A stretch of DNA of 64,000 nucleotides from Balanoglossus misakiensis (lineage: Eukaryota > Animalia > Hemichordata). The notes beneath the pieces are model-generated. The model was given only the letters and a program-made list of their open reading frames with translations. It searched no databases and was not told where the DNA came from. The translations under genes were made by a program, and so were the position numbers. The stretch spans positions 12,368,875-12,432,874 of the forward strand of contig CM082584.2 in assembly GCA_040954595.2 (NCBI GenBank), given 5' to 3'. Of the stretch, positions 1 through 64,000 are shown piece after piece; positions within the stretch are counted from its first letter, which is position 1; every line of letters starts with the position of its first letter.

Positions 1-196
1 CAAACCATGCGAACACAGAACTAATTAGAAACTACCTGGGCGTAAACCCCGAACTGAATAACGGTATTAAATTATTAGATATGCAATTACAGAGTAATTA
101 TTGTTCAATTTTAACATGTAAATTGTCCAACGCGGCCGAATATTATTTTAGCTTTGCAGAAGTGTTGGTCAAGTACATGAATAATGAACTACGTAC

Positions 197-3100
197 CCCT
201 TTTATCTTGGTCGCCTGAAATCAAGAAGAGCATTTAGTTATATTTGTGTAGAGAACGTGAGCGTGAGAGGATAGTTTGTACGGGTTAATGGAAACGAAAA
301 TTTGATACACTGTAATTTAAATATTAGTAAATGAATGAATACTTTCATATTTTGATGGTAAAATTCTCTTACCTGTCGCGCTGGCATCTTTTTTGTCAAC
401 CCAGAAAACTGCAATACGAAAGATAGAAAAACATTACTGTGGACTTTCTTTGGACCTACGCCTGTGGGACTTTCGTGTTTACACCCACACATCACTATGA
501 GACAAATTCTAAACTGGTAATTTCTATCATCAGAAACTATTTAAAACTTACCTCTCTTGTCTTTGTCATCTGAAGATATTGATTATGTGTGGGAGAAAAA
601 AAGAACAATGAGTGAATTTGGATTGTGAAATTAAATATGTGTAGAATTGATAATACCTTTACGTCTTAGTTTCTAGAATATGTGGACAGCTCATTGGTAT
701 AAAAGATCATGCATTCATTCATTTATTCATTCATTCATTCATTAATCGGAGGGACTCTGGTATTTAAAATAAAACAACATACCTGCTTTCGCGTCTTTCT
801 TGTCGACCCAGAAAACTGCCGATGAACAAAAACAAGGGCGATTAATAGTAATGCATCATTAATAGTTAAATATGTCTTCTCTATCACTCGCATAAAATCA
901 CCCCACATGGCAATTTCTTTAGTTTGTTTTTATGTTTTATTGAATATAAAATAGTCAAATTAATATATAATTAACTAGAATGTCACCCTTACCTCTTTTC
1001 GCCGCATCTGATGCAAAACAAAACAAAGATAAGTAAAAAGATATTTATTAATTCATTCATACAGTTTGATATTCGTAGCATTAAATACATGGGGTTAAGC
1101 CTTATATGGTAAAATTCCAGGGGGTAACTTCCCTAGAAACACATCGAGATAATAAAACAACTCACCCAAATCCCCGTAGAGACCATTGTCTTTCTTTTCA
1201 ACCCAAAACACTGAAACGATTAACAGAGAGAAATGTGAAAACTTGTTGCCAGTTTACATATCATGAATGAAACAATTATCAAAATGAACATAGAGTAAAT
1301 TCACACAAAGTGTGAAGATTTGAAAAACATTCAACAAAGTTTGTTGTTCTGGTAGTATATGCTGGTAGATAGATTTCAAGTTGGTGGCATTTACAAGTGA
1401 TTTCTATGTAACACATACCTCTTTTGTCTAAATCTTCAGCTGGTGCTATGGACCGAATAAAAGAACAGAGAGACATCATGTAAATACCAATTCAAATAAA
1501 AGCGCATTTTTGATAGGCAAGGCTTGTGAATATATAGGTACGCGGATATGATACATGCATGTAAATACATAAAATATGTAGTTCTAGTAGACGTACCATT
1601 TTTCTTGTCCACCCAAAATACTGGAGAAGAAAATGAAAGGCAAGTTGAGTAAAGTAACAGTCATCGATTCATGGCTTTTTATGTACGGAGAAATACTATG
1701 GGATTTTTTCTGAAAGGGCGCCACCATCAGGCCATGTTGCCACGAAGCTTGCATATATAGATAGATTATCCACTGAAATATTTTACATAGTCTTAAGACG
1801 ACAGCAATCTGTTTTAAAAACTTAGATCCGGACAAGTCTTACCTCTCTTTTCGTCGGCATTTTCTACAAATAAATGAAAAAACAAGCGCGGATTGAGAAT
1901 CAATGCAAAAAGGTGACTCCTTATTTCTGTTATGAGTCAAGTTCTTTTTTATCTAGGACGTGTTATCAACAAAATAAGTTAAATGTCATATATAAGCTGA
2001 AACACCTGAAGTAAGAATGGTCTGCTTTGTAACTGCAAATGTGAAAACTAAGGAGGGTAAAGCTAAAATATACCTTTCTCGCTTGTATATTTTACTAACT
2101 GCAGTGAGAACAAGTAGTATGAAGTCTCTTCTCTTTCATTATTTTCATATTTGGGATGAAGAGCTTCGAGTTGTTGGCGGCAGAAGCTTTGATTTTTTTC
2201 ATGTGCGGCAGAATCAACCTTTATTAAGGGTATCATCAGAAACGTTGCCATAAGTAGGCCTGTTTCAATTTCCTTGCGTATTTTCCGGCACCACAGATAG
2301 TACGTGATGACTAGACAGCGTATCAAAGACTACGCAATAGTTACTGCATGACATGAACCACTGGAAGCCCCGCAGTAATTGAAACACGACACCACGAGGA
2401 AAAAATATGAAATGGGTAATTTTTTCGACTGATGCTTTTAATGTCACAGAGACTGCCTGTCAAGGGCAAATCAAATCCTTAATTACTTTGACATGACTTA
2501 CCCAGATCAGCATTCTTCTTCTCCACCCAAAACACTGAAATTTGGAAAGTAGTAGAAGAGAATCAATCTTGTATGAGAATATCTTCAAAGTAACCCGCCC
2601 ACGTCATTGAAGAGAAGAGTTACTAAAACTTCATCATCATATTTAGTTTTGTTAGTGTCTTTATTGTACAAATGGTTAAGTTGTTTAATGTTCCAATTCG
2701 ATTTTATTTCCAATATATCTCACCATTTGCTTTTGTAAAGGCTGAATCAATACAGACACTTAACTCCATGACGACACAGACCCTTAATACAAAAACGATA
2801 AATCACAAATTGTATTACGGTTGATTCTCCTCATAATTGCATCAGGATCTCATCTCTCTCTTGGTTTCATTTGTTTTCTGAGTTCATTGGAGTGACCACA
2901 GGGGACAGCTGAAGACAGAATTATTCCGCTGTGACCGCCGACGATTATTTGCCTTGAATGATCTGCTTTAAATTTGTCTCAGCATTTCCTGGCTATGTGA
3001 CTGTTTACGCAACGTCACTCATGTGACAGCTTTGAGTCCTGAATGTGTCGTTCTTAGTATTCGAGAATTACGACCGATGGAGGTTGATTCGATTCTTGTC

Positions 3101-6100
3101 CTAAATTGCACGTCTTTAAATCGAACAACAGATACATGACGCGAAGATTTCCCCGGTGAAAGAGTTGCTAGATAAACATGTTTGATGGAAATATGTGTGT
3201 GGCGTGGCTATACCAAGGATGATTTACGGCTGCTTGAAAATGCCGATCTTGATTTACAACAAGTGAGCAATCCAAATCCGCTATGTTCAAAAGAAATTGG
3301 AGTACAAGAACATACCGTATTCAACACAGACACATTTACGAAATCTTTTACTGGGAAAATTAGACAACATTAACTTATCTTACGAATTTCCTTGGTATGT
3401 TTTGACTGTAATAGGTTTTTCTTTTGACAAAGTTGACTGTCATTTCTTGTAAGAAATAAAGACGCATTTTCTGGGAATGCGGCAATTTTGCAAAAGTGGA
3501 CATTTTCTATCGAGGTCACATCAACAATTGCTCTACATTGCAGAAGGGTGTACTCTTTTTCACCCACGTATATACGGTACATGCATGTTTTCGCGACAAC
3601 TTCTTAGAGATGCATTATAAGTCGAGAGTATTGAACATCTAATCTTCAGATGATATTTAGTGAGAAACGGCAAGTTACAAAGGGACAATTGTTATAATTT
3701 GCATTTTGAAATTAGAATGACAGGATAGTTTAGAAATATATAAGCGAATCTTGTCAACTCATCAAATTATAACACATTTCTTTTTTGTGGTCTGTGAGAC
3801 AATTCCAAGGCGGCACAGATGCTTTTGTCACAGTTGGCGCCAATGTGTCGTGCATGGTTTTGTTTATTTATTTTTATACTGACTTTGATTCGGAGTCGGA
3901 TAGGTTCGCGTTTATGACCATAACCGACATGGATCACTGCGGAGAAAAATATGCCCCTGTGATGTCTTAATAATCACTTACCTCTCTTTGACGTGTCACG
4001 TTTGTCGATGTTTTTTTCCTGTCTGGCTGGTGCCGCATGAACTGTAAAAAAGAAAGAAAACAAAAATTGACATTGAGAAAAAAATGTCAATGTACTTTAC
4101 GGATTGCATGTGTTTATGCCATTGATGTTTTGAATTTCCCCATATTTCATTTCAACTTTTTTTATTTTTTTATTTGCTTCATTATTTATGCAGCGAGCAA
4201 AATCTCCCAGGTAATGGTTTTTTTTTATTTTTTGTGCGCAGGACATTTGATGCTACAAGGCTTTGGCAAAGGTTGTAAAATACTGGTTTCATAAAATATC
4301 TTTAGAATTCCACTGTAAATCATCGACAATGCTCATGATAGATTCTGTTGATATGTTCAGACGGTTTTCCTTGATTTCCTCTTTACCATTTATTTCTACA
4401 CGACAACCTGGGGATGGTCACGTATTTGCAGTCTTTTTTCATCATGACTGCTGATAAGTAAACGCTAGTGCGAATATTTAGGGTCTTTGCTGTGTTGGAA
4501 AATATTTTAATTCCCCCATGGACACCATATACGATATGGTTTGATATATTCACATAAATCACTATTGTTTTGTTGATAAGGGTAAAGTGTGTACAAGTTT
4601 GACATTTAAAGAGTTTGGTATCTTCCGAATTTGCATTGTTATTGTACACCTATTGCCGTATAACCAATGGAATTCCGTTGAACGATAATTCTCAGTGAGA
4701 GTCCAGTAATGATGCAAATGAGGATACGGAGTCCAATAATACCAAGAGTTGTTGGTGTTTGGAAACTTCAATGATAATTCTTCATAAAGCACCACAGTGG
4801 GGCTTACTTGTGAAGTTTAACGTCGACTATTAATTTCTCAGTGATTTCTGTGCCCCTCGGCACGACCCAAACCACAGCGACTTAAATGACAAATGTTCCC
4901 ACGGCTGCTATTTCAACATCACGTCGTGTACTGACCTGCTGGCCAGCTTTACCAAACCATATCACGTCTCAAGAGTTTATATGTGTGTTCATTTTTTTTT
5001 ATTTCGAAACACAAACGAGCCAAATACTTCAGCAGGTCACACTTAGCAACGTTAAATATGTCACTCTTTACGTGAATAACTTGCGCAGACATTTTAATGG
5101 CACAATGAAGCGCTGTCGTAAAATAATCACTCGTAAAGAAACATTTGCAATATCGCCAGTACATGTGCGTCCAATTTTACAGATAAACGCACCTGAAGAC
5201 ATTAATGTCGTCAGTAGTTTTGAGTACGTGCAAGTGATGATCTAGAGGCGCCAGATGTAATGTTTTGCTTCAGATCAAAACAGCAGTTGATGACCAATTA
5301 CATGTGCATTTACGCTGGTAAAAACCCGATGAGAAATCTCATGTACGGATTTCGTAATCGGTAACGGATAATTTCCAGTATCAAAAGCAAAGGGCGGAGT
5401 TCTCTTAATTTTTTAGAAGAAGTGAAATGGTTTAATCAAAATCAAATAACGTGCGAGAATGAAAAACTCATTGTTGCTTCAGTGAAAACCTTGTCCAATC
5501 TATTCAGGTGTTCAAAACACAAGAGACCTACTTTCCTTCCTCTAAGTTGGCCTTTTCTCTTACACGGCTACACATTCAAAAGAAGCTTGATAATAAACGA
5601 CTGCATAATATACGTGTTATAAACCCCTGTCCATATCATATCATAAAAAGTTTCCTTTGTAAATCTAGGCACTCCCGACAACAGAGGAGACGGAATGTTC
5701 TATTTCGAGGATTAGCAAAACTGACAAGCATGTATTCGCGGTTGAGAGCAATTAGCTGCCACGTTGCTCTCACTGACTTCCAGCAAAATTGTTCGCATTA
5801 TGTTGACGACCATCGACGTGGAGTATTGCCTCCTCTTACCATACGAATGCGTGCTAATGGTTAGAACCTCGTTTTTTGGCACAAAACATGTCCCGCGGTA
5901 TGAAAATTACATAATGATGCAAGCGTATAATAGGTTGGAGTCTAGAAATATGTTGGGCAAAAACAAACATGCTTCCTTCTGACGTGACAGTGAAAGTATT
6001 TCAATGTTCCAATGGAGACAGAAAGGCTGAGTGAAGTCAGATAATAAAGCTAGAGTACCAACAGCGCTCTCATCATCATCCTTGTACCGTGAATATTATA

Positions 6101-9100
6101 TTCATGCATATAGCTTAGATCAAATTCCATTCATCTGTTGCTGCCTCTACTATACTAAGCCTCGGGTTTGAATTTCAAAGTTTTAATCACTATATCCCTT
6201 TAATATCAGTTAATATTGAATAAATCAATCTTTTTATGTGCAAAGATCCTAAAAATCTATTACAATCGATGGGTATTAGTTGTATTTGAGGTTTATCACT
6301 TTTACCTCTACGGATACAAATAAGGTCATGTTTCCAACAGTTAACAAACGTCAGTTTTGTCATATATGACCATGGACCCTTAACCCACTGTTTATTTTCC
6401 TGTTACTTGTATTTACTCGACCGAGTATCTCACGCAAGAGGTTTGGGTATCATCTCAGACTCCAAACTTTCCTCTTCATCACTTCATACATTGAAGAGAA
6501 ATTCAATCACATTAAGTGGATCAGTGACATTGCTGTAGTGTGTCCAATTTGAGAAGACATTACAGTAATTTTGTAGTTCAATATCGAACAGCCAAGCCAA
6601 CAGTATTCAGGTATTCCATCTTAGCCACGGATGTCGCTGAGAAAGTTCATGATCTTGGTTACAAGTACCCAAGTCTGTAACTTGTTCAATATTCAACATT
6701 TGTAGAAAAGTGTGTGATCGCGGCTTTGCGCGTAAGTGCATTTTATCGTCCAATGATTCAACAGATTCTGTGCGAATTCATAAGGTCTTTATACCCCAAC
6801 TCTTCAAACACCATTGGGCTATACAGTGTGATCAGCAAATTTCACAAAACGAAATACAAATTAAATTTCGAAGTGTTTGCCTTATCAGTCGTGTCAAAGG
6901 TCGAGACACCTTTACAAGTACACCTGAAACAGTGCCTCAAGAAACAATATTGTCCATTCCCTCAGTACATTATTCAACTCCATTCACAGCGACCTAGGAT
7001 CATATACTCGAAATGCCAAAGTTTCATAAACGTTCTACTCGACATTTATATGAAATTCAATTCACTATGGAAAATTTTCATAAGCGCGGCAAGAGAAGAT
7101 TCATATCTATGGTCGCTTATCTGTGGTCGAGGAAGAGTTATTGCTTTTGAACACAATTTACATGTTCTCGCCTGACTATTTAATTCTTAATACGATTTCA
7201 TGAGAAAGCAATTCTGAACGATTACGACTGAGCGACAATAAAAATAGCTGAACATACATAATAGATCGGTGCCGTAGGCATTTCTCTTGTGGTGTTATTA
7301 CTAAATAGCATGGCATCATACAAATGCGACGCCTTCTAAGTGACGAGAATGAGTTGATTTATCCCCTAATAAATTATTTCGAAACCAGATGTTTGGTACG
7401 TTTGGATCTTAACTAACCTGTGTAGATATTTGCCCGTTTTAACGTTAACATTATTTTGGTTAATTAAATATTTAACAGAATATCAAAGGGCTCATTGTTG
7501 GAATACCTTTTAGTGTTCAAATGAGACTTAAACTCGTGCGTGTTGCAAAATTAAGTTAAAATCAATAATACAGTGATGCGGGTTTAACAGGGAAAAGATG
7601 AATCGGTGCTAGTGATAATGTTGGCCTAGCCCACACTGATAAAAATCTATTCCTCTGGATTTACATACTTACAAAGTTTGAAAGTCACCGTCAGAAATAT
7701 TTTTGAGTCTCAGAATGACATTTCCCAGCTCTTCAATCCCTACAAAAATGCCAGTACCACAAACTTTGCCCGAAAGGTATTACTCTTTGGAGTTTCACTG
7801 TTGATAGCTCGACAAAATACGTTATCGCTTCGCGCGAGCATTCCAAACAAATTACATAATATGATAAATTGCACACTTAATGTGTTCCGGCATTTCATAA
7901 ATTCAACTAAGCTTAATACGTTGCTTATCGCAAGAAACGGAAAGCCCATTAATATTGATAAATTTAAGTTTGTTACCGAATGGATATCGTATGAATCATG
8001 ATTCTAATAGTATAAGCCGTTGATAGAAAAGATGTGACTGGCGGTGTTTTAGTGTGTTTTATCTACTTATTTTGTCATACTGTACATGACATGGACTATA
8101 CCATGCTGTGAGTCATATCTCATGGTGCTGGAGAATCTGTTCTGACTTTTAACCTACAAAATTCCCTCGTTGCTTCAGCCCTTTAATTGAGTAAACCACA
8201 TGCATTTTTCGAAGGGGGTTTGCACTAAATGCTTTTTACGGTTTATAAGGCACATGTCAACGCTGCGTTGGTCTGACACCCAGCACTGGGTATTGGATCA
8301 TGTCAGCATGGATACGGACGGCATGCATATAGTTGACTCTGGGAATATTGTTTGAAATTAATCGGTTCCCTACAGGAATGAGTAAACGTATGCTGCTTCG
8401 CATTCTATTCTCCCGTCAACATCGCAATAACCAAAGCCGAACACCTGATACCATAGCTAATCAGTGGTCAGAGATGGCCTTACTCTTATTCTGGTTTATT
8501 AATTGTTTTGTGGATCTGGTAATTCCATTACACTGAGTAAATATGATAATTGGACTAGCTTATATTATGATACTATAGTATGAACATTAGAACCACACTA
8601 GCTTTAGAATGTGTGTGAGGTGCAAAAGTAAGAGGTCACGCCATTTGTATCAATTTGGTTTTTCCAATATTCGCTCCAAAAGGGTCAGTTATCGGTTACA
8701 ATTATTTTTCTATTACAAATATATTACTCAGTGAATTTTTGAGGACATGAAGTGAAGATACCGTAAATTTCAGTGATATCGTAAATTTGCAAATATATCT
8801 TTATTTTGTTAAGAGCGACACTTGAAATTCATCAAATCCATCAACAACCAGAATACGAGCATGTTGAATCAATGTATGCAATGACACCACTCCACAGGGT
8901 GGGCAACAAATAACATCGGCAGTTAAAGTTATTATTGTAGATAAAATATTGATGTAATTTTATTTCCGGTGACCCAGGAGTCAGTCAGAGTGATTGCAAG
9001 TCGTAAATAAAATCTAGTGAATTTTTCGTCAACAATGCGATGACGTCAGCTGAATGTCAACTTAGACGGGTTTGCTGATAGATCTGCTTGAATTGTCTGT

Positions 9101-12100
9101 TCGGGTCCTTGTTCAACTTTTTACACCCGACCTGGTTCAATCACTGTAATTGATTTCAATGAGACACCGCTCAGTCAACGTCATACAAGATGTTCACAGT
9201 TTCAATCAATGTAGAAGACTAAAATCGGTGTATGACCCACTAATAAACGAGGTAAAACGTTAACAAACCTAGGGGTTTATTGCTTTCGAACCATTTCTCA
9301 TCGCGTCAGAGGTCCCTTTTAGCATTATCAACTGATATTCGTCAATAACAGAAGATGATATCTCAAAATAAATGGCGATTATATTCTAGACACACGTAAT
9401 TTCTGGATAATAGAAGTGCTTTTGTATTCCTAATCTGATCGGAATACAGGAAATGCTCTCAGATTTGTGTTTGGTTCACAGAGATTCGTAATAGAGTGTT
9501 GTTGGTGAAAAAATTCCATCATGGATAACTACGCAAGAATGTGGAGTCTGTTTTGGATATGTAAATATTGCAAAGTGAAGTTCACGTACGCACATGTGTG
9601 CCAAATCGGAAATGTCAAATGTAAAAATTCCCATTCTTTCAGTCGATATCTCTAAAATCAGTCGAATGTTTCAGTCTGCCAGACGGCGATGACGTCAGCA
9701 CCGATGCCTTTTGCGAGGGAAGGGAGCCAGGCCTAACCGTGTAATGTTATTTTCAAACCAGTTTGACGTCTTGTGCGGATCATATATTAATATTGACAAG
9801 GTTATCCAATTGACGATATCCCACTGCAATTGATGGCTTGGAGTAGTGTTTCACTCATAAACGCATGTCCTCCAGTTCACTGCAGTAATCAATATCGATT
9901 GAGTTTATTTTCCGATGCAATCCCAGGTGGTTCTCTTGGCTATATACACTTCTATCTGTGACGATCAAGGTAATAGAAAGGCTATCACATTCATTGAGGA
10001 TTTAACGTAAACGCGGAGAATTAAGCGATCGTGATAATGCTGCTGGGTCTCAGACGTTTGCAGTTCTGCTTAAAGTATTGACGTGGACGACTAAAGGATT
10101 GCGTCTCACTGCACAGGTCCGTTTGTAACTAAGAAGGAACAAAGCGTCCTCCCAGTTATTAAAATTTACACTAAATCATTCCATTTGCACGTGTAAATCA
10201 ATATAATCTGCTAATACAATCTGGCGAGGCCCTCTCCTTCATCGTGCCTATTTTGTTCAGCAGTACCTTCCTCATCAAATAGGCAAATTCGTTGCACAAA
10301 CCTCTCGGAAATTGGCAATTTCTCGCTCCAAAATCTATTTTCCACCCAATGTTTACCCGCTGAATACACCCTGAGGCCAAACTTACTTTTTTGATAAATG
10401 AGCATTTTCTAGGAATAAATTGCTCAGTGTTTGAAGTGTCGTGTCGGTCACTGTACAATTTCCCATGTGTCTGTGCCAATATACTTTGAAGTTTGACATG
10501 ACGCTGCTCAACTGGTAGATAAGAATAAACAAACTGTTTCGGGTTGGAAGGTCACTAGAACAAAAACCGAAGAAATACAAAGTCGAAAACAGTAAACTAG
10601 CCTAATGGTCTTTTTAGTAAGTGTGTTTCCGAAATAAAACGTAACTCGTCCAAGATGGCCGTCTGAAAGCATTGTGGGATAGCCTTTTTCCTTTAATGGA
10701 TGGACAAAAGAAGTTTTCCGAGATTATATCATGGACGCAAAAGTCAAATGTGTTTTAGGGGAAAGAATACAAATAAACGTGATCTCGGGTCTGGAAAAGC
10801 ACGTGGTAAAAGGAAATACAAATTTGGCATTTGGCTTCAGTCCCGACACTGATTTAATCAACGCTGGGAATGTTTGAATTGTAGAATGAAAACCGCGACT
10901 CTATGACTCTGGGGTGATCGATGGAGCCGATTCAACCCATGAAACCGCAGATTTCTGCAAAAATATAGATGATAGCATCAGCGACAATGTTCGAACTGTG
11001 ACGCGCCTTGCATAAAAAGAAAACATTTACACCTTGCAATATAATTCAGCTTCGAGTCTTTCTCGGTGTATCGCGCATGTGATGTGATATGACGACCTAC
11101 ATTGAGTCATCGTTTCTCTTATGCAATGAAGGAAATGCGCATGTGCATACAGAAGAGCTTGAGGAAAACTTAAAGTAACGTAAAAAGCTTGAGAAAAAGA
11201 ACAGACAAATGATACGCTGCTATGATAGCTTATATGAGATGCCCACGCCATCGCCTACGAAAGCTCTCAATGAAAAGAAACATCAGAACTTGCCGAAGCC
11301 GCAATGTTACAACTGGACTGCGGCGAATTAACAATCACGGCGACAATTTGATTTGGAAAAGCCAGAGCGCTGTTTTGTATGCCTGTACACAACCACTTCA
11401 AACCAACCTTTCCGTTTCTTAAGGATAGCTTAATTGGGCTTTCGAGTGTAACGACGTTATTGTGGTTTGGAGGTGTATTACATGGGCATGTCTCAATGCT
11501 CAATCAGACACTGCGCGATCGGATTAGCCAGGTGACACGTTAAGTCGTTCTTTAGCTCTTCCCGGATTCATCAGCACCGTAACACGCCAGCACTTCACCA
11601 AGATAAATGGCGTGTGGTTTTTATTTATATTACCGTTTTCGAATTTAATTTATAATCGAAATTGCGGATATCCTCGCAAATACGTAGAACAAGGCGCAAC
11701 ACCTGGGCTCCTCGAAAAGGGACTCAACCAATTTTCAAATATACAATAGATATCCATTACTGCATATTCTACTAGCTTTGCCTCATCATCATTCCTGATA
11801 AAAACGCTCCATCTAAGCCATCTCTTTGCCTGTTTGTTTTTGTAATTACTCCAGCGATTAATTACGTAAAGGTGTGACGTATATGGTACTGGAAATTTCC
11901 CTGCAGCTAGATATTTTACTGCCACCGAGAACACGCTTGAATGATTTATCAAAATTTATCTCGGCGGCTCTTGGCAAACAACACGTTTCGGCAAAATGGG
12001 GCCGATCATCGAGAATCCTTTGAATGGAGAAAATGGCAGGCTTGAAAAAATCTCCAAGCTTCTTTTGTTTGCCTAATGTCAAACCAATGCTGATTTGATA

Positions 12101-14033
12101 ATGTGTTTGTTCAATCCATCTCTTCATCCTAGTAATTTTCTGACGTCTGTCGATTAATATTTTGAATAGGGTGACTTTTTAGCTTATGCCTTTATCTGCT
12201 CCTTGTCTGCGTTTGAGATTGAAGGTTGTGACAATCTCGGTATTAACCTTTGAAAATTCTGTTTGATAATAATATCACTGGGCTTCGTCTGATGCCGTCT
12301 GTCTGCGTGTTCAGTTACCCAATCCTGAAAAGCGCACACCACAACTACAAAAGAAAATAACCAACACGAAAGCAACAGCACAAATCATTTCCTCCGATGT
12401 TGTATTAACTTTGGATTTGCGGTATCTGTTCGAGGGGGATACAAATAGCAACGAGATACCACTGCTTTCGGAGAATTCGGGATGCACTCTGATTCATTTG
12501 AAAGCTCGCAAAGACTGTTCCCGGAATCGAATTACCCACAAACATAAACGTCACGATATCACCATATCCCGAGATAAGGTTTGTGCCTTTTTATCTTAAG
12601 GGGACACACACTCCCGAGATAAGGTCTCATTTGTTATTAGTCTTTTGAGGACGGAAATCACCTGTATATCCCTCACCCAGGTTCAAAAGTGCCTCAACAA
12701 TGTCCTCGCGACTAAGTAGCTGATCAGATACCAACAGAAATGCGAAAAATGGGGAAATTAGCCGCGTCTTTGGGGGAATGGAAAACATGTACCGTAGTTT
12801 GCCGGGTAAGAGCCCCGGGTGCTGGGCCAACAGATTAGCGAAAAAACAGGGGGGGGCTTTAGCCCGGATATGGCCTCGAGATTTATGCAAATGAGGGATG
12901 GCCACCTCGACTTTTATGCAAATTTTTGAGTGGTTCATTCTCCGAGTCCAAGTCGGGATCTTCCAATGTTGGGTGTTTCGCGTCGAGGACGGACTGAAGC
13001 AGCTCCACGCGGCCGCTTTGGAAAGCTCCCCGGTGACCTCACACGCGGCAGCGCGTCCATCTACGTGATCGTTGAATTCGAGGCACGGTCCCGAGGGACC
13101 TGTCTGAGGTCATGTTTTCTAGAGCGGCTATATATAACTCAGCGTGGCCAGTCGGCCGCGGTGGGTACGATAATCAGCGCGAAAGTAAATCATCATACAT
13201 TTTTTTTTTCACTTTTAGTGACTTTGGGGATGAAAATCCGCCTTTTTTGCATTGCACTTTATTAAATTTCCAAGAATTTAATGGATATTCGGCCGGGGGG
13301 GGGGGGGGGGGGGGGGGGCTTTAGACCGGATATGGCCTCGATCTACAAATGGGCCCTAAAACCAGGGGGGGCGTTTGTCCGAGCAGGGGTTCTTACCCGG
13401 CAAACTACGGTATGAACATTTAATCTTGTCGTGTGGCCCAAGCGATTCAACTGAAGTAAATTTAATCACCAGATTGTCCATTTTCTGACGATAGATTGGC
13501 TGCATTTCTCAAGATAACATAAGGCAGTTTGAAATATCAAATGACATCTGACCATTACTCCTGGGTCGCTCATTAAGACCTAGAACCTACCTCCGACCGC
13601 TTTGGAGTTTATCTTGAGGAAAACCCGAAGGTCAAAAAACGTAGAAAGGAAACTCGGACACAAATTTTGTAGATTTAATCCAAAATGAACTTAGTCCATT
13701 TAACACATAAAGCATCTGAATTGAAATGTAATTAAATGCATCGTTTATCAGGTTTAACTTCTTTCATGTGTGACACTTTCGATTCAAAACGTCGTTTTTA
13801 TAAATAAATGGTACAGTTTGAGGCATGTTTCCCTGTTGGACAAAAGAATACTTTGAGATGATCCATTGCAATGCAGCCGCAGTGTGTTTATGTTCTTGAT
13901 GAGCGGCTTCTCAAGTCTTGTCAAGTCGCCGAAGCGCTGCCATATTTGTTTCCGTGAAGAGGAAATATGAGATCGACTTACCTGAAAGAACGCCGAGGAG
14001 AAGAATGGACACGTAGAAACAAATGTTTGCCAT
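197..14033 (-). CDS. Neuropeptide/prohormone precursor with repeated KR-VFWV(D/E)-KK peptides, encoded by microexons; 3' end lies beyond the left edge of the window
   Basis: Coding exons in minus-strand order, all bounded by AG/GT and joined in phase 1: 14033-13982 (MANICFYVSILLLGVLS), 4041-3982 (VHAAPARQEKNIDKRDTSKR), 2534-2502 (VFWVEKKNADL), 1863-1843 (ENADEKR), 1620-1597 (VFWVDKKN), 1445-1419 (APAEDLDKR), 1210-1166 (VFWVEKKDNGLYGDL), 1007-993 (DAAKR), 815-783 (VFWVDKKDAKA), 569-552 (DDKDKR), 408-373 (VFWVDKKDASAT), 214-197 (GDQDKR). A hydrophobic N-terminal signal peptide, dibasic convertase sites, repeated short peptides and acidic spacers are classic precursor architecture. The link between the 14-kb exon and the rest is inferred from phase compatibility and the continuous signal peptide (…LLLGVLSVHA/AP). 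Confidence 0.88.
712..743. repeat. (CATT)n microsatellite, intronic
   Basis: cattcattcatttattcattcattcattcatt. Confidence 0.85.
12790..13412. mobile_element. Non-autonomous DNA transposon (MITE), Tc1/mariner-pogo-like, TA target-site duplication
   Basis: The left end TA-CCGTAGTTTGCCGGGTAAGAGCCCC (12790-12816) and right end GGGGTTCTTACCCGGCAAACTACGG-TA (13386-13412) are 25-bp inverted repeats with 1 mismatch, flanked by TA. There is an internal direct repeat gggggggctttag(c/a)ccggatatggcctcga (~12849-12879 and ~13312-13341). It is GC-rich relative to its flanks and has no transposase ORF. Confidence 0.88.
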
Positions 14034-14042
14034 AGTTAGGAC
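13982..14042 (-). CDS. Signal-peptide exon of the VFWVD precursor (9 nt UTR, then ATG at 14033)
   Basis: Acceptor ctcttctgttttgtctctag|GTCCTAACT ATG GCA AAC ATT TGT TTC TAC GTG TCC ATT CTT CTC CTC GGC GTT CTT TCA G|gtaagt. The acceptor before the ATG implies an upstream non-coding exon. Confidence 0.8.
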
Positions 14043-17000
14043 CTAGAGACAAAACAGAAGAGAGTAGGGTTGAGAATTCTGAGTCTCAAATGTCATGCGC
14101 ACAACAGGCACCAGAGTTCTGAAGTCACAATGATCGGCGTCATATGCTAATGAGACGTTCGGATTTTACATGTTTTGTGAGGGCATTGAAAACGCTTTAA
14201 GGTTAGAAACTGGCAATGGGTTTCATGTCCCGTTTGTTGTTGGAACGAACAAAATACATCCATGGACGGTTTAAAAAGACATAGAGGTAACCATCCGTGC
14301 TTAAACGTGATAATGGCTAATGACGCATGGAATGTTCCGTAGGTTTTACGCAGGGAGAGTGTTTAACTCCTAGTTGGGGGCTGAGAAGGCCGTTACCAAG
14401 TAGGGGAATCATACATGGATTGATTCTGCTCTACGTGCACAGTACAAATGGTTGAAAGTCGGCGGTAGCCTTTTAAGATGTTCTTGGCATATTCCCTAAA
14501 GTCAACTAAGTCACGAAGAACTAATTTTGATCTCCGCGACAACTGTTTCTCGAGCAATCAGTTCCTGTGACATTATTCTGGAAAAGTCTGTTTTAACCAT
14601 GAAAGGCCCATTTCTCATATTGTTGTTTCCCAAAGACGACGAAAGTGGAGTAACTAGAATAATAGCGTAAGAATGAGGGGGTTACCTATGATTAAAGAAC
14701 TGCGTAAACTTCACTAAGATACAGTTAAATGAAACATTCTGACGCGCTATATTTGTGATATATTCAACGGAACGTGATTGATATAATAGTTGCAATGGCA
14801 AATGACCCTGAGATATCTTGGTCGGATTTGTAAACCGTTGCCTTTTCATGATTTAGATTTCTTGTAAAAATAAAAACCCATCGTGCCAAACAATTGAAAC
14901 AGTCTTCAGACCGAAAAATTTGTCACGAAAGACACCCCCGGGAAAGCTCTAACTGTATTAACACTTTTCTACACCCCGGAATTTTTGCGAGCAGACTACA
15001 ATATTGGTCCCGCCTTTGTCACCGCTCCTACTGCATCTTGGGAAAATGTTTATGTATTCTCATACTCAAATACATGCAATTACAAAGAATTTTCTCAGAA
15101 CAACGCGTTGTTTAGCTACGTTTTTTCATGGTGGATTTTGTGTTCGGTAAAATGCTTTATTCTAGACGAAAGTGAAGTAGAGATTTCTTGCTGTGCATTC
15201 CTTTGGAAATAAATAAGAGTTAGTCACATTTTGAGGAGTATTAGTGACTAAACTTCTACACCGTGAACGCCTTTACTACATGTACATCCATTTTAGTTTG
15301 AGACTACCGCTAGAAAATCAAGCTTGTTATCTGCGCAGTGAGAGTAGATATCTTTCTGGACAACCCCTTTTCGCGGTAATGCCTTTTGATCAATTGCCAC
15401 TGATCAGTTCATGGGGTGTTATCAAGATTGATGGCATCATCTGATAAGGAGGGGAAAAACAACTTCAAACCGACGCCAGATGCTACCAATGACGCGGAAG
15501 GAGGAAATAAATGGACGTGCATCGACCAGGCCTTTCTGGGGGAGGGGATGTGTGGCGTTGTTTTCGAGTTCAGGAAACTTATCTGATGCTCGGTTAACTG
15601 ATCGTATCACCGGTGTTGCATGAATCCAACCGTCATCAGTTTTGGAAAGATTATGTCTTGATTGCGCACTTACTGTGCAAGTGCCACCTCTAGTCGCCTT
15701 TACTGATTTGGAGATATCCAAATGCTCCTAAAAAGATAACAGGGTGATCTTGGTGTGTTTTTTCTGTTTTATACGACATGAAAAGTCAAGTGATGTTATT
15801 CAAATGATTCATTATCTGTATCTGTAACTCGGAAGACGGATTATCCAACCGTTTGGCGATACTTTTAGTCTACGGATTCTCTACCAGGTCAGCCTTGTCC
15901 GCGGTTTTACTCTATAAAGATGACCTTTGGAAATGTATCTGAGCGTAAGCTGATATGTGGGTGGTCGGCTGGATGGCTATTTGCTATTTGGTCCAGAAGG
16001 AGCTAAAGAAAAGAAAATCCATTCAACGAAATATCGCTTGATTCTTTGATAAAAGTGACATTTTGTGTGTAAATTCTCTAACGTAACGACCTTTTTTTAA
16101 CAAAGCAACAGAGCTGGACTTAATAACATTTCACACCACATGTTTTTAAGTTCTGAAGTTCCAATTGTCCATCCCGTAATAATTCGCCAGTACTCATTCC
16201 CACCTAAATGCGCGCACACGAAGTTAATGAAAGCATTTATTGTACACAGAGAGACGAGGGTGTATATGCTACACAATATATTCATAGATTATGCCTCAAA
16301 ACCTTGAAAATAAATCGAATTTGACGTTTATGGGATAGGAACTAAATTCTTATTTCCTTTCTCGGTATTATTGTTGCTTATCAAGTTAGCAAGCATTTTA
16401 GTTAGTGAAGTTGGTCGATTGAAAGCAAACACGAAATACAATTTTCCCAATTTCCTTTCCACAAGATACTCTGAGGACATTTTTCCCAAGGCATAATTTC
16501 CTGTACAATTATTTTTGTCGTATTTATCTTTCATTCCATTCATTTATTCCCCAAACATGAACAATAAATCAGATGGCAGTCTAATCAACCAAGTAAATAC
16601 AAGGCATGCAAAGGGATAGGTGGACAGACAGACAAACAGATAAATATTACTGAAATCATATATTTTACTGTAACAGTCAGCAGTCTGATATTCCTCATTC
16701 AAATACTTCCTATCGCAACGTAACTGAAGGCCAGTTTTTGTTGTTTTTTGTGGTCACAGCTTGTCAAGCCGTTTCGATTTGCAATAAATTGGCACCGAGA
16801 ATCCTTGACTGTTGAACAGGACATCTGGTTGAGATTCATTAGAGCAAAATGTCCACAAAGTTCCGGGCTAATGCTGTATAACATATCAAAATCATTCAAA
16901 CGATTCAGTATTGCCTTCCGGACCATGTGTCCAAGCCTTCGTGTTGTTTGAATGAAATCTCTTGTCCAGTCTATTGGCTTCTGTTTCATTGGCGACCATC

Positions 17001-20000
17001 AGATTCTGTCAGCGCAACTATTAATCCTTCCCTTATTAGTAGTACCTCTGTGCGACTTTGTCAATATTAGATTAGATGAACGTCTGGAAATCGATTCCTC
17101 GGCGACCTTCTGTTTACGCCTATGATTCCTTCAACTCTTAGTCTAAATATGGTGTGGGTGTATAAGGGTCTGTCTGCTCTAGCTGAAGATTGCTCATAGG
17201 TTAGCCTTTTTGGCGGGAAAGGTAAAATCAAAGACGACAGGTGCAATAAAATCCCAACATATCTTACTTCGTCATTACTCATTTCGCACCTTTCCGTTGT
17301 AATCAATCAAATTCTTTGTCTAGCAATATTGGGAATTATGTCAACAACCCTTTCCACCAACAAAACTGTAATCGGCCCATTTATGCACCGTGCATAACCA
17401 AAATAAAACGTAAAGTAACTACGTATATACAACATATGTTAACCGTGAGCACTTGAATGACTTTGTATAAGGCTTAGTGCCGTTGAGTCAGATGGTGTAA
17501 GTGTACTGGACGTGGCTATATTGTACACCTTTGGGGATCACTTCATCAAATCATCCAATTTCGGACTGTCTCAAAACTCCCTGAAACATCACCCATTTAG
17601 AAGGTGTAGAGAAGAATGCAAATCTTATATTTCTGTCCTGAGTAGTGTTTCGAACGCACTGAAGCGGGTTTGCTCTTTGCGGGAACATCCCTAATCCCTT
17701 ATTTATCTTGGAGAAAGTCTCTTTTTTATCTTTACTTTCACGCCTTTTTACTTCCCACTTCACCTTACAATCTGAAAAGAGCTGTCCACAACATCAGCCC
17801 GAGGCAGACGTAATTTTGACAAGTGGCGTGAATGACATTTGGCTGTTTGACATTGCTTGGTAAAGCTTCGTCAAGATTTGACTACGATAAACGTGCACGA
17901 GTAATCCAAGTGTGTAAGTAGTTGACGCGCCAGAGGAATTTCGCATGTCAGATCTTCTCTGTATCGCGTGACCTATCCTTCAGTAAGTGGCACCCCCAGT
18001 TGACTGCTCTTCCGGAATGCGTCCCAGAACACATTTTCACTTTCAAAACTGGCGAAATATATCGTTTGATTTTCGATGGACATCACAGAATTCACAGTGT
18101 TGTCTGAGCAGACAGACTGCGATTGCTTCTGAAGCAGTATTCAAAGCTTGAAGAATGTGATGAGTATACCGACGTGTTTATCCGGTACTAGAAGCATTTT
18201 TCTGTTTGCGAAAAATATTACATCAAATATAAGTCATGCCTTCTTTTTCAACTAATGCACGGAAAAGATGTTTTGACAAAATCGCTTGCCCACGCAATGG
18301 TTTGAATTTGACATGAAGTAGGAGTGTCTTCAACTCAAAGCAGACAACAAATCAAGTCAGGAGGTTGCCCTCTGCTCAGCATGGTGTCTTTTGACGAGAC
18401 ACAAAAGAGGAAAATTTCCATGCGAATGGAAATATCGCTGATATAGAATTCACGCATGCGACGTGAGATGCCGTGGCATTGACTTTCGTAAGGCCACTGT
18501 ATATTCGGAACTGTCTCGCTAGATTTTCATTCTTTATAATCCTACCTCCCCCTCGCACAAATTTGATCGAGGACAGATTCGTTTTTCATTGCGTGACATC
18601 ACACAAAGCAAATACATGTAATAGATTTACGTAATACTACATGCAGATACCTCGCATGAGTGACGAAGAGTGCAAAGCTGGCTCAGTTATATCTAACAAG
18701 TATCTGGTGAAAGAGATTTGCTTTCTTGTGTCAGCGAATCAAACCTCCCCCTAGATTGTCTTTGAGTCGATGTGAACTATGAACTATTACTATTAATAGA
18801 TATGAATGGGAAAGGAAATGGCAAAGAAAGTCACTTAATGCCCTTAATCAAAATCTAATTTAGCTTTCAAAACGTATCCACTTCGTCTGAATGAAGAAAA
18901 GCCAGTCAAGACAGAAAGGCTTACCTTGGAGGGAATGGGGATCAGAGTTGGTCAGCAACAAAACGGGTAACGGTTAATCGCGTTTCTGTGGCATTTTGCG
19001 TTGAGATGGGAATGAAATAGCGGGATTAAGTTGAGCAAGAATGACTGTCAGCGAAGCGGTGTCAGTCGCCATGTTCCAATATGTGCATTTGAGCGACATC
19101 GGTCCAACTACATGTACTTGGAACCGGGTATTGTTATTTCTGCACTGAAAGGATGTGTTGTCTCTCATTTAAACCCTCCATGAGAGAGAGTGATTTTCGC
19201 GGAACAATGTTCACATCATTTTATTTCACAGTTAATTTTACCGACGGTGCGCAAAGTATAAAGTATTCAGTGCTGAGGTTTTGCACACAAAAAGGATAAC
19301 GTTCACAAAACTCAGTTCTCGTAAAAAAAACTAATCGAGCGCAGGGAAGAATCGACGTAGCAGAAAACGTGCTTTACAGGAAGAAATCAGCGAAAGCATG
19401 ACATTTTTATTAAAAGATAATCTGCCATGAAATCCTCTTATGCAAATATGACGTCTTTTTGTGGGGGGTTCTTGCGATGACGCCTGATTTACCAATTGAT
19501 TTCGGAGGAATCCGGGATAATAGTAAACGATACCTGAGAGAAGGAATGAGTGTACACCAGGCGGATAAAATCAATCATAGTCTGCGGAAACTCCTTGGTA
19601 GTCTGCTCCGGTTCTACCGTTGATATAATTACCGGGTTTTAGGTGCAGCTGAGGCGTTTTTACGAGTCTTTGATTGCCCGCTGCACAACAAGGTCTGTGG
19701 CTATTAAATTAACCGAGAGCGTGGCCGTTAGACGTTCAAGTAAGCAACTCTTTAATTGGAGTCGCGTTCATGATAGCGACGCGCAAACAATATGGCGCGT
19801 CATTCCATTTCGATGGCTGCCACCTTGGAAATTGAATGGAAAGCCAAGATCGTGCCGGAAGTGCACATTTGTCTGAAATAGAGACCATGCTTCGCAGGCG
19901 ATTTTCAAAGTGTTTAATAATTATAAAGACGTCAACTTCTGATGGTAAATTTAGTAAAAAATATAAATAAACCTAGTACCGGTAATATGTAAGCTATGAA

Positions 20001-23000
20001 AACTGACCGGCAAACATCAATATTGAATTTTAGTTTAATCGAGAGGATATCTTAGAATGTATACTAAAATGGTACTGTTGCAATGCTTTGTAAGAGTCTA
20101 TGCCTTCTAGATTGTTCATGAGAAGTTCGTAAAGTTTGGCGTGACGCCGTCGGGGATAGCTCGACTTCCGGCGGTATCTTGAGGATGGTTGGTTTACATG
20201 ATAGCTGTTACCATTTGCCCGCTTGGTCACGCTTGATCCTGTATCAGACAGTCGTCGAGGGAAATTAACCGTTCTCATGTTGCCTTTATGAAAGAGTAAC
20301 GCACAAAACACTTCGGTGCAGATGGACATATTTTTGTAAGGATAACACTTTCATTATTAGGTGTTGCACGCACACACTGCGAGAAATTACCTCTGGGGAT
20401 AATTAGCGCAAGGTGTGCTTCAACGAATGTTATTTTCAAACATCCCCTTGAAAACATCTTCAAGTACATTTACCGAATCTGCTGTTTTTGGGCTGTACGA
20501 TTATCTTTATCATAACGGAAAACTCTCTACCCAAAAGTTGATGGTCGTTGTTTTCGCGTACTAACCGATGTGTCGAATGTTAGCCGGTGATGTAATTGGG
20601 AGAGTCATTTACCTTGAAATTTCAAACGACGGCTTGTTCTGCTCAATTCAAATGCGACCAAGTGTTTCAGAGCGCAGGTGAATTGCTTGGTTTTATTCCC
20701 ACACACTGAAAGCCTCAGGCCATACACAGGTCTCTTATATTGAGTTAATTTTCGAGTTGTTTCTTCCCGCGCTAACAGAAAACGGCTGCCCGGGGAGAAG
20801 TTCGATTGCTGTTCATGTTAGTCATCTAATCAAAAGAATCGGTGTTCGGACTATATTTTATCCTGATATTAGTTTGGATAGTTTGGGTAATGAATTTGCG
20901 TGAGCAAAAATAATAGGAATTAAACCAGAAGATGCATCTGTGGATTCTGCCAGGGGGTTATTTTACGTAAAGGATGGTCTGTCTGTCTATTACTCTTGCT
21001 TTGAAAACCCATGAACTGACGTAACAAGCTATAGTCCCACTTCTGTTATAGAGAATTAGCCTATTCCTTGGGATGGTATATGGTACTGTACCGACATAAA
21101 AGTGTGGTGAATCTTGCAACAAATGGTGGAATGTTTTCGCAGCAAAACACTTCACCATCCCACAAGAAGACATCAAAATATCTCTGCTTTACATATGAAT
21201 ACATCATGAAGTACCCGAAGAACATGCCAAGGGCGTTCAAATTAATGCCCTGGCATTCGGAGACGATGCGGATTACTCTCTAAAGGAAGTAACGTAAAAG
21301 AACGGATGTTGGAAGTCTGGTATAGGGAATCATCTATGATTAGGATTATCATCCAATATTTAGATCAATTGTCAGCAGGTAGCATATTCAACTGGCCAGG
21401 GATCAAAGGAGTCATGTGAGCGTTTTAAATCGAATCAGGTGCTCGTGGACCCTAATGAGTAGATTTTCTTGTTAAGCTCCTTTTCGTCGGTTACACATCA
21501 GGCTATGAACGTCTCATTCCTTCACTGTTCAATGCGGCTAACACGCGATGATATGTCATACTCGTTTTAGTTATATTACTGTACATGAAGATGTAACCTT
21601 GGCAACATACAGGTATTGAGTATACAGAGAAAATGGCGTAAAGGCAATTTGCCTAAAATTCAACTGGTCTGAGAACACGCAAACTGGAACTTTTATTAAT
21701 CTGAAATCATACCCATGTGTAATACAAGATTATTAGATTTTTATTTACAGTTTTTAGATATAAGCGTGAACATTAATTAGGCTGGTCGATATGAAACTGA
21801 TTACTTGTACTATTTACTTTTTTTATTTCACTAATTAAATACATTATGTAGTTACTATTCATGTTTTTATGCAATATACACTTTGAAATCTTAATAGTAT
21901 TAGATATTCATTCGCTGTAATTTCCGAGGGATTAGTATTGCAGTAAATTACACAAAATGCAATTTCATAGAACAATTTATTTTTTCTAAAGCAATTATCA
22001 CACGGCCGCTGGATCCATCGCCCAGGGTTGTGCTGGACTGAGCAATAACTACTTTCCTTTCCTCGGGGTCTGTTGGTTATACATATAAATACCCGTTCCA
22101 GGAGGGTTTTAATAGTCCAGAGCCATAAGAAACTTCTTGTCCATTCTTTTAGTTTGTGAAGTAAGTATCCTGTCCAGAAAGGGGCGATGCTGCTCACTGT
22201 TATCAAGTTTTATACTGGACGACATATTAACAAAAGTTCAAACCCATTCAACATATTAATTTGGAACGAGATGACATCACAATTCCTGAGTAACAAAGTA
22301 ACAAAACTAAGAGCAATGACTTGAAATATGCTGCGTAGACAGCGTTCGAGAAAGCATAGTTGCACCATCTGTCTCCAAGGCACGGTGATTTTTGAAAAGG
22401 TGCAGTTACAGTGTTTCTAAAAGGCTATGGTTTGAGGGAGAATGTTGCATTTATCGTTATCACATGCTCAGCCATCAAAATACCATTTGCAAATCATGCC
22501 GCCCACAATTCCGAAATTGAATGGACCCGATCTTCTAGCACGCAATTTCGAAATTTGATGTGTGTACAAACAGCGATTCTGCCAATAAATGTCTGCAATT
22601 GCTGCCTGTATATAGAGACATGAAACAATAGCCAGGATGTCATATTGTGTAAAGAATAACCGTAGCAACAGCCTTACAAACATACAGAACACGCCTGTGA
22701 GTTTCCGGACTAATTTGCGGCTTTTTGTATTGGAAGGTTTTCAGGCTAACAATGGGCGAACAACAGGCTCTTTGGTTTGTATACACCGGAGACAGTTTTG
22801 ACACATGTGCGCTCGTAAACTGATCTTGAAAACGTCAGCTCTAGGGAAAAACACGTATACACTTTCATAGATAGTGGTAAATGGACAGAACCAAATTGAT
22901 ATTTTACGTGATTTACAAAAAATGTGCTTAAAAGCTGTGGGTGCCATCTTTTATGCTGGGTACTCGACAAATTCTAACGTTTTCTTTGGAAATAGATATG

Positions 23001-26000
23001 TCACTATATTAGCCATTCAGATCGCACATATTTTGACGGGAAAATGTCTGTGGTAACAACATACACTGTAGCTAGAGCTGCATAGTCTCTGAGATTCTTC
23101 ATGACACGATGTCTTTTACGTAAATTTGATGACTATAATGACCCGTGGAATCAGATGTCTAGTTTCGCTTACATCCATTTTAATCTTTAACTATTCATAT
23201 TTGTTTTTAAAAATCCCCTGAATAATTGATGCCCGTTTTATCACTGGAGCGGAACTTTTCTCATGCTCCCTATCTGACTCAACCAGAGTTACTTGAGGTG
23301 ACTCATAATTTCTTGATTGATATACACGAGAAAACACCATGCATTTTTAATGTTGTTCTTGATTTACTTTTTAAAACGAAATGTTATTCCTTTAATCATA
23401 TTTTGCATCAAGAGTGAAGAGTTTCCTATTTTCTATATAATATCAGCCGAACTCCGCTATTGCTGATTCTAGATACACGCTTCTGATTTTATTGTTTTTC
23501 TTAAATGCCACTCGCCCCCTTTAAACGACATAGTTCGAGCTAACTACAAGAGAATGGAATAGTTTTGAACTTAAAATCTTGCCGTGCTGTATTCGAATTA
23601 AATGTTAAACTCATCGCTCAAGGGAAAATACCACATGTACTTAACCGTACTTTAAATGTTGGGTAAATACCAACAGAAAAATGTTAAATCAAACGAAAGA
23701 ACATCTGTTATCTTTGTACTGTTAGTGATTTCTGTACCTTAGTAACCGCCACCGTGACTCTGGACATTTTAGGAGGCCGTGCGAGCGAACAAGCATACGA
23801 CAGAGAGAGGGGAGGGAAGAGAGACAGTGACAGAGACAGTCAGCCAAATAGACAGAGAGGGACAGAGCCAACAGGGACTAGTGGCAAGTATTTTTAAAGT
23901 AGAGAATATCCATCACGACTGTCATAATTTGTTTTCGTAGTTTCTTTAGAATAGGTTTCGTCTAGATAAATCTCAATGAATAATTATTGTTGTCAAAGTA
24001 CATGTATACACCGTTGTAAAATGAGCTATATACATGGAAACCATAAAATGTGCACAAATAAATCATATTTATGGTCTTATCACTTTGTCATTCATAACAG
24101 CGCTTACAAGTTGTTGAAGGTGTATGTGTTCGCTTAAACGTACCACAATCAAAACTTAGTCTAGTAAAGTGGAAAGTGACACAAAAAATTGTTTTATAAA
24201 ATGACATGTGATCTGAGGTCTACAACACTCTACAAGTGTAAAACTGTTTTAAGTAATCCAATACCTCTTAAATATTTCAAACCACTATAACTTAAGACAT
24301 TTGATCTTAAGTACAAGGTAGTATAACCTCGATGCACTTTGTATCCTCAAGAGCTCTTAAGATGCTACTCCGAGATTCTGATAAAGAAAGCGGAGGTGTC
24401 CGCTATTTACAGAGAGCCGACCCGACTACACATTCTATATGCTTTTTCACACCCTTTGAAGTTGAATCCCGCTGATCAGTTGTAAGCTTCGACGCCTTTG
24501 CCGCTAATGTGGCTGGCCGTGGCGTTTGCAAATTGGGAATTTAAATCACGTTGTTAGCTTTCCTCAGTTTTTCACTTCACGCTCAATAAATCCACCTTTT
24601 ACGAGAAGACAATAAAGTCCCAAAGATCTCAACAGTTTCGCGGATGGTTTTCGTCGAATAATTCGCCCGGTTATCATTATTTGATAGGCATACATCGCAC
24701 GCACGCAAGTTGTGTTGGCTGCCGCCGCGAGTCTCGGTGGCGGGGCCCAGAATTCGTGGCGACATATGCCACTGTGACAGGTCAAGGGCCAATCGGCGCC
24801 CTGCAGGTGGATCAAGTACCGTTGCGTTCATCGCTAGTAGCACGGTCCCTCCCCATTCTGGCAGTAAACTAAGTCGAATGCTTGTCAGCAAAATAGGTAA
24901 TATGATCTAGGTGATAGGTAATATGAATTGGATAGGTTTTCAAAACTATTCTTTATATATTATCGTGGACTGATTCAAACGAATCTCCAGCCAGGCTTAC
25001 AGAGAATATAACCATTCAATCGATGCCCATGTGTGTAAAATTATACATTCGGCATTGCTTTGTCTGTTTGTATTCCTTTCTATTGCAACACTATCACATT
25101 TTTCCTGTGCTCTTTGCCGACCTTATACTAATTACAAGACGATTCCATCAGGTCTCACCCGCTGATTATCGCACCCACAAGACCCGCAGTGAAAATCTAG
25201 AAGTCACTGTGGCATTAGACGCACGATTACTTTGATTCCAATAAATGATGTTCCAAGTCTCAACATTGGACATTCTCAAACTCAAAAACTCCCTGCATGT
25301 GGTTTAAAATGAGCACAAAACGTCGACATCTATTTTGGAAGAATGTATGTAAGCGCTATTACGAGAACAATCACTTTCACTTGCGTTTCAAGTCTTGAAA
25401 GGCCAGACGTCTTGGCAACGACTTGACATGATAACAGGTATTAAATAACCTAGCATTCCGCTTAATGCAAAATGTTCGTGTTTATCATTATTTAAAAATG
25501 GCAACTACGTGCATTCACGTAGTTTTCCAGATTTAACGATGTTCGGTGAGACAGGACTTATCTCTCGTGATATAAATTGGTAGTACCCTGTTTGATTCTT
25601 CATCTGTTTGCATACTTGCGTGTTTCCGTGTGTCAAATTAACACCGTCGCGCCATTAATTGCCTCGGCAGTGAAAAATCCAATCTTAAGAAGAACAGACT
25701 AACGCGGCAAAAAGACACTAATAATGACATATCCGGGCCATCGGTAATTTGTCACATTTTGCGACAGGCAAATGTCTGTGTAACACCTTTGAGTATATCT
25801 TGTTGTAAACGAATCCGTGACGGTTAAATAAGCGCCAATTCAGTGCAATTTTGTTCGTGTGTTCGACTCTGACTTTTTTATTACGAGACTGAGAGGAAAT
25901 CAACTGAGCCAAACTCATTTATCGAGGTTGTCATCTCTCGTGGCATTAGACACATTTCTCATGAATCCCTCCAGCCCTGGCATTTTGCCTCAGGCTGTTC

Positions 26001-27342
26001 GGATTTTTTCTTCTGCGATCATTTCATCGTTGTCAACAAAAGCCAATTTTCCACTGTCTCCACAATGTCAGAAATACGGAATCTGTGAGTTAAAATCGTG
26101 ATACAGCTATTCCAAGAACTGATCCTCGTCGAGAGGCAAATGATCAATGAAATGAGGTCTAATTGTTCTTGAGAGGATCAAGTGGTATGAAATATTGTAA
26201 TCATGTTACATAATCAAATTTCAAATATCCCTTTAGATGTATTGTTTAAATCGCGCGTAGCGTATGAATTGGTGAAGCTCTACACATCTCCAAAGGACGC
26301 AGATGAGCGCTTCCTCGGCCAAGATGGCAAAGCCCCTTGACGACTCATCAAAGCCATCAGTAAGAGAATCAGGTTTTCGATATCGAGCATTCAAATCTAA
26401 CAGGAAGCTCTGGTACTGGGTTTAAGATGCGTTGCTGTTAACTTTAGATGTTAAAAGATTAGAAACTACTGACACTCGAAAGGAACCTTAGACAATATTG
26501 AGTAATTACGTGTCGCTAAATTTTTTTACAGCCATATATTACGGTGAAAAGTTGAATTTTAACCCTGAACATTCATCACATGGCCTTTTCGCGAATCTGC
26601 GATCGGTGCTGCTGCCATAAACAGTTATCTTATCCATCTATACACATACCAGATCCCTTCGAATGTCAGGATTGCGATCTGACCTTTCAGGTGATTATTT
26701 CGGCGTGAAGTTGACCGAGCGAAGCTTTGGCAGGTTTACTTTTTTTGATTGAGGAGGTTACAGTGGTGGTGGGGAAGTAATTTCCCGCCAGTCCCGTGAG
26801 GGAATGCGAAATATCTTTTAGTAACTGTGATTCAACACCAAGAAACTGCAGACATGCAGTCGTAATGCAAAGTTATAAAAATCAATATTGATCATTCTTA
26901 TACTACTGCATACAAGGGAGGCAATTGATTCCTCTTGTGTATTTCGCAAGTTGAGTGACGCTTACCTTCAACCACGTCCAAGACGAAATGAAGCCCCTGA
27001 TTGAGTCAAATAACTGTGGAATATCACAGTCGAATATTTGTTTGGGAATTTAAACACAGCATTTGAACGCTCTAACGTGAAATGAAACTGAATTATAGAT
27101 AAGAGCATTGGCTGCGTTTACCTTATAAAAGCTGAAACGACGGTACACGGGGCTGCTTGCTGAGAAGGAGGATGGTTCCAAAGAAGTCGTTCTTTGCTGC
27201 AGTTTCCTCTTGGTGTTAGTCTTGATACTTGCTCAGCATTGGAATAGATAACAAAGTCTTTACCCTGTCCTTGCTTGAATGTCGAACGGGAGATGTGCAC
27301 TTGAGTAAAAAAGCGGTTACGAGTTAAGTTCCTGGCCAGCTC

Positions 27343-27463
27343 ATTGGCTGACGAGATCACGCCCACATGACAATGCCTCACCAATCAGGCGCGCTTATTT
27401 GACACCCGCGTAGCTGTATGACGTCAAGGGCGGTGTCAGTGATGTTTTTAATAACCGGAAGTG
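27343..27463. promoter_or_regulatory. Promoter/enhancer-like motif cluster with no adjacent annotated gene
   Basis: ATTGG 27343-47, CCAAT 27381-85, full CRE TGACGTCA 27419-26, GC box GGGCGG 27428-33 and ETS site ACCGGAAGTG 27454-63, all within 120 bp and CpG-rich. Confidence 0.4.
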
Positions 27464-30400
27464 AGGTAAAATAGCTATTTTGAGAGGTATACAAATGAAA
27501 TCTGAAATCTTGAATTTTTTTCCTCCCAGGGTCAAAAACCTTGTCATAATTCTTCAATTTCCTGGGGATATCATTTGATATTTTCACTGCAGCCACATTG
27601 TATAATGTTTGTTGCCGCTGTATAATGAACACAGCATCCTATTATCTATCGATTCCATTTAACATATTTTTTTAATTATCGGCGTCTGACGTAGGCCCTC
27701 TCTCACACAAGGCGATCAACTGCTCACAGGTGGCCTTTTTTATGACGACAGCATATATTGGCTTCTTTGCTTTTCCAGACCTTGGTTGACTCCTTGTTCA
27801 GTATTGTGGCCGGTTTTCTACAGATAGTATTTTTTTTCTTTGAAATTAAGTTTGAAAACACTTTTGAATATTCTTCTTTGCATGTACATAATGTGGTACC
27901 AATTTCGATGATTTTCAAGTTCTATTTGGGTGCCAAGCAAATGCTGCATGCGTAGTCATTACTTTCCTTTCCCATCAACCATTTCATTTTCGGCTGAAGA
28001 ATTCGATATGAATCCAACGCATCTCAGAAGTGTTTATCGTTCTAGCCGATACAACTCCAGTGGTCAGAGTCAACACTAGACTTGGACTAAAATCTATGCT
28101 TGCCTTTCCATGTGCACTACCACGATTGAGGTATAATCTGCAGATTCAACTATAGACTATATACGTATATTGCCGACACTAAGTAGCATCCTATGTTACT
28201 GCATGCATACCACTCGCGCTTTACAACGAACGTGCGTAACTCAATATTTCGAAAACCTGAATATTTGTGTATGTAAGACTCATCACTTGAAAGTAATGAT
28301 GGAGGTCATAGTTGTGACACAATAAAATTTAACGAGTGAACTTTTCCTGACACCCCTCTGCCAATATTGAAAATACATGACCATTTTTCTCTGTCGCAGT
28401 CTCATTAAGACGCCTCTGTGTCTGGGTTCTTAGGTTCGTCAATACCTCCGCGCTTCTGCCTGACAAGTTCAGTAAGCTCGTTTGATATTAAGCTTAGTGG
28501 GATATGTGGATAGATACCAGGCGGGGGCAGGGCTTTCGTTTGATATGTTAACCAAGCGATTTACCTGCTGTAATCAAAACATATATTCGTTGCAAACTCC
28601 TAGACTACAATTAGAAGAGTTGAAGTAATCTTTTTTTTCTTTGTTCACGAGGAGATAACGCTTACTTTCTCTCCTTCTTGCTCCACTTCCTGCGCAAAAT
28701 CCGTTTCTCCTTTTTCGATAAAAATCGCCGCCCATTCCGCATGTCTGAAAGGTGGGCGTCTTGAAATCTTTGTTGTAAATAGGCTAACAGTTCTGGCCAG
28801 GTCTGAGAGAAAGCTGTATCTATCAGATTGTAGATGCGATAGATGCTTTTGATTTTGTTCGAATGTCATTTAGATAATTTTTCTTTAGGAAAAAACGACA
28901 AAGGTGACCATAAATATCTTCACATAAAGTTCAAATACATCCCAAACATATAAGTGTACCTCCATCTACTTTAGCTTCAAATCATTATCACTTTTATCAT
29001 CGTTTATTTGCTGGTTGATTGAATTTAAATTCTCCGCACAAAGTTCACCGTTGTCCCCATTCCTTGATCATAAGGCAAAACTATGCTTCCTGTCTCTAAC
29101 TTATACATGGACAGCATAAAATATTTCTAACAGCTTCGACCTTAACCCGGGCCTTGGGCTGATATGTACTCCATGGATAAATCATGTTCCAATAGTTTCA
29201 GCTTGGGGGTGTCAGACTTCTGAACCCCATACAGTCCCCTCTACGTCATTCCACAGTCCCTCCCATCACTTAGAGTCTGAGCGCTCGCACATCCCGCGTT
29301 CATCCCACAGTTTTTATCGCGAAGATTTGTAAACGAGGCATATTTCATAGCGACGGTTACTTCTTCTGTTTTTATGGATTTCTTTAATTGGCTCCTGCGG
29401 CTAGGGCTTGCAACATCTGCCACGAGCGGACAGGATTCTGTGAGAATTAATCGTGACTTATGACAGACATCTCTGTACCACTTACCACTTGCGTCACAGT
29501 GGCAATAAATAGACGCCGTTTTCTCTTTGGTAACGGGCGCTGCTAATTAAACGTAAACCCATCTTTGGTAGGTGGTATGACAGCAACAAGGAGAATGTAT
29601 TGGCGTCTTCATCCCAGTATCTTCCATGGCTTTGAGCTACATGGTAGCTGTATCTTTCGGACAACACACAGATCAATCATTAATTTTGGAAAAGACCGAA
29701 AACTAGATTACCAGAAGAAATATGGCTATTTACAGAATGCGCCGAAACCGACCAAAACTGGATCATTATTTTGCCTGTAGAATGTACTCCAAGCAAGTGT
29801 CTGACTTTGTCTACTTCAGCTTAAAATAATTGTCTCTTTCGGACACGACACAGATCAATCTTGGCTTTTCTAGAACAAAGTTTCCATACTACTGTCTTTC
29901 TAGATAGACGTAGTATGTACAGGCACAGCTAACATGCTATGAATATTTCATAGTCGTGGTAGATTAGAACTTCACAATCGTCCTTGCGTCATTTACTTGT
30001 TTAATATAAAAACAACAGAGTTTGCCACGGTTGCTTCTAAATTGGCCCTTTTCATTATAATGGAACAATGAGCCTCTTGGGTTTGTTGGAAAACCTTCCT
30101 GCCTATTGTCATCCAATCCATCGAACAGTGCATAACAAGACCCCGGAGGGCCACGCTTTGGTTGTCGACTCACGTTGAAAACAACAATGCCAACAAGATC
30201 ACGCCTTAAGTACGACACTGTCAACGTTGTTGTTGTCTTGTTTCCTGATTAGTTTGATACTCAAATCCTGCTGGGATATCTAACGTATAGGAGGGCCATG
30301 CCAGCCAAGCATCAACTTCATATCTATAATTGTAATTGGTTGTTTGGAAGAAGAGGAGGATGCGACACGTGTGAAAATACCATTTGCGAATCTAAACAAA

Positions 30401-31722
30401 TATGGATTTTACGGAGTCCTTAAAATATTTACGATTTGCCCATATACATGCTGTTTGGTTAATGCGCACTTTGTCAAGGCGTGATCGTTGTATGTGATCT
30501 GAGTGACGCATATGGTTCGTCACGCCTTCGCGACTAATTTTAGAGTTCAGTGTCGTTGGTATGGCGACTGAATATGCCTGGCCATCACCAGTTACCAACA
30601 GCGTGGCAACATTTCATTTCAGCAGCAAACATGAACAATATTCTAAACTAAAGTGTAACAATCCCATGTTACCCAGATGAGTTTTGCTCAGTAATTAAAA
30701 GAATATTTCTCGTGTGTCTCCTTTCTCTATCAGTCTCTTTGGAGACTTCTGTATATTTCCCATGATGTCTTTTAAACTTCCAATTTGTTTTAAGTGATGC
30801 ATGGAAGGGATGATGATGAGGATGATTGGGTGGAGGAGAAGGCGTAGGTGATGGCAGACGAACGATATAGGTGTATGAGGATGACGACGATAAGGAGGAA
30901 TAGCCGTAGGTATCCATTTTTGCTTTTTCTCTTCCACTTAATTAATTTGAGGGGGATTTCCGACCATTTATCAAGAAAGAATCCTAGATATCGTATTGTT
31001 TAGATTCACAGTTACATTAGAGTGAGCTCGACTCAAAGTAAAATTACATCTATCTACACTGCCCATTAGATCTCGAAACTTCTGTCACGCAAGTTATGTT
31101 GACGCTTTAGATTGGGCGCACTTTTCCAGGACTGCACAGAAACATCGCTATAGTTGTCAAAAGTGATGATGAATCTTGCCAGCCTCTCACTTTATGCCGT
31201 TTACAATCACTTGTGGGAACTCTGGTCGATCAATGTCAGCTGGTGGTAATTTTAGGAAGTCGGTTTGAAATCACTTCTTGCCTTGCTAATGAACCGCTTG
31301 CATCCCCTAAAGCAATATTTGTGAATCGGTGGAGCGAAGCGTCCTGTGCATATGTCAGCTAAGGCGCCTATTATGGATTCAAACTGTGGCGGAACTCTAA
31401 TTGCTGGGAACAGTTCATTTCCTTTATTAACATTCAATTTAATTTCATTGATTTTGCCCTCCCATCTGGCGTACAACTGCGTATTCTAAACGTCTCAAAC
31501 ACTGTTAATCAGCTACAGCACATATCTTCAAGCGTTGTGTTATTGACTGCCCAAGTGGACCCGTTGCATCATGGGCCTGCAGTAGAAAAACTGTGGGGGT
31601 GATAGAAATGGTAAACAGTTTGCCTCTATCACAAAGTACGTGGACCCATTAGCATTCATGTCAAATGGCTCCTTTTCTTGCACCCACACAATCTCACAAG
31701 GTCCTTCATAACCCACGCATTC

Positions 31723-31776
31723 TGTACTGTATCATATTGTATTGTATCTTACTGTATTGTAATGTATTGTATTGTA
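31723..31776. repeat. Degenerate (TGTAT)n microsatellite
   Basis: tgtactgtatcatattgtattgtatcttactgtattgtaatgtattgtattgta. Confidence 0.75.
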
Positions 31777-34700
31777 CAGAAGTGTATATTATAATTTAGA
31801 TGGTACATGATGGTAAATCGCGTTTTTCTATTACAAACAATGGTGTGGACCACAGCAACAAGCTCATAAAATTCTATACTTCTATCAGTTTAGACACGTA
31901 CGCTTTAAAATCAAATCCAGCAACGAAACACGCGACATCCACTAACATAGCCTTAATCCAACCTTTTGATTAGTAAATCTTGCTCCACTTGGACGGGGTT
32001 TACACAAAGGCTTATTTTAATCCGTTTGTCGGATGTGTGTATGAGAACCAATGAAGCACAAGAGAACCTAATAGATCTTTGTTTACGTTTGTTACTCATC
32101 GACCGTTAAAATAAGCCACTTTAGTCGCCTTCAAGAGAATTACAGCTGATAATATTTCGTTCAATAGTGCTAGCAAATAAACTTCAAAATACCCGGTGCA
32201 GAGGGGAAGGTACTTATTTGTGGAAGAATAAATCACGATAAGTACAGACAGACAGACAGAGTATTCGGTACAGATATGTTCTTCAAATCGGTTGAATAAC
32301 TACATTTCTACGTTTGAAGTTAACGTGGTTTTCTGTCAAAATGGCCGTGTTCTTTCTTTCAAGTTTACCCAGAGGTATTCCAATCATTTTCTTCCAGGAC
32401 ACTGCCACGAACAGGATATTTGAAACCTGTTTCACGGAGTCTCGCAACATTTTATGCGAATTGTATATATATGTCAGCTATTAACAAATGACGCCTCTTG
32501 ATGAATATTGATGTTATGCACTGTACGGCTCCAAGATATTCGCACGTAAACATCCTATACGCCCTCTCAAACTGAGCAGCCTGGTTTATTTTTGGTGTGG
32601 GCACTTAATTTTGATTTGACCAGCATTCCATTCTGTAGAGTAGTAAGTATAGCAGAATTTAAGGACGACAAGCAGTTTGGCTTGTTCATTACTCACTGCT
32701 GTGCCATGGTGACGTCACATATGGACCCCACCAATCAGCGATCTGCATTCAACACAATCACGATTCTGGAAGCGGTGTAATAAGTTGTCAATTTCTCACA
32801 CACCACACCTGTGAACTATGTGACAATTCATTATTTCCAACATGTTTATACTTTATTAAGTCAGGAAATATGACGTGTCGATTCTCATGGCATGTGAATC
32901 TTGCCTAAACGCGCGGCCATAATTCACTTAGACGCACAGCAAGTCCACTCAGAAATTGATTATACATTCATTGATGTTCAAGGAATTTTATGGTTTGTTT
33001 GCTGCACTGTTGCTATGTCGGGGTTTGGTCTAATCGGAAGTTCTCACGATGTTGACTGTCCAAGCTTAGGCTCTTGTGTCCTAGGTTGTTTCGTGGCTGT
33101 TATTTTAACTGTACAAGATATTAGAGTCATATTTTTCTTCTTTTTGAATGTTCTCATATTTTCTGTGCACCAGAAAAGATATGTGAAATAATATCATTTC
33201 ACGTCAAGAAGAAAATTCACCATCTTTAATCCTTGATCAGTTTCTTTATTACAATCAAGAACAACAACAACAATATAGTTTTTATGGCAACTATTAGAGG
33301 TCGTTTGACACAAGAAAATCTTAGTTTAAAATCCAACTTCAGAAATATCCCGCCGCGAGCAAACGTCAATACTGTGGCGCCTTCAGAGATAACGAATTCA
33401 CTTCCCTTTTACTACACGGTCATAAAAGCGTCTTTGTAGCGGGAAACCGGACGCTTTGCTTCGACGTGGAAAGAAGATCAGAGAGAGCGCACGCAGAAAT
33501 CCGACGTTCTCAAGAAACATTTGCCGTGTGGTTCTGGAGATGCCCAAATATGGAAGCGGAAATGAACATTCCGTTGCGGCTGTTCGCCAGTCGTCGATAC
33601 AACGGAATTCAAAGTTACCGATGAGGAATCGCTTTTAATAATGGGATTAAGGAGACTTAGAAAATTCAAATAATCTCTTAATAAACGTTAATGCCGTCAT
33701 GATTGGAGTCGTCAGACCTATGCCTTCATTGCCTATATGCATTTATTACCCTTCGGATGGGGTTATCATTGTTTTTCGCCTGTCTACTTTTAGTTTTAGA
33801 TAGCGCTGACCTCGTTTATCATACTTGGATTTATATTAAACGACACGAAATATCTTCAGCCTGTTCGTGCTTTTCACAGGAAATAGTGACATGAACTAAT
33901 TTGGTGGCGAGTTGCCTGTTTATTTCCAATACATGTACTTGCAAAGTCTGTGGCCATCGATAGTATACAAGACTTATCGATGGAAAAGACGGCGTTTGGT
34001 GTACGTGACAGTCCAAATATACTTTGAACTACGACTAAATTTGCTTATAACATTTCTGTACCAAACATTTATTCCGGTTTCGCTATATCTGCTGTCTCTC
34101 AACAAGAAAATAAATCTTTGAGGAGAGATATGGTGTGGTTGACTATAAGTTCGTCAAGTTACCTCACAATAATGCAGACAACAAATTTAAAGAAACATGA
34201 ATATGATGATTGTTCCCACCTTTTTACGAACCACTCTCTTCTTTGGCCAAATATACTGATGAGATATTGTGCTACTTTTTCCGGTTTGTCCCCAGTTTCT
34301 TGACAACATGTTTGGATTCTGACAATTTCAACGGTCGGCCATATTGTTATCCTGTTTCGTTTAAAAATCTCGCTCTACACTGTTGAAAGTTTTGTTAGCT
34401 AAAATTCTTACATCAATTTTCCCCTTTCGTATGTCGCCTTTTTTAAAAACAAAATTGCTCTATGTCACTATTCAGGCTCTGTGTAGAACGCAGATCTTAA
34501 TTTGTAACGAATAATAATTGTGAAGCGAGTACGATATTAAACGTGGGTAATGAAGTCGTGAACAGTTCTGTAGTGGAAATTTGACAGCTTTGCAATACAA
34601 ATTGTAGCGGCAAGTTATTGGAGAGTGAAATGGCGGGAAAGTAAAGAGCCACCTGTTTGTTATTTAATAACGTGCGATTTCATCGCCATGTCGTCCTTCT

Positions 34701-37700
34701 GCAGAACTTTATGGCAACGCTGCTTTGGAGATACAGATTTGTTTGCTATCATCCGCCCATAAAATTTGAATTCGTATTAAGGGCAACGTGAGGTGAACTC
34801 AACGGCTTTATTGAATGTTGAAATTGGCGGGATCTTTTTTGCCGAAATTACCGTAACCTCATTTCGTGAAGCCAATAGATTCTTCACGACTGTTCAAATT
34901 TAAGGCACCAGTTTAAAATGATTACCATCCCAGTCAAATATTTCCATTTCTTCACAATATAAAAGACAAAATTAAACCGACCCTGATTGGCAGGTGGCAC
35001 GAAAAATGTAACCTACGTCATGTCGGCATGACAACGGCGCACCGTTCCGGAGGGAATAAATAAATACTACACATGCACGATGTGTTAACGTTTATGTAGT
35101 TTATTAAATATAAGAGGCTGTTCGCCATTTTGGAAAGTAAATGTTTGAAACATTATGTTCTGTTTAATATACATCAGTTAATCTGAGCACAAATTCTTCG
35201 GGGCATTTTTCAAGCAGTTCAAGTTACACGCAAAAACCTAATCAGAAAAATGAACGTCTCAAGATTTGGAAGAAGAAAAAAACGACATTTTGTCCCATAA
35301 GGACATGACTATGTTAATCCTATTTCCCAGTTCGTGGGCAATTCCACACGTCTTTTCTAGATAACGGTCTTCTGCTTGTCCCTGAACGGAGTGGCTTAGG
35401 CGCATTTCAGTTTCGTGACATGGAAATGGAAATAATTTAGAAATAAAATCTGTTTTTTATCAAATTATTGACCAGTGCACGTGGAACGTCAAATATGTTT
35501 TCAAATATTATCCTAGGAATACAGGAATTTTTTCTCTGCCTATGAAATATGCATGTTTTCATAATAAACCATTTAAATTTTATTCCAACAGGCTTGGTGA
35601 TGTATTACCGCATCTTCTTCGTGGGAACAATTGATGGTGAAAGATAGGAGTGCTACAAGCTCTGTATCCGTGCAGTGCCTAAAGGAAGAAATGATAAGAC
35701 CATCGTGAAATTTGGATAAATTGGCAGAAAACCCTTGCTTCTATTGAATTTATCGTTTTGGGGTATGTGTATATTTTGATTTATTCATATTGGTATACAC
35801 ACTTCCAGCACGACATTCTCCTGCATAAAACAAAATATGAGTGTGTGTATAAAACTTATATACCACTGATCAGTCTGAATATCATAATGTGTGTGTGAGA
35901 GAGAGCTGAGATAGACACAGAGAGAGAGGAGGGAGCTAGAATAGCACATACATGTAATTCCACCGGTAAGACTTTGGCTCTTAAAAGTCGGTTTAATGAA
36001 GAATTATAGTTTGCTTTATTGCAAGCAGACACTATAGCGTTGTTAATTTCGCCGCCACGTTGGCGTTACATCATTCGCAAATCCCCGCTAGTTCCATGTA
36101 CACCCAGTGAATGCCGGCAGTAGTGACGTTTGCGTGTGCCGTGTTTGGCGATCCCGATTGAATAGTAATGACGACGGATGGATTGCCGCAAATCCCCACA
36201 GTTTGATAAACGTCACACGCCAAGAACTAATCAGCTCCTTTGGGAATACTTGTATGAACAACATCGATTCGTTTTTATCAATCGATACGCAGACCGCATC
36301 GCCCGAACACGTTTTTGCACAAATCTATCAGATCGAATTTAAACTTTTCTTATTTGGAGTAATTTCTGCTAAATTTACCAAGGTACATCCACAGAAATTC
36401 TTTTAGTTGGCTGCACTGTAATATACTATTGTCTCATCGGGAAAGATTATTTGGTACATTCTTTTAACACTAATTATCTTCTGCAGATTGCTATCACGAT
36501 GACTACCCTTTACCTGTAATATTGTGCCCTGCGCATGCTCTAGACTTGTAATATATTTACGAGTATTAAAAATGTGTGCGTGTGTGTGTGCGCTTGTGTG
36601 TAATCTTGTCATCTTGCAAATTTGACTTGGGAAATATCAGAAAATGACTAATCACCGCGTTGCAAGGGCTGTCAAAGATTTCTAACAAGAACAAATACCC
36701 AAGGGAAGTCCGCCTTCTTCAAGGGAATCGCCTTTTTTGATTATCCCAAGAAATTTCCCGTTTTAGGGGATATTCAACTATTACTAATTGAAGATGAACT
36801 GGGATTATACAAATCTCGACTCATATCTTCTTGCACCGATGAACTGTAACCAACTTTATACAGGCACCAAATCACAGGTGTTAAGTAACTATACGTGGCA
36901 GTCGAGGTGTGACATGTTATGGTTTCACAGATGTAATGTGACGATACGAAGATGGGTCTCGCCTTGTCTGAAAACAAGCGTCATACAACTCATGTTGTTT
37001 AGCGGTATCTGTCAGTTATGTGACAGGAAATGAGTAATTAATCCACGGTTGATATCTGATAATCTCATCTCAAGGCTCAAATAAGTTTTATAGCCAACAA
37101 TGTATAAATAAACTAAAATAACATTAAGATGCCATTTTCAAAAGTAAAGTGGTTGCTTTGCTGTTCTTGCAAGCGCACTGTAGGCAAAGTTGCCTTCATA
37201 AATCTATTCACAAATACCGTGAAAACTTGAGATTCAACCAGTCAAATAAATTCAGTTTTCTGGAATGCTACAGCGCCACAGTACGCCGATATGGAGAAAT
37301 GATTGTTCAAAACATTAATTAACACCCAAGTACACACTACAACAACTAAATGTAGTATTAGAGTTGAGCAACTGATTTCACTCAGATGTCAGGAGATAGA
37401 CTTTAGCCCTCACTCAGATAACCATCCCAATCAGAAATCATCATCGTTTCCAGAGATTAAATTGAAAGTACTCACCTGTGTTCGATTCGCTGACTCGTGA
37501 ATATCACACAAAATGATTTCACGTCCCGAGTGCCCGTCACAACGATTATGTCTTTTGCTTAAAGCCACTTTGTGATTGAAGTTTTTTTTTTTGCAGAAGA
37601 TTAAAGACAATTGCGTTCTCCTCTTTTTTACGCCTTAGTGCAGATCACCTTGACTTAAAATGCAAATTGTGCGTGTACCTGTTCAATCCTGGATCCATTT

Positions 37701-38314
37701 TACATTTTCTTGGGATGTCTTTTCATACGACAAATTATGTAGTTTTATACAGTATGACAGGGTGATTAGCTGATTCTACAAGGTGGACGTCAGTCGGTCA
37801 AGTTTGTGAGTATTATGAAAACAGTGCAGTGAACACACTGTTTTGTTCCATGCTTTCAAAAGGAGTCCTCACACACTCTAAGAATTGAAATGTTTTGGAC
37901 AACTGTTATTTTTCTGAAAGTCTGTCCCCAACGGATATCAAATGCCTTAATTCCACAACATCAAGTTGAAATAAATAAATGGAAGCAGCAAGAATACAAA
38001 TTTTACACAAAATTTGTAAACGAATCACATTTTATTTCAAGGTAAGTCGTTTAAGTATCCATACATACAACTGTGGGGAAAACAATAAATGGAAATACAA
38101 AAAGTTGGGGAAAATAAACTATGGGGGCGCTGTTGTGTTACAGAAATATTTCTTCAAGAAGCACATGTACGATCCCCAAAGGCAGTGAATTTCTTATGTC
38201 TTCTTTCTTAAGTTCTATGATAATGTATCCTCTATTTTCCTTATAGTTTGGTCGTGCTATTTATCTCTGGCAAATTCAAAAACAACATCTCCTTTACTAC
38301 AGTCAATGACAATG

Positions 38315-39403
38315 TCACCAGACTTTGTGCTTCATCACCAGATCTCCGATCACTTGCATGTATTTTGGGGAAAAGTCTTTCAGTGCTAGAGACAGCAAGA
38401 GAGGTTTACTAGTAGGCTCCGTACAGATTTTACTGGCAAGGTTCTTGGCATAGATATGAATCCCTGGCTGTTGAAATAATGCAAAACATAAAAAAATGTT
38501 AGCTCAGAAACAACTTTCGAGATAACTTAAAAACATGGTGTACAAGTGAATCGAACATGTAAATAGTCTACTGTTGAAGACTCGAACCATTACTTTTGAT
38601 CCATGGAATCTTGTAACTTACCTCATCTTTTCCAAGAAGAACCTTGGTTGTAAATGATGGGGATGATACCTCTACGAAACCAACCAAGTCTTTAGTCACA
38701 TGAACCTAGAAAAATAACAGAAAAATGCACAGTATTATACATCGTGATTTAAATAATAATTCTTAACAGGTGCATCTGCACTTAACTTAAAGTAAGGCAA
38801 GTTTACATGTTTCAAATAAACAGCCTTTCAGTATGATCACTTACCAAAGTTCCTAACTTTTGAAATTGAGTGACCACGATGAATAACCTATCTGAAAACG
38901 CTGTGCAGATGACATCTGTATGAACTCCGTCTATAGTAACAGCTCCCTGGATAGGTGAAAAAAGAAATTTGGTTGTTTATCACTGAAAGAAACTGTTGAG
39001 TTTTAGTCACATCATCATCATTATCCATCAGCATCGTCATCATCATCTTGGTCATCATTATCATCATCATCATCATCATCATCTCCTCCTCCTCTTATAT
39101 AGCGCATTACATTCTATACCAGGCAAAACCAAGAGCGCGTTATGCATGCAGCATGGGGGTACCTCCATGCATGCAGCTACACATACAGCCTGAGCATAGA
39201 ACATGCACTCCCTCAGAGGGGGCGTGTCCGCTTGATTGGCTTGAACAGGATACAACTGCATGAATCATACGCAGTGACGATAAAATGTTATACTTTGCGT
39301 TATTTATCGCCATAGAGATAAACAATTAACAGGAACTGATTCACTGTACCAAGTCATCGTTGTAACTTACCTGTTTCGTCTGCAACACTTCCCCGGCCGC
39401 CAT
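38315..39403 (-). CDS. PSMG3: Proteasome assembly chaperone 3 (PAC3), 123 aa, 4 coding exons
   Basis: Exons 39403-39371, 38946-38845, 38705-38622 and 38467-38315 (all phase 0) give MAAGEVLQTKQ GAVTIDGVHTDVICTAFSDRLFIVVTQFQKLGTL VHVTKDLVGFVEVSSPSFTTKVLLGKDE PGIHIYAKNLASKICTEPTSKPLLLSLALKDFSPKYMQVIGDLVMKHKVW*. This matches the PAC3 signature motifs (CTAFS…VVTQFxKxGTL, TTKVLLGxDE, AKNL, terminal VW). A minus-strand AATAAA lies at 38031-38036. Confidence 0.95.
39010..39093. repeat. (CAT)n/(CCT)n trinucleotide microsatellite in PSMG3 intron 1
   Basis: catcatcatcattatccatcagcatcgtcatcatcat…ctcctcctcct; this explains the poly-His/Met/Ile ORFs in the track. Confidence 0.85.
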
Positions 39404-39753
39404 CTTGGGGAATACCCCTTTACCAACCCCCTAACTAGGTGAAAATTTCAACGTCTATTTTGAGGAGTTAGAAGTCTCAGTTTCTTGTTGAAATTGTTGC
39501 TTATCTGTGAAAATTGTCTTTATACCCTTTTTGTGAGATATAAGCTGTTTTATGCGAATACTGAACAAAAATAACTGTTTCGCGTTGGAAATTCTCTTCC
39601 GCGACTGTTTTGAATAATTAACACCAAAACGAGGCAACAGAATTCCCATACAAAGTTGGGTGGTCTGCTGTGTGCATTGCATGACGTGTATAAATAGTAA
39701 TGAGCACGGTAGCAGTAGATATTTACCATTCCTGAGCTGATACAGTGCCCGCG
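39404..39753. promoter_or_regulatory. Bidirectional promoter region shared by PSMG3 and P4HTM
   Basis: The divergent start codons are only 350 bp apart. A YY1-type CAAGATGGCGGC overlaps the PSMG3 ATG, and a half-CRE TGACGT plus TATAAATA sit at ~39682-39696, upstream of the P4HTM ATG. Confidence 0.7.
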
Positions 39754-42700
39754 ATGCCAGGCGTTACGCTCTCTCTGTCCGTGCTGATCGTGTTAGCGTG
39801 CCTCGTCGAAGTTTCGGAACTTCATGAAGCGCATAGCGGGGCCGAGAAGTACACAGATCCGAACAAGGTTGTGGAGACGTGCAGCAGGGAAGATCAGAAA
39901 AGTGGGAATTGTGAGTTGGATCAAGTTCGATTGACCAGACTGGATGGCGTGAAGGTAAAAGTTGGTAAAAGTTGAATTATGGATTAGCGGAAAAATATCC
40001 CAAAGTTAATTAATCATCCCCCTTTTTTGTTTTTCTCATTTTCTCACCTCTCATCACTTTTAATACTTTTATTAATTCAGTTTGTTTTCCCTTGGAATCA
40101 TATCTTGAAAAGTACAAAAAAGTCAAAATGTCAAGGCAACAGGTGGAGACCAGGCTACACGATTGTTACCATGGTGAACCATGTGTATCCAAATGAATCA
40201 GGCATATATATTGAAATTCATTAGTTGACAAAAACCGAACATTGCTTGGACAAGGTAAATCTTGGGTTTTTCACCAAGTATAGTGAGCAAAAATGAACAG
40301 ACGAGAGTTCAACAAACGATAAGGCCGCTTCCCTTTAACCCTCTTAAATTCCTGGTTCCACCTCATGGGTCAATTGAAGATTAGTGGGGCATGCTTAAAA
40401 TGTCACAAGGGGCTGTGACCTCTGCCCAACCCAGAAGAGAACTTCAGTGTTTAATTTCAAAAACAGGTTTTAGTAATACGTGTGGGCGAAGGAGCTGTCA
40501 AAGAATTTGCAAGAGCGAGCACGAGCGCAAGTCTGGCCCAGTAATTGATTTCTTTTTCCTCACCCACTAATGGACTCCCAACGTTATTTTTTTATTTGCT
40601 TTACATAATGGCAGGAGGGTCATGAAAAGAAACTGGATCTTGTTCCCGGCAAGACGCATTACTTGAAGACTATAAACATGAAGCCTTTGATCTTTGGTAA
40701 GTACAGTGCAGCCCAGACGTTTTTATTGACAGCATCAATACTTCATTGTTTCGAGTACGTATCGTTCTGAGCAATGGTGGTTAAGTAAGTATTTGCTTAC
40801 AAGTAACAGAGTGATTCAATCAATGCATTCCACCCAAGGGCTTTTATACTGTGAATGAAGTCTTTCATGTACAGCATGTACTAAGAACTGAAGGCATTCT
40901 GGCATCTTGTGAAAGGTCAAACCATGCTTCTTCTCAGAGTATACATTAAATTTCAGGTAACAGATCTTGAAGCACCAGGTATATGATAATTAACACTAAT
41001 TAATGATCTGACTGTCCCCACATAACATTGGTTGTGACAGGAAAATGCGAGTTGAACTTTGATCACGTTAATCAAAACATTACCAGCACCAAAAGTCGTG
41101 CTGGCACTGTGTACCATATGGGCTATAACACTATCACAATTAAACCATATGGTATAGCTTTATTCAGAATTCCAGTGTATCCTTTGACTATTGATGGTAA
41201 TACTGTATCTGCCTAGTCTCACATTGTTCCGTTACGGATGAGGTGAGATTCAGGTTTCCATTTATAGGCAAATATAATTCACAGAATATGTACGTTGGAG
41301 TTTCTGTCTGTGTGCATGGATGCATGCATGATTTCATTTCAATGGGCCGCCGCTTTTATTATCCATACGTACACATGATGACCTTACATCCTGGCACTTT
41401 TGTTGTTGCCAATCCACTGTCGCTATTTCAAAGCTCTATAAACAGCCAACCAATTCAATGCAAAATACTCTGGATAAGACTGTAATTTCACACCTCAACT
41501 TGCAATTCTGATCTGAAGTTTCGGCCCTTGTAAAGTGGTGTCTGGAATCTATTATCCTGGCCTTGCATGGCCTCAGTTGGGGATTTCAATATTGATTCTG
41601 CACATAGAGAAGACACTGTTACTTAATTAGGCTGACCATGGGCTATAAACACTGACCAACTGTGGAAGTGTGAACGTGGACCAAATCAAACCCCCAGAGA
41701 AGATTTCTTAACCCATGGCCTGGGGTCCTAGACAGATAATGCGAACTACATGTGTGCCTTGTAAAGCAATCATGGCACTCAGACTTGACTGTGCACATGT
41801 GGGATTTTGTTTACTTATTTACAAGTAAAAACCAGTTTAGAAATCCAACAGCGTCCTGTTAGCACAATTCTGGGGACATGAAAATAACAGATGACCAATT
41901 TCCAAGCGCCAAACACCTCACTGCTGTTCCTCTCTCTCTGTTTCAGAAATTGATGGTTTTCTGAGCAACGAAGAGTGTGATCATATCATTGAGTTGGCCA
42001 AGAAGGTGGGGCTTAAGAGCAGTCAGACCAAGCAACAAGGCATTGAGAGCGGTATCAAAATCTATGACTTGGATGGTGACAGACATCTGGATTATAATGA
42101 GGTGGGTAAATACCTGACTGTCTGGTTCTGCATTTTTTTGCCCTGAAATTGAAGCTCTTCAAAACAGCAAACATTTTCAAATTCTCAATATTTACCTCAG
42201 CGCAAAATTTTCCCACCATAACAGTACTGCAGTTTATATATTCTTTCTCTCATACCATAAATAGAAATAACCCCTTTTTCTCTATTTTGATGGCTTTGTT
42301 GAACCGTAAAGCTTGTCAGTACATAACAATTGTTCAAAACTACTGGTATCATATTTATGGGTATCAGCCATACCCAGTACATTTAACTCGCCCATTTCAG
42401 CAGTTTTACGGTATTTATAGCTTCACTTTCCCAGACCACTTTAGTTTATTGGTGCCCAAGAGACAGATGGCAATTGTCATGAAATAAAACGGCCATTATA
42501 TGATATTGCAGACATGTCTTTTTAAAAGTGCATTAAATTTTTAGTATTAGGCAAATTTCTCTTTATGTACTCAGTTTACCCATCTCCTTTAGTTTTCATT
42601 AGTTTGGAAACTTTAATATTTGGTCACAGGGTCCTGAGTTCATAATTGTATTTTGCATTGTACTTGTCAGTTTTTCATGCACATATTTTAACATGCACTC

Positions 42701-45620
42701 TCATCTTTTCCTCCAGATGAGAATAACACTAGAATCAGCATTTGATGTTTACATGGTAGAAGATGAATTGAAAGAAGTGTAAGTCACTGTAAATTCATTT
42801 GATGAGTAGTGAGTTAGCTTTGCTTCCCCAGTAACTAATGACTAACTTGCATAAACAAAGTGCAAGCCTCTAAGATAATTGTAATTAACCAACATCTAAC
42901 TCACCTTAGTTTAGAACGTGTTTGATTCGATCATGTCATCTTTTAAATTTGAGCATTGCAATCCGATTAACAAGTCTAACTTCTGGCTGTTCGACTGAAG
43001 GTTTCCTGTTTAGCCTAGGATGTTAAATCTTGAAATTGGATACATGTACTACAGAATGCTAGCAGACACAGACAGATGGGCAGTTTGGTTTGTAACTGTA
43101 TGGCCAGGCATCCTTTAAGTCAATCAAAGAATGCTCTATACTACCTACATGTAACATCACAGACAAGGTCATCGCCGAATGGCCTTGACTGTCATCTTGC
43201 ATCCTGTCATCAAAGGGACCAATTCCATGATTATGTTTCAAAAACATGCGACTGACATTGACCATGTTGACAAGCTTGGCGTCTGGAAATCTCATCATCC
43301 TGAATGCAGTCAATGATTGTGATTTCAACATTGTAGGTTGAGAAATCCCAAGCCTGAATGGGAAAGATTCCAAACCTCACAAATTTATGCTCTAGACGTG
43401 TGTGCCAAACATAAGTATAGGCAGAAGTAACGATAATCTTTGCTTCCCATAGTTGACAGATTTATCTCTTATTTAAAAGTTAACATGTAATTGTAACTGC
43501 TTCTCCCTATATATCATCCCAGCACGTTACTAACAATTGCATGTTGTTGTCTTTTTTGCTTCATCCTTACCACAGCTATGCTGCACTGCAACTTGATAAT
43601 AATGAAGACGGTAAGAGTCTTGGCTTTTAAACACAGTTGATTGAAGCAGAAATCTCTGTTTATATTCCCCAAACTACACGATAAACACATCACATTTGGA
43701 GATGACGTGGAAGTGAAAACATTTCACATTCAGAAGAGACGCAGACAGATAAACATGCCAAAAGGAAACCTGTCTACTTCAGTGCAACCTCACACTCACT
43801 GATGTCTGCTAGTGTTTGTACAAGGCAAAGAAAGGGATAAATTTTATCTCAGTCATGACCATCTGTTGATTGCCCTCTGTCATAAAGTCACCCAATAGGT
43901 TAGCCAGATTTGGTTTTTGTGTAAGCAGATCAGAGTTTAATAGGGTCTGTGAGAACCGGTTGATCTTTAGCAGTTGAAGGAATATGGCCACCTCTAGCAA
44001 AGGGGAGAATTTAACAAATGATGTTGAAGATTTATTCTGTAGCGATTAATGCCAGTAAGTCTGATGTGATTCTTTATAGTTGTACATCTTTGACATCCAC
44101 AGAACTAATCAGTCAAGAAGAACTGAGCTCAATCAGCACGCATGACTTGGCGAAATTTCTCTGGGACTGGGTGCAGAAGAACCCAGAGCTGAGATCCCGA
44201 TACAGTGAGCAAGCATGGATCGCTCCAGACAAAGTTGAGGATGATATTGTTAATCAGTTTCAGCAAAGGTGAGGCAGATCTGATATTTTCAACGTTTGCA
44301 ATGATCTGAAACTGTCTATTGCGCCTAGCACACTAACTCACTACTTGTCTGCTTTCCATAATTATACACAGAATGTCAGACCTGCTAGAGTTGCCTCAAC
44401 CACTGATCAATAAATTCAACACTTTTCAAGTGGTAAGGTACGGCATCAAGGGTCACTACAATGCGCACACAGACTCCGGGTCCAATCCCAGAATGCCCTG
44501 CTGCCATCTCACTGAATCGGATATGTGTCAGAGTTGCAGGTAAGTGTTACCTCTCTCGACTGGGCTGTTCTCCAGAGGACTGCATGTGGTTCTTGCTGGC
44601 CATTCATCTATTAATGGGAAATGGTGGGGGATAGTTTTGTGGCATTTCTGCTTTTAACTCTTTCACCACCATGATTCAGTACAGACCTAATGGTAAGGTT
44701 GGATCTCTAAAGAGGGAACTGGGGTGAAACTGAGTGTCAACAATTTTATCTAGATTGATTGCAGTCTGGGAACATCATTGGTGTTGCTCCTTCTTCTTGA
44801 CCTCGTAATCTTTTCTGAAGTAGAAATGCAATACTGTCGTAAAAGTTCATTTTTATCCCCCATGAGTCAGATGCAGAGGTATTGATGTCAGAAGTAACTC
44901 TTCTCATGTGGTTCAAGTTACATTCATTCCTGATGCATCGCAGAACATTGCAATTTTACTGTTAAATTTTTAACAACTTCTGATCTGCGTTTAACAGAGG
45001 CACACTTAAGGTCACATGTGCCTCGAAAATCAAAGTCTTAAACTTTTTCTCATATTTTGCTCATGGCAACCTTAGATCTCTTAAAAGCCTCAATAACGAA
45101 ATAAAAATGCTCAGTTATAATTTCGGGATAAAATTTCATGAGCACTTAAATCTGATATGCAATATGCTTTCCCTTTTTGTACAGATATCTGACAGTGATG
45201 GTTTATCTGAATGATGTTGAAGAAGGCGGAGAGACTGCATTTCCAGTTGCTAACAACGATACGTTTAATATTCATGTGAGTAGAGCAGTTTGAATGTTTA
45301 AACATTTAGAAAAATCATGCCTTTGAAACAAGCTGTGTCGTAATAGCAAAATTTATATTTCTCTGTCGTTACAGGCTCTTCATAAAGGCACTTCACTCAA
45401 CTTGAACAGACACTGCAAAGACGCTAATCTGTTGGTGAAGCCTCAGAAAGGAAAAGCTGTGATCTGGTACAACCACTTTATTGATGAAGAAACAGGCTGG
45501 CTTGGGCCGCTTGACAACTTCACGTGGCACGGCGGATGTCCTGTTGCCAGGGGCAACAAATGGATTGCCAACCGCTGGATCAATGTCAGCAGAAATAAGG
45601 GAATCGACATGGTCTATTAG
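39754..45620 (+). CDS. P4HTM: Transmembrane-type prolyl 4-hydroxylase (EF-hand + 2OG-Fe(II) oxygenase), ~401 aa, 9 exons
   Basis: Exons 39754-39954, 40615-40696, 41947-42101, 42717-42778, 43576-43610, 44103-44268, 44372-44539, 45185-45275 and 45375-45620 total 1206 nt in frame. Motifs: LTRLDGVKEGHEKK…KPLIFEIDGFLSNEECDHII (P4HTM-like), EF-hand DLDGDRHLDYNE, RYSEQAWI, GHYNAHTDS (HxD), RYLTVMVYLNDVEEGGETAFP, WHGGCPV (distal His) and GNKWIANRW (2OG-binding Lys). Confidence 0.92.
44654..44729. mobile_element. Short TTAA-associated palindromic dispersed repeat (piggyBac-like mini-element), degenerate copy
   Basis: ttaactctttcaccaccatg…gagggaactggggtgaaa; its reverse complement aligns by eye with 55563-55632 and 52709-52744. 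Confidence 0.55.
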
Positions 45621-47010
45621 ATAGAGTGTCACTCCGAGTGTGTAGAATACAACTTTATTTGTGCAAATCTGTGATTGGAAAATCACCTTTGCCTAGCGCC
45701 TATATACACAACCGCATCTGCAGATAATTCAGATACATTAATGTGTAGTAAATAATGCCTTTTCTCATGCTCATAGTCATGTCATAGACAGCCTTGGTAA
45801 TTTCTCACCATAGAATACAAGTGCAAGTATCCTTTAGTTTGGATGGGGTCATGTTTTGTTTGGCAGTCAAATCCAAGATGGTCAACTGGCAGCCATTATA
45901 TCACTTAACGAGTACAACTCATGGCCATTATGACTTTGTAGAAAAAACTAGCTATGCCATACACACACTGCCAAGCCAGACACTACTTTTCAGTGTCTTT
46001 TCCAGAGCACCTGGTTTGTACATTTTCAAATATCACCTTGTTAATTCTTTTAAAACCTTGAAAGTTGATTTTTTACAAAAAGTTGTATCTCAACTTTTTA
46101 ATGTGCAATATTGATCAACTTGTAATGAGTACAGCAGTAAATTTCAGTGTTTGACAGCCTGTCATACAATTATCTATACCTGCCAATAAATGATTTTCTC
46201 TTGAGCAGGCATGTTATGATCACTGGTGAAAGTACAGAGATTGTTCCTTTCAAGACGACATTTCATTCCATCCCGCATTTCCCTCTGTGTAAACTCAGAA
46301 TAAAATATTTTAGAAAATAAACATGGTTCCGTGTGTTCACTCTGTATTAATTACTGTCTACTTCTAGACAGAGGTCTGAACTTGAATTTCTGACCAGACT
46401 GACATCGATGTTATCAGAGTTCAAACATCACAGTCCCTGTATTTTAGTTCACTCTTGGTATGTTCTTGAAACTTCTAGAAAACTGTTGATAGTGAACTCA
46501 TGGTGGCGCAATTTACCAAACGTGGTATTTGCGCCATTGTCGGTATATTGTCCGAATTAAGTTTTTGTGTACTCTTCTCGCATCAAAAAGTATTGAAACT
46601 ACTGCAATGCTTGTTCCGCATGTTGTTGTGGTCTCAGGGAAGTTCGATGAAATGATAAAAAGTAATGCAATGCCACCATGCTTCCAGTGAATTTGTGATC
46701 CAGCCGTTCAAAAAGTTTCTACCATGGAGAAATAAAATGCAACGAAAGTGCAGATTCAGCATTTTACAGCTTATAAACCCTCTGTCTGGAAAAGGAAGAT
46801 GGAAACACCCTATTTTCTATTTATTTATTGTGTCAAAATCCATTGATATGAAATCAGGAAAATGACAATCATATTCTTACTTTTGATAGTGAGTAGCCAC
46901 CATGATTGATTTGTTTAAAACTTTTTTTATTGATATAAAGCCCTTTAATTTTGGCGTTTAATCTTATTTTCTGCATTGTTTTAAAGCAATAAATAACTCA
47001 ACAATCCCTT

Positions 47011-47338
47011 GACCGCCCCACGCGTGTTGCGCTGTCAATTTCTTAATTATTTCACGTCATCGTTGAGTTGAGCGTCTTTTGAGAAACCGGAAGTTCAAGT
47101 TATACGTCAGTTCGTTATTACTGTCCTCCACCTAATTTGCGAGGCGAAAGTGGTTTCGCTGACGTTTCTTTTCCTTTCCCCTAGAGTCCGTCCACACCTG
47201 CATTTTCAGCCTTCTGCCGAGGTAAGATAGAGCGAAATAATAGTCGTATTCGTGTTTTGACATACTATAATGCGCCAAATCCTCGCTAGCCGCTAATGTC
47301 TCGTTTCACCCATGATCCATATCTGTTGATATGGTAAC
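47011..47338 (+). promoter_or_regulatory. Promoter and non-coding first exon of the DUF4062-NACHT-TPR gene
   Basis: GC box ccgcccc ~47013, half-CRE acgtca ~47054, ETS accggaagt 47086-94, strong donor GAG|gtaaga after 47221, X-box-like GTTGATATGGTAAC 47325-38. The coding exon begins at an acceptor (48043) just before the ATG, so an upstream exon is required. Confidence 0.6.
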
Positions 47339-47685
47339 GGATGACGCCGCCATGAGTATGAATAACCTGTACGCTGCTTTCTCGTTTTTCCTGGTAAAAT
47401 GTTGAAATATTATTATGCGATCTCGATTTTTAAAAGTTGGACATGCACTAAGGCTTCTTTGAGTAGTAAATTGCAAAGTGTATGATCATTTTCAGCGTGG
47501 TGCCGTGGGTACGGCGCGGGGCACAGGTGCGGGGATGGGCATGATGGGGGCGGGTAATGGGCGCTATCGTATCGCTACCTCCTTGCGGCCGTTTATTCTC
47601 CCTCTCCAGCAAGCATAATATATTTGGAGATTCAGTTGAGAGGTCGTACATGTGCAAGTGATACATTTATTAGTGTGACCCTTTC

Positions 47686-47737
47686 ATTACTCACTGAGTG
47701 ACTGACTGACTTACTCACTCACTCACTCACTTACTCA
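47686..47737. repeat. (ACTG/ACTC)n microsatellite
   Basis: actcactgagtgactgactgacttactcactcactcactcacttactcac. Confidence 0.75.
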
Positions 47738-48053
47738 CCAACAGGTGTACACTTTACCCTAATTCTCTCTGCAATGTAAAGGGTTAATTTTTAGGTATAA
47801 ACAACATTAGATTTAAACCAAACCATGGTGGCAAGTAGACTTTATGAATATTTTTGTTGGTTAAACAAAGTTTGGTATCAATGATTAACATTGTGTGTGA
47901 ACAATGTCATAACTTTACTGTCAGGTTTGGAACATGCATGTAGTAGTACCTCAACAAACACTTATAAAGCAACGATTTATTGTATTCATGTCATGTTGCT
48001 GTTTGAATTTTTAACATTGGCAAATTCTCTGTGCGTTCTCAGGTTGGTACACC

Positions 48054-51000
48054 ATGGGTTGTGGTTCGTCTCACAACTACAGCTACGGTGTGTCCCAGAG
48101 CTGGGAAGAAGTCCACAAGACATGCACTGTGAAGAAAAGATCTGCCAAGGACATCCCAGTTGTCACAAGGTCCGGATGGAAGACCATCCGGATATTTGTC
48201 TCTTCAACATTCCGTGATTTCCATGCAGAGAGAGAGAGTCTTATCAAGCAGGTTAGCTGAAAACCCACAATGTATTCAGCTGAAAATTGTGCTCAGTTAT
48301 ATTGCTGTCTTTGATAGAATTATACTTCACATTTATAGATTTTCTTATACATACCTTAATAGGGTTTGACTGGCTTATAATAATAGTTTGATAAGTAATA
48401 TTGTCATGAAAATGAAATGCTTAATGTCTCATAGCCAAGATTTTTACTTTGAGGTTTCTGTTGTTTTTATTCTTGCAGGTGTTTCCTGATCTGAGAACTT
48501 GGTGTGAAAAGAGAAGGCTTCATTTGGTAGATTGTGATCTCAGATGGGTAAGTTGGCATGTTGCTTGACCATTGATGATGTACCTGGCAACAGAAAGCAA
48601 ATATGACGGTGTCAACGTTTACCTCCATTCTGAGAAGATGACTTGCATAAGAGGCATGAAAGCTGATGTAATTTGTATGTTTGGTGTTAGGACTATGATG
48701 CAAGCTGGCTTTTGCTATTCAGCAAAACAAAACGAAACACTTTACTGTGGTATGCCATTTCCCCTCTGTGGTCAGTGTTGACACATTGTTGTCTATAGCT
48801 ACATAAAGAGATCAATAGAAGTATATTTCTTCAGGCCATCGAACCCACTTTCGCTTTCTGTTCCTTTTGAATTTAAAGCAGGCTCTTTTTTCAAGAGCTG
48901 GTGTTCCACGCCTACATGTAGCCATGGTTATTTCCACTGGTTCTGAAATTATCTTTCCACGATTTTTTTTCTAGGGTGTCCCCAAAGACACCACAACAGA
49001 AGAAACGCTGAGGATATGTCTGGGAGAGATCGACAGATGCTATTCAGATAATATCATGCCGTTCTTCCTCAATCTTACAAGGTAATTCAGATCATCATCA
49101 GTCCCACATCATATTTCAATGCAAAAGATGCCCGTCATGCAAGTCTTGTAAATGCCTGATATGAAGCATTTGGTAGCATGAAAAAATGCTTGTTTTTAAC
49201 CATTGTTCTCAACAAAAGCCAGTCACTTGAACACCAACCCTTTCATGGCAACTGCCTTTGTGGTGTATTTTCGTAACTGTCTTTACATTCACACAGGTCT
49301 TACATAACCACTAGTACTCCAGTCTCTGTGAAGAAATCAATACACACAATGTAAACACCTTTCTGATTCAGTCATTGTCCAATGGTTGTCAGTATAAGTT
49401 GCATAACATTGGTCAATGGAAGTGAAACACAAAATCAATAATTACATTCATTATGGGGAAATGTGTCCACTTGCGTGTGTGTCGCAATGGAGTTTATATT
49501 GGTGACAATTTAATAGCTCTGGCCAATTTTTTCTCCCTGATCAATCGAAAAATTTCTCAGTTTGTCAAAAGGTACATTTTCTTATGTATGTGTCCTGTTA
49601 AGGCTGATCAAATTCACTGGTGAACACTATAAAAACGTGATTACAATGCTGACATTTGCCAGGTACGACTGGCCGTATCAAAGATCTGTGACGACACATG
49701 GTCATTCAAGTGTGAATTCAGGTTATCACTTTGACAGTGACAGTACACCTCAAGTAGTTCAGCTTTTACAATGACCCTTTTTGTTCGGTGATATACCATT
49801 GAACCTGTTCCCGTCTATTATACACTTTCTGAAAAGAAAGAAAGAAAGGTATATTATCTAGCCAAGCAACTTCCACATAAAGTAAACCCGTTGCATTCCG
49901 TGGCTCCTTTTGCCCCTTCCTTTCTTCTGGTACATTGGCTATAGAACAAACTCTTGTAAACAGTACGTTGCGTAGCAACAGTCTGAGGTCACGCCACACA
50001 GAAGGTGCAGTACTTGATTCAACACAGTGTAATGTAGCGCATTGTTCTGTTCTGACAGCTTTTCAGAAGCATATTCAATGAGAATGAGGTCACTGCTCTC
50101 TCTCAGTGATACGCTTTATTTGATCTTAACCAATAATTCTCCATCAATAATTAAATGTCATTTTATTCAGTCGAAATCTACAAGATTTAATACTTGTTGT
50201 TTTATTCTGAAATTTTTGCCATGTATATCTATTTCATCTTACTGCTACACTGACCTAATAAAAATTTCTTGACACTCCACAGTGAAAGATGTGGCTGGAT
50301 TCCGTCCACTGCAGAGGTGCCACCATCTCTGGCGAAAGAGTACAAATGGATCCATGGCTTGTCCGTCACAGAAATGGAAATCATGCATGGAGCCTACCGT
50401 ATTGACAATCCGAACTGTGAGTTTATGACATGCATTTGCAGATTTCTTTGCTCTCATTTCACAGTTTCTTGGCTTTTATTGAAAGATTTTCCTCAAATCT
50501 GTGATTATGTGTTATACATCTACATTATTCAGCACAAACAACAAATAATTGTGATAATGCTTTCGTGTCCTTTTTTTCTCAGCCCTGTTCCTAGTGAGAA
50601 AAGCAGATTTTCTCAAAACAGTGCCTGAAGATCATCAAAAGGATTTTGTGGATCCCAACCCTGTGGCTGCTGAGAAGATGAAAATTCTGAAAGATATGTT
50701 GAAAAACAGACTTGTGAGTGACATCATCTCAAACCCTTACAATTCACAATAATAATTTAATCATAGTCATTTAGCATGTATTGGCATTTGTTTGATCCCA
50801 TTGTGTTGATTCGTCTTTCCACCAAGAATGATGATGATTAATGTTTGTGGAAGTCCTGAATGGTTTTAGATGTATAAACCGTGAGACCAGCTACACAAGC
50901 ATGTTACTTTCTTGAGAGAATGTCAGCTTTTACTTAGGTATCGTTGCATAGTATTTTAAGACCAGATTGGCATTCTTTAACATTATTTTTGCTGTTATTT

Positions 51001-54000
51001 CGTTGCAGGGTTCACGGGTCAAATGGTATAATTGTGAATTTGATGGAGTAAAAGATGATGGTATGGTCCGGCTCAAAGGATTAGATGGTGCATTTTCTAA
51101 ATGTGTAAGTTTTGAAAGTGGACAGTCACCAGACAGCAAATAGCTTTAAACAGGATGAAGATTTCATTTACTGGTTGTAATTTCATCCAACACTATGGTT
51201 AACTCTTTTTTGCTTGATCTAAATGACCGTGCCTGATAATGGAATCAACTGTGTTACAACATGATAACATTGTCACTTCAGGTGCTGGAGTTTTACAAGA
51301 AAAGAATCAGCGAGCAATATCCACTGGACGATAGGGAGATGGACCCCTATCTACAAGCCAAGGAAGCTCATGAGGTAAGTTGTCATGGCAACCATCTGGT
51401 TCGGTTGACATGGAAACCAAAGTGGTCATCACAACACAAATGTGTGGACAATGGTTGACTTGCACCTACTGGCAATATGTACAGTGTACGTCAAACATGA
51501 TCGAATGAATAAAATTGAAACTTCACTTGTCCGTACAGAATGGTTTCTTTACCTGCAATGTAGCCAAACTGTAACTGTCTCTTTGCCTTTCAGGCATTCA
51601 TGAAAAGTCGCTCCACCTTGGTTCTCGGGAGAGATGACGTCTTACAGAAGATTCAGGACTACGTTGTGGGTGTGGCCGAAGATAAGGGCTTCATATTGCT
51701 GGGAGGACCGGGCGTCGGCAAATCTTCTATCATGGCAAAAACTGCTGAAGTTGCTTTTATGAAATCTACTCAAATGGAAATCCCGGGGTGAGTATTAAAA
51801 CCAGGTGTAGTGCTCTCAACCCCGAGTTTTTGATTGGCCCTTCACATTACATGTTCTCATTGAATATGCTCAGTCACTGTCACAGTGGTAAATCTTTTTT
51901 TAATTGGCTTGCATCTTACATGTAAACGCAATTGGAATGGTTGGTTTGTTTCTTTGTTTTTTCAGAGGTGGAGACAAGGGTTGGTCTGTGTTCTATCACT
52001 TTGTTGGCGCTATACCAGGAGCCACTGACCTAGAAATATGTCTGAAGCGACTTCTGAAAGAGATCGGAGCTGTCACGGTGAGTTGGGATCAATAAATCCA
52101 TCCATGCTCTGTTGTGATCACATGACCATGATGTGTCTCTCTTGATAAGCACAAAGAAATAAAACATTTTTGCTCACATTTCATTTATAAAAGTGATATT
52201 GTTCTCAGAGTATAATGAAAATCGTGTACTGTTTCGTTTATTGTTGTTGTTTTGTTTTGTTTGTCTTTGCAGGATAACACCATGCCAACAGATTTGGAGT
52301 CAACATGTCAGTTGGTAGGCAGTGCATTAACCAATGCCAACACCAAACCAACCATCATTGTCATAGATGCTGTCAATCAAGTAAGTCACGTGATTATCAT
52401 GTGATTATGCAGAAAGTTTCCAGCTGCATTGAACTCCTCTTCTTTTATTCAATTTCTTTCTATGCCATTAATTATTTTGCTTGTGTATGTCTCAGTTTGA
52501 TGACGATCATCAATCTAAAGCTGTCAGTTGGTTGCCTAAGAAACTAGCGCCACAAATCCGTGTCATCCTGTCGATGATAGATGACTCTGCTCCTCACAAA
52601 CTTCTCAAGGCCCGGACGACTCAGCATACAGAAGTACCTGTCACACCACTGGACATGGCCTCCAGAAAAGTAAGACAGATTCTTTAATCAGTAACTTGAG
52701 GGTGGTCTTTAACCCTTTCACCCCCCCCCCCCCAGTTCCCCCCCGTCAGTAATATACAAAATGTACACTGTTCATATTTGTAATGAGTTGTGTCCTATAT
52801 CAGTGTTAATACTCTACTATGCGTTGCCTTGACAGGAAATAGTGGGAGGCATGCTGGGTAAATACAACAAACGATTGGACTCTGAACAGATGAATAATTT
52901 GCTCAGCAAAGAATCTTCCCAGAATCCTCTGTGGTTGGCAGTGGCCTGTGAAGAACTCAGGGTGTTTGGTGTGTTCCACCAAATCAATGAGAAAATTGAT
53001 ATGCTGGCCGACGGTCTGTTAGAGTAAGTCATTATTTCATATGCAGTAGTTGCTGTCGCTGGCAATGATGTCAAACGTAGTATGCTCATACAAAATGTTT
53101 CTATTGGTATTTTTGGAGTGACCTCACGTGGATACGGAGATCCACAACCATACCATTCACAGTGAATTGTCTTTGAGTGAAAGTGCTTACTGACTCTACT
53201 CTTTGTCCCAACGCAGGTTATTGGCACAAGTGTTGGCACGATTTGAGGAAGAAAATGGCGGGCAGCTCCTTGTGGCCACACTGAGTTTGTTGGAATGCTC
53301 AGCAACAGGTCTTCTTGAAACAGAACTTCTCCTCATATTAGGCGATGAAGACACTTTGATGCCACCTGACCACAATGACCAGGAGAAAGGTCAGTCTTAG
53401 AAATGAACTCTGGGGGCCCATTTGGATCTGACTGCGGTATTAAATTTAATTTTGTAGAGCTGTGTGTTCATTATGCTTGCAAATCCCATGACCTGGATGT
53501 GTTGTTTATTCTCAGGAGCGAGTGCAAAAGAAGACAAGAAAAACGGCAAATTTGACAAACTGCTTGCTCCATTCAAATGGGCGGCCGTGTACCGAGCACT
53601 GAAACCGTTTCTCAGACCGTTCGGTGACAGTGGAGAGGGAAGACTGGACTTCTATCACAGATCACTCAGCAAAGCCGTCCGTCACAAGTAAGTAGCGTAA
53701 ACCCTATCACATACTGACTTTGTTCAGTAGACACTTATATACACATTATACCTTTTTCAATTGCTATGACCCTGAAGCCTTATTCCAATTAAAATTGTCC
53801 TTTCCACTTTTAGGTATTTTTTGAACGATGATGACAATGAGACTGACGATGACAGTAAAGATGTCTATTTCTGGTGGCACAAGAAATTGGCTGATTTCTT
53901 CGAGCAAGTGGAATATCTGGACAGGAAACTGGAGGTGTGTGTTTATTTGTTTGTTTGTTTTTTCGTTGTGTATATAAGTGAGTTAGCTGCTCTTCAGAAT

Positions 54001-56719
54001 AGGATTGTAATGATGATCCTAGAAGATATTTACTTGTTTGTGTATTGTTTTATTTGCAGGAATACCCACATCATCTGATCAAAATCAATGACACCAAGAG
54101 ACTAAAGCTGTTTCTGACAGAGTGGAGAATCTTTGACCTTCTGTATGATGAGGAGTACAGTTCTAAACTTCTAGCATTCTGGAGAAAGGTACAGTATCTT
54201 TCATGAGGTGCAGTGCATGAACCATGCTGTGCACTGTTGTTTGTCAAGGATCCAAGATGCTGATTAAGTCATGTACAAACAAATGGGCCCAATCAACCAA
54301 TATAAAGAATGTGTGTTGTTGTTTATTTAATGGACTGGTTCTTTTGCTGTTCAAATCCTAGGCTGGTGGTTATGCAGAGATGGAAACGCAGTATATGAAT
54401 TGTCTTCAAGAATTGGAAACAGACACCCATGCTGACAGGGAGCTCTTGGCTTTAAGAAGTTCCCACATTGCAAGAGTTTTGTAAGTGTGCTCTTTTGAAA
54501 ATGTTTTACCTTCACATGCCATCATACCGAAGATAATTGCCACTTCAAAACTGAAGTTACAGTGTAGGGGTTTAGTGATGTACCTTCTTTCATTAAAATA
54601 CTTTCAGTCATTTTGAAACAAAACAAAACCAAAAACTTTCAACCCCTGACAGTATTTGTGCTGAATTTGTAACATTACCATACCCAGCATGCAGGCCGGC
54701 CGACATGAGAAGACCCTGGAAGTCCTCAGGAAGGCGATGGATATTGAAGAGAATGAGCTTGGAGGAAGACCAGAAAGAATGGTGGAACTCTACGACATTT
54801 GTGCCAGGACGTACAGTGAGGTAAGACAGTGTGATAAACTCAATCCTGGTTGTCAGCTCGATTTAGCCATCCAGTAAATGATATCAAGATGTTTGATTCT
54901 CTAACACACAGACTGCACCCTGTTATTTGCACCAGAAGCGCTTGGTCACAAACGTAGGCCAATTTATCCAATTTGTAATAAGGCATTTGCTTTGAAACAA
55001 AAAAACACAACAGAATCAGTGACTTTTGCCTGTTTTATTTCAGATTCTGAAGCTGTACAGTTTCATAGAGCGTAGACAGATGAACGAACTGCGACCGGCT
55101 ATCGAGTATGGCCAGAAATCTATCAGAATTCGGGAAACCTTGCCTCCAGAATTACACAAGGTATGCTACATGTATGTCCAGATAGATCCACATTATGTGG
55201 TGTCTGCCAAATTCACTTCTAGTCTTGTATCAAGTATTGCATGTCCAGGATTACATACTACATGAGAGCAAAACTCAAGTGCTGTCATCCTGAATGTCTT
55301 CCATGGAAAACCAGGCAGCAACTGAGAATGTAATCATGCTGTATTCTTTTTTATTTCCAGTATAAAATGGGGTTATCATTGATGATGTTAGCATTCAACC
55401 TGGAGTCGTGGTACGGTCTGGGAGGAGATTCCACTTTGTCCGGGGCCGAAGCAATCAAACAGGGCAAGAAGCACATCGAAGAGGCAATCAGCATCTTCAA
55501 AGAGGTGCAGTGTACTTCATGATACAAAATTTTGTGGAAGAAATTTTTACTGTGGGATACCTTTAACACTTTCACCCCTTTCCTTGTAAAGAGGTCCAAG
55601 TTCACTATAGAAAACAGCGGTAAAAGGGTTAATAAGCAACAATCAATGAAGTCGGATGGCATGTTTTACTGCCCGTTACTAACAGTGACTTGTGATGATC
55701 TTACAGCTTGGTGATGACGGCCATGTTGCTGAAGCCATTATGACAAAAGGTGTCTTGCATCAACGAGGAAGTATCGAACAGCTAAAGGTATGCCTGCCAG
55801 TTTCTGTTTGTTGACTTATTTCGATCCATTTTCGAACATTTCTATCTTCAAGATATCGTTCAGTAGCTCTGATCAAATTATATATATTTCACTGACACTT
55901 TCAGATTGTAAAGGAGCTTGCACCATACACCACATTAAATTGTACTTTGATTTCTATGATCAAAAACTATAGCTTCTGAAGACACAGACTTTTTATTTAG
56001 TCGGGTTGAATAATATCTCTATATTCTGAAGATTCATAGAATATTGACACACATAAAGGAGTGTAACATTTTGTTTTAATGGTAGGACTATGAGGATGCT
56101 ATGGAGCTTTGTATTCAGACCTATGGAGAATATCATGTATTGGTGGGCAGGTTGCTGCTGAACACTGGTATATACTATGAAGACAGTGGTGACAATTACA
56201 GAGCCTACGATTTCTTTAAAAGATGGCGTCACACAACTGAAGAGGTCTGTTTAATCTTGTATGGTTGTTAGCTACTATTGACTAAGTAGTCCATAGCTAT
56301 CTAATGTTTAATCAATGCATCAGATTTTTGCTACCCAAGAGAGTGGCAAAGATTTTAACTGACAGATTGAGGTGAAAAGACTAGATTGATTGTAGGAGGA
56401 TTTGAACCAGAGTGCAATGCAAACACAACTTTTTACTGTAAACACAACAGCGGAGAGTGAGCAACAATTTACCCATAATGCAATTCAAAATCATGAGATA
56501 TGACCCCTTAGCATGAAGTAAAAAGTGGGACGAGTGGTTATGCCTAGTTTAAGAGAAATGAAGAGAGATTGTTGATCTATTATAAATCAAAGATAACATA
56601 CCTATTTCCCGTTATTATGACAGGTGTATGGTCTCGAGCATCCGAAAACAAAACGTGCAATCGACACTTTGGAAGAACCAATGTACAAGAGGATTGCCAA
56701 GGAACTGGGTGATGCTTAG
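48054..56719 (+). CDS. DUF4062 (TIR-like)-NACHT/STAND NTPase-TPR protein (TEP1/NPHP3/NWD-related N-terminus), ~1015 aa, N-terminal MGCGSS acylation motif
   Basis: 23 coding exons: 48054-48251, 48479-48547, 48975-49081, 50283-50416, 50583-50713, 51009-51104, 51282-51374, 51594-51787, 51966-52077, 52273-52380, 52496-52669, 52836-53023, 53217-53389, 53516-53687, 53814-53934, 54060-54188, 54362-54480, 54688-54820, 55044-55160, 55361-55504, 55707-55787, 56086-56244, 56624-56719 (3048 nt, in frame). Motifs: IRIFVSSTFRDFHAERE…VDCDLRWGV…CLGEIDRC…SVTEMEI (DUF4062), Walker A GGPGVGKS (51702-25), FYHFVGA, Walker B IIVIDAVNQ, NPLWL, GLLETEL, FYHRSL, and C-terminal TPR-like helices (…YGLEHPKT). Confidence 0.9.
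52709..52744. mobile_element. Partial copy of the short TTAA-CCCTTTCACCCC element
   Basis: ttaaccctttcaccccccccccccccagttcccccc; same terminus as 55563-55632 and the reverse complement of 44654-44729. Confidence 0.5.
55563..55632. mobile_element. TTAA-flanked ~62-bp palindromic mini-element (piggyBac-like MITE)
   Basis: TTAA-CACTTTCACC…GGTAAAAGGG-TTAA: imperfect terminal inverted repeats with TTAA on both sides. Confidence 0.6.
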
Positions 56720-59367
56720 GCCAAGACAAACCAGAAAATATACCTCAGGGAGTTTTATGAATAATGTAGGGTAGAATGTGTAGATCGCTTTTGAATTGAT
56801 GATTGCTGATAATAGTTCTCATACTTTGCACATCAATCATTGCAATACAACCCATTTAAAACTGAAAACCCAATGCCATTGTTACAAAAGGGCATGCAGA
56901 TAGATGTATATATATCAAAGTGTTTACTTCCTTAAATGTGTGAATTCTAGCAGTAGATTTGTTCTGACTTTATCCTGTGTGATGTATTAGCTAGCCTAAT
57001 ATTTTATTTTATATGTGAAAATAACAAAATCACCCACCCATACCATTTCTGTTTTATTCAGCACATTTCATTTTGTTGATTAATCATGGGTGTTTTTAGA
57101 CATTTACAGGTTATTTTAGTTCTTTCATTTACAAAGGGGCACATATTATTATATCACATTGCAAAGTTAGTGGATTAACGCCTGGGGCACTTAATCATGG
57201 ACATACAATACACTATGTGACCTGGAGGGACACTAGAAGGGGGGTGTTGTGCTCGTAAACAGTGTGTGTTGAAATTTGTCAAGCTTCATTTAATGCTCAA
57301 GTCACTCTTGGTCTTCTGAATCATGCAAGATAATTCCAAACAGATTTATTTAATATCATCAATTATGAACAGCCATTTGGCACTACTGTGAAACAAGTTT
57401 ATCAGAAATTACCTGTGTGTTTTGTACAATGTATCAACACAACTGTTTTTGTAAAAAGAGTCTCTGTATATATCTATTTCCAACATGGACGTCCAGGTAT
57501 TGTAAATAAATGACAACCAGGTCTTTTCCAACATGTCTTTAACATACTTCAGCAAAATGCTTTCACACAAAGCTGAATCATTTATTGCTAGTGAAGGTTA
57601 AGTCTTCAATTGAATGAAACTTTCTTCGCACTATACTTCAAATGTCCAGGTTCACTTTTTCCTGCAAGAATCTCAAAACCACCTGTTGAACTCGTCGCTC
57701 AGAGAACGATGCTGAGTTAGGCGGTTGGGGGCGCTGTTTGACCCTAACGTTTGCCAGGTTGCCAATGACAACCACATCTAACAATGGTTCGACACGCCAT
57801 GCGTGCTGAGTTGAGCTGCGGCTGAGCAAACGAGGGCAAAGTGGCGTTGATAAATAATTTGCGTACCAACAAACACGCATCGACGTCCACTGAACACAAT
57901 ACAAGCAGCGCATACTACTTCAATATTTGTCAAAGAAATGACTGACTCAAGACGCAGCGTTTGAAGAGACGACAAGTTCATTGGCTCAGAAACGTTAAAG
58001 CGTAATTTTGGACAGTATATCACCTTGAAACATGACATAAATAATGGGAGAAGCTCAGAAAATATATTTTACCAGCAGATACTGTGTTCGTGCTGTGTTG
58101 AAATGGCTGACAGGTAAGCTTGCCATGTACATATTGACTAATCACGGTCACTCTACTAGGTCTGTTTTTATTTGTTAATGTCTGCAGTGCTCATGAACTC
58201 AGCGCTTTTTCGTGGACCGTGCTGCAAAAGGAGTAAAATACACGCGTATCAACAACACAGTTTTCTGTGCGTTTACGAAGTGTAAAGCTAAGCCTCATGT
58301 CCTCAACTCCTGCGTCTTCTATAAGCCGTCGTTGACAGTGATTACACGCTTTGCTACACTCCTTTGTTTCCCATTCAAAGTAATCACCGAGTTAATCACT
58401 TTGTTGTTACATAATTAACACCATCAACAACCGTTAAGCCAGACGTTTTGTTAATAGGCATAAGCCAATATTTTTATCGGGCCCATCATTTATTGACAGC
58501 TTTAAGCAAACGGACTCAATAGGTTAATTTCGTGAGTTACTTCCCTAAATTTGATTTGTTGGTGGTAACCCTCACACATTTTTCCTGACCATATATCTAT
58601 GACACACAAATAAATTAATGTGTTGCGACAAACGTCTGAATTTTGCAGTATCAAGTACACGCACCATGTTATTTGACCTTTATTACGTTTTGAATAATGA
58701 CCTTGTGAGTATGACTTCAAGTTCAACTTCAAGTTCATCAGCGCAGATATTTACTTGAAAATTTTCTTGCTCTTCGTAATTTCTCGTTAATGTTATGTGG
58801 ATTAAAAGTCACCTTTCTGTGTACTTTGAAGACAAACGTTCAAGAGTTCCCCGAAACAGGTACAGTTGTCAAGAAACAAGAGTGCTGTGTTCATGCCAGT
58901 AGATTATCCTTGGAGTTATAGAGTTTGGTGTTTAAACCAAACATTTGCAAGGCGCGTGTATTTAATTTATTGGACCACGTAAGAATTAGCAAAAGGCCTA
59001 TAGCTGCGAGGAGACTTTAGGATTTTCTGAGTTCAGAATACCTACGTGACAGTCAGACTTTTATATTTATTGTAAGCCATTTTTCATTAGATCGGATTTC
59101 TTCGGAAAACATGCTTCCATACGCAAATCCCATGAGGTCGTAAGGACGAGAGCCTTTGACCTCTGCCACGTATACCCCACTCTTACAGTTTACCTTTCCC
59201 CTTCAAATTCCTGGGCCACAAGCGCACAATTTTTGAAGCATTTTTTCATGGCTAATTGCAAAGTATTGTGCTGTTTCTGTTTCGTTTAGGGCTGGAGTGG
59301 TTTAGTTTGGACTTCATGCGTCTCTGAAGACAAGAAAAGTGCGAGTATAAGCTCGTAGGTCACCACC

Positions 59368-62300
59368 ATGGGATGTGGGACATCATCCTCGAGCAGTACA
59401 GAGGTTCGACCCCTGTCCGTTCAACAGAAGCGGAGAAACTCGCACACCGTCTCCAGAACCCGCAAGATCTCCCCCGCAGAAAACGGCAAGGCCAGCGGTG
59501 TGGGCGTACACTTGTCGGATTCTTGCCCGTCGATGATACCAGATGACGTGACTCCCGTTGAGACGCTCAGCACGAACTGGAACGTCGAGGACGAAGAGTG
59601 CGCTAAGGCTGAGGTTCTCAGGAAATATGAACACACGGAATTCTTCATGAAATGTAGAGAACCACAGCGTGTAGGTACCCCTGTCATTGTTCATGTGGTG
59701 ACCTATTTCTTTGAAGTACGGTGATGTCTTGTCTGGGAGCTCGAACACCTGGACCTATTGTTTGCCTTGGTCCGATATTCTTCAAAGACGTTTTGTGCGT
59801 AAAATCGTAAAAATATAAAATAATTTTTGCGAGCAACCAATTTAAAGCATGCTGTATGTGATAAAGTCTGTTAACGTGCTTTTCTTCTCAGAGATTTGTT
59901 ACGGAACTTTCAGACGAATCAATCGGACGAGATACCGTCCTGTCTTCCATTACAAGTTACATTGGCGGCCCACCATCGCAGGTGCCGCTGATTCTTCACA
60001 GCGAAGTCGGAAGAGGAAAAACTACAGTACTTGCCAAACTTGTCACAACTACAGCATTGGACATCCAGGAAAGACAAAAGTCTGGGTGAATATCTTATCT
60101 TGTCCCTTTTACTCGGTTGCGAAGATATCAGAGGATATACAGACAAAGAGGGATTCATAATGTTGTATTTCTTTAATTTAATTTGTCTTGCTTTCTGTAC
60201 AGTTCGTCCAATGGTCCCAAATGGTGCCTGTTTCATTATTTCGTCGGATCTGTCCCGAAGTCATCCAACTTGGAACACATGCTGCGAGCTCTCTTGCTTG
60301 AAATTGGTGCTGCAAATGTAAGAATGCAATCATAGTTAACTTTAAAATGACATTCTCCCAAAAATTCAAAAGTCGATACTAATGTTGAAAATGGTCAACG
60401 CACATGAGAAATGTTCGCTCAGTTAACTACTTCTTTATGTCAAAGATTTCGAGTTAGCGATTAAACACAGTTTAAAAACTTTTGTACATCCCATCTCTCC
60501 TCAGGAATTTACATTACCACGAACTCTGAATTCGCTTGTGCAACTGGCGAATGCAATATTGTCGCATCCTCATTGCCGGCCAATAATCGTCATCATCGAC
60601 TCACTGGACCAAGTAAGAAACTTCGTTTTTTGTCTTGTTTCGTCCTTCACAATATATTCATTGGTTCTGTTTTAATCGTGTGTTGGATTTATAATCATGC
60701 AAGTAAAATATCCTGCTTTTGGATTTCAGTTCGAGGAAGTGTTTGAAGATGACGTCGTACGGTGGATTCCGCGCCAATTGTCAAGTAAGGTCAGACTGAT
60801 CTGTTCCATGGAGACGGACAGCAAAGTACACAGACAACTCAAAGACAAAGTGTCATCGATTAAAGAAATCATTCTACCAAGTCTCAGCAATAGTGATTTG
60901 AAAGTAAGTTGTTTCAACGACCGAGAAGCAGATGTCTATTATATACTTCGATTAGAAGTCGGCCCTTTTTCGGGTTTTAGACTGGTAACAGTCCAAAGCG
61001 CGCTGCTATTTGTAAAGAATTTTTTCATCGCCTTGTATACGTCGTGTACGTTTCTATCATAGAAAATAGTCCAGAAAATGATGACAAAACACAACAGACA
61101 ACTCACCAAGTCTCAAGAGAAAATATTACTTGCGAAGAAATCGTCGGAAAATGTGTTATGGCTGAGTATCGTGTGCGATTGCCTTGGCGTCCTGACAGAA
61201 GGTGACGTCAGCAGTCGAATCGGAGAGTTGCCGGAGAATGTCGACAAGTAAGTTCGTGTAATAGGATGTCTCAAGTGTTCTCTTCGTTTCAGATTTGTTT
61301 AATCAGTTTTTGTGTTTTCTGCTAACTGGTAAACGCTGACTGGAAGCCGTAGGATGACGACACAGCAAAACATAGCGACTTGGTGCTTTCAGAGTTTAAT
61401 ATAGTCAACCAATTTAATTTTGTCATATTTCAGATTATTGGCTGATGTTATCTCACGTTTTGAAGATTTGGAAGGTCGACCCGATCGTCTGATGGCCGGG
61501 TTCCTCTTTTTACTTCGATTTTCCAAGCAAGGAATGAAGACGTCAGAATTGAAATGGATTCTGGGAGACCGGGAAACCATTTTCCCCGTGTATATAGCTG
61601 GAATTGGGGATATAAAAATAAGTAAGACGCTTGAAGAAATTTGTCACATGATATAGTCCGACATCCATAGTTCTCGAACTCAGAAACTCATCGCATTTTT
61701 TGCTGTGAGTGATTAATGTTAATTGGTGTTTCTCGTTTCTCTCTGTGGAATTTCCGTCACTGGTCTCACGTGATGGCATTTATCAGTTTGACTGATTGGC
61801 CGAAGACGACAATTTCCTTAAAGGGATAAAAGTCGGAAAACTGACGTGTTAAGAGGGAAAGAAAATTTATTTAGAAGGAAAGATGGTCAAAATAGATATT
61901 TTTTTCTTCTTTTTTTAGCCTTCAATCGGGTGTTTGAGCAACTGACCGACGATGACTGGGATGTGGTTTACAAAGCTTTGCGCCCATTCATACGAGAAGT
62001 GAAATCCTGCGAGGTTGACGATGACGACGACGATCCAAGACTCGTTTTTCGCCATCACTTGATCGGAAAAGCAGTTCAGCAAATGTAAGGGTCACGTTTT
62101 TGTCACTTCTCGTTGCTATGCTACAGTGTTAATGCGGAAAGTTCCGACAGAAAACCCCACAAACCTACACTTATTCTTTTGACTTCATCACTTGAAACAC
62201 AAAATGTTATGGTCAAATTTGTTCCAGGCCAATTGCATATCAAACTCAAAACTTCATCTGACGAGGCAGACTGATATTTCCATGTTTCCATGCATTGCCA

Positions 62301-63851
62301 AACGTGCTTGTCGGAACCACGTTGTCATCACCTAGGAAACAGGTATCTTATATTGTGTATATTTTGATAGGACGTTTCTTGATGGTGAAGAGGAGAAGGT
62401 TAGCAACGAAGAGAGAGAAGAAAACGAGCAATGGTGGCATTCTAAACTAGCAGATTACTTTGAACTCGAGGACAATTTTACACGCAAAATTGAGGTAAAT
62501 AGTCTTTTATATCCCATACATATGAATATTGATAACAAATTTACGCCTTTCGAATTCATTTTGCTTCCAGTTTGATTCACATTTTGGTTCAACACACTAA
62601 ACCTCTGCTGCTGTAATGTCAAATTTCAGGAATATCCCTTCCACGTCGGTGAAGTTGGGAACAGTGCTGGCGGTGTCTTCAAATGTTTCACAACCTGGTC
62701 TGTATTTGATGAACTGTTGGAAGCGAACTTGCCCTGGTTGCTGGCCATCTGGGGAAAGGTAATCTCGATCCACATGCTACCGATTGTTTTCTTGTGACGT
62801 TTGAATTTTATCTATACCTTTAGTCTGTTCATCGCTTTGTGCTCAGCAGTGGTATATGTTTTTTTCAGACTTGTACAAGAGAATACATGATACAAATCTA
62901 TAAAGACTCGTTACATGACGTGGAGGTTCAAGAAAAAAGCAACCAGGTGGTAGCCCATCGGTATGGTCAAGTAGCCAAGTTCATGTGAGTGAAAGATTAC
63001 GAATCTCTAGTGGTTAATTTCAGGGAGCAGTGACATTACTGTTATCTACATAATGTTTTGCAAAAAAGCACAAGGCAGATATTTACCAAACACACAGTTT
63101 ACATGTGATCCAATTGGGCACAGTATGAATGCCTGTGTACAATTCACATGTCAAACTGTAAGAGAATCAAGAATTCTAATTACAGGTTCTTCGCCGAAGA
63201 GTATGAGTGTGCCAAAGAGTTCATAGCCAAGGCAGTAAAACGTCAAGAGGACAACGAAGAAGACCTGGTTCAAATGTACACACTGGCTGGTGACATTTTC
63301 CACCAGGTGAGAACTTCAGCTACCATACAAGTACTCCTGGAAGGTGCCCATTTTAATAATCAAGCTCGGTATCTTCAGCTGTCTAAGTTTGTTCTTTTTT
63401 GTTTTGCAGCATTTACTTTCCATGTCTGATTGCTTGAAAGATGAATACAAAGAAGAACTCAGAGAATTACTCAGATGTTACAAAAAGGCCATAAAAATTA
63501 GGCAAACTAATTACTTTACGCTAGAAAAACATAAGGTGAGACACTTTTCAATATTTGGACAAATACTGCCCTCTATGTTCAGTTGTTTGACTAATCACCC
63601 CTTTATCAATATTACACTTGCAGTATGTATGCTAAAGCTGAATTTTTCCGTTTTGTTTCAAAATGCTTTCATGATAAGTTTGTTGTTGTTTTTGTATCTA
63701 ACAGTACTTATTGGTAACCACAATTTGCAAGTATGTGGAGAATTTACATCGATGGCTAGTACTATTTAAAAATGAAAATTCATCAAATGGGAGTGATATC
63801 AGACGAGAAGCTGATGTCAATATAGAGGAGGCCATCAGGATTAGCAAAGAG
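59368..63851 (+). CDS. Tandem paralog: N-acylated NACHT/STAND-TPR protein lacking DUF4062; continues beyond the right edge
   Basis: Exons 59368-59670 (MGCGTSS…FFMKCREPQR), 59892-60085 (…IGRDTVL…LILHSEVGRGKTTVLAK), 60203-60317 (LFHYFVGS), 60505-60612 (IIVIIDSLDQ), 60730-60903, 61063-61247 (ENVLWL), 61434-61621 (GMKTSEL), 61919-62084 (VYKALRPF…FRHHLI), 62371-62494 (WWHSKLADYFE), 62630-62758 (EYPFH), 62869-62984, 63186-63306, 63410-63535, 63705-63851. It is exon-by-exon homologous to the upstream gene from its 8th coding exon on, with identical intron phases. A probable UTR donor lies after 58113 and an acceptor before 59290. Confidence 0.87.
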
Positions 63852-64000
63852 GTGAGCAATGTATTATTTATGTGGTGTAGCTTACTTCCATAGAGTTGAC
63901 TTAGTGAAGTTTGGACTCAACTAAAACTGTGTGAGATTATGTTCAGAACAGGAGATACTGTTTAATTCACTGACAACATTAAATAACCAACAGTTATCTT

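What the first reader, a model, noticed from the sequence alone, without database searches (positions are those of the whole stretch)
197..14033. Hidden neuropeptide precursor releasing repeated VFWVD/VFWVE pentapeptides
Seen in sequence: splicing 12 tiny minus-strand exons gives MANICFYVSILLLGVLSVHAAPARQEKNIDKRDTSKR-VFWVE-KK-NADLENADE-KR-VFWVD-KK-NAPAEDLD-KR-VFWVE-KK-DNGLYGDLDAA-KR-VFWVD-KK-DAKADDKD-KR-VFWVD-KK-DASATGDQD-KR…, continuing off-window. The five peptide copies vary at synonymous sites (TTT/TTC, GTG/GTT/GTC, AAG/AAA) while VFWV is invariant and position 5 only swaps D/E. The introns show no visible mutual similarity, which points to purifying selection on the peptide. Established: a signal peptide with dibasic-flanked repeats and acidic spacers defines prohormone-convertase substrates, and no Gly before the basic pair means no amidation. 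Inference: I cannot place VFWV(D/E) in a characterised peptide family, so this may be an uncharacterised signalling system with an orphan receptor, easily missed by ORF-based annotation.
Basis: partly seen in the sequence, partly recalled or inferred. Interest (0 to 1): 0.9.

Follow-up and report, generated by a model that had tools for sequence, protein, structure and literature searches.

The report
Acorn-worm version of echinoderm neuropeptide np18
This is an acorn-worm gene of tiny exons that encodes repeated copies of a five-residue peptide; it is the counterpart of np18, a nerve-expressed gene described so far from starfish, sea urchins and their kin, and its product is likely cut into signalling peptides whose receptor is unknown.

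Summary
Twelve minus-strand exons, all with phase-1 GT/AG introns, give an open 127-aa frame: a signal-like start and five KR-VFWV(D/E)-KK copies. The host is an enteropneust hemichordate near Ptychodera. The gene is not an orphan. Saccoglossus, Ptychodera and Glandiceps have orthologues with 9, 5 and 7 copies plus an 8-cysteine tail that lies off this window. It is the orthologue of echinoderm np18 (LFWVD): same flanked motif, same cysteine spacing as sea urchins, and the first two introns at the same residues and phase as in sea cucumber np18. Echinoderm np18 is expressed in neurons. I found no receptor or function reported, and a 2019 paper says it has no match in other phyla. Most likely convertases release VFWVD/VFWVE; release, receptor and expression in this species are untested. 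What is added: np18 is ambulacrarian, the short motif is its most conserved part, and copies appear to multiply as a two-micro-exon module. I found no paper naming a hemichordate np18, but key papers and supplements were not readable. The scan's earlier notes held nothing on it.

The parts
13982..14042 (-). First coding exon: acceptor, 9 nt of 5' UTR, ATG at 14033, most of the predicted signal peptide; the acceptor implies a non-coding exon further upstream (not located)
   Evidence: sequence; 78% identity of residues 1-37 to P. flava
3982..4041 (-). Exon 2 (60 nt): end of signal peptide, pro-region with a KR, and the KR before copy 1
2502..2534 (-). Peptide exon, copy 1 (VFWVE-KK + start of spacer), 33 nt
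1843..1863 (-). Spacer-KR exon, 21 nt
1597..1620 (-). Peptide exon, copy 2 (VFWVD-KK), 24 nt; this copy is absent from the P. flava gene models
1419..1445 (-). Spacer-KR exon, 27 nt
1166..1210 (-). Peptide exon, copy 3 (VFWVE-KK + a spacer conserved in Ptychodera and Glandiceps), 45 nt
993..1007 (-). Spacer-KR exon, 15 nt
783..815 (-). Peptide exon, copy 4 (VFWVD-KK), 33 nt
552..569 (-). Spacer-KR exon, 18 nt
373..408 (-). Peptide exon, copy 5 (VFWVD-KK), 36 nt
197..214 (-). Spacer-KR exon, 18 nt, ending KR + G; a sixth copy and the cysteine-rich tail are predicted beyond the window start
   Evidence: tails of the orthologues

Best explanation
The gene is the hemichordate orthologue of echinoderm np18 and encodes a predicted secreted precursor that prohormone convertases likely cut at KR and KK, which would release five or more non-amidated VFWVD/VFWVE pentapeptides and a disulfide-bonded helical hairpin, the pentapeptide likely acting as a neuropeptide on an unidentified receptor. 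Shown here: exon structure, repeats, purifying selection, orthologues, shared cysteine spacing and shared intron positions. From papers: neuronal expression of the echinoderm gene. Inferred: expression in neurons of this species, cleavage at KK, trimming by carboxypeptidase E, a GPCR as target, and copy gain by tandem duplication of a two-exon phase-1 unit (peptide exon + spacer-KR exon). The hairpin may be a folding or sorting partner or a second product; that is untested.
For: A profile made only from the five window exons found 3 proteins among 1.84 billion representatives: S. kowalevskii (E 1e-21), P. flava (1e-13) and a Logan protein with four LFWVD copies (1e-3). The next profile returned 12 proteins, all but the unnamed Logan one named as hemichordate or echinoderm, among them Ovnp18 itself. 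Across 44 copies in 13 sequences, KR precedes 44 of 44, FWV is invariant in 44 of 44 and KK follows 43 of 44, while spacers vary from 3 to 11 residues and are mostly acidic. Cys spacing 4-6-3-8-3-6-3 is the same in P. flava, G. talaboti and two sea urchins. An HMM from hemichordate tails alone scores those urchin tails 31.7 and 32.2 bits, reached by 0 of 300 cysteine-fixed shuffles. Sea cucumber np18 has CDS exons 1-67, 68-118, 119-151, 152-199, 200-366, all phase 1; intron 2 splits the first residue of the pentapeptide, as in 5 of 5 window copies, and intron 1 splits a Val three residues before the signal end, as here if cleavage is after Ala20 (residues counted by hand). Sp-Np18 mRNA is in serotonergic apical-organ and lip neurons (PMC6209648). 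Crown-of-thorns np18 is in the soluble nerve-cord proteome, with expression 3438 and 5718 in nerve against 1-214 in eight other samples (PMC9971248 Table S1). P. flava isoform X4 keeps the peptides and drops the Cys tail, and brittle stars keep only 4 of 8 cysteines.
Against: No mature pentapeptide has been seen: 'LFW' does not occur in the main text of the sea cucumber paper, which includes its table of peptides detected by mass spectrometry, and the starfish proteome was trypsin-digested. The C-terminal flank is KK in 43 of 44 copies and KR in 0 of 44; KK is a weaker convertase site (recalled), so the lysines may belong to a longer peptide. Two papers propose the long Cys-rich product as the ligand. 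The tail HMM beat the cysteine-fixed control in only 3 of 9 echinoderm tails (the three urchins); the three starfish and three brittle-star-type tails did not. The profile contained an echinoderm-type row, so its E-values are partly circular. The Cys tail of this gene itself is off-window and was not seen.
Confidence: 0.65

Rival explanations
1. Only KR is cut. The products are N-terminally conserved peptides of 13-18 residues that start VFWV(D/E)KK, and a last product in which the motif is tethered to the cysteine hairpin. In single-copy echinoderm precursors this is the 76-residue Arn18 of Semmens et al.
For: The second lysine is invariant in 44 of 44 copies and never drifts to R, although one base change would do it. 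Spacers 1 and 3 are recognisably conserved between enteropneust genera. PMC4772807 predicts a single cut at the KR.
Against: Most spacers differ freely in length and sequence (3-11 aa). KK follows the amidation glycine in brittle-star precursors, so it appears to serve as a cut site in this lineage (supplement text). PMC5627052 predicts LFWVD as the mature peptide.
Confidence: 0.22
2. The cysteine hairpin is the main signal or effector. The short repeats serve processing, packing or storage, for example as aromatic stickers that condense the precursor in secretory granules.
For: Eight cysteines keep their spacing between hemichordates and sea urchins. The tail folds as a confident helical hairpin, pLDDT about 90. 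AlphaFold draws four of the five motifs as strands, at low confidence. PMC6586643 proposes the long product.
Against: The tail's other residues diverge far more than the motif, brittle stars lost half the cysteines, and one P. flava isoform model has no tail. An invariant motif between basic pairs is hard to explain by packing alone.
Confidence: 0.09
3. In hemichordates the precursor is non-neural: an epidermal, mucus or gamete secretion acting as pheromone or defence peptide.
For: No expression data for any hemichordate were seen. The same precursor layout is used by egg-jelly and skin peptides (recalled).
Against: Echinoderm orthologues are neuron- and nerve-enriched, and low in egg, oocyte and testis.
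Confidence: 0.04

Closest known systems
Echinoderm np18 (Spnp18, Arnp18, Ajnp18, Ovnp18; LFWVD/LFWID)
   Same: Signal peptide, KR-xFW[VI][DE]-KK motif, no amidation glycine, C-terminal cysteine domain with the same spacing in orthologues, first two introns at the same residues and phase, 33-nt peptide exon.
   Different: Val for Leu at position 1; D/E (once Q) at position 5; 5-9 copies against 1 (urchins, starfish, sea cucumber) or 4 (brittle stars); a different phylum; each extra copy sits on its own pair of micro-exons. Brittle-star gene structure was not available to compare.
Vasopressin/oxytocin and NG-peptide precursors with neurophysin (layout recalled; also passages of PMC8557429)
   Same: Short peptide(s) after the signal peptide, followed by a cysteine-rich C-terminal domain.
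   Different: The tail has 8 cysteines and is predicted all-helical; no Pfam match above cut-off. An analogy only.
Acoelomorph LWDY and AWDF peptides (PMC6188537)
   Same: Short non-amidated Trp/Asp-containing multi-copy peptides, confirmed as processed by mass spectrometry in acoels.
   Different: Motif is W-D-aromatic, not F-W-V-D; none appeared in the homology searches; FWVD/FWVE absent from the one supplement held. No homology shown.
Disulfide-ladder helical hairpins (small Tim twin-CX3C proteins, vanabin; a nemertean toxin fold recalled from memory)
   Same: Two antiparallel helices with CX3C pairs. The four cysteines kept in all 11 aligned sequences are 1, 4, 5 and 8, which fits nested 1-8 and 4-5 bonds (inference).
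   Different: No significant structural match: Tim9 E 7.0 and vanabin2 E 8.4 by Foldseek; best VIA Z 7.5, only generic hairpins.

Membership tests
np18 precursor family | N-terminal signal peptide | tested here: met
   Hydropathy peak 3.0 over 9 residues; helix 3-20 in the P. flava model; homologous start in 3 enteropneusts. SignalP not run.
np18 precursor family | KR-[LV]FW[VI][DE]-KK motif without amidation glycine | tested here: met
   5 of 5 window copies; 44 copies in 13 sequences; Ovnp18 definition.
np18 precursor family | C-terminal domain with 8 (4-9) cysteines, in this gene | not testable with these tools
   The gene runs off the window start and no genome is held.
np18 precursor family | C-terminal 8-cysteine domain, in the hemichordate orthologues | tested here: met
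   3 of 3 species have 8 Cys; spacing identical to sea urchins in 2 of 3; HMM control passed for 3 of 9 echinoderm tails.
np18 precursor family | Conserved intron positions and phase | tested here: met
   Phase-1 introns in the signal-end Val and in the first peptide residue, in the window and in Ajnp18.
np18 precursor family | Expression in neurons or nerve cord | not testable with these tools
   No RNA run could be laid on the window; shown only for echinoderms in papers.
Bona fide neuropeptide system | Mature peptide detected and a receptor activated | not testable with these tools
   No such result found in the papers searched.
Neurophysin-bearing precursors | Neurophysin domain | tested here: not met
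   No Pfam family above cut-off for 5 precursors scanned; tail has 8 Cys and is predicted helical.
Known disulfide helical-hairpin families (Tim, vanabin, toxin hairpins) | Significant structural match of the tail | tested here: inconclusive
   Foldseek: none at E<=0.001; VIA: no Z>=8 among 48,161 chains.

The most novel reading that the evidence does not exclude
np18 is an ancient ambulacrarian signalling system with an orphan receptor. Its aromatic pentapeptide travels with its own four-disulfide helical-hairpin partner, a neurophysin-like role reached by another fold. In acorn worms the peptide dose is set by duplicating and skipping a two-micro-exon cassette, a direct genomic route to copy-number change in neuropeptide precursors.
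Probability: 0.2. Interest if true: 0.68.

Novelty: new member of a known kind. Interest (0 to 1): 0.45.

Why it matters
np18 is an echinoderm precursor for which I found no receptor or function reported, and authors disagree on its product: the pentapeptide (PMC5627052) or the long Cys-rich chain (PMC4772807, PMC6586643). A hemichordate orthologue dates it to the ambulacrarian ancestor. Repetition of the short motif with drifting spacers points to the motif as the ligand and names the peptides to synthesise for receptor screens in Saccoglossus and starfish. PMC5627052 says it is unclear how peptide copy number rises in a precursor; here each copy is one phase-1 two-exon unit, so the process can be traced across genomes. 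It also adds a marker to a hemichordate neuropeptide list that a 2026 preprint calls incomplete.

Tried and rejected
No genome is held for the window, so the 3' exons could not be read. The look-up of sequencing runs: no RNA holder listed; this is not evidence either way, and read laying was not used. Pfam: no family above cut-off for five precursors. PDB sequence searches: nothing significant. Foldseek and VIA-align: only generic hairpins; the nemertean toxin fold I recalled is not among the rows shown, so that lead is unsupported, not excluded. ESM Atlas: no usable hit for the Saccoglossus tail or the urchin protein. A link to annelid WLD peptides (recalled) stayed untested: the search did not complete, and WLD had 0 occurrences in the two papers checked. 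No protostome, chordate, crinoid or xenacoelomorph protein appeared, but short-word searches are weak here and one search scored only the top 7,993 candidates. Rejected: chance or low-complexity artefact, recent tandem DNA duplication (introns unlike), an alternative signal exon. The scan's earlier notes held no look-alike and one unrelated springtail precursor. D-amino-acid conversion of Phe2, as in achatin (recalled), was considered and cannot be tested here. No complex was predicted: the pentapeptide is under the length that tool scores.
Full report
1. The observation. Every intron is GT..AG and phase 1, and the spliced frame is open for 127 codons. A blind scan for short phase-1 exons found 9 of the 11 internal ones among 14 candidates; the two 18-nt exons were placed by eye. 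Five VFWV(D/E) words lie on one strand within 2.1 kb, against 0.015 expected in the window. Between the copies, synonymous sites are near saturation (pS 0.85) and the only amino-acid change is D/E (pN 0.026). The introns share nothing beyond 21-nt matches, so the repeats are old and kept by selection on the protein. The first coding exon lies 9.9 kb upstream. It is the only such candidate in 33 kb, and the junction is supported by the P. flava protein, 78% identical over residues 1-37.

2. The organism. An exon of the neighbouring transmembrane prolyl 4-hydroxylase is 82% identical to Ptychodera flava and 56-70% to the other named ambulacrarian hits. The host is therefore an enteropneust, probably close to Ptychodera (inference). 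In P. flava both genes lie on a contig of the same length, 45.7 Mb.

3. Relatives. A profile of the five peptide exons found two proteins in the 5.8-billion set and three among 1.84 billion representatives: S. kowalevskii LOC102807013, a P. flava protein, and an unnamed protein with four LFWVD copies. A profile of these gave 12 proteins, adding Glandiceps talaboti, Ovnp18 of Ophionotus victoriae, Amphiura, three sea urchins and three starfish (partly circular, as one row was already echinoderm-like). Copy numbers are 9, 7 and 5 in the three enteropneusts, 4 in brittle stars, and 1 in urchins and starfish. The window has five, and its last exon ends in KR plus G, which predicts a sixth. All 12 end in a cysteine-rich tail; one further P. 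flava isoform model lacks it.

4. Orthology to np18 rests on three lines. First, the motif: KR before 44 of 44 copies, FWV in 44 of 44, KK after 43 of 44 (isoforms P0015 and P0016 and the sea cucumber sequence left out). Second, the tail: spacing 4-6-3-8-3-6-3 in Ptychodera, Glandiceps and two urchins. An HMM built from hemichordate tails only scored those two at about 32 bits, above all 300 cysteine-fixed shuffles, and a third urchin was reached by 1 of 300; the six starfish and brittle-star-type tails did not beat that control. Third, gene structure: the supplement of PMC6586643 gives sea cucumber np18 five coding exons, all phase 1, with intron 1 in a valine three residues before the signal end, intron 2 in the first residue of the pentapeptide, and a 33-nt peptide exon. 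The window gene has the same two intron positions and two 33-nt peptide exons.

5. How it most likely works. Shown: signal-like start, basic pairs around an invariant motif, acidic variable spacers, no glycine for amidation. Established knowledge of prohormones (recalled): PC1/3 and PC2 cut after basic pairs and carboxypeptidase E trims them; PC2 is expressed in Saccoglossus (PMC10508912). From papers: sea urchin np18 is in serotonergic apical-organ and lip neurons, and starfish np18 is nerve-enriched and present in the nerve-cord proteome. Inferred: release of VFWVD/E from neurons and action on a GPCR (0.65). The open point is the KK flank, which never becomes KR. If KK is not cut, the ligands are longer peptides and a motif tethered to the hairpin (0.22). 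AlphaFold models of the P. flava and Lytechinus proteins make the tail a two-helix hairpin. The cysteines kept in all 11 aligned sequences are numbers 1, 4, 5 and 8, which fits a nested disulfide ladder (inference). No fold search gave a specific match.

6. Exon cassette. Each copy in the window is a peptide exon plus a spacer-KR exon, both phase 1-1, so either can be duplicated or skipped without a frameshift. The single-copy sea cucumber gene has the same two boundaries. Ptychodera and Glandiceps models contain KR-spacer-KR stretches with no peptide between, as loss or skipping of a peptide exon would give; a micro-exon missed by annotation would look the same. I did not see those species' genomes.

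7. What is in print. PMC5627052 (passages, sections 10 and 26, term search of supplements) names Ovnp18 and LFWVD and mentions only echinoderm orthologues in the text; FWVE is absent from its six held supplements, and Fig. 5f was not visible. PMC4772807 (passages) and PMC6586643 (section 36, passages, supplement rows) propose the long product, and the latter states no similarity in other phyla. I saw passages of PMC6209648, PMC9793003, PMC9971248 (plus one supplement row), PMC6188537, PMC8557429, PMC5860471, PMC10508912, PMC13554239 and bioRxiv 10.64898/2026.04.13.718258; PMC11868395 gave no hits. None of the term searches in these papers or their held supplements showed a hemichordate np18. 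Library searches for VFWVD/VFWVE, FWVD with neuropeptide, and np18 variants listed no such paper either (of only the top 40 of 2,019 and 882 were seen). Jekely 2013 was not held. Mirabeau and Joly 2013, Rowe and Elphick 2012, Smith 2017 and Suwansa-ard 2018 were not read, and the preprint's Supplemental Table 7 of Saccoglossus precursors was not seen; any of these may already list the gene. I put the chance that the link is unreported at about 0.6.

8. Verdict. A real, conserved gene and a new member of a known but uncharacterised family. It is a useful extension that sharpens the ligand question, not a new kind of system. Interest 0.45.

Noticed in passing
window 38315-39402 (-): Four-exon gene for proteasome assembly chaperone 3 (last exon Pfam PAC3, E 1.4e-7), head to head with the P4H-TM gene about 340 nt away.
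   Followed up: partly
window 39744-45620 (+): Transmembrane prolyl 4-hydroxylase-like gene; its last exon was used to place the organism.
   Followed up: partly
window about 48054-56719 (+) and 59368-64000 (+): Two tandem, diverged multi-exon genes, both starting with an MGCG motif that suggests lipid anchoring (recalled); the first has weak DUF4062 and TPR_12 matches below cut-off.
   Followed up: partly
window 993-1210 (-): The 11-residue spacer after copy 3 is conserved in the window, Ptychodera and Glandiceps more than the other spacers; it may be a product in its own right.
   Followed up: no
proteins P0014, P0015, P0016: P. flava gene models differ by one residue at a spacer and by loss of the cysteine tail (isoform X4), suggesting alternative splicing; one copy reads VFWVQ.
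   Followed up: partly
window 12806-13405: Short inverted-repeat-bounded element with an internal duplicated stretch in the long first intron, seen by eye; probably a non-autonomous DNA transposon.
   Followed up: no
window 14043-37400: About 23 kb upstream of the first coding exon with no gene recognised; the 5' non-coding exon expected from the acceptor at 14043 and from sea cucumber np18 should lie here.
   Followed up: no
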